Of a stretch of DNA of 64,000 bases, positions 1 through 64,000 are shown piece after piece; within the stretch, counting starts at the first letter, position 1; the number at the start of each line of letters is the position of its first letter. Below the pieces are notes generated by a model, which worked only from the letters and a program-made list of their open reading frames with translations, was not told where the DNA came from and did no database searches. Source of the DNA: Macrostomum lignano (lineage: Eukaryota). The position numbers were made by a program, and so were the translations under genes. The stretch is taken from NCBI GenBank assembly GCA_002269645.1, contig NIVC01000075.1, positions 124,001 through 188,000 on the forward strand. The letters run 5' to 3'.

Positions 1-74
1 AACCTCAATGGGAATGCTGCGCGAGACCTGTTTCAAGTCACACCCAGATCTGCAAGTATAGGACACTCTAAATC

Positions 75-823
75 ATGTCTGTCAGGTACACATCTAGCAG
101 ACACACATCTATCAGGCACACATCTATCAGGCACACATCTATCAGACACATCTATCAGGCACAGAAATATCAGACACACATCTATCAGACACACATCTAC
201 CAGACACACATCTATCAGGCACACATATATCAGACACATCTATCAGGCACAGATCTATCAGGCACAGATCTATCAGACACATCTACCAGACACACATCTA
301 TCAGACACAAATCTATCAGGCACACATCTATCAGACACACATCTATCAGACACATCTATCAGACACAGATCTATCAGGCACAGATCTATCAGACACACAT
401 CTATCAGGCACAGATCTATCAGACACATCTATCAGGCACAGAAATATCAGACACACATCTATCAGACACATCTACCAGACACACATCTATCAGACACAAA
501 TCTATCAGGCACACATCTATCAGACACACATCTATCAGACACACATCTATCAGACACACATCTATCAGGCACAGATCTATCAGGCACAGATCTATCAGAC
601 ACACATCTATCAGGCACAGATCTATCAGACACACATCTATCAGGCACAGATCTATCAGACACACATCTATCAGACACACATCTATCAGACACACATCTAT
701 CAGACACACATCTATCAGACACACATCTATCAGGCACACATCTATCAGACACACATCTATCAGGCACACATCAACAGGCACACATCTATCAGACAGACAT
801 CTATCAGGCACAGATCTATCAGA
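75..823. repeat. Minisatellite of 14-16 bp units (ACACATCTATCAG[A/G]C) in an Islet intron
   Basis: Direct tandem repetition; source of the TSIRH and CLIDV ORFs. Confidence 0.95.
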
Positions 824-845
824 CCCAGTTCAACGCCACTCACAG

Positions 846-1231
846 ACTGTTCGCGAACCGCTGCGCCAAATGTGACATCGCATTCTCCAAGACGGACTTC
901 GTGATGAGAGCGAGATCCAAGGTGTACCACATCGACTGCTTCCGCTGCTACACCTGTTCCCGGCAACTCATACCTGGCGAAGAGTTCGCGGTCAGAAACG
1001 ACAGTCTCCTCTGTCGAGCAGATTTCGACGCGATGGAGCTGTTGTCAAAGTCCCCCATGCTGCCGTCCGTTGATTCTGAGCCGGCCAATTTTAGCAACAA
1101 CTCCGGATTGAACAACAACAACAACAGCTCCAAAGTGCTAAACAACAACAACAACAACAACAACAACAGTAGCAATAACAACAGTGGGAGCAGGGACAGC
1201 ATTCACGAGCAGGATCTGGACAGCCGGGACG
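846..1231 (+). CDS. isl1: Islet LIM-homeobox gene, exon encoding LIM domain 2 plus poly-Asn linker (upstream exons lie outside the window)
   Basis: Acceptor cacag|A at 845/846. Reads [59 protein letters not shown], a LIM2 Cys/His pattern typical of Islet. Donor G|gtaagt at 1231/1232, phase 1. Confidence 0.93.
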
Positions 1232-2502
1232 GTAAGTTGCATAGAGACATTTTGCTCTGGAGTATGGGTATCTCTCATTGAATCTGCATTGATAATTTCA
1301 TCTATATTATCTTATTTGTAAATATAGTAATTAGATTATCCTCAAAAAGGACCACCCCCCCCTAAAATCTACCAGAGCTTCTCCGTGAAATTTTCACAAA
1401 ATTCCCTTGGGAATCTTCCTCAAAATAATCTCCCATGAGACATGAGAATCTCATCCCCAAGATAATCTCCCATCCCATGAGAATCTCGTTCTCAAGAAAA
1501 CCTTCCAATAGAATCTCCTCCCCTAGATAATCTCCATTGATTCTTCCTCAAGAAAACCCCCCTTGAGAATCTAATCTCCTTCGAGAATCTCCCTTGAGAA
1601 TCTCTTGAATGTCTTCTACCCTAAAAGTCTCAATTAAGAATAACTTTTGAGAGTCTTCCTCCGGGAATCTCCAAACACAGATGCCAGCTTTGCCACTTCA
1701 AAGCGCACTTGCTTCAAACAGACTCAGTCAGAGGTATCTCGGAGATTTCCAAGTTGCCTCCAGAAGGCAGACTGTTTATTCAAATCCTAGGAGGTCAAGC
1801 CTGCAGGCTGGACTTCAATGCCCGCCCCCTGGGATCTTAGGGGGTGGCGACGAAATGGGGAATTAATATTTCATAGTTCGAGCATCAGAAAACGTTTGCC
1901 AAAAAATTACTAATTCTAGGCTGCGGCCCCTTTAATCTCTCTGTGTCTCTGTCCAACTTTCTGCGGATAATTTTTTCTGGTGGGCACTGCCGGAGCCACT
2001 TGGACGTGTAGAGACTTGGAGGGAGCCCAAGGTTAGAGACGGCGGAAAAAGAAGAAAAAATTAGGGGATAGAGATGCAGAAAATCCCCCCCCCCCCTAGA
2101 CACAAGATGAGGAGAGCAGGGGTTCTCATGAATTAGTGAATGGCCCTCTACCTTATTCTCTCTTTCTCACCCCTTCTCGCTCTGGTAGCGGGGCCTTCCT
2201 GATTAGGTTAACACCGGGTTAGTAGCGCTGGGTGATGGGGGGGGGTGGCGCTTTTAACCCGCAGCTTCACCCAAAGCCCTTCTTCAGGCTTTATTTTGGC
2301 GCAGTTCCTGTCAGTTGCAGAGTCAATTAGGAAATGGATCGAGAGGGGGCAGGGGAGGGGAGAGAATAGAGCGAGCAGCTCCCGGAAGGGTCAATTGAGG
2401 ATCGGCTCCATTTCTCTGAGGCTGGGAGAAAGTTGCAATGCGAGATCTGCTTGGCTAAGGAAAACCTAAGAAAGATAGAGAGATAGAGTGAAGAAGGCGT
2501 CT

Positions 2503-2666
2503 AAGATGCTTCAAAGGGGGGGCCTGAGATGCTTCAAAGAGGGCGCCTGAGATGCTTCAAATGGGGCGCCTGATATGCTTCAAATGAGGTGCCTGAGATG
2601 CTTCAAAGGGGGCGCCTGAGATGCTTCAAAGGGGGCGCCTGAGATGCTTCAAATGGGGCGCCTGAG
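2503..2666. repeat. ~20-bp minisatellite (GAGATGCTTCAAAGGGGGCGCCT-like)
   Basis: About 8 tandem copies. Confidence 0.9.
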
Positions 2667-3398
2667 GAGGCGCCATTTCCTTTCAGGGGCGTCATTGAGA
2701 GGCTTTAAGAGGCTCAAACTTTTGCCATCCTCCCCTGTTGAGGGGCCGCGGCCCCCTGAGCCCCTGCAATTTCCAGCCAATTCGATTTCTTATTTTTTTC
2801 TAAAAAGCAAGGAGACTACACGACAGTCATTATCATAGCCCCAAGCCTACCTATAAATACAGGTAATTCAGGCTTGGGTCATTCTTTCTTTTTTCTCTTT
2901 CTCTGTCTTCCCCATCTCTCTATTCAGCTGCGTGGGTTTCGGAATTTCCAAAAAAACTCTCTGATATTTGGGCGACCCATCCTGGCGCCAAGGGTGGCCA
3001 GCGGAGGAGGCTGGCACGGCAGCCAAAAGACCCCCCCCCCCGGAAAAATGAAGGGATTTTTTTCGTGAGGATTTGCGGCGCCCGAAAAAATCGAGGAACG
3101 AGACGGACGGACGGACGGACGGACGGCGGCGGCGGCGGCGGCGGCGGCAGCGGCGGTGGCGACGGCTGCGGAGGTTGCGGAGGTGGCAAGCATAGGTCGA
3201 GGGCTTCCAGACAGACAGACAGCCAGTCAGTCAGTCGGGCCATTTTACCCAACCCCGGACCAGACCTTTCGATCTTTCAGCATTTCTGTCTCAGCCGAGA
3301 GACAATTCGGCCCTTGAAAGTGCGCCAGTTCAGGCTGCACTGCCGAGTTACTCGTAGCAGACCGACACAAATACGCGCCTGTGTTTTTCTTCCCTCAG

Positions 3399-3769
3399 AT
3401 GAGGATTCGCTCAGCCCGTCGGGAAATTCGGAGACGCAGTCTAACTGCGACCGCTCCAGCATCAGCGGCAGCGGTGGCGGCGGCGCCTTGCCGAAACAAA
3501 GCGCCGGCGGAGGCAGTTCAAAACGCAACAAGAGCTCCGGCAAGGATAGCAAGACAACTCGAGTTCGAACTGTTCTCAACGAGAAACAGCTGCACACCCT
3601 GCGCACCTGCTATGCGGCCAATCCGCGACCGGACGCGCTGATGAAGGAGCAGCTGGTGGAGATGACCGGCCTGAGTCCCAGGGTCATCCGGGTCTGGTTC
3701 CAGAATAAGCGCTGCAAAGACAAGAAGAAGCAGATCCTCATCAAGCAGATGGAGCACCAGCAGCAGAAG
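3399..3769 (+). CDS. isl1: Islet gene, homeodomain exon
   Basis: Acceptor ttccctcag|AT; phase 1 matches the previous exon. [59 protein letters not shown] is the Islet-class homeodomain. Donor AAG|gtaact, phase 0. Confidence 0.97.
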
Positions 3770-3802
3770 GTAACTTGCTATTTTGTATTCTCAGGTGCGT
3801 AG

Positions 3803-4572
3803 GCCTCCCAGATCCTCAGTTGCTGGACCAGCTTCCCAGATCCTCAGTTGCTGGATCAGCCTCCCAGATTCTCAGTTGTTGGGCCAGCCTCCCAGATCCT
3901 CAGTTGCTGGGCCAGCCTCCCAGATCCTCAGTTGCTGGGCCAGCCTCCCAGATCCTCAGTTGTTGGGCCAGCCTCCCAGATCATCAGTTGCTGGGCCAGC
4001 CTCCCAGATCCTCAGTTGCTGGGTCAGCCTCCCAGATCCTCAGTTGTTGGGCCAGCCTCCCAGATCCTCAGTTGTTGGGCCAGCCTCCCAGATCATCAGT
4101 TGTTGGGCCAGCCTCCCAGATCCTCAGTTGCTGGGCCAGCCTCCCAGATCCTCAGTTGCTGGACCAGCCTCCCAGATCCTCAGTTGTTGGGCCAGCCTCC
4201 CAGATCCTCAGTTGTTGGGCCAGCCTCCCAGATCCTCAGTTGTTGGGCCAGCCTCCCAGATCCTCAGTTGTTGGGCCAGCCTCCCAGATCCTCAGTTGTT
4301 GGGCCAGCCTCCCAGATCCTCAGTTGCTGGGTCAGCCTCCCAGATCCTCAGTTGTTGGGCCAGCCTCCCAGATCCTCAGTTGTTGGGCCAGCCTCCCAGA
4401 TCATCAGTTGTTGGGCCAGCCTCCCAGATCCTCAGTTGCTGGGCCAGCCTCCCAGATCCTCAGTTGTTGGGCCAGCCTCCCAGATCCTCAGTTGTTGGGC
4501 CAGCCTCCCAGATCCTCAGTTGTTGGGCCAGCCTCCCAGATCCTCAGTTGCTGGATCAGCCTCCCAGATCCT
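3803..4572. repeat. 28-bp minisatellite GGGCCAGCCTCCCAGATCCTCAGTTG(C/T)T
   Basis: About 27 copies; the 28-aa ORF period confirms the 28-bp unit. Confidence 0.97.
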
Positions 4573-5194
4573 CAATCGCTGGGCGCCTCCCAGATGCCCA
4601 GGCTAAGTCACCGCCCGTTTAACTGAAGGAGTGAATTAAGAAACTCGCCCATACCACACGCACTCAGGTTAGAATTTTCGAACAGGGAAGAGAAACTTGC
4701 AACTTTTCGGAAAAATTTTTTTTTTAGAATTTCGAATGCCTAAACGGCTGCCAATTCTCTCACGCCTTTCCGAATTTTTTAACAGCGCATTTCTTCTCTC
4801 TCTCTAAAAAAGATACTGCAGAGATCGCAAGTGGCCCCCACTGTAGCGATAGAATATTTTTTTTTCAATCCGTGGCGAAAGCTGCCTGAGATGAGCCGCA
4901 ATGAGTCAGTTGAGTCGCTCGCCTATTTGCTACTCGCTGTCACACGCCGAGAGAGAAAATCACTCTAGCTACAGAAAAATGTACCAGGATTTGCTTTCAA
5001 TTCCTGAGAGCAAAATCTTATCCCTTTTAAATGTGACCCGGCCCATCTATATCTCAGGTGCTTTCTGCTTTCGCAAGCATCTTTCTATTTCCTTATGCGG
5101 TTGCTGTTTGGAGTTCCTTCGCTAGAGGGGCGCCAAATAATAGATAGAGAAGGCGCTGAATTATGGATAGAGAGACGTAAAATTTTGAATAGAG

Positions 5195-5612
5195 AGGCGC
5201 CAGGTTATGGATAGAGAGGCGCCAGGTTATGGATAGAGAGGCGCCAAGTTATGGATAGAGAGGTGCCAAGTTATGGATAGAGAGGTGCCAAGTTATGGAT
5301 AGAGAGGCGCCAAGCTATGGATAGAGAGGCGCCAAGTTATGGATAGAGAGGTGCCAAGTTATGGATAGAGAGGCGCCAAGTTATGGATAGAGAAGGCGCT
5401 AAATTATGGATAGAGAGGCGCCAAGCTATGGATAGAGAGGCGCCAAGTTATGGATAGAGAGGTGCCAAGTTATGGATAGAGAGGCGCCAAGTTATGGATA
5501 GAGAAGGCGCTAAATTATGGATAGAGAGGCGCCAAGTTATGGATAGAGAGGCGCCAAGTTATGGATAGAGAGGCCCCAAGCTATGGATAGAGAGGTGCCA
5601 AGTTGTGGATAG
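5195..5612. repeat. 22-bp minisatellite GGCGCCAAGTTATGGATAGAGA
   Basis: About 19 tandem copies. Confidence 0.95.
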
Positions 5613-5693
5613 AGAAAGGCAATTTTTATGATGCGTTCTCATAGTGACATGACTCATAATGCTGGCATTTCCCCCTGGCCACCCCACTCACAG

Positions 5694-5951
5694 CGCACCC
5701 TGTCAGGAGTGCCCATGATCGCCACTTCGCCGCTGCCTCACATTGTCGGCTCCAGCAGCGGCGCCGGCATCAGCGGCGGCGGCGGCGGCGGCGCCCCCTG
5801 CGGCCAGCCCATCGACGTGCAGTCTTTCGTGTCTCCATGGGGACTGACTCCCACATCATCAGGCTCTGACCAGACTGTGCAGCCTCCGCCGCCGCCGCCT
5901 CCGCCGCCTCCTCCGCCACCACCGCCGCCGCCGCCGCCATTTCAGCAGCTG
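5694..5951 (+). CDS. isl1: Islet gene, exon with the Lhx3-binding (LBD/LID) region. Spliced at 5951, or read through to a stop at 6063-6065
   Basis: Acceptor cacag|CGC in phase 0. SGVPMIATSP...QPIDVQSF..PW..FQQL resembles the Islet C-terminal motifs TPMVAASP / PVEVQSY / FQQLV. Donor-like CTG|gtgagc at 5951/5952. No downstream exon identified. Confidence 0.85.
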
Positions 5952-6165
5952 GTGAGCGCTTATCAGAGTCTGTACCCGTCTGATGAGGAGGATGACACGT
6001 GCGTGTCTCTGCCCGATCCCGACTCGTGTCTGTACCAGCCTGCGGTTACTAGGCAACCAATCTGATCCTCTTGACTCTGAATTCTTTACTTGCTTTTTGC
6101 TTGTATTTTATTGCATTGTTGCAAATTGTTCTCCTTTAAAGCGTCTAAAAGTGATTATGTCAAGG

Positions 6166-6570
6166 GTTGGTGTCTATGGCGCCAAAGAGTTGGTGTCTAT
6201 GGCGCCAAGGAGTTGGTGTCCATGGCGCCAAAGAGTTGGTGTCTATTGCGCTAAGGAGTTGGTGTCTATGGCGCCAAAGAGTTGGTGTCCATGGCGCTAG
6301 TAGTTGGTGTCCATGGCGCCAAAGAGTTGGTGTCTATGGCGCCAAAGTGTTGGTGTCTATGGCGCCAAAGTGTTGGTGTCTATGGTGCCAAAGAGTTGGT
6401 GTCCATGGCGCCAAAGAGTTGGTGTCTATGGCGCCAAAGTGTTGGTGTCTATGGTGCCAAAGAGTTGGTGTCCATGGCGCCAAAGAGTTGGTGTCCATGG
6501 CGCCAAAGAGTTGGTGTCCATGGCGCCAAAGAGTTGGTGTCCATGACGCCAAGGAGTTGGTGTCCATGGG
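6166..6570. repeat. 23-bp minisatellite GTTGGTGTC(C/T)ATGGCGCCAAAGA
   Basis: About 17 copies; 23-aa ORF periodicity. Confidence 0.95.
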
Positions 6571-7074
6571 GCCCAGGACTCAGGAGGTGGTGTTTATCCA
6601 AAAATAGTCAAAATCGACAATCATTGCTAAGTGAAACAATCCCTGTTTAAATGACTCGCTTTTCTGTTAAAATTTTCATCCGCAATTATATTGAAAATCT
6701 CTGTTTTGATTGAATGGCAACTCTCTGTAGCGATAGGTGTAACAAGTTTTTTATCAAATTTCTTGCTACCTTGTTTATTTGCATGTTATTTTATCCCTCA
6801 CACACGATAATTGATGCTCGCAAAGACTTGATGCCCTTCGCTTTAAATTGTTGTGCGCACGATGGAACTGTCAAATCTCATGCTTAGTTATTCAATTTTT
6901 GATGATACTTACAGCACAGCTGCCTACTTGCCAATTCGTACCAACGCAAACTTTGACTAATGGCTCTCGGCTATCCTCAAGCCTGTCCAACTTCTAAATG
7001 TAATTCTGTTCATTTTGTTTGACTGCAGTGAAATCTGTCCAATTCTGCTGGTGCATGTGCTCGATCTATCACAC

Positions 7075-7505
7075 CTAATCTACGTCTGTCTCATCCTAAT
7101 GTCCGTCTATCTCATCCTAATCTACGTCTGTCTCATCCTAATGTCCGTATATCTCATCCTAATCTCCGTCTATCTCATCATAATCTCCGTCTATCTCACC
7201 CTAATCTCCGTCTATCTCCCCCTAATCTCTGTCTATCTCACTCTATCTCACCCCTAATCTCCATCTGTCTCACCCTAATCTCCGTCTATCTCATCCTAAT
7301 CTCCGTCTATCTCATCCTAATCTCCGTCTATCTCATCCTAATCTCCGTCTATCTCATCCTAATCTCCGTCTATCTCACCCTAATCTCCGTCTTTCTCACC
7401 CTAATCTCTGTCTATCTCACTCTAATCCCCGTCTATCTCACCCCTAATCTCCATCTGTATCACCCTAATCCCCGTCTATCTCATCCTAATCTCCGTCTAT
7501 CTCAC
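7075..7505. repeat. ~21-bp minisatellite CTAATCTCCGTCTATCTCATC
   Basis: Tandem copies visible directly. Confidence 0.92.
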
Positions 7506-8877
7506 CCAAATTTTCGTTTATCCCATCTCTAGGGATAATCTCCATCTCTCACCCGTGGGAAGACTTGGATTTCGCTTACCTGTAAATCGCAGACACAAAA
7601 CTATCCAATACCAATTGCAACGCAATGCTATGCATACCGGTATTCGCAAAGCAAAGTTTCAACTTAAAGTAAAGTAAAATCGTTTTTAGTCATCAGTTCA
7701 ACTCTCACTCTCTCTCGTATCGGTGGATTTTTCTTGTGAGCACCGAGGCGGCAGATACGACACACCCCCACCCACCAAGGCATGGCGATCGAACCATCGA
7801 AGTCGGCTAATGATGTTTTTCGAACACTCGCTATCAAAAATTGTGTAATTCGTGCGTGTGTGTAAAAAATAAACAGTTCGTATAATAAATAGTAGCAGCT
7901 TCTGAGCATAACGCTTGCGTCGGATAAAATATGAAATTATTCATTTTTTAATACTTTGCAGCACTGTAGGCACTGTAGGTCGCGAGATTCAAGCACACGA
8001 GGGCCAAACCACAGTCAGGGGCTGTACACCCCGTGTGAGCGTGTGTACGAGTGCTTGCCTGCAGAATGCCTCAGAGCTGGCTGTGAGACGGCAACTCATA
8101 AGTCTGACGAGTGTCTATGGCCAAAACTCGGCAATTCCTTTCATACATACATTTTCTTTCTTTCATATTGAAGGCTGATGAAGTTGATAAAAACAGCTGT
8201 ATAAACTTCCAAAAAACACAGGACTCAATGCTGAGAAGTGGCAACTTACTGTCCACAGACAGAAGCAGCTCCTGGCGGTACTGCATTGCTTGGAAAGGTG
8301 TGAAAATCTGTTCCTAGATTCAAGGATTCAGCTTTCACAGCCGATCCCAGCCCAGAGCCCAGAGAGACACCGCTGCCACCCAAACCCACAAGTTCGCATG
8401 TGGCCGGCAGATGTGAGTGTCACACTGGTATGCTGGCGAAGGCCTCCGCCTCCCCTCCGCTTCCCTACCAACCATTCCTGCTGTATTTTCCTGACCGGAA
8501 TGACACATTTTCAGCAGGTGGGGCTGCGTCTTCAAAGCGGCAGCTGACGCTTCGGCATAGAGACATTTTTAGCCATGCCTTGCACTACCTGCATATGGGT
8601 GCAGGGGGCTTTAACAACCACCCAGAGAGAGAGAGAGGCGCTTCGGTATCCAGCTGGGCAACTCTAACTTTTGCAAGCAAAAAACCTCCTTGAATGCTGG
8701 GGTCCCTTGACATGGGAGTTTTGGATTTATATTCGAATGGGAAGTGACGGCGATGTTGACTGGTTTTGCTCAATGAGGTAAACGACTTATTCTCAGTTGC
8801 ACTTTTGTATTGTTTTAAACTGTTTGTCTTCTTTTATCTCCCTATCTCCCTTCATAACTCCATTTCCTTGCATCTTT

Positions 8878-9400
8878 TCATGTCCTTCATCTCTCCATGT
8901 CTCTTCATCTCTCAATGTCCTTTCATCTCTCCATGTCTCTTCATCTCTCCATGTCTCTTCATCTCTCCATGTCCCTTCATCTCTCCATGTCCCTTCATCT
9001 CTCCATCTCCATTCATCTCTCCATGTCTCTTCATCTCTCCATGTCTCTTCATCTCTCCATGTCCCTTCATCTCTCCATGTCTCTTCATCTCTCCATGTCC
9101 CTTCATCTCTCCATGTCTCTTCATCTCTCCATGTCTCTTCATCTCTCCATGTCTCTTTATCTCTCCATATCCCTTCATTTCCCAATGTCCCTTCATCTCT
9201 CCATGTCTCTTCATCTCCCCATGTCTCTTCATTTCCCAATGTCCCTTCATCTCTCCATCTCCATTCGTCTCTCCATCTCCCTTCATCTCCCAATGTCCCT
9301 TCATCTCTCCATCTCCATTCATCTCTCCATCTCCATTCATCTCTCCATGTCCCTTCATTTCTCCATGTCCTTTCATCTCCCAATGTCCCTTCATCTCTAT
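8878..9400. repeat. 18-bp minisatellite CTCTCCATGTC(C/T)CTTCAT
   Basis: 6-aa periodicity in all frames (WRDEET, FISPCL). Confidence 0.95.
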
Positions 9401-9775
9401 CTCTATCTCTAACAATCAAGATGAAGTTAGCTCGTACGCTCCTATTTGCTGATTTTACCCAGGCATGAGATACAGTAGGATCCATGCTTTCTATTAAACA
9501 AAAAATTAATTTCACATAATTTTCCTTAACAGAAAACGGTCTATAAAAGAAAATCTACGCCAGGACAAGGCAGTGCGCTTATAAAATTTCTACTGGAGAA
9601 CAGAAAATTTTAAGTGAAACTAAAATTCAACGTCTAACTTAGCATTTCTGTGCGATAGAGCATAATTCGAATATTATTATACGTACGGTAAAAGTCTGAA
9701 CTTGCTACTGAATAATCTACAAGTCAGTAGTGCAGTTGGAACGCGTTTCTAAATATTTTTTTGGTTGTCTTATTT

Positions 9776-9952
9776 TCAAACGCTTATTGGTGCAGCAGTC
9801 GACGCTGCTTCATATGATGAAGCGTTGCCACGGTTACTCTGATGCTGCTGCTGTCGTCGCGTTGCAGACAGCAGAGGCGGCAGGAACTCGCGATGAGCGC
9901 TGAGAATACAGCCGGGCGTGTGCGAGGGCTTGCCGCAGGCCAGGCAGAGACC
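9776..9952 (-). CDS. RING/TRAF protein, probable last exon
   Basis: Acceptor ccgccgcag|GGT in phase 0. GLCLACGKPSHTPGCILSAH completes the Zn motif begun in exon 3. Stop at 9776-9778. Confidence 0.65.
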   Translation of the reverse strand, partial: GLCLACGKPSHTPGCILSAHREFLPPLLSATRRQQQHQSNRGNASSYEAASTAAPISV

Positions 9953-9999
9953 CTGCGGCGGCGTGTTGGAGGGGAGCGCCAAAGTTTAGATTGGGCACC

Positions 10000-10875
10000 G
10001 AAATCTATCTAGATGGCTGAGCCGATTTCTAGATATTGGGGGCGCCGATTTCTATCTAGGTGGGGGGCCAATTCTATCTAGATGGCTGAGCCGATTTCTA
10101 GATATTGGGGGCGCCGATTTCTATCTTGATGGGGGCGCCGATTTCTATCTGGATGGGGGCGCCGATTTCTATCTTGATGGGCGGCGCCGATTTCTATCTT
10201 GATGGGGGCGTCTAATTCCATCTGGATGGGGGCGTCTAATTCCATCTGGATGGGGGCGTCTAATTCCATCTGGATGGGGGCGCCAATTCTATCTAGATGG
10301 GGGCGCCGATTTCTAGATATTGGGGGCGCCGAATTCTATCTTGATGGGGGCGCTAAATTGTATCCAGATGGGGTAGCCAATTTCTAGATATTGGGGGGCC
10401 AATTTCTACATATTGAGGGCGCCGATTTCTAGATATTGGGGAAACGCTGATCTCAAGATACTGGGAACGCCGATTTCTAGATATTGGGGAAACGCTGATC
10501 TCAAGATACTGGGAACGCCGATTTCTAGATATTGGGGAAACGCTGATCTCAAGATACTGGGAACGCCGATTTCTAGATATTGGGGAAACGCTGATCTCAA
10601 GATACTGGGAACGCCGATTTCTAGATATTGGGGAAACGCTGATCTCAGGATACTGGGAACGCCGATTTCTAGATATTGGGGGCGCCGATTTCTATCAGGA
10701 TGGGGGAGCCGATTTCTATCTTGATGGGGTGCCAATTTCTATCTAGATGGGGGCGCCGATTTCTAGATATTGGGGGCGCCGATTTCTATCAGGATGGGGG
10801 AGCCGATTTCTATCTTGATGGGGTGCCAATTTCTATCTAGATGGGGGCGCCGATTTCTAGATATTGGGGGCGCCA
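10000..10875. repeat. Compound minisatellite (GGGGCGCCGATTTCTA core) with an internal 48-bp higher-order block at ~10420-10670
   Basis: PISRYWGNADLKILGT 16-aa period. Lies in intron 3 of the RING gene. Confidence 0.92.
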
Positions 10876-11296
10876 ATGTCTATAGTAGAGGGCCTCAGAA
10901 TTTAATATTGTGCGTTCGATTTCAACTCGAAGAAAACAAAGAAAAATCATTACCGATCGATGAAACTCACCCCGAAAGTCTGAAATGAAGTTTCGCGCAG
11001 AGAATCGAGGCGTTGTTGGTAATAACGTTGTTATAATCTTTTCGAACATTGAAGCGACAAACTAGTGAGTTGCACTTTAGGCTTGACAACTAACTTACTT
11101 GAATCTGAAATTTAAATTGACGATTAAACTCATTAAAATGTTGTCTGTAGGGTTCAACATTTTTGGTTAGGTACCTGTTTTAATCAACTTACAATCTGAG
11201 AAATTTCAGTTGAGGACAGCGTTTCCATTTTCAAGTTGCGCTCGTGTGATATGAAATTATAAAAAGTCAAAAATAGAGTTTTTTGTAAGTAATTTT

Positions 11297-11689
11297 TGAG
11301 TCACTGCAGCCCAATTTGAGTCACTGCAGCCCAATTTGAGTCCCTGCAGCCCAATTTGAGTCACTGCAACCCAATTTGAGTCACTGCAGCCCAATTTGAG
11401 TCACTGCAGCCCAATTTGAGTCACTGCAGCCCAATTTGAGTCACTGCAACCCAATTTGAGTCACTGCAGCCCAATTTGAGTCCCTGCAGCCCAATTTGAG
11501 TCACTGCAGCCCAATTTGAGTCACTGCAGCCCAATTTGAGTCACTGCAGCCCAATTTGAGTCACTGCAGCCCAATTTGAGTCACTGCAGCCCAATTTGAG
11601 TCACTGCAGCCCAATTTGAGTCACTGCAGCCCAATTTGAGTCACTGCAGCCCAATTTGAGTCACTGCAGCCCAATTTGAGTCACTGCAG
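11297..11689. repeat. 20-bp minisatellite GAGTCACTGCAGCCCAATTT
   Basis: About 20 near-identical copies. Confidence 0.97.
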
Positions 11690-12650
11690 CGCAGTTTGAG
11701 ATAAGCGTACTGGGGCGGCACAACCACATGATAAGGTGCTCAGAGAATTGTGAAATACTGTTATCAAAATTCTTCAGCACTAGCTTGTGGAGAGTGCTTA
11801 AGCACCAAAAACTAAGTACTGATGTAAGACTTAGCGAATGCATCCCTGAAGGCTTTCCCGCAGACTTTGCCAATGTTTGACTTTCATCCTCCATCGTGCG
11901 CGTTGACTTAACGGCTGGAAAGAAAATTGGCAATAGCGGGTTAAAGAGTTTAAAGTTTGCTTTGTTTAAACGGGAGACTGTGGAAAAAAATTTACTTTGG
12001 GGGGAAACTCTTTAGATCCTTCTACCGCTGTGTATAAGTAGCTCGTACAGTAGAAGACTAAGGAGTACCGATATCCGATATTGAGCGGAGCACTCAATGA
12101 TTATGCAGCATGAGTATCGCGAAGGAGAATCCCCGAGGAACCCACGCTAACTATTTGACCTTGAATCACGTGACTATTTCGTGCCTTGCTAGTAATCATT
12201 TATGGCGGCGAAGAATCCCAGAGAAAACCACATTAAACTATGACATCGAATCTGACCTTGAACCCATGGCCTTGAAACCGTATTTGACCTTGAACCCGTA
12301 TTTGAACTTGAACCCATGCGCCTATCTCCTTCGACGAGAGAGACGAGAGTTCAAGTTCAAATACGGGTTTAAGGTGTCTTGCTACATAATCGATAATATT
12401 GCGACAGATGACAAAGAATTCCTGAAGAAACCACACCTACTATTTGACCTTGAATCACGCGAATACCTCGTGCCTTGCTATATAATCGATACTTTTGCGA
12501 CGGAAGACGGAGAATCCCCGAGGAAACTACAACTACCATTTGACCTTGAATCACGCGTCTATTTCGTGTCTTGCTATTACAGCATTGCGATTAAAAATCC
12601 TCTTAAAGCATTTTAAAAATGCTAGTAAAATTAAAAAAAAAGAGTCTCAC

Positions 12651-12876
12651 CCCTCCGTGCCACCTGCAGGCGGTCTCGTGATTGGAATCGCAGTTGAAGA
12701 CCCGCCTGCAGCGTTCGCAGCGTTTCATAGCGTCGCAGCTGTTCAAGCTGGCGACCGCGGTCAGGTGAGGCAGCGGCTGGCGTCGGGCGAAGCCTTGCAC
12801 ACCCATCCGCTCCAGGTGGCACAACTCGGTGCGCCGAAATTCCTGCATTGTTACTAGACTGTGCTCACGCAGTAGT
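12651..12876 (-). CDS. RING/TRAF protein, exon 3
   Basis: Acceptor caacag|A, phase 2. Reads LLREHSLV...MKRCERCRRVFNCDSNHETACRWHGG. Donor GGG|gtgaga, phase 0. Confidence 0.8.
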
Positions 12877-12968
12877 CTGTTGAGACAATTCAAAGTTATT
12901 TTAACTCCAGAAATAATGAGTTACACAGTATAATTTAAAATTTGGTGGCATCGTCAACTGAAGCTTAC

Positions 12969-13115
12969 CTGTAGTGCTCCAGCACGTCCTTGTTGCACTG
13001 CTTCATGCACTGTTTTCTGGCCAATTTCAGCTCTAAATCGTGGCACCGAGCTTTCAACTGGTGCGCCATCAAGTCTTTGTTCAGCATCTGCTTCTTGCAG
13101 ACTCGACATTCCACT
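12969..13115 (-). CDS. RING/TRAF protein, exon 2 (third Zn finger plus helical segment)
   Basis: Acceptor tttag|A and donor AG|gtaagc. 147 nt, phase 2 to phase 2, open frame: RVECRVCKKQMLNKDLMAHQLKARCHDLELKLARKQCMKQCNKDVLEHY. Confidence 0.85.
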
Positions 13116-13356
13116 CTAAATTGGAATATTGATTGGGAAGGGTTTTGGGCTATGGATTATGGTCTTTCTAAAAATGGCTCATTCTATCCCATTCTACACG
13201 AGCTAGCATTCTGTTCCCTCAAGAATCTCTTTCAGTTGTGAGCCTAAAGTGATTGACAAGCATTTTCGACACAGTGAAATGTTGATCCCCAACTATCCTA
13301 TCTCAAAGTCTCACCAGTCTCACCACAAGTCTCACACCAACCCTACCCCGTCTCAC

Positions 13357-13820
13357 CGCTTGAACGGGCACTCGGAGTCGTGCTGTTCAGCCAGCTCCCT
13401 TCTGTACACCTTGGCGCAGCCGGCATGGCCGCAAGCGACCTCCGTCTTGCCGCAGTTGGCGCCAAAATGGCGGCCAAGCTCGGACAGTCGCAGGCCAGTC
13501 GAGCCGCAGCGTTTCGGACAGGACAGGCGGAGGCTGGCCAGCTCAACCCGGATCCAGTTCGGCACGCCTTTACCATTGAGCAGCTGCTCAAGACTCGAAT
13601 CTTCTCCAGAATTATCCAGCACGATTCGATCGTGACAACTCGGGCAGCGGAACAGTTTCTGCCGGCCAGTGGATTTCCTGAGCAGGCAGGTGCTGCAGAC
13701 CAGGTGCTGACCGGAGCACGGCAGGCAGACCGGGCTCTCCAGAACGCAGCCGCAGGCTGAACACTTCACCTCGGATTTGATGGAGTCCGCATTTGGAAAC
13801 AGAGTCAGCTTGTAGCCCAT
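13357..13820 (-). CDS. RING + TRAF-type zinc-finger protein, exon 1
   Basis: ATG at 13820. C3HC4-like RING CSACGC..CSGQHLVCSTC..CPSC, followed by TRAF-type fingers (CPKRC..H...C; CGHAGC..H..EC). Donor CG|gtgaga, phase 2. Confidence 0.88.
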
Positions 13821-14224
13821 GGCTCAGAGCCTGACTGGCCTGACGGCTCTGCGGCTGTCTGGCTCTCTCTTGAAAAGCTGTCTTTAAAAAACAGCACTAT
13901 TGAAGTCTGTTTATACTGGCTCAGTGCGCGGATTGCTCACTCGCACCCCCCTGACAGTATTATTGGGCAAGAGATGGAGAGCGAGGTAGACATGCAGCAG
14001 ACACCTTGGAGAGAGAGGGAGAGAGAGGGAGAGAGAGAGAGACTAGCTAGATGAAATAGCAGTGCAGTGTGGCTTTGGCCGGGGACATCTAAACTATCTG
14101 GACTGGAAGTAGACCTGTACCCACATAAAAAATCCTGCCAACAAAAGAGGAGATGACATGCGAGGAAGGAAGATTAGATGAGATGAAAAGATAGAATAGA
14201 AAGAATGAAAGAAGAGAGGTAATG

Positions 14225-14480
14225 AAACGAAATAAGTAGATGAGATGAGATGAAATGAGATGAGATGCGATAAAATGAGATGAGAGGATGATAGGAAATG
14301 GTATTAAATGAGTGGATGAATGAATGAGAAGATATGAGGAGAGGAGAGGAAAGGAGAGGAGAGGAGAGGACAGAAGAGGAGAGGAGAGGAGAGGAGAGGA
14401 GAGGAGAGGAGAGGAGAGGAGAGGAGAGGAGAGGAGAAAAGAGCAGAGGAAAGGAGAGCAGACGAGAGGAGAAGACGGTA
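14225..14480. repeat. (GATGA)n / (GAGAG)n polypurine tract
   Basis: Low-complexity sequence; a similar tract lies at ~15205-15360. Confidence 0.9.
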
Positions 14481-16194
14481 AAAACAACATTGCAGTGAAT
14501 TCCTATTCAAAACTTTTCAACTTGTTATAAATGGTTGAGAATTTTTTCTACGGTACAATTACATTAGACGCTAAAGTAAGGGTCATGCGTCGTTTTGAAG
14601 TAGTTCATAAATCAGTGAAGGTGTCCCGCTAATTTCGTCAATTCCTCTTGTGTGGCAAATTTCGCAAGACTTGGCGTTGGGGTACAGACTTCTACGAGCT
14701 ACTAGTCCAAATTTGTCAGATGTCCTTGGATAGAGTTTTGGGTGCTTATTAGAAACTGCATCTCCTCTACTCCATTATATTCTCAGCGCAGCAAAACCGC
14801 TTGGAGTCTACACTCCGATATGAATGCGGGGTTTTATTCATCTCTTTTTGAAAAGCAGGCCCCAAAGCTGTCAGCTCTAAGGCAAAAAATGGAAGAGTGG
14901 GCAGACAGAGAAGCTTGGAGGCTATTGAGGTGGATAGATCCATACCAATATGAGAAGCGCATGTTGTTCATAGCCTGCGCAAAATATTAGGCAGGCACAA
15001 TGATAGTTGAAGACAGGGTAACGTCAAAATAGGTTTATTAAAAATTATATGAAGCTACATTGAACCTTTTGATAGAGCTAAGGCCTTTGTCCAGTGCAAG
15101 GCATTGTATCAGTCAGTGTGCCTGGGAAGTTAATAAATGCATTTTTATTATCCTACTTAATAATTGCTTCGGTGCGAAAGTGATAAGAGGGCCAAGGCAA
15201 AAAATAAACAGAGAGGAGAGGAGAGCAGAGGAGGTGAGGTGAGGTGAGAGGAGAGGAGAGGAGGTGAGGTGAGGTGAGGTGAGAGGAGAGGAAGGGAGAG
15301 GATGTAGAGAGGGGAGAGGGGAAGGCAGAGGAGAGAAGAGAGACGGTGTGTGGAGAGGAGAGTGCATGATATGGATGGCTATAATTCTTTGTACGCTCGT
15401 ATATTTCTAAGAGTTCTGCAGTTGCCTAACTCTCATAAAAAGTATACAAAATTTAGCAATCTTTTATCACTCTACTGTAAGTAATACTAGTAAGATTTTA
15501 TTTATATCTCAAGTCACGTAAATAGATGAACTCTCACGAATTTTTCTCTTTTTCTCTAATAATCAATCATGCATTATTCCGAATGTCACTAAAATTTATT
15601 CAATTCGACAACCTTATTCAAGAATTTCAATCCAATTATTCACAAAGCAGTTATTTCTATGCACATGCATTACATTAATCAAAATCAGAAAAATGCAAAA
15701 AAATCAACGGACTCTGACTATTCGGCACACTAGCTCGTATTCTCTGGCTGAACGCGTGAAGCTTGCGTTCCGGCATCCCTACCCCGAGGGGACAAAAATG
15801 TAGAGGAGCGGGAACTGATGCGCCCGCCCCCAGCATTGACTTCCTTCAAAAATACGAGTATCTATAGGTAAAAAAAGACAGGATGCGAATTTCGCGAGCG
15901 GCATATTTGGGAAAATTACAACCCAGCTTCCCCAGTTTCAGGCCGCGCTCTCGGCAAGCTGGGACTTTCTCTTTGAGTAGCAAATTGCACAGGCGGCCCA
16001 ACTCCGCTGCTTCTTTGCAGCCCCGGGGCTCCCGGCCGCTCCCTGATCTCCTCCTCATTAGCGAATTCGGCCTGACCGAAGGAGACGCGGGACGAGAGAC
16101 GAAGGGATGGAGGATGACATGCAGGCTGTTGTTTTTGTGTGAGCTCGCAGGCAGGGGCTGCGACGGAATTCAGCGAGGGTTCAAGTAAACAAGT

Positions 16195-17310
16195 GAGAGG
16201 TAAAGATAGGAAGATAGGAGAGTTAAGAGAGGAAGGGACTGCGGAAGGGGGAGAGAGGAAGGAAAAGAGGAAGGAAGAAAAGAAAGGATAGAGAAAGGGA
16301 GAGAGGAAGGGAGAGAGGAAGGGGAGAGGAAGAGAGAGAAGGAGGGAGAGAGAAAGGGAGAGAGTAAGGGAGGGAGGGAGGGAGGAAGGAAGGAAGGGAG
16401 GAAGGGAGAGAGGAAGGGAGGGAGGAAGGAAGGGAGGAAGGAAGAGAGGAAAGGAGAAAGAAGGGAGAGAAGAAGGGAGAGAGAAAGGGAGAGAGGAAGG
16501 GAGAGAGGAAGGAAGAGAGGAAAGGAGAAAGAAGGGAGAGAAGAAGGGAGAGAGAAAGGGAGGGAGGAAGGAAGGGAGGAAGGAAGAGAGGAAAGGAGAA
16601 AGAAGGGAGAGAAGAAGGGAGAGAGAGAAAGGGAGAGAAGAAGGGAGAGAGAAAGGGAGAGAGAAAGGGAGAGAGGAAGGGAGAGAGGAAGGAAAAGAGG
16701 AAGGAAGAAAAGAAAGGATAGAAAAAGGGAGAGAGGAAGGGAGAGAGGAAGGGGAGAGGAAGGGAGAGAAGGAGGGAGAGAGAAAGGGAGAGAGTAAGGG
16801 AGGGAGGGAGGGAGGAAGGAAGGAAGGGAGGAAGGGAGAGAGGAAGGGAGGGAGGAAGGAAGGGAGGAAGGAAGAGAGGAAAGGAGAAAGAAGGGAGAGA
16901 AGAAGGGAGAGAGAAAGGGAGAGAGGAAGGGAGAGAGGAAGGAAGAGAGGAAAGGAGAAAGAAGGGAGAGAAGAAGGGAGAGAGAAAGGGAGGGAGGAAG
17001 GAAGGGAGGAAGGAAGAGAGGAAAGGAGAAAGAAGGGAGAGAAGAAGGGAGAGAGAGAAAGGGAGAGAAGAAGGGAGAGAGAAAGGGAGAGAGAAAGGGA
17101 GAGAGGAAGGGAGAGAGGAAGGAAAAGAGGAAGGAAGAAAAGAAAGGATAGAAAAAGGGAGAGAGGAAGGGAGAGAGGAAGGGGAGAGGAAGGGAGAGAA
17201 GGAGGGAGAGAGAAAGGGAGAGAGTAAGGGAGGGAGGGAGGGAGGAAGGAAGGAAGGGAGGAAGGGAGAGAGGAAGGGAGGGAGGAAGGAAGGGAGGAAG
17301 GGAGAGAGGA
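16195..17310. repeat. Pure G/A polypurine tract with a 430-bp higher-order period
   Basis: The marker ggaaaagaggaaggaagaaaagaaaggatag occurs at 16261, 16691 and 17121. Confidence 0.92.
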
Positions 17311-18317
17311 ATGGAACTGTAGGGTGAGTTAGGAAAACACACATCGAGCCAGTTATTACCTGCAAAAAACCAAATAATAACAGTCTGATTTGAGTTGGTA
17401 TTTTTGCAGTTTTCTCCAAGACCGAAAGCCTGCCTTTCACAGGCAAACACTAAGCAACAGTCGCAGAACACAAAGAGTAATATTTAGCAGAGCACTGCAC
17501 TAAAGAAGGCCCGAACAACCGACTTTCCCCATCGTTTCGGCTGGGAATCTCTTTACCCTATTTCACAAGAGCCCCAGAGCTCTTTCTATTTGTTCAGCTC
17601 TTGCTTGCTGAAAACTGCAATATAATCGATGGGTTTTTACTGCAGAGCTGCGGGAAAAACGAAATGAAAATGAAAAGGGAGTCGCTGAACTAAAGAAAAG
17701 GCTGAGACAGACTGACGACAGGGACAAGCATAGGGGATGCAAATTCCCTCAATTTGAGCAATTCTCGCTTTCTATGGGACAGGCAGAAGGAGAAAATCAC
17801 GTTTAGGTGTAGGCTGCGAGTAAACAATGAGTAGACTAAGTGTAGATAATGGCGAGACTGAGATTAGACTTGCTGTATTTTACTTGCTGTAAAATATCTA
17901 TATAGAATATAATCGATATGTATAGGTTAGTAGACAATGTGTAGAATTGGAGTACATCATTGGTAGATTGATCAATTTAAAGGGCAGACATTGAGTAGAA
18001 ATGACACATTGAGTTTATTTAGTAGGAGCTCCTTAATATCACTATTTTCAAATAAAATTCAAACAGTGAAGAACAGTTTTTTAGCGAAGCATTTATCTTT
18101 AAACGATGAACTTAGCACTTTTATTATTTTATCATACTTTTGTTTTCAAAGCAACAGCTGACTTCTTCTACACTGGCTAAAGAGAGGGTGCAGGCAAGAC
18201 GATCGATGGAAATTTCACAGTGCAAATCAGATCAGCGCGGACGAATCACAAATTCTACTTGATATAATAATAATAATTAATTCAATTGATTACGCACACC
18301 TGCCCTAATGGGTAGAT

Positions 18318-18415
18318 GTGCAACCGACACAGCTAACAGCTGGGTGAACTGAAGCGGGTCGAGAATCGAACCCCCGACCTTTCAGTCGTGAGTCCGACGC
18401 TCTAACCACCTGGCT
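18318..18415 (-). mobile_element. tRNA-derived SINE, internally deleted copy
   Basis: Minus strand carries Pol III A-box (GGTGGTTAG) and B-box (GGTTCGATTC), then TTCAGTTCACCCAGCTGT. Nearly identical to the copy at ~38490-38734. Confidence 0.75.
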
Positions 18416-19029
18416 ACAACCCCAAATTAGCTTTATAAAGCACGAGTATACAATTAGTGACTAATTAAGCTTAAGTAGTGACTTAGAAAAGTAAACAAAC
18501 AGCGAGTAAGAATACAAGACAGGGACTTCAGACACACCAGCATTGAAGGAACCCGAAACCAGCCAGTGCAAACTCAAAATCATATTTTCCCGGCTATGCA
18601 TAGGAACTACTTGATAAAAATGACGAGACTCAAAGAGAATTATAACATGAAAGATGTTATTAATTAAAGCGAGCAATATGGAAACAAAAAACAGAATCAA
18701 ACATTGCGGTACAACTGAGAATGAAGCCAATTTACCTGACTGCTTAGGGGATGTCCTACTTGAAGAACTTTAATTAATTAACGAATAAGGGTTTAGCTAA
18801 GAAATAAAATAGAGCACATCATTACTTCTACTGAGAAACTAGTTTTAGTACGGTGGGACCAATAAAGTAACGGAGTCACTGCAAGTATCGAACTATAAGT
18901 TGAGTACGGCGGAACCTTAAAAATATCTTATAAGCTGTTGCAAGCGAACAACACAAACAGTTTCATCGGCATTCACAATCTGCTATATCAATTGAATCTG
19001 GAGCTATCTTCATAACTCCATGAGACTGG

Positions 19030-19620
19030 TCAGTCTCTCAGGTCCGGGACAGACTCCAGGCTGCCGAATATGGTGGCGAGCTGCTGCTGGTAGGTGTCGA
19101 TTGACCGCCGCATGATGTCCAGGCACGGCCCGAGCAGGCGTTCGAACGAACCAACGTCCAGCACGGCGACTTTGCATCGACCGCCGCAGGCGTAGACGCT
19201 GGCGGCTCGAGGCTGTTTAGTCAGCAGGGCCAGCTCGCCGAAGTAGCCGCCTTTGCCAAGCCGCGAGATCTCCACCTCCTCGCCGCCGTCCCCGCGACGG
19301 CAAGTGATTCGAACTTCGCCATCTTCAACGAAGAACATCTCGTTGCCAAGTTCGCCTTGGGCGATGATTCTCTCACCGTCGGCGCAGCTTTTCGATTTAA
19401 GAGCGTCCGCTACGCTCATCCGCTCGTACGGAGCGAGCTGCTTGAGCAGGGGCACCGATTCCAGCAGAGTCTCGTACATGACGCGCTTCTGGAAGGCCTT
19501 CTTCAGCACTAGACGCCGGAAGGTGTCCCGGTCCATGGCCCACAGGCTGCCCGGCTCGGCGCAGACAATGGTGGCCGCGCGTGGCGCGTTGTACATCAGA
19601 GCGAGCTCGCCGAAGGAGCC
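19030..19620 (-). CDS. prkar2: PKA regulatory subunit, exon 2 (rest of CNB-A and all of CNB-B)
   Basis: Acceptor cccccag|GGC. Phosphate-binding cassettes GSFGELALMYNAPRAAT and GYFGELALLTKQPRAAS. Joined CDS is 1233 nt (410 aa). Confidence 0.96.
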   Translation of the reverse strand, partial: GSFGELALMYNAPRAATIVCAEPGSLWAMDRDTFRRLVLKKAFQKRVMYETLLESVPLLKQLAPYERMSVADALKSKSCADGERIIAQGELGNEMFFVEDGEVRITCRRGDGGEEVEISRLGKGGYFGELALLTKQPRAASVYACGGRCKVAVLDVGSFERLLGPCLDIMRRSIDTYQQQLATIFGSLESVPDLRD

Positions 19621-19866
19621 CTGGGGGATGTGCATTAGGTTATCAACTTGATCATGGCGCCACTATATCGCTATATCGATTTCAAGCCTGGCGGGTGCTA
19701 AAGGCACGCGGCCATCGAGCAAAAAATGGTGTGGTCACACAGGACTTGGACAAAAAATATTGTGTAGCTCTGTATAGTTACTCTTTAATGATTTGATTTG
19801 ATGATTTGATAACGGTTTTGATTATGGTTATGATTTGACGGCACAAGAGAGAACAGGACACGACTG

Positions 19867-19883
19867 ACTAACTAACTAACTAG

Positions 19884-19951
<68 letters not shown>

Positions 19952-19952
19952 T

Positions 19953-20006
<54 letters not shown>

Positions 20007-20106
20007 GCTAACTAACTAACTAACTAACTAACTGACTAACTAACTAACTGACTAACTAACTAACTAACTAACTGACTGACTAACTAACTAACTAACTAAC
20101 TAACTG

Positions 20107-20137
<31 letters not shown>

Positions 20138-20138
20138 G

Positions 20139-20173
<35 letters not shown>

Positions 20174-20216
20174 GACTGACTAACTAACTAACTAACTAAC
20201 TGACTAACTAACTAAT

Positions 20217-20294
<78 letters not shown>

Positions 20295-20339
20295 GCTAAC
20301 TAACTAGCTAGCTAACTAACTAACTAACTAACTAGCTAG

Positions 20340-20387
<48 letters not shown>

Positions 20388-20388
20388 T

Positions 20389-20426
<38 letters not shown>

Positions 20427-20568
20427 GCTAACTAACTAGCTAGCTAACTAACTAACTAACTAGCTAACTAACTAACTAACTAACTAACTAAACTAGCTAA
20501 CTAACTAGCTAACTAACTAACTAACTAACTAACTAGCTAACTAACTAACTAACTAACTAACTAGCTAG

Positions 20569-20616
<48 letters not shown>

Positions 20617-20617
20617 T

Positions 20618-20655
<38 letters not shown>

Positions 20656-20822
20656 GCTAACTAACTAGCTAGCTAACTAACTAACTAACTAGCTAACTAA
20701 CTAACTAACTAACTAACTAAACTAGCTAACTAACTAGCTAACTAACTAACTAACTAACTAACTAGCTAACTAACTAACTAACTAACTAGCTAACTAACTA
20801 ACTAACTAACTAGTTAACTAAC
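19867..20822. repeat. (TAAC)n microsatellite, ~955 bp, filling most of the PKA-R intron
   Basis: Direct; occasional TAGC, TGAC and TAAT variants. Confidence 0.98.
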
Positions 20823-20873
20823 AAGACTATATGTAACCCCGCACTGTAAATCAGCTGAGACGTCAGGCCTCAC

Positions 20874-21515
20874 CTGGTTATTGTACTGCCCAACTTTAGT
20901 GTCCTTCCCGTCGATCAGCACGTAGATGTCGTACACCCCGGACTCGATCACGTAGAAATTGTCGCCGTCCTCGCCCTGAGTGATGATCCGGTCGCCAGGC
21001 TCGCTGCGCCGTTCGAACATGGCGTTGATGACGTCACACTTCTGGTCCTCGTCGAGGCACTGGAACAGCACAATGTGAGACACGGCCTGGTTGAGCCGAC
21101 GTCGCTGCTCGTCGGACTTCGGGTGCGTCACAATGGGCCTTGCCGCATCGGCCGGGTCCTCCCTCTCCGGGTCGAAGCTCTCGCCGGCCACCGCCACCCG
21201 GCGAGTGCCGCGGCGAGGCGGCGGCGCCGTAATCGGCGGCTCGTCTTCGTCGACGTCTTTCGGTGACATCGGCGTCTCCGAGTCCTGTTGCTCCTTCTCG
21301 GCTGGCGGCGCCAAGGACGCTTCAACTGGTTTCTGGCTGGACATTCGGCCTATTCGCAATCTGGTGAAATATTCAACCGCAAAGTCTACAGCATCGTCGG
21401 GCGATTGGCGCAGGACGGCAACGGCAAAGTCCTGCAGGAGTTCGCGAAATCCGGCCGGCACTTGGGGCTGTCGACGAGTGGCAGCAGACGGCCTGGAGTC
21501 AGCTGAGCTGCTCAT
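20874..21515 (-). CDS. prkar2: cAMP-dependent protein kinase regulatory subunit (RII-type D/D domain), exon 1
   Basis: ATG at 21515. [36 protein letters not shown] is an RIIa docking/dimerisation domain, followed by the inhibitor site RRVAVAGE and the start of CNB-A. Donor CAG|gtgagg, phase 0. Confidence 0.95.
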
Positions 21516-22434
21516 GGCTCTCTCACCAGCTGCTATGGGATTTATACCCGCGCGCACACAACAGGGGAACCGGTCTGCCCTTCTGGCACACTCCGCACAC
21601 ACGCTTAGCCGGGGGGGGGGGCGGTGGAACTTGGGGGTGGCTGACGGGGGATTAGGCGGGAATGAGACCCTAGCTGAGCCTGAGAGAGAGAGATTTTTCG
21701 GGGGACTGGAGTCGGGGCAGAAAATCGATTGGTATTCTGTTGCGCGAGTAGAGTGGCTTGGCTTTAGACTCCCTTCTTCTTCTTCTTCCTCTCTCCTCCC
21801 CTTTTGCCGCTTTTTCTTTTCCTCGCTTTCTATTTTCCTTGTGGGCAGTTTAGCGACCTAAGTAAATTGGTTCGGCAGTCAGTAGCAGCAGTGTGGAGTT
21901 CTTCTAGTCAGCCAGTGTGCTCTCCGGGGGGAGCAGATTGAATATTGCAATACGCCGAGTGGCTTCCGCGAATCCTTCCTAAAGGGATTATAAAGGCCTG
22001 ACTGGGTTTGCTTGGCTTGCTTTCTTTTTAAAAAGGAGGCAGCAGAGACTGTCGGAATCGAGCCGAAAGGGGAGGTGAGGAGTGCTCCGAGTTGCTCCAG
22101 GGAAAGGGGACGACAAGCCGGGAGCACTGGATAGATGGATGCGATGAGCGAAGGGGGGGCAGACGGAGAGTGAGAGCGCGAGTGAGAAGATTGAATGACA
22201 AGGTCGTCTTGGAGGGGTAGAGATGCGAGAGCAGATCGGATCAAACAGCTGCTGGTGAGACGGTTCGCGCGGACAAAGCAGCAGCATTGACAGAAGCTGA
22301 ATGGCTAGTAGGGGAGAGAGAAACTAGTGTGAGTGAAAGTCAGACCTGATTTGGCCCGAGGCTGGCTAGGACAGGTAGAAAAAACTCGGCTCAGTTCGGA
22401 GTTTGAGAGTGGACTGAGGACCTGACCGGCAACA

Positions 22435-25400
22435 GTGAGGCTGACAATTCACAAGCCTCTAGCTACTATTAGAATTGTGAGGCTGACTATTCACAAACCT
22501 CTAGCTACTATTAGAATTGTAAGGCTGACAATTCACAAGCCTCTAGCTACTATTAGAATTGTGAGGCTGACAATTCACAAGCCTCTAGCTACTATTAGAA
22601 TTGTGAGGCTGACTATTCACAAACCTCTAGCTACTATTAGAATTGTAAGGCTGACAATTCACAAGCCTCTAGCTACTATTAGAATTGTAAGGCTGACTAT
22701 TCACAAGCCTCTAGCTACTATTAGAATTGTGAGGCTGACAATTCACAAGCCTCTAGCTACTATTAGAATTGTAAGGCTGACAATTCACAAGCCTCTAGCT
22801 ACTATTAGAATTGTGAGGCTGACAATTCACAAGCCTCTAGCTACTATTAGAATTGTAAGGCTGACAATTCACAAGCCTCTAGCTACTATTAGAATTGTGA
22901 GGCTGACAATTCACAAGCCTCTAGCTACTATTAGAATTGTAAGGCTGACAATTCACAAGCCTCTAGCTACTATTAGAATTGTGAGGCTGACAATTCACAA
23001 GCCTCTAGCTACTATTAGAATTGTGAGGCTGACAATTCACAAGCCTCTAGCTACTATTAGAATTGTGAGGCTGACTATTCACAAGCCTCTAGCTACTATT
23101 AGAATTGTGAGGCTGACTATTCACAAGCCTCTAGCTACTATTAGAATTGTGAGGCTGACAATTCACAAGCCTCTAGCTACTATTAGAATTGTGAGGCTGA
23201 CAATTCACAAGCCTCTAGCTACTATTATAATTGTAAGGCTGACAATTCACAAGCCTCTAGCTACTATTAGAATTGTGAGGCTGACAATTCACAAGCCTCT
23301 AGCTACTATTAGAATTGTAAGGCTGACAATTCACAAGCCTCTAGCTACTATTAGAATTGTGAGGCTGACAATTCACAAGCCTCTAGCTACTATTAGAATT
23401 GTGAGGCTGACAATTCACAAGCCTCTAGCTACTATTAGAATTGTGAGGCTGACAATTCACAAGCCTCTAGCTACTATTAGAATTGTGAGGCTGACTATTC
23501 ACAAGCCTCTAGCTACTATTAGAATTGTGAGGCTGACTATTCACAAGCCTCTAGCTACTATTAGAATTGTGAGGCTGACAATTCACAAGCCTCTAGCTAC
23601 TATTAGAATTGTGAGGCTGACTATTCACAAGCCTCTAGCTACTATTAGAATTGTGAGGCTGACAATTCACAAGCCTCTAGCTATTAGAATTGTGAGGCTG
23701 ACAATTCACAAGCCGCTAGCTATTAGAATTGTGAGGCTGACAATTCACAAGCCTCTAGCTACTATTAGAATTGTGAGGCTGACAATTCACAAGCCTCTAG
23801 CTACTATTAGAATTGTGAGGCTGACAATTCACAAGCCTCTAGCCACTATTAGAATTGTAAGGCTGACAATTCACAAGCCTCTAGCTACTATTAGAATTGT
23901 GAGGCTGACTATTCACAAGCCGCTAGCTATTAGAATTGTGAGGCTGACAATTCACAAGCCTCTAGCTACTATTAGAATTGTGAGGCTGACAATTCACAAG
24001 CCTCTAGCTACTATTAGAATTGTGAGGCTGACAATTCACAAGCCTCTAGCTACTATTAGAATTGTAAGGCTGACAATTCACAAGCCTCTAGCTACTATTA
24101 GAGTTGTGAGGCTGACAATTCACAAGCCTCTAGCTACTATTAGAATTGTAAGGCTGACAATTCACAAGCCTCTAGCTACTATTAGAATTGTGAGGCTGAC
24201 AATTCACAAGCCTCTAGCTACTATTAGAATTGTGAGGCTGACTATTCACAAACCTCTAGCTACTATTAGAATTGTAAGGCTGACAATTCACAAGCCTCTA
24301 GCTACTATTAGAATTGTAAGGCTGACTATTCACAAGCCTCTAGCTACTATTAGAATTGTGAGGCTGACAATTCACAAGCCTCTAGCTACTATTAGAATTG
24401 TAAGGCTGACAATTCACAAGCCTCTAGCTACTATTAGAATTGTGAGGCTGACAATTCACAAGCCTCTAGCTACTATTAGAATTGTAAGGCTGACAATTCA
24501 CAAGCCTCTAGCTACTATTAGAATTGTGAGGCTGACAATTCACAAGCCTCTAGCTACTATTAGAATTGTAAGGCTGACAATTCACAAGCCTCTAGCTACT
24601 ATTAGAATTGTGAGGCTGACAATTCACAAGCCTCTAGCTACTATTAGAATTGTGAGGCTGACAATTCACAAGCCTCTAGCTACTATTAGAATTGTGAGGC
24701 TGACTATTCACAAGCCTCTAGCTACTATTAGAATTGTGAGGCTGACTATTCACAAGCCTCTAGCTACTATTAGAATTGTGAGGCTGACAATTCACAAGCC
24801 TCTAGCTACTATTAGAATTGTGAGGCTGACAATTCACAAGCCTCTAGCTACTATTATAATTGTAAGGCTGACAATTCACAAGCCTCTAGCTACTATTAGA
24901 ATTGTGAGGCTGACAATTCACAAGCCTCTAGCTACTATTAGAATTGTAAGGCTGACAATTCACAAGCCTCTAGCTACTATTAGAATTGTGAGGCTGACAA
25001 TTCACAAGCCTCTAGCTACTATTAGAATTGTGAGGCTGACAATTCACAAGCCTCTAGCTACTATTAGAATTGTGAGGCTGACAATTCACAAGCCTCTAGC
25101 TACTATTAGAATTGTGAGGCTGACTATTCACAAGCCTCTAGCTACTATTAGAATTGTGAGGCTGACTATTCACAAGCCTCTAGCTACTATTAGAATTGTG
25201 AGGCTGACAATTCACAAGCCTCTAGCTACTATTAGAATTGTGAGGCTGACTATTCACAAGCCTCTAGCTACTATTAGAATTGTGAGGCTGACAATTCACA
25301 AGCCTCTAGCTATTAGAATTGTGAGGCTGACAATTCACAAGCCGCTAGCTATTAGAATTGTGAGGCTGACAATTCACAAGCCTCTAGCTACTATTAGAAT

Positions 25401-26903
25401 TGTGAGGCTGACAATTCACAAGCCTCTAGCTACTATTAGAATTGTGAGGCTGACAATTCACAAGCCTCTAGCCACTATTAGAATTGTAAGGCTGACAATT
25501 CACAAGCCTCTAGCTACTATTAGAATTGTGAGGCTGACTATTCACAAGCCGCTAGCTATTAGAATTGTGAGGCTGACAATTCACAAGCCTCTAGCTACTA
25601 TTAGAATTGTGAGGCTGACAATTCACAAGCCTCTAGCTACTATTAGAATTGTGAGGCTGACAATTCACAAGCCTCTAGCTACTATTAGAATTGTAAGGCT
25701 GACAATTCACAAGCCTCTAGCTACTATTAGAGTTGTGAGGCTGACAATTCACAAGCCTCTAGCTACTATTAGAATTGTGAGGCTGACAATTCACAAGCCT
25801 CTAGCTACTATTAGAATTGTGAGGCTGACTATTCACAAGCCTCTAGCTACTATTAGAATTGTGAGGCTGACTATTCACAAGCCTCTAGCTACTATTAGAA
25901 TTGTGAGGCTGACTATTCACAAGCCTCTAGCTACCATTAGAATTGTGAGGCTGACTATTCACAAGCCTTTAGCTATTAGAATTGTGAGGCTGACAATTCA
26001 CAAGCCGCTAGCTACTATTAGAATTGTGAGGCTGACAATTCACAAGCCTCTAGCTACTATTAGAATTGTGAGGCTGACAATTCACAAGCCTCTAGCTACC
26101 ATTAGAGTTGTGAGGCTGACAATTCACAAGCCTCTAGCTACCATTAGAATTGTGAGGCTGACTATTCACAAGCCTCTAGCTACTATTAGAATTGCGAGGC
26201 TGACTATTCACAAGCCTCTAGCTACTATTAGAATTGTGAGGCTGACTATTCACAAGCGGCTAGCTATTAGAATTGTGAGGCTGACAATTCACAAGCCTCT
26301 AGCTACTATTAGAATTGTGAGGCTGACTATTCACAAGCCGCTACTAGCTATTAGAATTGTGAGGCTGACTATTCACAAGCCGCTACTAGCTATTAGAATT
26401 GTGAGGCTGACAATTCACAAGCCGCTACTAGCTATTAGAATTGTGAGGCCGACAATTCACAAGCCGCTACTAGCTATTAGAATTGTGAGGCTGACAATTC
26501 ACAAGCCTCTAGCTACTATTAGAATTGTGAAGCTGACTATTCACAAGCCGCTACTAGCTATTAGAATTGTGAAGCTGACTATTCACAAGCCGCTACTAGC
26601 TATTAGAATTGTGAGGCTGACTATTCACAAGCCGCTACTAGCTATTAGAATTGTGAGGCTGACTATTCACAAGCCGCTAGCTACTATTAGAATTGTGAAG
26701 CTGACTATTCACAAGCCGCTACTAGCTATTAGAATTGTGAGGCTGACTATTCACAAGCCGCTACTAGCTATTAGAATTGTGAGGCTGACTATTCACAAGC
26801 CGCTAGCTACTATTAGAATTGTGAAGCTGACTATTCACAAGCCGCTACTAGCTATTAGAATTGTGAGGCTGACTATTCACAAGCCGCTATTAGCTATTAG
26901 AAT
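22435..26903. repeat. 42-bp satellite (39-bp variants) with a 1629-bp internal duplication
   Basis: Unit GTGAGGCTGACAATTCACAAGCCTCTAGCTACTATTAGAATT. Rare variants recur exactly 1629 bp apart. Confidence 0.98.
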
Positions 26904-27198
26904 TGAAAATAAGGCTGCGCTACCTCGCAAATTAACAGACTGAATTGATCCATACTGGAACATACAGAAAACTATTTGTCAGACAATAAAGCTAGCAAGC
27001 AGCTTTCCTACAAAGACTTTATTAACATTCGAAGTTGCAGTTGGCAAGTAGATATTTGTTACTTCTGTGTATGCAGTTGTCTGTTTTTGTTAAGGAATTA
27101 GGCAGAAAAACATGTGCCAAATATTGAATCATTTATTAAGGGAAGCAATAATATTATTCTTACGTAGGGGTGACACGATGATTTTAGTTTGAAGATAC

Positions 27199-28563
27199 AC
27201 CCAATCCGACTCTTGCTGACACCCCAATCCGACTCTTGCTGACACCCAATCCGACTCTTGCTGACACCCCAATCCGACTCTTGCTGACACCCAATCCGAC
27301 TCTTGCTGACACCCCAATCCGATTCTTGCTGACACCCCAATCCGATTCTTGCTGACACCCAATCCGACTCTTGCTGACACCCCAATCCGACTCTTGCTGA
27401 CAACCCAATCCGATTCTTGCTGACACCCCAATCCGACTCTTGCTGACACAACAATCCGACTCTTGCTGACACCCAATCCGATTCTTGCTGACACCCCAAT
27501 CCGATTCTTGCTGACACCCCAATCCGACTCTTGCTGACACCCCAATCCGATTCTTGCTGACACCCCAATCCGATTCTTGCTGACACCCCAATCCGACTCT
27601 TGCTGACACCCCAATCCGATTCTTGCTGACAACCCAATCCGACTCTTGCTGACACCCCAATCCGATTCTTGCTGACAACCCAATCCGACTCTTGCTGACA
27701 ACCCAATCCGACTCTTGCTGACACCCAATCCGACTCTTGCTGACAACCCAATCCGACTCTTGCTGACACCCCAATCCGACTCTTGCTGACACCCAATCCG
27801 ACTCTTGCTGACAACCCAATCCGACTCTTGCTGACACCCCAATCCGATTCTTGCTGACACCCAATCCGACTCTTGCTGACAACCCAATCCACTCTTGCTG
27901 ACACCCCAATCCGATTCTTGCTAACACAACAATCCAACTCTTGCTGACACCCCAATCCGATTCTTGCTGACACCCCAATCCGACTCTTGCTGACAACCCA
28001 ATCCGACTCTTGCTGACACCCAATCCGACTCTTGCTGACACCCCAATCCGACTCTTGCTGACACCCAATCCGACTCTTGCTGACACCCAATCCGATTCTT
28101 GCTGACACCCAATCCGATTCTTGCTGACACCCCAATCAGACTCTTGCTGACACCCCAATCCGACTCTTGCTGACACCCAATCCGATTCTTGCTGACACCC
28201 CAATCCGATTCTTGCTGACACCCCAATCCGACTCTTGCTGACACCCAATCCGATTCTTGCTGACACCCAATCCGACTCTTGCTGACACCCCAATCCGATT
28301 CTTGCTGACACCCCAATCCGATTCTTGCTGACACCCCAATCCGACTCTTGCTGACACCCCAATCCGATTCTTGCTGACACCCCAATCCGATTCTTGCTGA
28401 CACCCCAATCCGATTCTTGCTGACACCCCAATCAGACTCTTGCTGACACCCCAATCCGACTCTTGCTGACACCCAATCCGACTCTTGCTGACACCCCAAT
28501 CCGACTCTTGCTGACACCCCAATCCGACTCTTGCTGACACCCCAATCCGACTCTTTCTGACAC
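27199..28563. repeat. 22-23 bp minisatellite CCCCAATCCGA(C/T)TCTTGCTGACA
   Basis: About 60 tandem copies. Confidence 0.97.
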
Positions 28564-29197
28564 TCATCTATCCAACCCCTGACCCCCTGCATTTATCAAA
28601 CCCCTGACCCCCAATTCCGATTCACCCAAGCACCCAAACCGAGAAAAAGCCAATTAAGTAAAACGCCCGTATGTACACAGTGCAAACAATTAGCATGGAT
28701 GGCATAAATGATATGAACTCCTATAATCGTGTCTTTCAGACATCGCATAAATTCAGTACTACCTGACCGCACAAATTAACTAAGTGTAGATTGAGTCTTA
28801 TTTACTAGAAAAATACGACAGCTACGGGCGGGCAAATGCCATAGCCATGCAGTTTAGATTGGCAGCTCAGTAAAATCCAGCTATGCGGGTGTACACAAGA
28901 TTAAATATGCAAGCTGTGCAGCTGTTTTGCCTCGCGCGCACTGAACAGGCCTGTCAGCTATGAGTATAAGATTGGAGCGAAGCGCTGTCGATTGCTTTGC
29001 TTGGTGGAATAAAAATATGGAATTTTTTATAATGCCTTTTGTATGCACTACTGCTTCATATATGTCCTTAACGGCCCAACTTCTTCCAGCTTAGTTTAGC
29101 CATTGGCAGCTCGAATGTGCATACCCAATAATTCAACAAAATTCGGTTTGAAAAATCAGTCGTGCGATTTTAGTTCAAGAGGGCCAAACGACCTAAA

Positions 29198-30807
29198 AAT
29201 CTCCGACACTTCATATCTCCGACACTCCATATCTCCGACACTTCATATCCCCGACACTCCATATCTCTGACAGCCCGTATCTCCGACACTTTATATCTCT
29301 AACAGCCCATATCTCCGACACTACATATCTCTGACAGCCCGTATCTCCGACACTCCAAATCTCTGACAGCCCGTATCTCCGACACTTTATATCTCCGACA
29401 CTCCATATCTGTGACAGCCCGTATCTCCGACACTTTATATCTCCGACACTCCATATCTCTGACAGCCCGTATCTCCGACACTCCTTTTCTCTGACAGCCC
29501 GTATCTCCGACACTCCAAATCTCTAACAGCCCGTATCTCCGACACTCCTTTTCTCTGACAGCCCGTATCTCCGACACTCCAAATCTCTGACAGCCCGTAT
29601 CTCCGACACTTTATATCTCCGACACTCCATATCTCTGACAGCCCGTATCTCCGACACTTTATATCTCCGACACTCCATATCTCTGACAGCCCGTATCTCC
29701 GACACTCCAAATCTCTGACAGCCCGTATCTCCGACACTTTATATCTCCGACACTCCATATCTCTGACAGCCCGTATCTCCGACACTTTATATCTCCGACA
29801 CTCCATATCTCTGACAGCCCGTATCTCCGACACTTTATATCTCCGACACTCCATATCTCTGACAGCCCGTATCTCCGACACTCCTTTTCTCTGACAGCCC
29901 GTATCTCCGACACTACAAATCTCTGACAGCCCGTATCTCCGACACTTTATATCTCCGACACTCCATATCTCTGACAGCCCGTATCTCCGACACTTTATAT
30001 CTCCGACACTCCATATCTCTGACAGCCCGTATCTCCGACACTCCTTTTCTCTGACAGCCCGTATCTCCGACACTCCAAATCTCTGACAGCCCGTATCTAT
30101 GACACTCCAAATCTCTGACAGCCCGTATCTCCGACACTTTATATCTCCGACACTCCATATCTCTGACAGCCCGTATCTCCGACACTCCTTTTCTCTGACA
30201 GTTCGTATCTCCGACACTTCATATCTCCGACACTACATATCTCTGACAGCCCGTATCTCCGACACTCCAAATCTCTGACAGCCCGTATCTCCGACACTTT
30301 ATATCTCCGACACTCCATATCTCCGACAGCCCGTATCTCCGACACTTTATATCTCCGACACTCCATATCTCTGACAGCCCGTATCTCCGACACTCCTTTT
30401 CTCTGACAGCCCGTATCTCCGACACTTTATATCTCCGACACTCCATATCTCCGACAGCCCGTATCTCCGACACTTTATATCTCCGACACTTTATATCTCC
30501 GACACTCCATATCTCTGACAGCCCGTATCTCCGACACTCCATATCTCTGACAGCCCGTATCTCCGACACTCCTTTTCTCTGACAGCCCGTATCTCCGACA
30601 CTCCAAATCTCTGACAGCCCGTATCTATGACACTCCAAATCTCTAACAGCCCGTATCTCCGACACTTTATATCTCCGACACTCCATATCTCTGACAGCCC
30701 GTATCTCCGACACTTTATATATCCGACACTTCATATCTCCGACACTTTATATCTCCGACACTACAAATCTCTGACAGCCCGTATCTCCGACACTCCAAAT
30801 CTCTGAC
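29198..30807. repeat. 16-bp-monomer satellite (ATATCTCCGACACT family; 32/48-bp higher-order units), left part
   Basis: Monomers CCATATCTCTGACAGC, CCGTATCTCCGACACT and TTATATCTCCGACACT. The array resumes in register after the LTR element. Confidence 0.97.
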
Positions 30808-30988
30808 TGTGAAAACTCCACTTCGGGGGTAAGACCCCCCCAAAGGCAGAGAGCTTGTATTTAATATAGCTGGCCAACAATAAAGGTTGTCTGACAAAGC
30901 GTAAGCCAATCACACGCGCGCGTGCAGGTGTACACCTGCACTGTACATTACACTGAGCGGAGCAACTGAGCAGACCCACGCTACCACA
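30808..30988 (-). repeat. 3' LTR (181 bp)
   Basis: TGTGAAAACTCC...CTACCACA on the + strand, directly adjacent to the polypurine tract. Confidence 0.96.
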
Positions 30989-31001
30989 TCCCTCCCCATC
31001 T
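30989..31001 (-). promoter_or_regulatory. Polypurine tract AGATGGGGAGGGA
   Basis: Purine run abutting the 3' LTR on the minus strand. Confidence 0.85.
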
Positions 31002-31248
31002 ACATGGGGATCAGGGATCGCAAGAGAATACATTAGCGCAACACATTATAGTGTGAGGAACAAAAACTCAATACATAACTTAATAATAAATAATAATTAA
31101 CCAGTACCAAAACTACGAAAACGCCAGATAGGAAAGCAACGACACAACAGAATAAGGAAAATAAACCATAACCATAACAAAGTTCAAAATCCAAATTTAA
31201 ACGTCCGAACACTACAGTCAATCAAAATAGTCTCTTTCACAGATGACG

Positions 31249-34200
31249 TCACCCGTAGCTCAGGCGCTCCGGGGGACGTCGAACTCGCGACGATCGGCGC
31301 AGAGACCCGTCGATCTTAGGGTCTCCAGGAGCAGCCAGGTTTGGCGGCTGGTCTACGGCCGGCATCGCAGCTTCCGGCTCAGGTGCGGCCTTGGCGTCGG
31401 TAGCACCGTCTGTCACGCCAGCTCCTGTAGGCCGCGGCTGCTCAGGACCACCGCGGACATGGTCAACGTGCCGCCGCACCACTCGGTCGTCGCCATCGAA
31501 GCCGCACAGGTAGGAGGCCGGACCGGCGGCACCGACAACTCGCGCCGGCTTCCACCGACCTCCGTTGGCTCCAAAGTCTCTGGCCAGTACAGCGTCTCCA
31601 GTCTCGAAGGTCCGGAACCGAGCTTTGCAGTCGTGGTGCTCTTTTAGCTGACTTTGCTTACGCTGTACTCTTGCTCCCAGGTCTGGCCGAGCTCGATCTA
31701 GCAACGTGCACAGTCGCCGTCCCATCAGGAGTTCGCAGGGAGCCACACCAGTTGTCGCATGCGGAGTGACCCGGTAGCTCAGCAGGAACCGGGCGACCTT
31801 ATCCTCCAAGGAGCCTTCGCGCTGCTTCTCCAGGGACCGCTTCAGCGTCTGGACAGCTCGTTCCGCCAGGCCGTTGGACGCCGGATGGTAGGGAGCAACG
31901 CGCACGTGCTGAATGCCGTTCTTCCGCAGAAAGTCGGACATCTCCTCGCTGACCAAGTTGGGCCCATTGTCCGACACCAGCACATCTGGCAACCCGTGCG
32001 TCGCGAAGCTGGAGCGGAGTTTCTGGATGGTGACAGCTGAGGTCGCTGACGTCACCACATGCACATCCAGCCACTTTGAATGGGCATCGACGACGACCAG
32101 CAGCATCTTGCCAGACACCGGACCCGCATAGTCGATATGCACTCGAGACCACGGTCGGTCAGGCCACGGCCACGCCAACATTGGCGAAGGCGCCGGGGCG
32201 TTCTGCAACTCCTGACAGTCAGAGCAGGCCTTGGCCAGGTTTTCAATCTCCGAGTCTAATCCTGGCCACCAGAAATAACCTCGGGCTAACGTCTTCATGC
32301 GTGACGCCCCCGCATGACCTTGATGCAGCACCTGGAGCAGTGCAGCTCGCGCTCCGACCGGGACCACCACTCGAGCGCCCCACAGGAGGCAGCCGTCTTG
32401 CACACTGAGCTCAGCCGCTCTCTTGGAGTATGGCAGCAGATCGTCACTGACCCGCTCTGGCCAGCCGATTTGCGTGAAGTGCAGAGCTCGGGCTAGTGTG
32501 GGGTCCCTTCGAGTCAGGCCGCGTATCTGAGCTGCCGTGACAGGTCCATCGTCCAGGTGGTCCATCAGCATGACCAGCTCTGCCAGCTTCGGGACCGTCG
32601 CCGGCTTGTCGGGCAGCGGCAGGCGACTCAGGGCATCGGCGCACAGCAGTGAGGCTCCGGCTCGGTGAACCATGCGGTAGTTATAGCCAGACAGCAGCAG
32701 AGCCCACCTCTGAATTCTTCCAGATGCCAGGGCCGGCACGACCTTGTTCTCAGCAAGCAATCCAAGCAGAGGTTTGTGGCCACTCACCAGCAGAAATGGG
32801 CGGCCGAACAGGTACGCGTTGAACTTCTTGACCGCAAACACTACCGCGAGGGCTTCCTTCTCGAGCTGCGAGTAGTTTTTCTCAGCGTCATGCAACGTAC
32901 GCGAGGCAAAGGCCACAGGCCGGACAGCTCCATCGATCCTGTGGCTGATGACCGCGCCCAGACCGTAGGGGGACGCGTCGCACTCGAGCAGCAGGTCTTC
33001 GCTCGGGTCAAAGTGCGCCAAAACCGGAGCCGAAGACAGCAGGGCCTTGCACTTCTCAAAAGCGGCGTTCTGAGCAGCGCCCCAGTTCCAGCGGTGTTGC
33101 TCGCGCAGCAGCAGGTGCAGCGGTGCCAGGACTTGAGACAAATTAGGTAGGAACTTGCCATAGTAGTTCACCATGCCTAGGAAGCTGCGCAGCTGAGTTG
33201 CGTCCTTGGGAGCTGGAGCGCTGACAATTGCCTCGACTTTGTCTTTGATCGGGTGCAGGCCGTCGGCATCGATGCGGTGACCGAAATAACTGACGCTCGT
33301 CTGCATGAACTGACACTTCTCCAGTTTGCACCGGAGGCCACTCTGGCTCAGCTTCTCCAGAACCTGCTCCAGGGAGTTCAGATGACTGCTGTCGTCCTTT
33401 CCGGTGATGATGAGGTCATCGATGAAGCAGGCGGTGCTGGTGATTCCTTGCAGCAAGCAGTCCATCCGGCGCTGGAAAATCCCGACCGCTGGCGAGACAC
33501 CGAAGGGCAGCCGCGTGTACCGAAGCAGCCCTTTGTGCGTATTGATTGTGCAGACTTCCTGGGAGGCCTCATCGAGTGGCAGCTGCATGTACGCCTGCGA
33601 CAAGTCGAGCTTAGTGAAGAGCCGCCCACCAGTCAGCTTCGCGAACAGCTCTTCGATCCGCGGCAGAGGATACGAGTCGGGCTCCACGTTCGGGTTGACG
33701 GTCTGCTTGAAGTCGGCGCAGACCCTCACAGAGCCGTCGGACTTGAGCACTGGCACCACCGGCGATGCGTACTCGGAGTGCTACACGGGCACCAGGATTC
33801 CTTGTTCGATCTCGCGGTTCAGTTGGCTCTCCACCTTGTCCTTCAAAGCGAATGGGAGATTCCTGGCCTTCATAAAGCGGGGTTGAGCATCGGGTTTCAT
33901 ATTCAAACTCACTGGCGGTCCGTTGTACTTTCCTAGCTCAGGCGAAAAAACATCGCTGTACTTGTCGAGCAGCTGCTGCAGTCTGGGCGACACCCCTGGA
34001 GCAGCCGCCACCTGCTTGATTGATCTCCAGTCGAGCCGCAACTCGGACAGCCAGTCTCTTCCGAGCAGGTCGGATCCGCAGCCGGCGACCACAAGGAGGC
34101 TGAGTGACTTGGGCGGTGCTTCAGCAGCTTCCACAGCAACGCAGATGCAGCCTTCAATTGGCACTTTCTCACCGGAGTATGTTCGCAGCTGCATGGACGC

Positions 34201-35166
34201 AGGCTGCAGTGCTGGCTGGGAGTTGAGCACGGTCCTGTAGGTCTTCGAGGATACAAGGGACACGGAGGCTCCGGTGTCCACTTCCATGACAACAGGTCGG
34301 CCATTGATGCGCACCGTCGTTGTAATTGGCGGCACCTTCGACACTCGCTTGCCGGACAGCTGGTACAGAGAGTGGGCCGTTTCCTCCTCGCAGCTGTCTT
34401 TTTCCTCGCCGTCCTGCATCTGCAGAGCCTCTCTTCTATCGTCCTTCGACTGGGATTTGCAGGCAGCCGCAGTGTGGCCGGTCTTTGAGCACTTGTAGCA
34501 CTTCTGGGTGGCGAACGGGCACTTATTAGCGAGATGCTTCGTTGACAGGCACCTGAAGCACCTCCTCGTCGAAGATGACTTCTGCTGTTGCTTGACAATG
34601 CTGACGGACTCCTGACTGACTGGATCTGGCTTGCTCGCTCCCGACACCAGCTGGCAGCCCTTGGCAGCGGACTCGTGGGCCAGCTTCAATGCCTTCGCTA
34701 GAGTGAGATCGGGCTCCGCCAGCAGCCGCCGCTGAGCGCTGTCGTTGTTGATTCCCAGCACCAGCCTGTCGCGAAGCATCGAAGTCAGGCTGTCGCCGAA
34801 CTTGCAGTCGCGAGCCAGGTCTCGGAGGTCTGCGACGAAGTCCGCGACGCCCTCACCTTCCCTGCGATTTCTGGTGTAGAATCGGTAACGATGGACGATC
34901 TCGGACTCCTCAGGCTCGAAATGGCTCTTAAGTGCTTCGCAAATTTCGGTGTAGCTCTTGGCTGATGGCTGGGCAGGAGACAGAAGACTGAAGGCCAGAT
35001 GGAAGACTTTCTTGCCGCATGAACTCAGCATAATCGCTCGCTTTTTCGCTTCCTCAGTGACGTCATTGGCAACAAAATATTGTTCTAACCTTGCTTGGTA
35101 CATATGCCACGGCTCAGAGCCTTCTTCGTAGGGGCCGACAAGCCCTAGTGCACTTGCACTACTCAT
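31249..35166 (-). pseudogene. gag-pol single reading frame (1305 codons) broken by one in-frame TAG at 33781-33783
   Basis: Two CCHC knuckles (CFRCLSTKHLANKC, CYKCSKTGHTAAAC), protease DTGAS, RT FIDD, RNase H CDASPYG, integrase H-H-C-C finger and D,D(35)E core (HIDYAGP, SDNGP, ERAV). The ORFs 33781-35166 and 31249-33759 are in the same frame. Confidence 0.92.
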
Positions 35167-35186
35167 TTGCGCAGGATCGTTTCAGT

Positions 35187-35196
35187 CTCGTCGCCA
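35187..35196 (-). promoter_or_regulatory. Primer-binding site TGGCGACGAG
   Basis: Starts 1 nt inside the 5' LTR end. Complementary to a tRNA 3' end ...CUCGUCGCCA, which matches metazoan tRNA-Ser(GCU) as recalled. Confidence 0.8.
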
Positions 35197-35197
35197 C

Positions 35198-35391
35198 TGT
35201 GAAAACTCCACTTCGGGGATAAGACCCCCCCAAAGGCAGAGAGCTTGTATTTAATATACCAGTAGCTGGCCAACAATAAAGGTTGTCTGACAAAGCGTAA
35301 GCCGTAAGCCAATCACACGCGCGCGTGCAGGTGTACACCTGCACTGTACATTACACTGAGCGGAGCAACTGAGCAGACCCACGCTACCACA
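35198..35391 (-). repeat. 5' LTR (194 bp)
   Basis: Direct repeat of 30808-30988, differing by one substitution and two insertions (6 and 7 bp). Confidence 0.96.
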
Positions 35392-36160
35392 CTGACAGCC
35401 CGTATTTCCGACACTTTATATCTCCGACACTCCATATCTCTGACAGCCCGTATCTCCGAAACTTTATATATCCGACACTTCATATCTCCGACACTACATA
35501 TCTCTGACAGCCCGTATCTCCGACACTTCAAATCTCTGACAGCCCGTATCTCCGACACTTTATATCTCCGACACTACATATCTCTGACAGCCCGTATCTC
35601 CGACACTCCATATCTCTGACAGCCCGTATCTCCGACACTCCTTTTCTCTGACAGCCCGTATCTCCGACACTTTATATCTCCGACACTACATATTTCTGAC
35701 AGCCCGTATCTCCGACACTTTATTTCTCCGACACTCCATATCTCTGACAGCCCGTATCTCCGACACTTTATTTCTCCGACACTCCATATCTCTGACAGCC
35801 CGTATCTCCGACACTCCTTTTCTCTGACAGCCCGTATCTCCGACACTACATATCTCTGACAGCCCGTATCTCCGACACTCCAAATCTCTGACAGCCCGTA
35901 TCTCCGACACTTTATATCTCCGACACTCCATATCTCCGACACTTTATATCTCCGACACTCCTTTTCTCTGACAGCCCGTATCTCCGACACTCCTTTTCTC
36001 TGACAGCCCGTATCTCCGACACTTCATATCTCCGACACTCCATATCTCTGACAGCCCGTATCTCCGACACTTCATATCTCCGACACTCTATATATCCGAC
36101 ACTTTATATCTTCGACACTTCATATCTCCGACACTCCATATCTTTGAAAGCCGTATCTCC
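35392..36160. repeat. Same 16-bp satellite, right part
   Basis: Continues CTGAC|AGCCCGT after the TSD. Confidence 0.97.
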
Positions 36161-36874
36161 GACACCTAACAAAACCTAACCGAACCCTAACGGAGATACA
36201 TTTATGAAGTTCGTTGCTAAGCTTGTCAGAGATATGAGGTGTCAGGTCTGAGGCGTCGGAGATACCAAGTGTCAGAGGTATGATGTGTCGGAGTTGTGAT
36301 GTGTCGGCTGCTAAACGAAGTGTCGGAGATACGAATGCGCGACCCGAGAAAGTCAGGGCCGTTGTGCACCCTGTGTGAGCGTGTGCCTGCGTACATGTCC
36401 GTGTGCATGTACAGGGCCAGGGGTATGGGCCCGACTGCTTGCCTCCTCGCTTGATTGGCGGCAATGCTTAAAACCCCCCGGCAAACTAAGCAATACCTTT
36501 CCATGAAAATACGGGCCGAATACATGCATAATTTTGACGGCACAATTGAATGCTGACTTGACACGCTGGCCAGCCCTTATAAAACACTTATAGGATGCAA
36601 CGCCTGCTTAAAATTGATGTCATCATTTGCCAAGTGGCAGAGCAAGAACAAACAGCATTAGAAATGCAAAAGCACATTTATTTGCATATCGACAGCCTAC
36701 TGTATGCGATTGGTACACAGATGCCCGGGACTGGGTGAGCATTCAAATGTGTTCGCAATAACCCGACACAGATGCTACTTTATTACGGGTTAAGATGCTC
36801 CAAAGCGGCCTGCACTGATCATATCATAATGAGAAGCAGTTCCAGGGAAAAAGATAAAAACAAGAACAGGTAGA

Positions 36875-37860
36875 GAAGGGAAGAATCGGGAGGAAAAGAG
36901 TGGGAAAAGTTAAGAGAAATGAGAAAGAGGAAGAGGAGAGAGAGAGAGAAGGGATATGGAAGGGAGATGGGGAGAGAGAGGATATAGAGGGGAGGAGAGA
37001 GGGGGAGAGAGGGTATAGGGGGGAGAGGGATACGGAGGATATAGAGGGGAGAGGGGGAGAGAGGATATAGAGGGGAGGAAAGGGGAAGAGAGAAAACAGA
37101 GGAAAGAGGGAGAGAGGATACAGAGGATACATAGGAGAGAGGGAGAGAGAATACAGAGGAGACAGGAAGAGAGGATACAGAGGAGAGAGGGAGAGAGAGG
37201 ATATAAAGGGGAGGAGAGAGGGAGAGAGAGGATATAAAGGGGAGGAGAGAGGGAGAGAGAATACAGAGGAGAGAGGAAGACAGGATACAGAGGAGAGAGG
37301 GAGAGAGATGATATAGAGGGGAGGAGAGAGGGAGAGAGAATACAGAGGAGAGAGGAAGAGAGAGGATATAGAGGGGAGGAGAGAGGAAGAGAGAGGATAT
37401 AAAGGGGAGGAGAGAGGGAGAGAGAATACAGAGGAGAGAGGAAGACAGGATACAGAGGAGAGAGGGAGAGAGATGATATAGAGGGGAGGAGAGAGGGAGA
37501 GAGAGGATACAGAGGAGAGAGGAAGAGAGGATATAGAGGGGAGGAGAGAGGGAGAGAGAGGATATAGAGGGGAGGAGAGAGGGAGAGAGATGATATAGAG
37601 GGGAGGAGAGAGGGAGAGAGAGGATACAGAGGAGAGAGGAAGAGAGGATATAGAGGGGAGGAGAGAGGGAGAGAGAGGATATAGAGGGGAGGAGAGAGGG
37701 AGAGGATATAGAGGGGACGAGAGAGGGAGAGAGATGATATACAGGGGAGAGGGGAAGAGAGGATATAGACTCTAGACGGGGGAGAGAGGGAGGAGAGAGG
37801 GCAAGAAGGGACGAAGATAAATAAATAGAACAAAGGAGAGAGGTGAGCAGAAGCAGGCGA
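36875..37860. repeat. Polypurine minisatellite (GAGAGGGAGAGAGAGGATATAGAGGG-like) just downstream of the RCL1 stop
   Basis: Low-complexity G/A tandem units. Confidence 0.92.
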
Positions 37861-37932
37861 GGAAGACAATAAAAGCAGGGAAAGCTGGAAGAAGCCGATG
37901 CTGTGGAAGCAGCAGACAAGACAGCCAGTACA

Positions 37933-38196
37933 CTATCGCACCAGTTTACTGAGATTGGCAAACCCAGAGCCAACGCAGGTGCACAGCACTTTGTCGCCGC
38001 CCAGTCCGTCGTCGCCAGCCGGTCGGGATTGCAATCGAAACGTGACGCCAAGAAACTGGCGCAACAGTCGCAGCAAGCGGACACTGTGCGGAGTCAATGG
38101 GCCAGTCAGTAATCTGCTGGCATCCCGATCGCACAGGGCCATCAAAGCCAAGGCCAGCGGTTGACTAATTGAGTCAACGCAGCCGCCGCGATAGAT
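37933..38196 (-). CDS. rcl1: RCL1, exon 3
   Basis: Acceptor ttttcag|ATC. IYRGGCVDS.SQ.LAL.LM.L..GPL...GDKVLCTCVGSGFANLSK then stop. Joined CDS is 1143 nt (380 aa). Confidence 0.93.
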   Translation of the reverse strand: MYRGGCVDSISQPLALALMALCDRDASRLLTGPLTPHSVRLLRLLRQFLGVTFRLQSRPAGDDGLGGDKVLCTCVGSGFANLSKLVR

Positions 38197-38489
38197 CTGA
38201 AAATTGTTTTTTTTGTATAATGAATCAAAAATTTGTGAAACTCTACTTAGAGTAAAAGTATAGGCAAAAATTGAAATCGAAAACTGAAACCATCCATACT
38301 TATGTCAATACATTTGTTAATTAAAAAGCGGAAAGGAGCGAGACTTTCAAAAGCTCATTATTTAGAGGACGGCATGTGTGATTTTTTTATACTACTGCTG
38401 CTACTGCTACTTCTGTAATCTACATATGCCAATCTCTAGAGCAAGTAATGCTCTATGCAACCGAATTGCAGATACTAATTGATTACACC

Positions 38490-38734
38490 AGCAGACGTGC
38501 AACCGACAGCTCAGCCGCAGCTATTGCGCGGCGCATTTGAAGGCTGCGTACGGCTGTTCAGTCCAGGGACTGGAGGGTCGCCACACAGCCTCAATTACCC
38601 CAGCTAATGCTGGCACCCAATCCCATTTTACAGCTGGGTGAACTGAAGCAATGCAGAGTTAAGGTTCCGAATATGTCGAGAATCGAACCCCCGACCTTTC
38701 AGTCGTGAGTCCGACGCTCTAACCACTAGGCTGC
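38490..38734 (-). mobile_element. tRNA-derived SINE with CORE-like central domain, in RCL1 intron 2
   Basis: GCCTAGTGGTTAGAGCGTCGGACTCACGACTGAAAGGTCGGGGGTTCGATTC (A and B boxes), followed by CCTTAACTCTGCATTGCTTCAGTTCACCCAGCTGTAAAATGGG, which resembles the MIR/CORE consensus ending CTGTAAAATGGG. Confidence 0.75.
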
Positions 38735-38794
38735 AGAGCTATATATGCAGTATATCCCTAGCAGGAAGCTGAGTTATTGCATCTCCTATTAGAC

Positions 38795-39118
38795 CTCTTC
38801 GCAGAGCAGCTGGGCGGCGGTCAGCCCGACATCCTCGGGCACGGAGGCCTCGGCGACGGCCACTCCGGACGGCCGGCTCATGCACTCGGCCACGTAGCGA
38901 CAGCCGTCGCGAGTCTCGGCCACCAGGGTGACGCCAAAGCCGGGCGACTGGCCGCCCCTGGCGCCGGTGCAGTGGTCCGCTGTGAGCAACACGTCTGGCA
39001 CCAATCGGCGAAGCAGCTCCTTGGCCGAGACAATCTGGCGGCCGTTCATGCCGGGCGAGACTTTGCAGGTGAAGGACATGCCGCGGATGCGATGGATCTT
39101 GCCCGGCTGCGTCAGGTC
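38795..39118 (-). CDS. rcl1: RCL1, exon 2
   Basis: Acceptor cttcag|GAC. DLTQPGKIHRIRG..SPGFGVTLVAET..PEDVG..LLCEE. Donor GAG|gtctaa is weak but required to join the conserved EE|IYRGG. Confidence 0.9.
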
Positions 39119-39717
39119 CTGAAGGGGGGGGAAGCAATTGAAAAATATCCAACTATCCCGATAAAAACGGTACCTAGGCCAGGAAGCGTCCCAGAGTCAC
39201 TTGCCAGATGTCACGGTACGCCAGAAGTCGCCAAAAAGTCGTCAAGAATTATTTTAAAGACTTTTATTATCTCCGACTCTGGGGTCGAAGAGTCGTATTC
39301 GAGACGTGCTAAGTTTATTACTTTACGAGCTTAGAGTCACAGAGTTGTTTTCAAAGCGCATTTGCATCGCTTGATGAATTTGAGCAGGGATCGGGCAAAC
39401 TTTTTCAGCTCAAGGCCAGATAGAGAACCTAGCGCATGACTGCGGGCCAGGGGACGGAAAAGAGAGGAGAAAAGAAGAGAAAAAAGAGAGGAGCGAAGAG
39501 GAGAATAGAGAGTAGATTCAACCAGGGAGCTGAGAAAAAAACCATGAGCTATTGGATTGCTATTGTGAAGTTTCAAAGTACAATGCAATTTTCAGATAGA
39601 AACGGTGACACGAGGCGAATAATTTAGACTGCATAAGAGGGATAGAACTTGATTAAGAACCCTACGAGTTAACATTTCTCTTTTTTTATGCTTAACTAAC
39701 ACTTCATTATCATTTTA

Positions 39718-40292
39718 AAGTGACCTTGAATGATATGGAGTGACTTTAAATGTCATGAAGTGACTTTGAATGATATGGAGTGACTTTGAATGATATGGAG
39801 TGACTTTGAATGATATGGAGTGACTTTGATTGATATGGAGTGACTTTGAATGTCCTGGAGTGACTTTGACTGATATGGAGTGACTTTGAATGTCATGGAG
39901 TGACTTTGAATATCATGGAGTGACTTTGAATGATATGGAGTGACTTTGAATGTCCTGGAGTGACTTTGACTGATATGGAGTGACTTTGAATGTCCTGGAG
40001 TGACTTTGAATGATATGGAGTGACTTTGAATGTCCTGGAGTGACTTTGAATGATATGGAGTGACTTTGAATGTCCTGGAGTGACTTTGAATGATATGGAG
40101 TGACTTTGAATGTCATGGAGTGACTTTGACTGATATGGAGTGACTTTGAATGTCCTGGAGTGACTTTGAATGATATGGAGTGACTTTAAATGTCAAGGAG
40201 TGACTTTGAATGTCCTGGAGTGACTTTGAATGTTCTGGAGTGACTTTGAATGATATGGAGTGACTTTGAATGTCATGGAGTGACTTTGAATG
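39718..40292. repeat. 20-bp minisatellite GAGTGACTTTGAATG(AT/TC)..G in RCL1 intron 1
   Basis: About 28 copies. Confidence 0.96.
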
Positions 40293-40367
40293 CCTTCAGA
40301 TCTACTTAGAATATAGTAGAAGCTTTGCGGCAACTTTAAAAGCCTTTTTATACTGCAGACCACTTAC

Positions 40368-40922
40368 CAACGGTTTGAGCTTGGACACGGTCGGGCACTG
40401 GAATCGAACTTCGGCCCCGCCAACCGGATGGCAACCACGCCGTTCGAGACTCAACTCGGAGCCCGAATCGCGGCCAAGAAATCGCCGCAGCAACGGTAGG
40501 CAAGAGTAACTAACAGCTTCAACGCTGGGATCCATAGAGTTGTTTGACACGCCAGTCAGTTTAACACTAAGCGACCGCTTGCCAAACGGGCCAAGCAGCA
40601 TGAGCGGCTCCAGATAGTAGCCAATGCCCCGCTCAGCACAGCAATCGAATTCGAACTCGCCGCCAGTAAGTATACCCGGCCTGACCAGCACAACAGTGCC
40701 TGTCTCGCTAATTCTAACCATAGTGCCATTGGTAATCTGCTCAATCAAGCGCAGATAGCTGATCTCGAATTCGCGCACGCCGGGATTCTCTAGCTTAGCT
40801 CGAATTGACGAGATTTTCACCGGCTTACCAGTGAGGATTGACAGGGCGATTCGGCTGCGAAATTCTGAACAGCCAACGAACTTTAATAGCTCAGCTGGGG
40901 CCGCGGCAGACGAATTCGACAT
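40368..40922 (-). CDS. rcl1: RNA 3'-terminal phosphate cyclase-like protein, exon 1
   Basis: FRSRIALSILTGKPVKI..IR...PG..EFE.S.LRL..ITNGT...GT...PG.L.GG...DC...RGIGYYLE matches the RCL1 N-terminus. Donor TTG|gtaagt. Confidence 0.95.
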
Positions 40923-41094
40923 CTCAGTGCGGCACCATGAAGCCGAGTAAGGGGAGCTTTTGACTATCTATGCGTGTACTGCAAAATTAATATATACAGC
41001 AACACAATATGATATTGTTTAAATGACTGCTGACAGACAGGCAGACAGACTCGAAAATATACATGTCCTACGATAGGCAATACCAGACGAAGAG

Positions 41095-41320
41095 AGAGAG
41101 ACAGACAGACAGACAGACAGGCAGGCAGACAGAGAGACAGACAGAGACAGACATACAGAGACAGACATACAGGCAGAGACAGACATACAGGCAGAGACAG
41201 ACATACAGGCAGACAGGCTGGCAGGCAGACAGACAGACAGATAGACAGGCAGGCTGGCAGACAGGCAATACATACATACATCATACATTCATACAGACAG
41301 ACATACAAACAGACACTGGG
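41095..41320. repeat. (GACA)n/(GGCA)n degenerate microsatellite
   Basis: Direct. Confidence 0.9.
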
Positions 41321-42399
41321 AAAGACAGACCACTAACAGACCCGAAAGGACACAATATGGTATTGGCAGACAGTGAGGGACAGAGAGAGACACTTAAAGA
41401 CGTTGAGACATGCAGACAGATACTAAAACGGACAGACAGACCTAAAAATACACTTAGAATACGCTAACAGACCCCAAGAGACACTAAAACACATGCAACC
41501 CAAGACACAAAGACAGACAGACAGAACACTATGAAAGACAGGTAGATACATATACAGACAAGCAGACACTAGGATAGACAGACAGACGGTCGGATACATT
41601 ACCACCACAAGACTCTATAAAAAGATAAAAATTACCATTAACTGGACAACCCCAGGCAGAAATAGAAATTCATTATCATAATAAGGAAGCTAAAAATAGA
41701 CAAGATTTCCGCAAATGCTTAAATAACCGCATTAATCAAGTGCGAAAGCTATTATATATTTTTCCATGGTATTGTATTACACTGCTACAGCACTGCTAGG
41801 CTTTAAAAAAGATATTAAAATTCATATATAATATATATATGCAGGTATACGCAAGAGTTTAATTACAGCAATAATTCAGCATTAACGCGCGCACGATTTA
41901 TAGCAAATCGAATAGATACGAGCTAGAGCTAGAGGATAAACTCCATCAGCATTGCTGGCAACAGAAGTTGCCGCTACTTTACAACAGATTTTTTGCGTTT
42001 CTTAGAAAAGCATCGAACACTGGTGCATGCAATAACCAAGGCAAAAGAGAAATTTGACGTTTGAAAAAACACACACATTCAGTCAAACAAACAGAAAAAA
42101 CGCTATCAAATACACACAGAAGCATTATAGAGAAAGAAAATTTAAGAAAAAACAAATATTTATAGTTGATAAACAAAAAACTAATATTAAACAAACACTC
42201 TTTCTTTTAAAATACACACAATTTTATACAAGGTTTTTAAGTTTTGCGCATGAGAACAAAAGTTTTAGAACCGATGTTTTTTTCAAAGTAAAGAAATTTA
42301 AATTAGGCTAAAAGTGCTAAAATTATTAAAAACATTAGAGTAAGTTTGCTGAGGTTTGATTGGATCGGGACGGTCAAGAAAGATCACATGAAGGACGGG

Positions 42400-42615
42400 T
42401 AGAGGTTAAAAGTGGGGTTGGTCAGGCCAGTGAAAGATACTGTACACCGAGGGAGGGTAGGGGTTAAAAGTGGGGTTGGTCAGGCCAGTGAAAGATACTG
42501 TACACCGAGGGAGGGTAGGGGTTAAAAGTGGGGTTGGTCAGGCCAGTGAGAGATACTGTACACTGAGGGAGGGTAGGGGTTAAAAGTGGGGTTGGTCGGG
42601 ACATTGAGAGATACT
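42400..42615. repeat. 58-bp G-rich tandem repeat, about 3.5 copies
   Basis: GGTTAAAAGTGGGGTTGGTCAGGCCAGTG recurs at a 58-bp interval. Confidence 0.9.
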
Positions 42616-43371
42616 GTACACTGAGGGAGTGGTAGGTGTTAAGAGGGGTAGAGGTTAAACAGGGGGTGGTCGGGGCTATTAAATGCCAGGTAAGGCCTTT
42701 AATTGGGGTCGATAATTTATAAGTGGATTTTTTAATTAGAAGCACATATCAAGCATGTAAAGCTGTTAACGCTCAAAGACAGGCATGGTGGATTTAAGGG
42801 CGCTTTTCTCAACCGAGGGGAACAAAATTAAGAACTATATAACGAGGCTGTGACTGCAATTAATCTCCCATACTAAGGACAACAATTGAAAGTTTACCGG
42901 AATCTATATAGCTATACAATAACTAATATATATAAAATTGAATAAATGTATAGTTTAATTACAAGATTAACGTTGGACTTTGGTTAAGTAAAATATAAAC
43001 CAGACAGGCGCTAAGAGTTGCATCAAAATACATTAAAAAAGAGGCCTTTCAATTGTTGAAATTTTAAATTACAAAATTATCATAGTAAAATGTAAGAAAT
43101 ATTTAAAGAACTATAGTCTAGAATATATGCGCTACAAAATTTACTTATTTAACTTATTGAACATAAAACAATAAAGTTATTGAACAGATGCAATATATCA
43201 ACTATAGAAATATTTTAAATACATTAACATACAAACTCGAAAACGCTAATGGCAATTTTTAGAGAAAGGTGGATTAAGGTGCAATTTTTTTCGATTTGTG
43301 ACACGTGATGTAGTAGGTGCTGCCATGAATAAATGTTGTACAGGATCAAGTGATGTACTACTGCGGAAGGT

Positions 43372-43848
43372 AATGCACTACTGGGACAGGTGATGCACTA
43401 ATGTGACAAGTGAGGCACTAATGGGACAGGTGATGCACTAATGGGACAGGATGCACTAATGGGACAGGTGATGCACTAATGAGACAGGTGATGCACTAAT
43501 GTGACAGTGACAGGTGATGCACTACTGGAACAGGTGATGCACTAATGGGACAGGTGATGCACTAATGAGACAGGTGATGCACTAATGGGACAGGAAATGC
43601 ACTAATGGGACAGGTGATGATGCACTAATGGGACAGGTGATGCACTAATGGGACAGGAAATGCACTAATGGGACAGGTGATGCACTAATGGGACAGGTGA
43701 TGCACTAATGGGACAGGTGATGCACTAATGGGACAGGTGATGCACTAATGGGACAGGTGATGATGCACTAATGGGACAGGTGATGCACTAATGGGACAGG
43801 TGATGCACTAATGGGACAGGAGATGCACTACTGAGACAGGTGATGCAC
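43372..43848. repeat. 20-bp minisatellite GATGCACTAATGGGACAGGT
   Basis: About 23 copies. Confidence 0.95.
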
Positions 43849-44518
43849 TTAAGTAGTGGGCACGTTAAAGATATTTGTTAACCCAAATCCGCGCATTAAA
43901 AAACCGGGTGACAAAATATGTATAACAAAAGCAGACGTTCAACCAGCAATTGTTCATACACTGAGATCGCTAATATGATACACTGCATTAATATTTATAT
44001 ACACACAAGTACATTACAGAGACGCGTATCTTTGCACACAGAATAGTCCATCGATTTTGGTAATTTGAAAGAAATTTTTCTGTTTTTAATATAAATATAT
44101 ATATAACACAAATATTATTAAATAAATGCGCACCATAATATGGTATTATCGCAACGCGAGGGAGTAGCCATCAGTGAATAGGCATAGATATAGGAATCTG
44201 CAACAGACTAACTAATATAAAAAACACTGCATGTCAACGGAACAGGGAAATTTTTAGATGGAAACAACTTCTTTGCTTTCTTAAAACATAAAAAGACGAA
44301 AAATCGCGAAAACAAAGAATCCAATAAAAATTTAGTCACAGATTGAAAAATAACCAGGTAAAAATATCAAGCTTCCGGCTGAATCGTTAGGACTCCCATT
44401 CGTCAGTGACAAGGTTGCTGGCTGAGGGAGGCTGCACAGGAGCTAGATTGCCGCCACTCCTGCAATAGTGAAGAATTGCTTTTCTTTTCAACTACTGTTA
44501 GTAGCCAAATACAGCATT

Positions 44519-44534
44519 TCACTGGATAAAGGAA
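44519..44534 (-). CDS. Tudor protein, possible terminal mini-exon (SSFIQ*)
   Basis: Acceptor tttgtattgcag|T gives a phase-consistent short end. The total model is 3645 nt (1214 aa). Not independently supported. Confidence 0.35.
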
Positions 44535-44589
44535 CTGCAATACAAAATAATATTTTACAATTGGCCCCAAGGACCTGAAGATTTGAGAG

Positions 44590-44972
44590 GCTGGCGCAGC
44601 AACTGAGGATCTGGGAGGTAAGGCCAGCAACTGAGGATCTGGGAGGCTGATCCAGCAACTGAGGATCTGGGAGGCTGGGCCAGCAACTGAGGATCTGGGA
44701 GGCTCGCCCAGCAATCGAGGATCTGGGAGGCTGGCCCAGCAACTGAGGATCTGGGAGGCTGGCCCAGCAATCGAGGATCTGGGAGGCTGGCCCAGCAATC
44801 GAGGATCTGGGAGGCTGGCCCAGAAATCGAGGATCTGGGAGGCTGGCCCAGAAATCGAGGATCTGGGAGGCTCGCCCAGCAATCGAGGATCTGGGAGGCT
44901 GGCCCAACAATCGAGGATCTGGGAGGCTGGCCCAGCAATCGAGGATCTGGGAGGCTGGCCCAGCAATCGGGG
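44590..44972. repeat. 28-bp minisatellite of the same family as 3803-4572, in reverse orientation on the + strand
   Basis: GAGGATCTGGGAGGCTGGCCCAGCAA is the reverse complement of the 3803 unit. Confidence 0.95.
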
Positions 44973-44983
44973 ATCTCACTCAC

Positions 44984-45220
44984 CTCTTAATATCGGAATT
45001 CGACGGTCTCCTGTCAGACCGGTTTTGTCCTCGGCCACTTTTAGGCCTGCCGCTCTTCTTGCCACCGCCGCCTCCTGTGCGCTGGCCGCGGCCCAAGGCC
45101 ATCTGGCATCGGCAGTGCGACGTCGGCAAACCGCAATTGCCACAGGAGTTTTGCTGCTGCTGTTGTTGTTGTTGTTGTTGTTGTTGTTGAGGCTGATGGG
45201 GCTTGTCAACTGGAGCCAAC
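44984..45220 (-). CDS. Tudor protein, poly-Q / CxxC / RG-rich exon
   Basis: acacag|G (phase 2). LAPVDKPHQPQQQ..NSCGNCGLPTSHCRC..GRGQ. Donor AG|gtgagt, or a stop at 44980-44982 if unspliced. Confidence 0.68.
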
Positions 45221-45262
45221 CTGTGTGTGATGAGTAGGTGCAGTGGTTTGAGACCAATAGAT

Positions 45263-45470
45263 CTAGGGTTCTGACATCTTGGAGCTAGGGTTCTGACACC
45301 CTGGAGCTAGGGTTCTGACATCTTGAGGCTAGGGTTCTGACAACTTGGAGCTAGGGTTCTGACATCTTGAGGCTAGGGTTCTGACACCCTGGAGCTAGGG
45401 TTCTGACATCTTGGAGCTAGGGTTCTGACACCCTGGAGCTAGTGTTGATAGCTTTTGGAGCTGGGGTTCT
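45263..45470. repeat. 22-bp minisatellite CTAGGGTTCTGACA(T/C)C(T/C)TGGAG
   Basis: About 9 copies in a Tudor-gene intron. Confidence 0.93.
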
Positions 45471-45555
45471 GATTGCAATGCGCCAGGGTGTCAAAAACTG
45501 CACCCGCATTTGTTTTCATGTTAAAACTTAAAAGCAGATATTTGCTTTCGCTCAC

Positions 45556-45738
45556 CCTTTAGCGGGTGGTAAGCGACCGCCGCCGGTGCCCATTAATCTG
45601 GGCGCAGTAGGGGCAGCAGCTCGGCCCAAAACGACGGACGGCACTCCAACGGCTCTCGATGGTCCTGAAACCCTGTTGCTGTTGCCGCCGCCATCGCCAG
45701 ATGCGGGCCGATCAATATTGCGCTGCTGTTTTCCACCG
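45556..45738 (-). CDS. Tudor protein, Gly/Arg-rich exon
   Basis: tttttag|C to GG|gtgagc, 183 nt, phase 2 to phase 2, open frame. Confidence 0.7.
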
Positions 45739-46217
45739 CTAAAAAGGAAGCAGCCAAACTTAGAGAGAGATAAGTTTGAGTTTAGAAGTGAGAAGCAATT
45801 TGTTTCTATTTAAGAAACACAAACACCTGTGCATTAAAGTTTAGAATGGTTGGTTCCATGGGTGACCTACATGTGACTAGTATATGACCTGCATGTAACT
45901 CGTATGTGACCTACACATAGCACGTATGTGACCTACACATAACACGCATGTGACTTACTCATAACTCGTCTGTGACCTACACGAACTCATGACCTACACA
46001 TAGCACGGATGTGACCAGTGACCCTCATGTGACTCCCATGGTGACTTTTACGTGACCGTGCTAGCTTTCAATTTACGTGATCTTAGACAATTCGATTTCC
46101 AATAATTAATCACGCATAACACTGGAAATCAAACTTAAAGGCACTCCAAACCCCTAGTTAAAGACTTGACTAAAAAGTGCTGTAGAAGTAAATCAAAGGA
46201 TTAAAGACCGCATTTAC

Positions 46218-46848
46218 CCGGAACGCTTAGTGCCAGGCCCTCTGTCGCCTCCGCCTCGAAAGCCGCCTCCACCGCCTCCGCCGCGTTCATCCCGGCGCGG
46301 TTGACGAAGTCCCGCTCCTCCTCCTCGACTGTCCCCAGTCATCGGCGACTGCTGACGCGGCTGCTGTCCAGTCGCCGGTTGAACTTGCCTCGTCGCAGCG
46401 TCTGCGGCGGCAGTAGTATCGGGACTAGTTGCCCGTTTCTGTAGGGTGTTCTTTAATACGTTATATTGCCAGCCATTGAATCGGCTGCTAGTAGCCGCAG
46501 GCGGAGCCGGACTGGCCAGCTTAGGAGTTGTCTGAGGCGACGCGCCGTCAGACGATCGCTCAGTCTTCTTCAGTGCCTCAGCAGCGGCGGCGGAGTCAGC
46601 TTTAGCTTTCTCATCGGCTGCCACCACGTCCTCCCAGTTGGCGCTGCAGCTGGTCCAGCGGCGTTCATCCCCCGATAAGGAATCGAAAGGCGACTCTTCG
46701 GCTTCGTGAAAATCTTCATCCGCTTCCTCCGCCTCCTGATCATCATAATGCCCGTCTCTTTCGTCTGGCTCGTCGCCGACATCGTATTCTTCGGCATCTT
46801 CTTCGGCATTGTGGCCGCATTCCTCCTCCTCTTCTTTCTCTTCTTCTT
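46218..46848 (-). CDS. Tudor protein, acidic and RGG-containing exon
   Basis: ttgcag|AA (phase 1). EEEEKEEEEECGH..DERRWTSCSANWEDVVAADEK..RGGGGGGGFRGGGDRG. Donor GG|gtaaat, phase 2. Confidence 0.78.
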
Positions 46849-46989
46849 CTGCAAAACAAGTTGATTTATGTGGAATTCTATACAGATCTTAGCACTATTT
46901 CACGGATAAAAAACTGTGGTTTGACTTCTAATAGCTCAGAAGATAACGGGTCTGACTGTCGCGCTATAGTACCCCAGGTTTGATCCCGT

Positions 46990-47380
46990 GAACCTTGGAT
47001 GCTTGTATTGTACACCATATGTGAGCGCGTGCCACCTCCAGGGAGGAATCCGTAGCGAGGAAATCTCATTTTGCCTCTCCCGTATTGAGAATGCGGAGCA
47101 CTTCATCTGTGAATGCCACGCCTTTACTCGGGATAGGCTCACCTACTGTACCTCGGCCTTCCCGACGTTTTAAGACCCGAGAATCTCTGCCAGCTCATCT
47201 GCTACCTAAGGACTACCGGGGAGAGCAACCATCCACCTCCTGGACTCTCCGGATGGCAGAATGGGCGTCAACGCCTCCCCGCTGTATCCGGATACCCGGA
47301 ACCCCCTGCAGCTGAGTCAAGTCAAATTCGAATGCGCGCTCAGGCCTCAGCGGAATGGGCAGGACTGCCAGTCTCCTACC
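46990..47380 (+). mobile_element. Degraded 3' fragment of a non-LTR retrotransposon (LINE), within a Tudor-gene intron
   Basis: C.SRIENAEHFICECHAFTRDRL resembles the C-terminal CCHC zinc finger (E..EH...EC.AF...R) of LINE ORF2. The frame is interrupted. Confidence 0.5.
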
Positions 47381-47536
47381 TAGCTGCGGTTCGACTGTCG
47401 CCCAGATCTACGACCAATACCTCTATGCTTAACAAAGTTTGTTTTCACTGTGAGATTTCACTGAGAGTTGTTCCGGTTCCAGTACCCAAATCCCGCACAA
47501 GAAGGCAATATTGCTTATTGGAATAAAAGTAATTAC

Positions 47537-49562
47537 CTTCTTCATTCCGCTCTCCATTGTCGGGCACTTCGTCATCGTGTAGCTCAGCGGAATTCCCTGC
47601 GCACTCTACTTCTGGCCTGGGTTCGGAATAATAATACGGGCTAGTACTAGAGCCGCCAGTGCCATTATTTCTGCCATTAGTACTACTGCCGCCATTAACA
47701 ATAGCACCAGCTGCAATACAATCGGACACTGGCACTATTACAGGATGATGCATTGGCTGCATTGACATTGTCACTGGCGGCTGCTGACTGGGATGAGGCC
47801 CATGGTGATAACTAGTTGGCGGCGGCATCTGCGGCTGGCCATAGACTAAATGCTGCGGCGGCGGTTGCTGACCGGGCGCCGGTAGGAAATGCGGGCCAAT
47901 CATACTTGATAGATCCAGCTGCATCGGATGCTGCGGATGATGCTGCTGCTGCCGCTGCGGATGATGATGAGGCGCCGCGTACAAACCGGAGTGGGAATAA
48001 TCCGATTGGGCATAGTCAGACATTGGCGGAGCGTGCGACATGGCGTGATGATGGTGAGGATGATGATGATGATGATGCGGTGGCGGATGCTGATGATGGC
48101 CATACTGCAGGGGCATGGACTGGCTGACCTGCGGAATAGGCGGTGGCAGCATCATGGACTGAGGCGGCGGCGGCGGCGGATGAGTCTGGTGATGAAGCTG
48201 ATGCTGCAGCTGCATTGGCAGCGATATTTGCTGAGAGTACAATTGCAACTGGTGCTGTTGTTGCAACAAATGTTGCTGCTGTTGCTGCTGCTGCTGAACG
48301 GAGACACTCGAGGAGGTCGGACTAGTGACCTGGGAGCCGGGCAAGGACGCAGCCCGTACAGCGTTCCGATCCACGAGCACAACAACTTGATCGTTGTCTT
48401 CGTCGTCCTCGGCATAATCCAGCCCCTCGGCATCGCTGTCAACAGCGCGGCCGCCGTTTAACATACCGGCTTCATCGTCGGCAATGGGGCGCAACATGCC
48501 CTGACAGATTAGCGGCGCGAACTCTTCTTCAAATGGCGATATTGCGTTCAAAGCAACTGAGGGCGCGGATGAACGCGCCGCCGCGGTAGTGGCACTGAAT
48601 GTGTACACCTGGCGCGGCAGGTCGGGATTCTCCTGCAATCGAATGTCCCGATGATGAGAAGCAGCATGACTGCTAACCGTTTCTTTAACGGCTCCGGTCA
48701 GCAAGTCGGAGAAATCCGCAGCCAATTTAGCTGCAAAATCTTCGTCAACAACGGCATGGTCAGTTTCGGTGTCATTATCGGGCCAGGCTTCGACACGCAG
48801 CACCCGCCTAGATCGGAATCGGCACTCGCCAGCTGATCGCAATAGAAACGCTCGACCATCTTGGCCGCCAATGCGATTTGCGAACCAATTTGGGTCTTTT
48901 AGCACAGCCTGTTGAGCTGGTTCCGCTAAGCAGCACTCAAAGCTGAGCTCAGGCACAGCCGAATACCTGGTATCGGATTCAGCATCCACTATGCGATCTC
49001 TACTGATGTTTTCAGTTTTGCCAAGATCAAAGAATCGAACTGACACGCTGGCGGATGATTCGGAGAGGACTCGCCCGCGACCCCAGGTGCCGTCGCGACT
49101 CATGGCGTACACTCGCTGATCCGGACGCAGCGCCAATGGGGAAGTTGCCTTAGCAGAGCAAGCTTCAAGAACAGTTCGAAAGCCCGGCTCAACAGCTCTG
49201 CGCAGTTGTAAATCAGACTGGATATGGCTGATCAGCTCGAATCGGACTGGGGATGCCTGGCAAGCTGTAAATATGCCATACGGGGACAGATCGGACAGTA
49301 GGCAGCAGCGAACTATAGGCCGCCGAGATTTGTCACTGTTTGCGGTTAACGATTTCAAATCTTTAGCAAGATAATTGAAAGCCGTCTGACCGAGTGCGCC
49401 GTCGCATTCCTGTCTGACAGAGAGCTTATCTAAGCGATGCTTCAATTCGGTTAGGCTAGCAAGTATGTCGGAATTGGCTGGCAACGGCAAAGCGTACCAA
49501 CCAGTCGGGTCGGTGTCCATCAGATTCTCCGAGGGTAAGCAGCGCTGGAGGCTGGGCTTCAT
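47537..49562 (-). CDS. Tudor protein, large exon with an extended Tudor domain and a Q/H/P-rich region
   Basis: tctcag|ATG. Tudor-like VYAMSRDGTWGRGRV..VSVRFFDLGKTE..YSAVPELSFECCLA. Donor G|gtaatt, phase 1. Confidence 0.88.
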
Positions 49563-49647
49563 CTGAGACAGAAAGTCGGGCGGCTTATATAGTGGTCTAA
49601 ATGCATGATAACAATGAATTACAAAGTATTCAGTGCTATTAACTCAC

Positions 49648-49918
49648 CTGATTCATACTAAGAAACTTCTGCAACAACTCATCGTCACTTTTTGCGCTAC
49701 TAACTGCGTCCAGTTGAAGACTCAAATCGGTAAAATCTGTAACAGACTTGTCTAGACGCTGTTTTGTCTTAACAAGATTGTCGCGTTTCTCGTCGTAACG
49801 GCTGGACACGAAGTTGATAGCATCCTTGCGCAGACTGTTTACCTGGTCGGTAAGGCCAGCCAATTTAGCCACTATTGCGTCCGCGTCTGCGTTAATCCGA
49901 GCGCTAACGGCCTGGCAG
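49648..49918 (-). CDS. Tudor protein, coiled-coil exon
   Basis: tttccag|C (phase 2) to CAG|gtgagt. Heptad-like AIVAKLAGLTDQVNSLRK..LVKTKQRLDKSV. Confidence 0.8.
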
Positions 49919-50035
49919 CTGGAAAAACAATAGGTGAAAAATTGCATGCCATTGTATGCTTTTTAGCTCGTTGCTTTGTGTCTTTTCTCCACCAACCTGC
50001 CTCGCTTGTAAATGCACCAAAAAAACAATACTCAC

Positions 50036-50160
50036 TCCTCTTCGATCAGGCTAGAGTCCTTTGAACACAACAGATTCTGTAGCTCCTGGGAGCAGTGTTT
50101 TGCTGCAGCCAGATAAGTGGCACAGTCTTGCTTTTCTTTTTCCCACAGCTCGAACAGCGC
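50036..50160 (-). CDS. Tudor protein, coiled-coil exon
   Basis: ttcag|GCG..GA|gtgagt. ALFELWEKEKQDCATYLAAAKHCSQELQNLL, phase 0 to phase 2. Confidence 0.7.
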
Positions 50161-50261
50161 CTGAATTTTTTAGTGTTTTTTAGTGTTATTGCAAAGCAGT
50201 TTTAATTCATTAAAAAGTTAATTACAAAAAAGCAAGTTGAAACATGCAGTGAGCTGCTCAC

Positions 50262-50356
50262 CTCTTTAGACACCAAGGTTGGCTTGTGGGCAACAGCTAA
50301 TGGTCCAACATGATACTCAAAGAAACAATTGGAGCACAGCTGCACCTGACCATTGC
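50262..50356 (-). CDS. Tudor protein, B-box second half
   Basis: Acceptor taacag|GC (phase 1). SNGQVQLCSNCFFEYHVGPLAVAHKP completes a CxxC..CxxC..CxxC..H..H B-box. Donor GAG|gtgagc. Confidence 0.75.
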
Positions 50357-53300
50357 CTGTTAATGGAAAAATGGATGCAATATGAAACATAAATTATTCT
50401 TTACATCTTTTTGTAACATAAATTAGCAAAAAACAGAGCTGTCAGTTCTTAATGTTGCCTGTCTTAATTACAATATAATAAATTTTGTTTTTAACAATTT
50501 CTCAATAGATAAATACAGTGCTGCTCTCTCTATTATATATATAGGGAAAACATTCTAGAAAGTCCATGCTAAGACTTCCAAAAACTGCAAAAACTTTTCC
50601 ACTTAACTAAGTTTTAATATTGATAATCAGCTTATCTAAAAAAGGTATTGCTAAGAAATAAAAATATAAAAATAGCATCAAGAATATATGCCTATATAAA
50701 TTTATTTTGTAACTTGAATAAAGATAGCCACAAAATTAGGCATTTTTGTTTTAAACTTGTTGGGTATAATTTTGATTTTGGCTAATACACTTTTTCAGGT
50801 ACATTGATGCCCAAAATTTTAGGCTCATGATAAAAGAATTGTTAGAATCTTTTGCTCTGCTATATATGTTGCACATTTTAAAAAAAGGTTCAAGTTCTAT
50901 TTTCATTATATTGTCAGATGAATGCTTGAACCTTGAATTGAATGCAAATAGTGCCTTAGTCAAAATAGTATACAAAAGAAAGAACTTGAAAGGTATGTTA
51001 GAGACTTATCACCTTAACAATGGACTAAGCACTACTAAGATAAGGATAGAATACTACAATTATTAGGAAGTTGCAACTAGTGAATCTATATAAATTGATA
51101 ATATACCTAAAAAAAAGTCAACATAGAAAGAGGCAAATCTAAATCTGCCCATATTAACTTGTCCCCAACCTCTAGTGTCTACCTTATAGGTCTTATAGGT
51201 TTGTCTTATCATTAAACTTGTAGGCTCCACAGATCACCCTTTCTTTATTTGATTGCTAACCTGTCAGTTAGCAACCCTCTAAACACCAAAAACACAGTCT
51301 TTTACATTGGTTAATATTGATTGAAGACTTAAGAAGGCAATGCAATAGGTATATTCTTATTGTACCTGCCTCTAGTATAGATTCTAAGCATTTTTTTAAT
51401 GCTAAGATAATGATTATAGCTAAAAAGAGAAATTGGCTCTTAGCTAAAACTGTGCAACAGCTATTGTTTATCAAAGCTAATTTGAACTTGAAGCTATAAA
51501 TATGTTTAATAAATAATAACACCTTTAAATATTTTGAATATGAATAACCAAAGCCAAGAACAAATAAGAATCAAATATAAAACTTTCTTCAAAGTCTGCA
51601 TATATGATTGCTTTATTGGCTTCAAAACTTTGGGTGATTTATAGGTTTTGGGTCTAGATGAATTATTATTTCAAGTTTTAAATATCAGTTAAAATCATTT
51701 TAGGTCTTAAAGCTTAAAATGCTCAGAAGCTTAAACATAAAAATTTAGTCTATAAAAATTCAGAACTTAGTCAACTATAACAAATATTAGGTTAGTTATC
51801 TCATTTATTTATCATCATACAAAAATTTAATCTCTTATTGCTAGACTTAAAAAGTCTTGCATTTTATACTATATATTTAACTTAACAAATGCAAATAATA
51901 TAGTTGTATATCCTAAAAATATTGACTTTATCATAAACTAAATAACTTCCTAGCTTGTAATATTTAAAGTTAATTAAGGCACTTTTAATAAGATCATATT
52001 GCCAAGGACATTCACACTATTAGGGCTATTGATTGGGTAGCCTGCCTAATTAAAAGGGCAATTTTCTACTATTGTTATTTATTGCTATAGTGATTATACT
52101 ATATACAATAAATCAATTATTGTTAAGATAAATGTAAAAAGTAATATTAGGGCTTAAATAATTACATGACAATATAAATAGTGAAGCTATTATTTTTATA
52201 GTGATTTTATCAATGACTAAATGGCTATTTTAGCCATTGAAAGTAATATTATCACATTATATTTATAATTAAGTTAGATGAAGCCCATACTCTCAATAGA
52301 ATATACCCTAAAAATTCAGGTATACATTAGCATTAGCCTTGTATGCCAAGTCAAATATGTATAGTTGGCAATTTGGCATGTATGATTCTTAACAACATAG
52401 TGTGCATACACACCTGGCATGTACTTTTTAGAATCACATAAAAGAGTTGCTATAAAAAAGATAGAAAAATTCACTTTTAAGCGTAAATTTCAAGTTTTCT
52501 AGTTTTTAGCTTGTAATAAGACAGTCAAACAAATGTTTATACATATTAATTTTCCACTCTAAATAGTATTAGCAAGAAAGATAAATAATCAACCAAATTA
52601 TCAGCCAAAAACATTTTTATAGAACTCAAAAAATGTCATTTATTGTTGCAACACTGGCCTAGACAAGTGTGGGCACTAGGCATGCATTTACTATGGGCTA
52701 GGGCCTAAGATAAGGGACGTTATCCTGAAGATTCCCGCATTTAATTATAACCCCCACCCCCCATGGCCACCACCCTTGAATAGAGGGCAAAATAATTTGT
52801 AAAATAATTAAACGCAGGAATCTTCAAGATTGCCAGATAAGGATGGTCAGTTAAAAACTATAAGTTACTATAACTATTGTATCATTCACTCTTATTTTTA
52901 CTCTTATATTTACAGTACAGCTTCTTAGAATCTGTTAACGTCAAAGTAGTGGCTCTAAATTTTGGCAATAAGATGGCCGCCATCTCTATTGCTGAATGGA
53001 TTCTATATTAGTGACATGGCCACCTTCTATGTCTTTAAGTTTGAACCCATTCAAATATTCAATGCTAACGACACGGCCGCTGGCGATGTGCAGGGTTCCC
53101 ACTCTCGAGTGTGACACAACGGAAACGGCCGCCGTCTGTAAGTTTTTGCATTATAGACACGGCCACCGTGTATTTAAGCGTGGCCTTTGTTTTATATGTT
53201 GACCGTAGAAATAGTGTCATTTTGACGATTAATACGGTCACATTACAATAACAACTGCCAATTAAAAAACGAAAATTCCCTAGGCAGGCTAGGCTAAGCT

Positions 53301-53391
53301 GTCCATAATATGTCATGACAGATAAGACAGAACCCAAATATGCTCAAAATGTGAATCATTACTAGTTTCCACCGCAAAATGCGATACTTAC

Positions 53392-53452
53392 TTGTCGTGC
53401 ACCCTGTACAGTAGATTGTAGGAGGATTTTCTTTACACCTAGAACACTTCAT
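53392..53452 (-). CDS. B-box/coiled-coil/Tudor protein, first coding exon (B-box, first half)
   Basis: MKCSRCKENPPTIYCTGCTT, donor A|gtaagt (phase 1). Acceptor ttctcag at 53474-53476. Confidence 0.7.
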
Positions 53453-54450
53453 GTTCTCTCTGTGGTGCAATACCTGAGAAAATGAAAATGAAAACAAGCC
53501 TAGTTTTAAATAAAAATTTTATGTATATAAACAAAATGTGTACAATTTAGTGTAAATATATTGGGAAAGTTTAATTAACTACTTCTCTTGCTTACCACAT
53601 CTTAAAAAATTGATAGAAAATTGCGCAGTGTAAATGTTCATGTTAATAAAAAAACAAGATTCAAAAGCCGTTGGATGTCCACGACAGGGTTTGAAGTATT
53701 GAAGAGTGAAGACTATCAAAACACGCGCTTCTGATTGCGGATTATTTATTTGTACAATCCTTGCCGATCGATCTAAAAACGCGAGAGAGACACAAGAATT
53801 TTATACGACCCACAGCTTCACTACACTGTAAATTTGACTGAGTCTTGATTGCTTTCCATTTCAAATTTATTCTTCAAAATTTAAATTCATACTGTATTGA
53901 ATACTGTATTGAATACTGTATTGATTAATTGAGAGAGAAACCAACTGAGAGACCAACACTGTATCGCGTCACTCACTGTGCGCGGGCCCAATTTGCTACA
54001 TGAACAACCGCGTGGTAGAATCAAACTATATATATAACTGTACATGTAGTGTGCTAGAAAAACTACTAAACTCTGAGATTAACTTCAGGCTTCATTCCAG
54101 TCTCTAAATTGGCATCCCCTTTCGGAGAACATGTATGTACACATAACTTATTGTATAAGTTAGAGATTAGTAGGTATCCGTCTGTATCTTAATATATACA
54201 TGTATGTACAAAAAGAGAATTGCATGCAAGTTTGATTTAACTCCTCGAGTGTTTGATAGCAGACAGAAAAGAGTTCGGTGTATTTGTCGACGTCGTAATT
54301 TTTCCATTAAATCAAACCAAACAAAATACATCAGTAAAATTTATCCAGCACAACTAGACGACATAGAATCAGCCATGCCAGTATTTTAATCTCCCAATTA
54401 GTACGAGCACAGCACTATACTACTGCATGCTACTACTGTTTGAACTGACA

Positions 54451-54872
54451 TCAGTAGCCTTTGCAGAACACTCTGGCATCGCACATGCGTCTGCAACAAA
54501 GCGACATGGCCACGTGCGCGTGAATTCCTCGTTTAATTATTGTCGCCTCATCCGGCAGGTCGTAGTCGTCTAGAAGCTCGTCAGTTGATTTCTCGCTAGT
54601 AGGATTGCCGGATCTCTTTTTCCAAGGTGGCGGAGCGCTTAGCGGCAGATATCCCTGAGCCGGATCGATGTAGCCGTCTTTGATTCCGAAGCTCTCCAGG
54701 TGTTTGATTGACCGGCAGAGCCAGTCTATCATGACGGGACTGGCCGGACCGCAATAAAGGAATTTGCCTTTATGCTGTGACTCAGCGCTGGTTTGACAGC
54801 AGCTGATAGACATGACCATCAGACTCAGCAGGAGCGCAAGGCCTTGGCTCTTCCGTCCGGATAGAAGGTTTA
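54451..54872 (-). CDS. Insulin-like prepropeptide, main exon (signal h-region, B chain, C peptide, A chain)
   Basis: Hydrophobic GLALLLSLMVMSIS; B chain LYCGPASPVMIDWLC (C-x11-C starting CG, as in insulin); basic sites KKR and KR; A chain GIHAHVAMSLCCRRMC (GI start, CC-x3-C). Acceptor tttttag|TA, phase 1. Confidence 0.85.
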
Positions 54873-55127
54873 CTAAAACAAAGGATATAAAACGTTACAT
54901 GAGCGTATACAACAATGAGAAGTGAGTGCCGGTCTTAAGAAGCAAAGCCAGGAGGGCAAAAAATGGAAAGTTGAATGAAGTATGATAATCATTACAGTGA
55001 AGGGTTCACATTCTGAAAGTAGAGCTACAATTTTGAGAAATCTAAAGTCAATAACTGGGGAAAAGTAGCTATTTAGTGGCTAACACGTCCTGAATGCATT
55101 GGCATTGGCGGAATGAGCATGATTTAC

Positions 55128-55181
55128 CGATAGCCCCTTCACTTGGCTGTGGGTCAACCTGTAGAAGTATCAGAAGCCCTC
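55128..55181 (-). CDS. Insulin-like peptide, possible 54-nt cassette exon
   Basis: ttttgcag|GA..G|gtaaat, symmetric phase 1. Only this frame is open (GLLILLQVDPQPSEGAI). Confidence 0.45.
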
Positions 55182-55309
55182 CTGCAAAACGAATTACAAT
55201 TCAGCGACACAGCAACATAACATTGGCACGCTGTAGCAAAGCGTCTCAATTTCTACCTACTAAAAATTAATGACGCGAAAATGTACATGTCAGGTGAACA
55301 AAAACTTAC

Positions 55310-55319
55310 CGTTACCCAT
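55310..55319 (-). CDS. Insulin-like peptide, start exon (ATG GGT AAC G)
   Basis: ATG followed by the donor G|gtaagt in phase 1, which supplies a Met upstream of the signal h-region. Confidence 0.6.
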
Positions 55320-55849
55320 GACAAATGCTCGTTCGCGGCTCAAAAAACTCTTAAATCTACTATTTAGGAAGCTGAGAATTTCCAACTGGCAGCGACTGTG
55401 CGCTCGGCTACGAAGCGCTTAAATATACGCTTCAACGCTTCATCCGATCTTAGTCCAGATGTTCCACATCAATACGTTTCTCATCTTGATTCCAGATGCC
55501 TTCTATCATCCATGAGAATTCGCTGAGGCTTCTCAAAAGATTGCGAATCGGGTTACTGCGCGGCTAAACGCGTTATGTCGACAAAAATTGTGAAATAAAA
55601 ATACTTGGATTAAGCGCACAGTGCTAAAGATTTTCTTACTAGATTACCGTCTGGGACAGCGTCAAAAGGCGGGAACAGAACATTTTCTTTAGAGAATAAA
55701 GAAAATTAGAAAATTCTGCGAGTCGATGCTTAATTTTCCTGTCCGCCAGTTGAAAATTCTAAGAATCGAAGAATGAGCCATATTTGGAACGATTAAAATC
55801 ATAGCTGTCATCATGACTCTTGCATGGGGTCACGCAAGTCTGCCCTTAA

Positions 55850-56117
55850 CACTAGAACTACCAAGAGGGGGGCCCTGACAATGTTTTTTTGCTGCGCCGG
55901 ACTGAATACACTGGCGCTTATGGGAAAAATCCGACCTTCTGGCAAAATTGTCGAATATCTCGACGGTCCGAAGGGCTGGCAAATTGATTCTTGTTCGAAA
56001 AGGGGCGCAACTAAAAGTTAGCCTGTGTTCTTGAATTTCGTGTGCCTGCGTTGCTCCGTTCCGGCTCAGCAAAAAAATTGTCAGGGGGGATTCCCCCACT
56101 CTTGGTAGTTCGACGGG
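55850..56117. mobile_element. MITE/foldback-like element with ~47-52 bp imperfect inverted ends
   Basis: 55855-55901 (gaactaccaagag..ccctgacaat..tttttttgctgcgccgga) is the inverse of 56060-56111. The left end follows TTAA and starts CACTAG (piggyBac-like). No TTAA at the right end. Confidence 0.55.
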
Positions 56118-56348
56118 CGCAAAAATGGCTTGGTATTCCTACAGTCAATATAAGCGAGCAGAGACGGAAACAGGCGCAAACCAAGCACCAGGGTTTTGCT
56201 AAGAGGCGCCAGCACCGCCGCATTGCCCAGGAGCGCCAGCGCAAGGAACGCCAGCGCTAGGGGCACCAGAACCTTGTATGTCTCCCAAATAGCTTGTTGT
56301 GATTGTATAATTTTATTCTCTGGATAAAGCATTTCAGTTCAAGATATT

Positions 56349-56542
56349 GGGCCGTATGCAGAAAGCTCTGTCTAGGGTAGTCCGGTCTTGAAAAGCTAGT
56401 CTGGACTTGGATTTGATATGCAGAAACGCAAAGTCAGACCGGTCTACTATAGACAGAACTAGGGTAGCTAGACCATAGACTATAGACTGAACTACCCAAG
56501 CCCGGACTAGCTAGTCTGGACTAAGCTTTCTGCATACGGCCC
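56349..56542. mobile_element. PIF/Harbinger (Tourist-like) MITE, 194 bp
   Basis: Perfect 19-bp TIR GGGCCGTATGCAGAAAGCT / AGCTTTCTGCATACGGCCC, flanked on both sides by ATT (3-bp TSD). Confidence 0.85.
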
Positions 56543-57222
56543 ATTGACTATGTAGCTCTGGATTATCGGTAATCCATAATCTATATTTACGATAGATTGA
56601 AATCTATGGAAAGAGGTAGATTCATGCCCGTTGCCAATGGTATGCGCTGCAGGATGTTGCAAGTCTGTATAAAAAATATGTTCCTGACATTTGGACAAGC
56701 GCTTGTGAAATTCAATGTAAATTCAAAAAATTATCTTAATATTTATAGCGAAAGTGGGTGCTTGGAAAATTGATTTTAATATTGATATTTTATTCGCCGT
56801 GTTATCGCCTTGATTAGTATCCCTGAAAATTAACTTTGAAGGTATTGCTTAATCAAAAGCATAGGATTTACGTCAAAAATAAACAGATACATACATTTTC
56901 TATAGGCACATACTAGCTAATAATTTTTATCCAAGTTTGATGAGACGCATCGGAGGCATTTGCTTTATGGCGATAATCGTTCATTATAGATAATCAGAAG
57001 AATGAAAAACTGTTGTTGGGAATCAGCGAGCTACAGGGCTAATGGATGATAATCATGCAGTGTAGTGTCGATAATAAATTAATGGTTCCCGTAAATAGCT
57101 GCTAAAACGTACATGTAATCATGACTACTGTGAATATACTAGTCCTTCCTTCACATGGAAATCCACCGATCAATCCAGCTTGATTCGAGGGCTGCCATTC
57201 CGATCAGCTGACTGTCTGCCTG

Positions 57223-57386
57223 TCAGTTGGGGTTGTCGACCACCAGCACGGCCTCGCCGTCCTTGTCGATGCACTGGCAGTTTTCTCTCTCCTCGCCGTC
57301 GATATTTCTGCAGCGAAACGGCGCCGCGCCAATCGGCTTGCAGCTGAAGTCGGCAGCCACGCATTCTGGAATGGGCGAGTGGTGGA
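57223..57386 (-). CDS. vWA protein, probable last exon (acceptor uncertain)
   Basis: Open Cys-rich frame IPECVAADFSCKPIGAAPFRCRNIDGEERENCQCIDKDGEAVLVVDNPN*. A phase-1 acceptor ctaggcag|TC fits but lacks a good pyrimidine tract. Confidence 0.55.
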
Positions 57387-57424
57387 CTGCCTAGCAACTG
57401 GATTGTTGCGGAGCTGGCCGGGTG

Positions 57425-57903
57425 CAGTGACTGAGGGAGGGCTGGCAGACATGCAGTGACTGAGGGAGGGCTGGCAGACATGCAGTGACTGAGAGAGGGC
57501 TGGCAGACATGCAGTGACTGAGGAAGGGCTGACAGACATGCAGTGACTGAGAGAGGGCTGACAGACATGCAGTGACTGAGGGAGGGCTGGCAGACAGGCA
57601 GTGACTGAGGGAGGGCTGGCAGACAGGCAGTGATTGAGGGAGGGCTGGCAGACATGCAGTGACTGAGGGAGGGCTGGCAGACATGCGGTGACTGAGGGAG
57701 GGCTGGCAGACATGCAGTGACTGAGGGAGGGCTGGAAGACATGCAGTGACTGAGGGAGGGCTGGCAGACATGCAGTGACTGAGGGAGGGCTGGCAGACAT
57801 GCAGTGACTGACGGAGGCCTGACAGACATGCAGTGACTGAGAGAGGGCTGGCAGACATGCAGTGACTGAGGGAGGGCTGGCAGACATGCAGTGACTGAGG
57901 TGA
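57425..57903. repeat. 29-bp minisatellite CAGTGACTGAGGGAGGGCTGGCAGACATG
   Basis: About 16 copies; 29-aa ORF period. Confidence 0.96.
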
Positions 57904-57950
57904 CTTGGAGCGGCGCTGGAAGGGACGAAGAGCTGTGCTCAGACACTTAC

Positions 57951-58073
57951 TCTTAACTGAGGTTGGCAGGATTGTATTGCCGCTGGAGTCGCAGCGGAAG
58001 TCGTGGCACATGTTGGTCCAAGACTCGCCTTCCAGGTGGTCGCTGCCGTCAATCGGGTCGACGCAGGTGGCCT
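57951..58073 (-). CDS. vWA protein, VWC/FN1-like Cys exon
   Basis: cttttag|AG (phase 1). TCVDPIDGSDHLEGESWTNMCHDFRCD. Donor A|gtaagt. Confidence 0.75.
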
Positions 58074-58401
58074 CTAAAAGTTTGGTTCGCATTAAGTGCA
58101 TTTTGTAAGCTCAACTGAGCATGGTGCACTGAATATTTGAGTATTATTCTCCAGCAGTCCTATGACGGCTGGCGTTTGAGGCTACGGTGTCTTTTCATCG
58201 AGAGTCTTTCTTTGGGACTTAAAAGCAAACGATGAAAAAACTTTTGATTAAACCGTGAAATTCTTGGGCAACTCTTGAGCAACTCTCAAGTCTCAAGCTT
58301 TCAGGAAAATTGCACGTAGTATACTAGTATATCTGCATTATTGGTATTAAAGAGCATCACAATACACATGAAATATATAAAAATGAGAAAATGCAACTTA
58401 C

Positions 58402-58703
58402 TGCAACCATTACTTATTTCGTTTTTAAGATGCTTGATGCACGTTTTAACGGTGTCGTACTTGAAGTTTACAGTAGTGGTTTGCATTTTTTCAGACAGAC
58501 ACGGCGAGATGGACTTGATCTGAACATCAGCTTCGCACAACTTCGGATTTGGCGGCCTCAACTCCATGCAAAGCCGAGCTGAGAAATTTAAAGCCCAATG
58601 CCTTAGCTGATCAAATTTGTTGAAAATGAAGAGGTTTCTGTCGGACTCTGGCGAGGTGATCATCTTCAGCTCGTCACTGTAGTTGCAGGATGTTGTGTAG
58701 TTG
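58402..58703 (-). CDS. vWA C-terminal helix/strand plus Cys-rich segment
   Basis: ctcatag|C (phase 2). DELKMITSPESDRNLFIFNKFDQL..LC matches the vWA end motif EL..IAS.P..F....FD.L. Donor A|gtaagt. Confidence 0.8.
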
Positions 58704-59739
58704 CTATGAGCACGGCACACTTATCGCATTTATAAAATAAATCAAAGGCGCACGGGGAGGGCCATAAACAAAGAAGTACAAAGTACAAGTACACAACACT
58801 GAATAGTCAGGGCTCATAGAGGTGGGATATGTGAAATTCTGAGTCTTTAGTCTCATAGAGAATCGCTGACATACCAAAACTTAACGTGCTGATTGCTGAA
58901 CTTTTTTGGCTCATGGAAGAATGACTAAACTGCTGTGACTTTCAGCAGGTTTAGAGTTAGTGCTTAGGATAGGGGTATTAGGCTCAGGGTTAGGGTTCAA
59001 CCTTAAGAGAATCACCCTGCTAATCATTAAATGTTTATAGAGGAATCGCTCTATAATCATAGATACTCATAGGCTCATGAAGGAAATCGCTTGAACTCTG
59101 CGGCTTAGGGGAATTGTTCACATGCTGAGGCTCATGGAAGGATTGCTGATATCCTAAACCCCCCTCGAACCACCCCCCCCCCCCGGAAAGCTAGCCCCCT
59201 AATTGTATTGGTTCGTGAGAAGATCGCTGAAATGCCAAAGCTCATTGGGGAGTGGCTTAAATCCTTTGGCTCATGGGGGTTTCACAGATGCTTTGAGCCA
59301 AAGCTCATAGGGGATCTGATATCTTAGTCTGGACAGTTGTCTTAATAACTTAATGATTGAAGGCTTTAAAAATTAATGTGGGGCGCAGATTTCTAGTTCA
59401 GTGCTAAATTTACCCCTTCATTGGAGCAAAGGAGAGTTGTCTTATATATTTATAAGTCCACTACAAACAGGTGTCCTTGGTGTGAAATAATAACTCACTT
59501 CATACTGCTTTAAACTTTTCATACGCATTTTAAAGCAGTATAGAAATAAGACATATAAAGTGGCTCGCTGGTTCACGTCAAATTGGCTGTCGACTACTGT
59601 GCCATAAAGAGTGACACCGTGGTATTTAATATTTTTACATGTATATGATTTGTATACTTTTCAGCCAACCATTGGTGCTAATATCTTCTATCTAATTTAA
59701 AGAACAAACTAAAAATTAGATCTTAACAAAGAGGCTCAC

Positions 59740-60250
59740 AAATCTAAGTCGTCCGGGTCGCCGACTCCTACCGCATACAGCGTAACATTGTCGTTTTTTA
59801 TATCCGACACTGCTTGAAACAGTACTTTGGCGTCGTTGCTCCCACCATCCGTGATGATAACGACGGCTTTGAAAACGTTTCTTCGGCCTTTTGAGTTAAA
59901 AAGCTTCTTGACTTCTTTGAGGGCGGAACCAGTGTTCGTGCCCCGAAACTCATACTTATCTAAAGTCTTGCTTTCGTCAACCTTTCTTATAATTTCGAAG
60001 ACGTCGAACTCATCGCCAAGGTTTACAAGCATTTCTAGCAGATCCCTCACATGCGTTTTTGATCCTGAGTAAGACAAATAGCCATTGAAGGATAGCACGC
60101 CAATCCGAACATTTCTCTCTCCAATGTTTAGCGACCGGATTATTGCCTTCGCTGAGTCCACAACAGTGCTGTAGTGACTAAGAATGCTACCAGATTTATC
60201 CAGCATTATCACCACATCTGCGACTTGATCTTTGCACTCGCTTGCTCTGA
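59740..60250 (-). CDS. vWA domain exon
   Basis: ttttccag|TC. ADVVIMLDKSGS (MIDAS DxSxS), GTNTGSAL, VVIITDG, LYAVGVG. Donor TT|gtgagc, phase 2. Confidence 0.92.
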
Positions 60251-60272
60251 CTGGAAAATAGACATCCTTGCA

Positions 60273-61198
60273 GACTGACTGACTGACTGACTGACTGACT
60301 GACTGACTGACTGACTGACTGACTGACTGACTGACTGACTGACTGACTGACTGACTGACTGACTGACTGACTGACTGACTGACTGACTTGAGTGAGTGAG
60401 TGACTGACTGACTGACTGACTGACTGACTGACTGACTGACTGACTGACTGACTGACTGACTGACTGACTGACTGACTGACTGACTGACTGACTGACTGAC
60501 TGACTGACTGACTGACTGACTGACTGACTGACTGACTGACTGACTGACTGACTGACTGAGTGACTGACTGACTGACTGACTGACTGACTGACTGACTGAC
60601 TGACTGACTGACTGACTTGAGTGAGTGACTGACTGACTGACTGACTGACTGACTGACTGACTGACTGACTGACTGACTGACTGACTGACTGACTGACTGA
60701 CTGACTGACTGACTGACTGACTGACTGACTGACTGACTGACTGACTGACTGACTGACTGACTGACTGACTGACTGACTGACTGACTGACTGACTGACTGA
60801 CCTGAGTGAGTGAGTGAGTGAGTGACTGACTGACTGACTGACTGACTGACTGACTGACTGACTGACTGACTGACTGACTGACTGACTGACTGACTGACTG
60901 ACTGACTGACTGACTGACTGACTGACTGACTGACTGACTGAGTGACTGACTGACTGACTGACTGACTGACTGACTGACTGACTGACTGACTGACTGACTT
61001 GAGTGAGTGACTGACTGACTGACTGACTGACTGACTGACTGACTGACTGACTGACTGACTGACTGACTGACTGACTGACTGACTGACTGACTGACTGACT
61101 GACTGACTGACTGACTGACTGACTGACTGACTGACTGACTGACTGACTGACTGACTGACTGGCTAATTGACGAATGAGTGACTGACTGGCTGACTGAC
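60273..61198. repeat. (GACT)n microsatellite, ~925 bp, filling a vWA-gene intron
   Basis: Direct; produces the SQSV ORF. Confidence 0.98.
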
Positions 61199-61375
61199 TG
61201 GCATTAGTTGGAAGAACAGGAAACTCACAGCAATTCACTTTGTGCTTCTCCTCATATGTCACGCACGACTGTTTCTTTCGGTCGAGAAACTGCAGCGTCT
61301 CAACGATTTCCGAATTGCCGTCAGCTTGGCATGAGCCAATGCTTCGCTCCATCTTGTAGCAGGAATGTTTCTCGG
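61199..61375 (-). CDS. vWA/Cys-rich extracellular protein, Cys-containing exon upstream of the vWA domain
   Basis: acttgcag|CC (phase 1). EKHSCYKMERSIGSCQ..SCVTYEEKHKVNCCEFPVLPTNA. Donor A|gtcagt, phase 1. Confidence 0.65.
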
Positions 61376-62584
61376 CTGCAAGTGTTTGCTGGTGTACTTT
61401 ACTCCAGTGTTGCCTTATTGTATATAAATTGATTATATATATGACTTTATTTGAACATCAATGATTGTAAATAGATGAAAGTGAAAGTAGATATGCAATT
61501 AGTGGTTTGGTATGGTATAGTTGAGGTAGGTGCGCTGTGTGGGTGGGAACACCGCAAGATTAGGGTGGGGGCGTGAATTTAGGGGCACCGTGAGGGCAGC
61601 GGTACTGTGTGGGCTGTCACAGGTCGCTGTGGTGTTTTAAAAGTACTGTACGCTAGTACTGTACTGTACGCTCTATCTTGCTGCAGGACTGCTTCTCGAC
61701 TGGAAACGGCAAATGTTTAGATAATGTTTTTACCTGGTTTTGGAGCAGTCTTAGTGAAGAATGAATTTCGTTGTGAGCTTACTGGAAGCATTACGAGCGT
61801 AGTGCAATTTAAAGAGTTACAAGTAATATCAGGTGTTGCATATCATAGCAACGTGTTTCTCGGGATTATTCGCAGATCAAGAATATTCGCTAGGACATCA
61901 GCCTAACGCTGTAAACTTTACATTCGCTACATCTCGCCGTAGTTTAGGGCCAAATGAGTTTCAACTCATTACTACACTACTGTACGCTCGAGTTCTATGT
62001 TTTATCCCGAGGTAAAAAAAAACACATGCATGCTGCTTTCTGTTCTGGACTGACCTGACCCCGTAGCTTTCTTCTCTCATCCCACCTTGAAAAGCAATGT
62101 TTTACTAGTGATTTATAACCAGTGGTCGACTGTTAAGAGCTTCTAAATAGCAGCTACGCAAAATAAGCACGTTACCGTAAAATTTTAACCAGTGCTTCTT
62201 TAAATTGAGTTTCATCAGACCACAGGTGTCCAATTGCTAGTGGGACAAATTAGCTCGTGGCTAAGAATAAACTAACACTTAAGATTGTAACAAAGTGCCA
62301 CTGGACTGATCTGAGGTTGCTTGAGGGTGTAGGGTTGCGTGGGAACGTTGACTTTGCTTAAGTAGCTAGTATATGCACATCATTAATTGTTCTTCCTCGC
62401 GTGTACGTGTATCGTGTGTACTAATGTACGTCGTGCCTATTAAATATATATACGCGTGCGCTAACTAGCAGTCGCTCAAGTTTTTCTCGAGAAGTTCTAA
62501 CTTACTCAACCAGTGGAGTCCGCGTGAGTTATTACAGAGATAAAGTTTACAACAGGCGGACAGTAAAAGTTGTAATCGATCGAT

Positions 62585-63048
62585 GGTGAACCTAGGCAAG
62601 GGCCAAACTGGAGGGCCAGGAGAGCGCCAAAGTGGAAAGTCGGGAGATGGTGAACCTAGGCAAGTGCCAAACTGGAGGGCCAGGAGAGCGCCAAAGTGGA
62701 AAGTCGGGAGAGGGTGAACCTAGGCAAGGGCCAAACTGGAGGGCCAGGAGAGCGCCAAAGTGGAAAGTCGGGAGATGGTGAACCTAGGCAAGGGCCAAAC
62801 TGGAGGGCCAGGAGAGCGCCAAAGTGGAAAGTCGGGAGATGGTGAACCTAGGCAAGGGCCAAACTGGAGGGCCAGGAGAGCGCCAAAGTGGAATATCGGG
62901 AGATGGTGAACCTAGGCAATGGCCAAACTGGAGGGCCAGGAGAGCGCCAAAGTGGAAAGTCGGGAGATGGTGAACCTAGGCAAGGGCCAAACTGGAGGGC
63001 CAGGAGAGCTCGCCAAAGTGGAAAGTCGGGAGAGGGTGAACCTAGACA
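62585..63048. repeat. 64-bp tandem repeat, about 7 copies
   Basis: GGTGAACCTAGGCAAGGGCCAAACTGGAGGGCCAGGAGAGCGCCAAAGTGGAAAGTCGGGAGAT starts at 62585, 62649 and onward. Confidence 0.96.
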
Positions 63049-64000
63049 AGGGCTGTCGCCCACCAAGGCCATTAGGCCATAAGTTTCGGTACAGCGCTCG
63101 GGAAGAGATTCTCGCGCGTTCAGCCAGTCGGAACAGTAAACGTGCTTATTTGTAGCTGATTCAGTGGATAGATGACATTCTGATGTTACAACCACGCAGC
63201 GTGCTCAGCGGGTACGATCCGGGAAGAGAGTACACAAGGCACACGGAGCTCGGCCTTCAGCACCTCTATCTCGCAACTCTTTAGCGGGTTTTCACCTACC
63301 AGTACCGCGCCAACGCTGTCACAGGACACTTTGGTGCTAACAGTACCTAAAAATAGCTGTTTATACTTCGTTGCATCAAAAGAGCAAGCGGCTGTTACGA
63401 AGCAGTGTCCAGTTTTTAAAGCTGCCCCGACCCGGAATTTCGTTCACATAGTTTCACAGTTAACTCGGACAATCTAGTTGATCAAACGATATTGGGCCAG
63501 AGTCACTTCCAGGCCTAGATGATACCTCGGCTTAGGGGCACTCTGTTCTGGCCTCATCCTTGCCTCTAGGGTCCTTGCCTATCCAGTCATTCTTTCCATA
63601 AAAATCTGTTGACAATAGCTCGTATCACCACAAGAAGTACTTTTGTGGGCAAACGCGTCTTCAAAATTGCACTGTAATATACGTGAACCGCAATAAATTA
63701 ACTAATAGACCAACTAAATGACAAGACAGTTAATGGTCCGCCTTTATTAGTAGTGCCTCGTGTGCTGGTTTACTTTCTACTTCAAGTACATGTTAAACTA
63801 CTCATATTTGCAATTTACGCTCGTACAAGTATACTGGGAATTTTATGCAAATCAGAAAACTTTTCATTTTTTCCAACCCTAAGGCCCAAGAAGTCTTTGC
63901 GTTTGAGTAAAAATTGAGCCCTCAGAGAGAAAGAAATCAGCAAATGGAGTAACTCACCGCAAGACTGAAATGATCGAGCAATCTGCTGTCTGCAGACTTC

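What the first reader, a model, noticed from the sequence alone, without database searches (positions are those of the whole stretch)
54431..54560. Insulin-like peptide with a UGA at the conserved A-chain Tyr-Cys position: possible selenocysteine or readthrough insulin
Seen: the B chain has canonical C-x11-C. After KR the A chain reads GI..CC-RRM-C-DARVF-C-KGY-TGA-TGT-CAG-TTC-AAA-CAG-TAG-TAG. Known: insulin-family A chains are CC-x3-C-x8-C, usually ending Y-C. If TGA is the stop, the last spacing shrinks to x5, which is very atypical. If TGA is decoded, the chain ends ..F-C-K-G-Y-U-C-QFKQ, with U just after the Tyr (x9) and a double TAG behind it. Both readings give an even Cys/Sec count (6 or 8). 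Inference: this is either a Sec/readthrough ILP with an extra bond, a naturally compact x5 A chain, or a nonsense allele or sequencing error. I found no canonical SECIS by eye: the only ATGA, at 54092-54095 (-), lacks the 3' GA partner.
Basis: partly seen in the sequence, partly recalled or inferred. Interest (0 to 1): 0.75.

Follow-up and report, generated by a model that had tools for sequence, protein, structure and literature searches.

The report
Ordinary stop in flatworm insulin-like gene
The TGA is an ordinary stop codon ending a small secreted, insulin-like-looking hormone precursor gene of the flatworm Macrostomum lignano; there is no selenocysteine or readthrough, only an unusually short cysteine spacing that the gene's paralogues also have.

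Summary
On the minus strand a two-exon gene (Macrostomum lignano BOX15_Mlig028676g4, "hypothetical protein") encodes a signal peptide, a B-like domain (C-x11-C), KKR, a variable spacer, KR, and an A-like domain GIHAHVAMSLCCRRMCDARVFCKGY. Then come TGA, TGT CAG TTC AAA CAG and TAG TAG.

- A paralogue of 74% identity (six copies, five in tandem) also ends ...CRRLCDARVFCKGY-TGA, but the next codon is TAG.
- Identity falls from 81% in the last 84 coding bases (11 synonymous codon changes, 2 conservative replacements) to 25% just after TGA.
- No SECIS appeared in Rfam searches of the window or the paralogue loci, nor in a loose pattern scan.
- An ATTAAA block shared by both paralogues 60-70 nt after the stop suggests a very short 3'UTR.
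- A 99.9% identical second contig and all paralogue copies carry TGA, so it is not an assembly error.

What remains is a Macrostomum-restricted six-cysteine prohormone-like family with an insulin-like layout and a conserved CC-x3-C-x5-C spacing. Insulin-family membership is unproven: no Pfam hit, weak hhalign, unusable AlphaFold models. Interest is low.

The parts
55310..55319 (-). Exon 1 coding part: ATG GGT AAC G (Met-Gly-Asn plus the first base of Val4); the GT donor follows at 55309-55308
   Evidence: Sequence (GTCATGGGTAACG|GTAAGT). It matches the N-terminus MGNVNLL of the database protein P0001.
54873..55309 (-). Intron of 437 nt (GT...polypyrimidine tract-AG) that interrupts the signal-peptide codons
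   Evidence: Acceptor TTTGTTTTAG|TAAACC. Joining the exons reproduces P0001 exactly.
54784..54872 (-). Rest of the predicted signal peptide (..VNLLSGRKSQGLALLLSLMVMSISCCQTSA). Cleavage is predicted after TSA (ASA in the paralogue), so the CC pair here is not in the mature peptide.
   Evidence: Translation and alignment A1. The cleavage site is inferred from the -3/-1 rule and was not computed with a predictor.
54622..54783 (-). B-chain-like domain ESQHKGKFLYCGPASPVMIDWLCRSIKHLESFGIKDGYIDPAQGYLPLSAPPPW, with C-x11-C and Gly after the first Cys
   Evidence: 51 of 54 residues are identical in the paralogue.
54613..54621 (-). KKR, a conserved basic processing site (predicted prohormone-convertase cleavage)
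   Evidence: Invariant K88 K89 R90. Cleavage is inferred.
54535..54612 (-). C-peptide-like spacer SGNPTSEKSTDELLDDYDLPDEATII; acidic and poorly conserved, with indels relative to the paralogue
   Evidence: about 20% identity and 5 residues longer than the paralogue spacer.
54529..54534 (-). KR dibasic site (RR in the paralogue) before the A-like domain
54454..54528 (-). A-chain-like domain GIHAHVAMSLCCRRMCDARVFCKGY, with CC-x3-C-x5-C
   Evidence: 24 of 25 residues are identical in the paralogue, and the KR-plus-A-domain codons carry 11 synonymous changes.
54451..54453 (-). TGA, the true stop codon
   Evidence: TGA is conserved in the paralogue, where TAG follows directly. Identity drops from 81% to 25% across it. 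No SECIS was found.
54430..54450 (-). Untranslated TGT CAG TTC AAA CAG TAG TAG, the start of the 3'UTR and not a conserved extension
   Evidence: The paralogue has no counterpart; it reads TAG GAA TTA GCT....
54385..54390 (-). ATTAAA inside an 11-mer, GATTAAAATAC, shared with the paralogue at a similar offset (+60 against +69 after the stop); probable poly(A) signal, implying a 3'UTR of roughly 80-100 nt
   Evidence: these are the only shared 9-mers at matching offsets in the first 300 nt downstream. The function is inferred; no transcript data were available.

Best explanation
The TGA at 54453-54451 (minus strand) is a normal translation stop. It ends a two-exon nuclear gene of Macrostomum lignano that encodes a 143-residue secreted precursor.

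The precursor layout is a signal peptide, a conserved B-like domain (C-x11-C), KKR, a fast-evolving acidic spacer, KR, and a conserved C-terminal A-like domain (CC-x3-C-x5-C) ending in KGY.

The most likely mechanism is inferred, not shown. The signal peptide is removed, six cysteines form three disulfides, and prohormone convertases cut at KKR and KR/RR and release the spacer. The result would be a two-chain, insulin-like secreted peptide whose last A-chain Cys lies three residues earlier than in every canonical insulin-family member.

This short spacing is the native state of a small Macrostomum-specific gene family: this single-copy gene plus a tandemly amplified paralogue. The codons after TGA are 3'UTR.
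For: - Organism and gene: the protein is 100% identical to M. lignano BOX15_Mlig028676g4 and lies on NIVC01000075.1.
- Paralogue P0003 (74% identity) has six gene copies, five of them in tandem on one contig. It ends CRRLCDARVFCKGY-TGA-TAG.
- The last 84 coding bases are 81% identical between the two genes. Of 13 changed codons, 11 are synonymous and 2 are conservative (K>R, M>L). The 83 bases after TGA are 25% identical, which is random, and the global alignment collapses exactly at TGA.
- The six paralogue copies differ from each other at up to 5 sites, all third codon positions. Their flanks are only 92-96% identical. This indicates purifying selection on a protein that ends at KGY.
- No SECIS was found: Rfam at gathering thresholds on the whole window, Rfam at E<=10 on 52500-54700 and on the paralogue loci, and a loose core-plus-helix pattern scan of 1 kb after the stop in both genes.
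- The +4 base is U in both genes, which is not the leaky UGA-C context. The first 120 nt after the stop fold no better than shuffles (z -1.5 and +0.57) and the folds are not shared.
- Both genes share ATTAAA 60-70 nt after the stop.
- Domain conservation fits a processed prohormone: B-like 94%, A-like 96%, spacer about 20% with indels, basic sites kept.
Against: - No transcript, ribosome-profiling or peptide data could be examined, so the 3' end, the processing and the disulfide map are all inferred.
- There was no positive control showing that the Rfam SECIS models or my scan detect M. lignano SECIS elements.
- The only comparison is within one species, paralogue against paralogue. No orthologue from another species was found.
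- The insulin-like reading lacks statistical support. Pfam Insulin gave no hit even at E<=10, hhalign probability was 6.4%, and the AlphaFold models had pLDDT 46-47.
Confidence: 0.9

Rival explanations
1. Selenocysteine insertion: UGA is decoded as Sec, giving ..FCKGY-U-CQFKQ with a fourth (selenyl-sulfide) bridge.
For: Only suggestive. TGA follows Tyr near where insulin has Tyr-Cys, a Cys codon follows it, and the Cys+Sec count would be even.
Against: - No SECIS at any threshold, in the window or in the paralogue loci.
- In the paralogue the codon after TGA is TAG, so the product would have 7 Cys/Sec and no partner Cys.
- Downstream identity is random at 25%.
- The probable poly(A) signal at +60 leaves too little room for a SECIS (inference).
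- The U would sit at x9, so the canonical x8 is not restored either.
Confidence: 0.01
2. Programmed or leaky stop-codon readthrough in this copy only, producing a minor C-terminally extended isoform (+x-CQFKQ).
For: Six in-frame codons, counting the UGA itself, precede a double TAG. Basal UGA readthrough occurs at low levels in all eukaryotes (general knowledge).
Against: The extension is not conserved in the paralogue, which reads TGA TAG. The +4 base is U rather than C, and there is no significant or shared downstream structure. Nothing points to selection on the extension.
Confidence: 0.03
3. Assembly or sequencing error, or a private nonsense allele of an original TGY Cys codon.
For: None beyond the atypical spacing.
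Against: The same TGA is found in the window (which matches NIVC01000075.1), in the 99.9% identical contig NIVC01003242.1, and in six paralogue copies on two further contigs. The coding sequences are under purifying selection.
Confidence: 0.01
4. Ancient truncation: an ancestor had a longer A chain whose last Cys codon (TGY) mutated to TGA before the two paralogues split, and the x5 Cys took over the bridge. TGA is a plain stop today but marks a lost Cys.
For: The Tyr-stop resembles insulin's Tyr-Cys ending. Schistosome ILPs keep C-x8-C (PMC5391603).
Against: The position is x9, not x8. No outgroup sequence is available, so this is pure speculation. It does not change how the gene is decoded now.
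Confidence: 0.07
5. Not an insulin relative at all: a lineage-specific secreted cysteine-rich protein, for example a gland or reproductive secretion, whose Cys pattern only resembles insulin by convergence. It may not be cleaved into two chains.
For: - No Pfam Insulin hit and no relatives among 1.8 billion representative proteins.
- hhalign probability of 6.4%.
- The PROSITE-type x8 spacing is not met.
- Two prolines sit inside the would-be B helix (CGPASPV), and there are 8 rather than 3 residues between GI and CC.
- There is no intron in the C-peptide region, unlike schistosome ILP genes.
Against: The full layout is hard to reach by chance: signal peptide, C-G-x10-C, a basic site, a divergent spacer, a dibasic site, GI...CC-x3-C...C at the very C-terminus, and six Cys. 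The pattern is unique in the window.
Confidence: 0.4

Closest known systems
Insulin/IGF/relaxin superfamily prohormones (Pfam PF00049; PROSITE PS00262), including flatworm ILPs such as Schistosoma SjILP/SmILP and planarian ilp-1
   Same: Both have a signal peptide, a B-C-A precursor order, a B-chain C-G-x10-C (C-x11-C), conserved basic cleavage sites around a poorly conserved spacer, an A domain that starts GI and contains CC-x3-C, six Cys in the mature part, and an A domain at the extreme C-terminus.
   Different: - The last A-chain spacing is x5 instead of the invariant x8; schistosome ILPs have CCC-x2-C-x8-C (PMC5391603).
- There are 8 residues between GI and CC.
- Two prolines lie in the B-helix region.
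- The B domain has a long C-terminal tail.
- There is no Pfam hit, while nine reference insulin-family sequences all hit PF00049.
- There is no intron in the spacer.
Eukaryotic selenoprotein genes (in-frame UGA plus a 3'UTR SECIS)
   Same: Only an in-frame TGA followed by a few sense codons and a Cys codon.
   Different: There is no SECIS, the sequence downstream of the UGA is not conserved, and the paralogue has TGA TAG.
Tandem back-up stop codons
   Same: In the paralogue TGA is followed directly by TAG. In the window copy a TAG TAG pair lies six codons downstream of TGA, after five sense codons.
   Different: Nothing functional was tested. This is a descriptive resemblance only.

Membership tests
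Eukaryotic selenoprotein gene | SECIS stem-loop (AUGA core, unpaired AA/CC, GA partner) in the 3'UTR | tested here: not met
   Rfam, all families including the SECIS models: nothing at gathering thresholds on the whole window. No SECIS at E<=10 in 52500-54700 or in loci L001, L006 and L007. My own loose scan of 1 kb after the stop gave 0 hits in all three. Caveat: there was no flatworm SECIS positive control.
Eukaryotic selenoprotein gene | Coding-type conservation continues past the UGA, which aligns to Cys or Sec in homologues | tested here: not met
   The paralogue has TGA followed by TAG. Identity is 81% before the TGA and 25% after it.
Programmed stop-codon readthrough gene | Conserved in-frame extension up to the next stop | tested here: not met
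   The window has a 5-codon extension; the paralogue has none.
Programmed stop-codon readthrough gene | Leaky stop context (such as UGA-C or UGA-CUAG) or a stimulatory 3' RNA structure | tested here: not met
   The context is UGA-U in both genes. Fold z-scores are -1.5 and +0.57 and the structures are not shared.
Insulin/IGF/relaxin superfamily | Secreted precursor with B-C-A order and basic processing sites | tested here: met
   By inspection of the translation and the paralogue alignment: a hydrophobic N-terminus with T/A-S-A, a conserved KKR and a KR/RR around a divergent spacer. Processing itself was not tested.
Insulin/IGF/relaxin superfamily | B chain C-x11-C with Gly after the first Cys | tested here: met
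   CGPASPVMIDWLC.
Insulin/IGF/relaxin superfamily | A chain CC-x3-C-x8-C (PROSITE PS00262-type signature; the signature is recalled from memory) | tested here: not met
   CC-RRM-C-DARVF-C gives x5, in both paralogues. All nine reference sequences in alignment A2 have x8.
Insulin/IGF/relaxin superfamily | Significant match to the family profile (Pfam PF00049) or to family members | tested here: not met
   Pfam gave 0 families at E<=10. A PDB sequence search with the profile gave 0 hits at E<=10. HMMER against 1.84 billion representative proteins found no insulin-family hit. hhalign against nine insulin-family sequences gave a probability of 6.4% and aligned only KRGI..CC..C.
Insulin/IGF/relaxin superfamily | Insulin fold with A6-A11, A7-B7 and A20-B19 disulfide connectivity | tested here: inconclusive
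AlphaFold2 single-sequence models had mean pLDDT 46.1 and 47.2.
Insulin/IGF/relaxin superfamily | Signals through an insulin-receptor tyrosine kinase or a relaxin-type GPCR | not testable with these tools
   This needs a binding or signalling assay.

The most novel reading that the evidence does not exclude
This is a genuine but highly divergent branch of the insulin superfamily, restricted to Macrostomum. Its A chain has lost one helical turn before the last cysteine (CC-x3-C-x5-C), yet it still forms three insulin-type disulfides. The branch has been tandemly amplified, with at least six paralogue copies. If so, it would be the first natural insulin-fold peptide that departs from the otherwise invariant x8 spacing.
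Probability: 0.45. Interest if true: 0.4.

Novelty: new variant of a known kind. Interest (0 to 1): 0.2.

Why it matters
A selenocysteine-containing insulin would have been remarkable, but it is not there. That part of the finding can be closed as an ordinary stop codon.

What remains is of modest, specialist interest. Genes annotated only as "hypothetical protein" in the regeneration and sex-allocation model M. lignano look like an unrecognised family of insulin-type prohormones. The family shows strong purifying selection, tandem amplification, and a cysteine spacing that breaks the signature used to detect insulin-like peptides.

If confirmed, this would show that motif- and Pfam-based ILP surveys miss such genes in flatworms. 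It would also offer a natural test of how much the insulin A chain can be shortened.

Tried and rejected
- **Pfam scan of the precursor at E<=10:** no family.
- **Word-indexed search of 5.8 billion proteins:** only the protein itself, an older truncated gene model (P0002) and one paralogue, all from M. lignano.
- **Full HMMER profile search of 1.84 billion representatives:** only the query's own cluster, plus three long unrelated proteins at E 6e-5 to 4e-4 that matched in several short stretches; I took these to be spurious.
- **PDB sequence search with the profile:** nothing.
- **AlphaFold2:** run on the mature proprotein and on the paralogue precursor, giving pLDDT 46 and 47, which is unusable. 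Foldseek against the PDB returned noise.
- **hhalign:** Probability was 6.4%.
- **Literature:** no paper mentions these gene IDs. Nothing specific turned up on Macrostomum ILPs or selenoproteins. The flatworm ILP survey in FEBS J 2014 is not held.
- **An additional 3' exon that bypasses the TGA:** rejected. There is no GT donor at or before the TGA, and the paralogue's coding sequence is intronless and ends at the same place.
- **Mitochondrial or variant genetic code:** rejected. The locus is nuclear, with spliceosomal introns, retrotransposons and nuclear genes around it.
- **SECIS positive control from an M. lignano selenoprotein:** not attempted, because no such locus could be fetched efficiently with the capped searches.

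Full report
**1. What is in the sequence**

The ORF lister gives a 122-residue ORF at 54451-54819. The reading frame stays open upstream as far as a splice acceptor, TTTGTTTTAG|TA, with exon 2 starting at 54872.

The database protein that matches is 100% identical: Macrostomum lignano BOX15_Mlig028676g4, 143 aa, "hypothetical protein". It adds a 10-base first coding exon, ATGGGTAACG|GTAAGT at 55319-55310. The window is therefore nuclear DNA of the free-living flatworm M. lignano. A 2-kb test segment around the gene is found exactly in the locus from contig NIVC01000075.1.

The precursor reads as follows:
- **Signal peptide:** MGNVNLLSGRKSQGLALLLSLMVMSISCCQTSA. Cleavage is predicted after TSA; the paralogue has the classical ASA. 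This is inferred by rule, not computed.
- **B-like domain:** ESQHKGKFLYCGPASPVMIDWLCRSIKHLESFGIKDGYIDPAQGYLPLSAPPPW.
- **Basic site:** KKR.
- **Spacer:** SGNPTSEKSTDELLDDYDLPDEATII.
- **Dibasic site:** KR.
- **A-like domain:** GIHAHVAMSLCCRRMCDARVFCKGY.
- **After the coding sequence:** TGA (54453-54451), then TGT CAG TTC AAA CAG, then TAG TAG.

Two small corrections apply. A decoded UGA would sit at x9, not at the canonical x8. There are three ATGA sites in the first kilobase downstream, not one.

**2. Is the TGA decoded? The paralogue test**

The protein search returned one paralogue, P0003 (BOX15_Mlig014741g1, 126 aa, 74% identity). It is encoded six times: five copies in a tandem array on NIVC01002732.1 and one copy on NIVC01002081.1.

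All six copies end ...TGT CGG AGA CTG TGT GAT GCC AGG GTG TTC TGC AAA GGC TAC TGA TAG GAA TTA GC.... This shows three things:
- The x5 spacing and the KGY C-terminus are shared.
- The stop is again TGA.
- The very next codon is TAG, so there is no CQFKQ extension and no partner Cys.

A codon-by-codon comparison of the last 28 codons gives 11 codons with synonymous changes and 2 with conservative replacements (K>R in the dibasic site, M>L). That is 81% nucleotide identity. The next 83 bases are 25% identical, which is random. A global alignment shows the same cliff exactly at TGA.

Among the six paralogue copies, the coding sequences differ at up to five sites, all of them third codon positions. 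Their flanks are 92-96% identical. Selection therefore acts on a protein that ends at KGY.

**3. SECIS, readthrough signals and the 3'UTR**

- Rfam release 15 found nothing at gathering thresholds in the whole window.
- Rfam found no SECIS family at E<=10 in 52500-54700, which covers all the sequence between the stop and the next gene.
- Rfam found none in the paralogue loci or in L007.
- My own deliberately loose scan found nothing in 1 kb after the stop of either gene, against 0.04-0.1 hits expected by chance. It required NUGA...AA/CC...GA, at least 8 pairs in helix 2 and at least 4 of 7 pairs in helix 1.
- The base after the stop is U in both genes.
- The first 120 nt after the stop fold no better than shuffled sequence (z -1.5 and +0.57), and the two genes do not share a structure.

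The one island of similarity in the otherwise unalignable downstream sequence is GATTAAAATAC, at +60 in the window and +69 in the paralogue. I read it as an ATTAAA poly(A) signal. That implies a 3'UTR of roughly 80-100 nt, which would leave little room for a SECIS. This step is inference, because no transcript data were available.

One caveat: I had no M. lignano SECIS to use as a positive control.

**4. Error or nonsense allele?**

A second contig, NIVC01003242.1, is 99.9% identical over 5.9 kb and carries the same TGA. So do the six paralogue copies. An assembly error or a private nonsense allele is excluded for practical purposes.

**5. What the gene is**

The pattern of conservation is that of a processed prohormone. 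The B-like domain has 51 of 54 residues identical and the A-like domain 24 of 25. The basic sites are kept. The spacer is about 20% identical and carries indels.

The layout matches the insulin superfamily in several respects:
- a signal peptide;
- C-G-x10-C in the B-like domain;
- a basic site, a spacer and a dibasic site;
- an A-like domain that starts GI and contains CC-x3-C...C;
- six mature cysteines.

The composite Cys pattern occurs only once in all six frames of the window.

No statistical test supports family membership, however:
- Pfam gives no hit even at E<=10.
- HMMER against 1.84 billion representative proteins finds no relatives.
- A PDB sequence search finds nothing.
- hhalign against nine insulin-family sequences gives 6.4% probability and aligns only KRGI..CC..C.
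- AlphaFold2 models are unusable, with pLDDT 46 and 47, and Foldseek returns noise.

A defining motif, CC-x3-C-x8-C, is not met. Schistosome ILPs keep x8 (PMC5391603). Other departures are two prolines in the would-be B helix, eight residues between GI and CC, a long B-domain tail, and no intron in the spacer.

I therefore describe it as a Macrostomum-restricted, six-cysteine prohormone-like family with an insulin-like architecture. I do not file it as a proven insulin-family member. I put roughly even odds on true but very divergent homology against convergence.

**6. Mechanism (inferred)**

The steps would be co-translational signal-peptide removal, oxidative folding into three disulfides, convertase cleavage at KKR and KR/RR with loss of the acidic spacer, and secretion of a two-chain peptide. 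Planarian and schistosome ILPs are the nearest functional analogues. Planarian ilp-1 is expressed in the CNS and testes (PMC2953531). Nothing here tells us the tissue or the receptor.

**7. Verdict**

The TGA is an ordinary stop, with confidence of about 0.9-0.95. The headline idea of a Sec or readthrough insulin is refuted, and the sequencing-error idea is refuted too.

The novelty is limited to an unannotated, atypically spaced insulin-like family in one flatworm genus. Interest is low, at 0.2.

Noticed in passing
L001-L005 (NIVC01002732.1, about 17.8-41.3 kb) and L006 (NIVC01002081.1): The paralogue BOX15_Mlig014741g1 is present as a five-copy tandem array with units of about 4-9.5 kb, plus a sixth copy on another contig. 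The units are 92-96% identical, yet all six encode the same 126-aa protein and differ only at third codon positions. Unlike the window copy, the paralogue coding sequence has no intron.
   Followed up: partly
window 22435-26905: A 4.5-kb tandem array of a 42-bp unit (107 copies, 96% matches) creates a spurious 1502-aa ORF. The window as a whole is packed with minisatellites of 12-86 bp periods and two roughly 0.95-kb tetranucleotide arrays, (ACTA)n at 19863-20822 and (GACT)n at 60273-61200.
   Followed up: partly
window 31249-35166 (-): An apparently intact Ty3/Gypsy-type LTR retrotransposon coding region. The gag ORF has a zinc knuckle and an aspartyl protease; the pol ORF has RT, RNase H and integrase. 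It is flanked on both sides by the same 16/32/48/80-bp minisatellite, at 29199-30807 and 35403-36165. GC content rises to 57% here.
   Followed up: partly
window 901-1281 and 3065-3802 (+): Exons of a LIM-homeobox transcription factor gene (a LIM domain and a homeodomain), with minisatellites in and around its introns.
   Followed up: partly
window 19030-21602 (-): Exons of a cAMP-dependent protein kinase regulatory subunit, type II (an RIIa dimerisation domain and two cNMP-binding domains). An (ACTA)n array of about 240 copies fills the intron between them.
   Followed up: partly
window 40302-40922 (-), 13353-13820 (-), 47445-49562 (-), 59736-61352 (-): Other gene fragments: an RNA 3'-terminal phosphate cyclase family protein (RTC/RCL1-like), a protein with a weak TRAF-type zinc-finger match just below the Pfam cut-off (26.0 bits against a cut-off of 27), a Tudor-domain protein with a long Q/H/P-rich tail (the gene just downstream of the ILP-like gene), and a VWA-domain protein (the gene just upstream) whose reading frame runs through the (GACT)n array as (SQSV)n.
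   Followed up: partly
window 52724-52832: A roughly 110-nt hairpin with weak, sub-threshold similarity to plant miRNA precursor models on both strands (best hit MIR5185, 29.8 bits against a gathering score of 101.7, E 0.004). It is probably an inverted-repeat element rather than a miRNA, and it lies inside the neighbouring gene's region.
   Followed up: no
window 3803-4595 (+) and 44580-44976 (-): Related 28-bp minisatellites occur twice, about 40 kb apart and in opposite orientation; their consensus units are similar but not identical. Both give long spurious ORFs in several frames (PASQILSCWASLPDP...).
   Followed up: no
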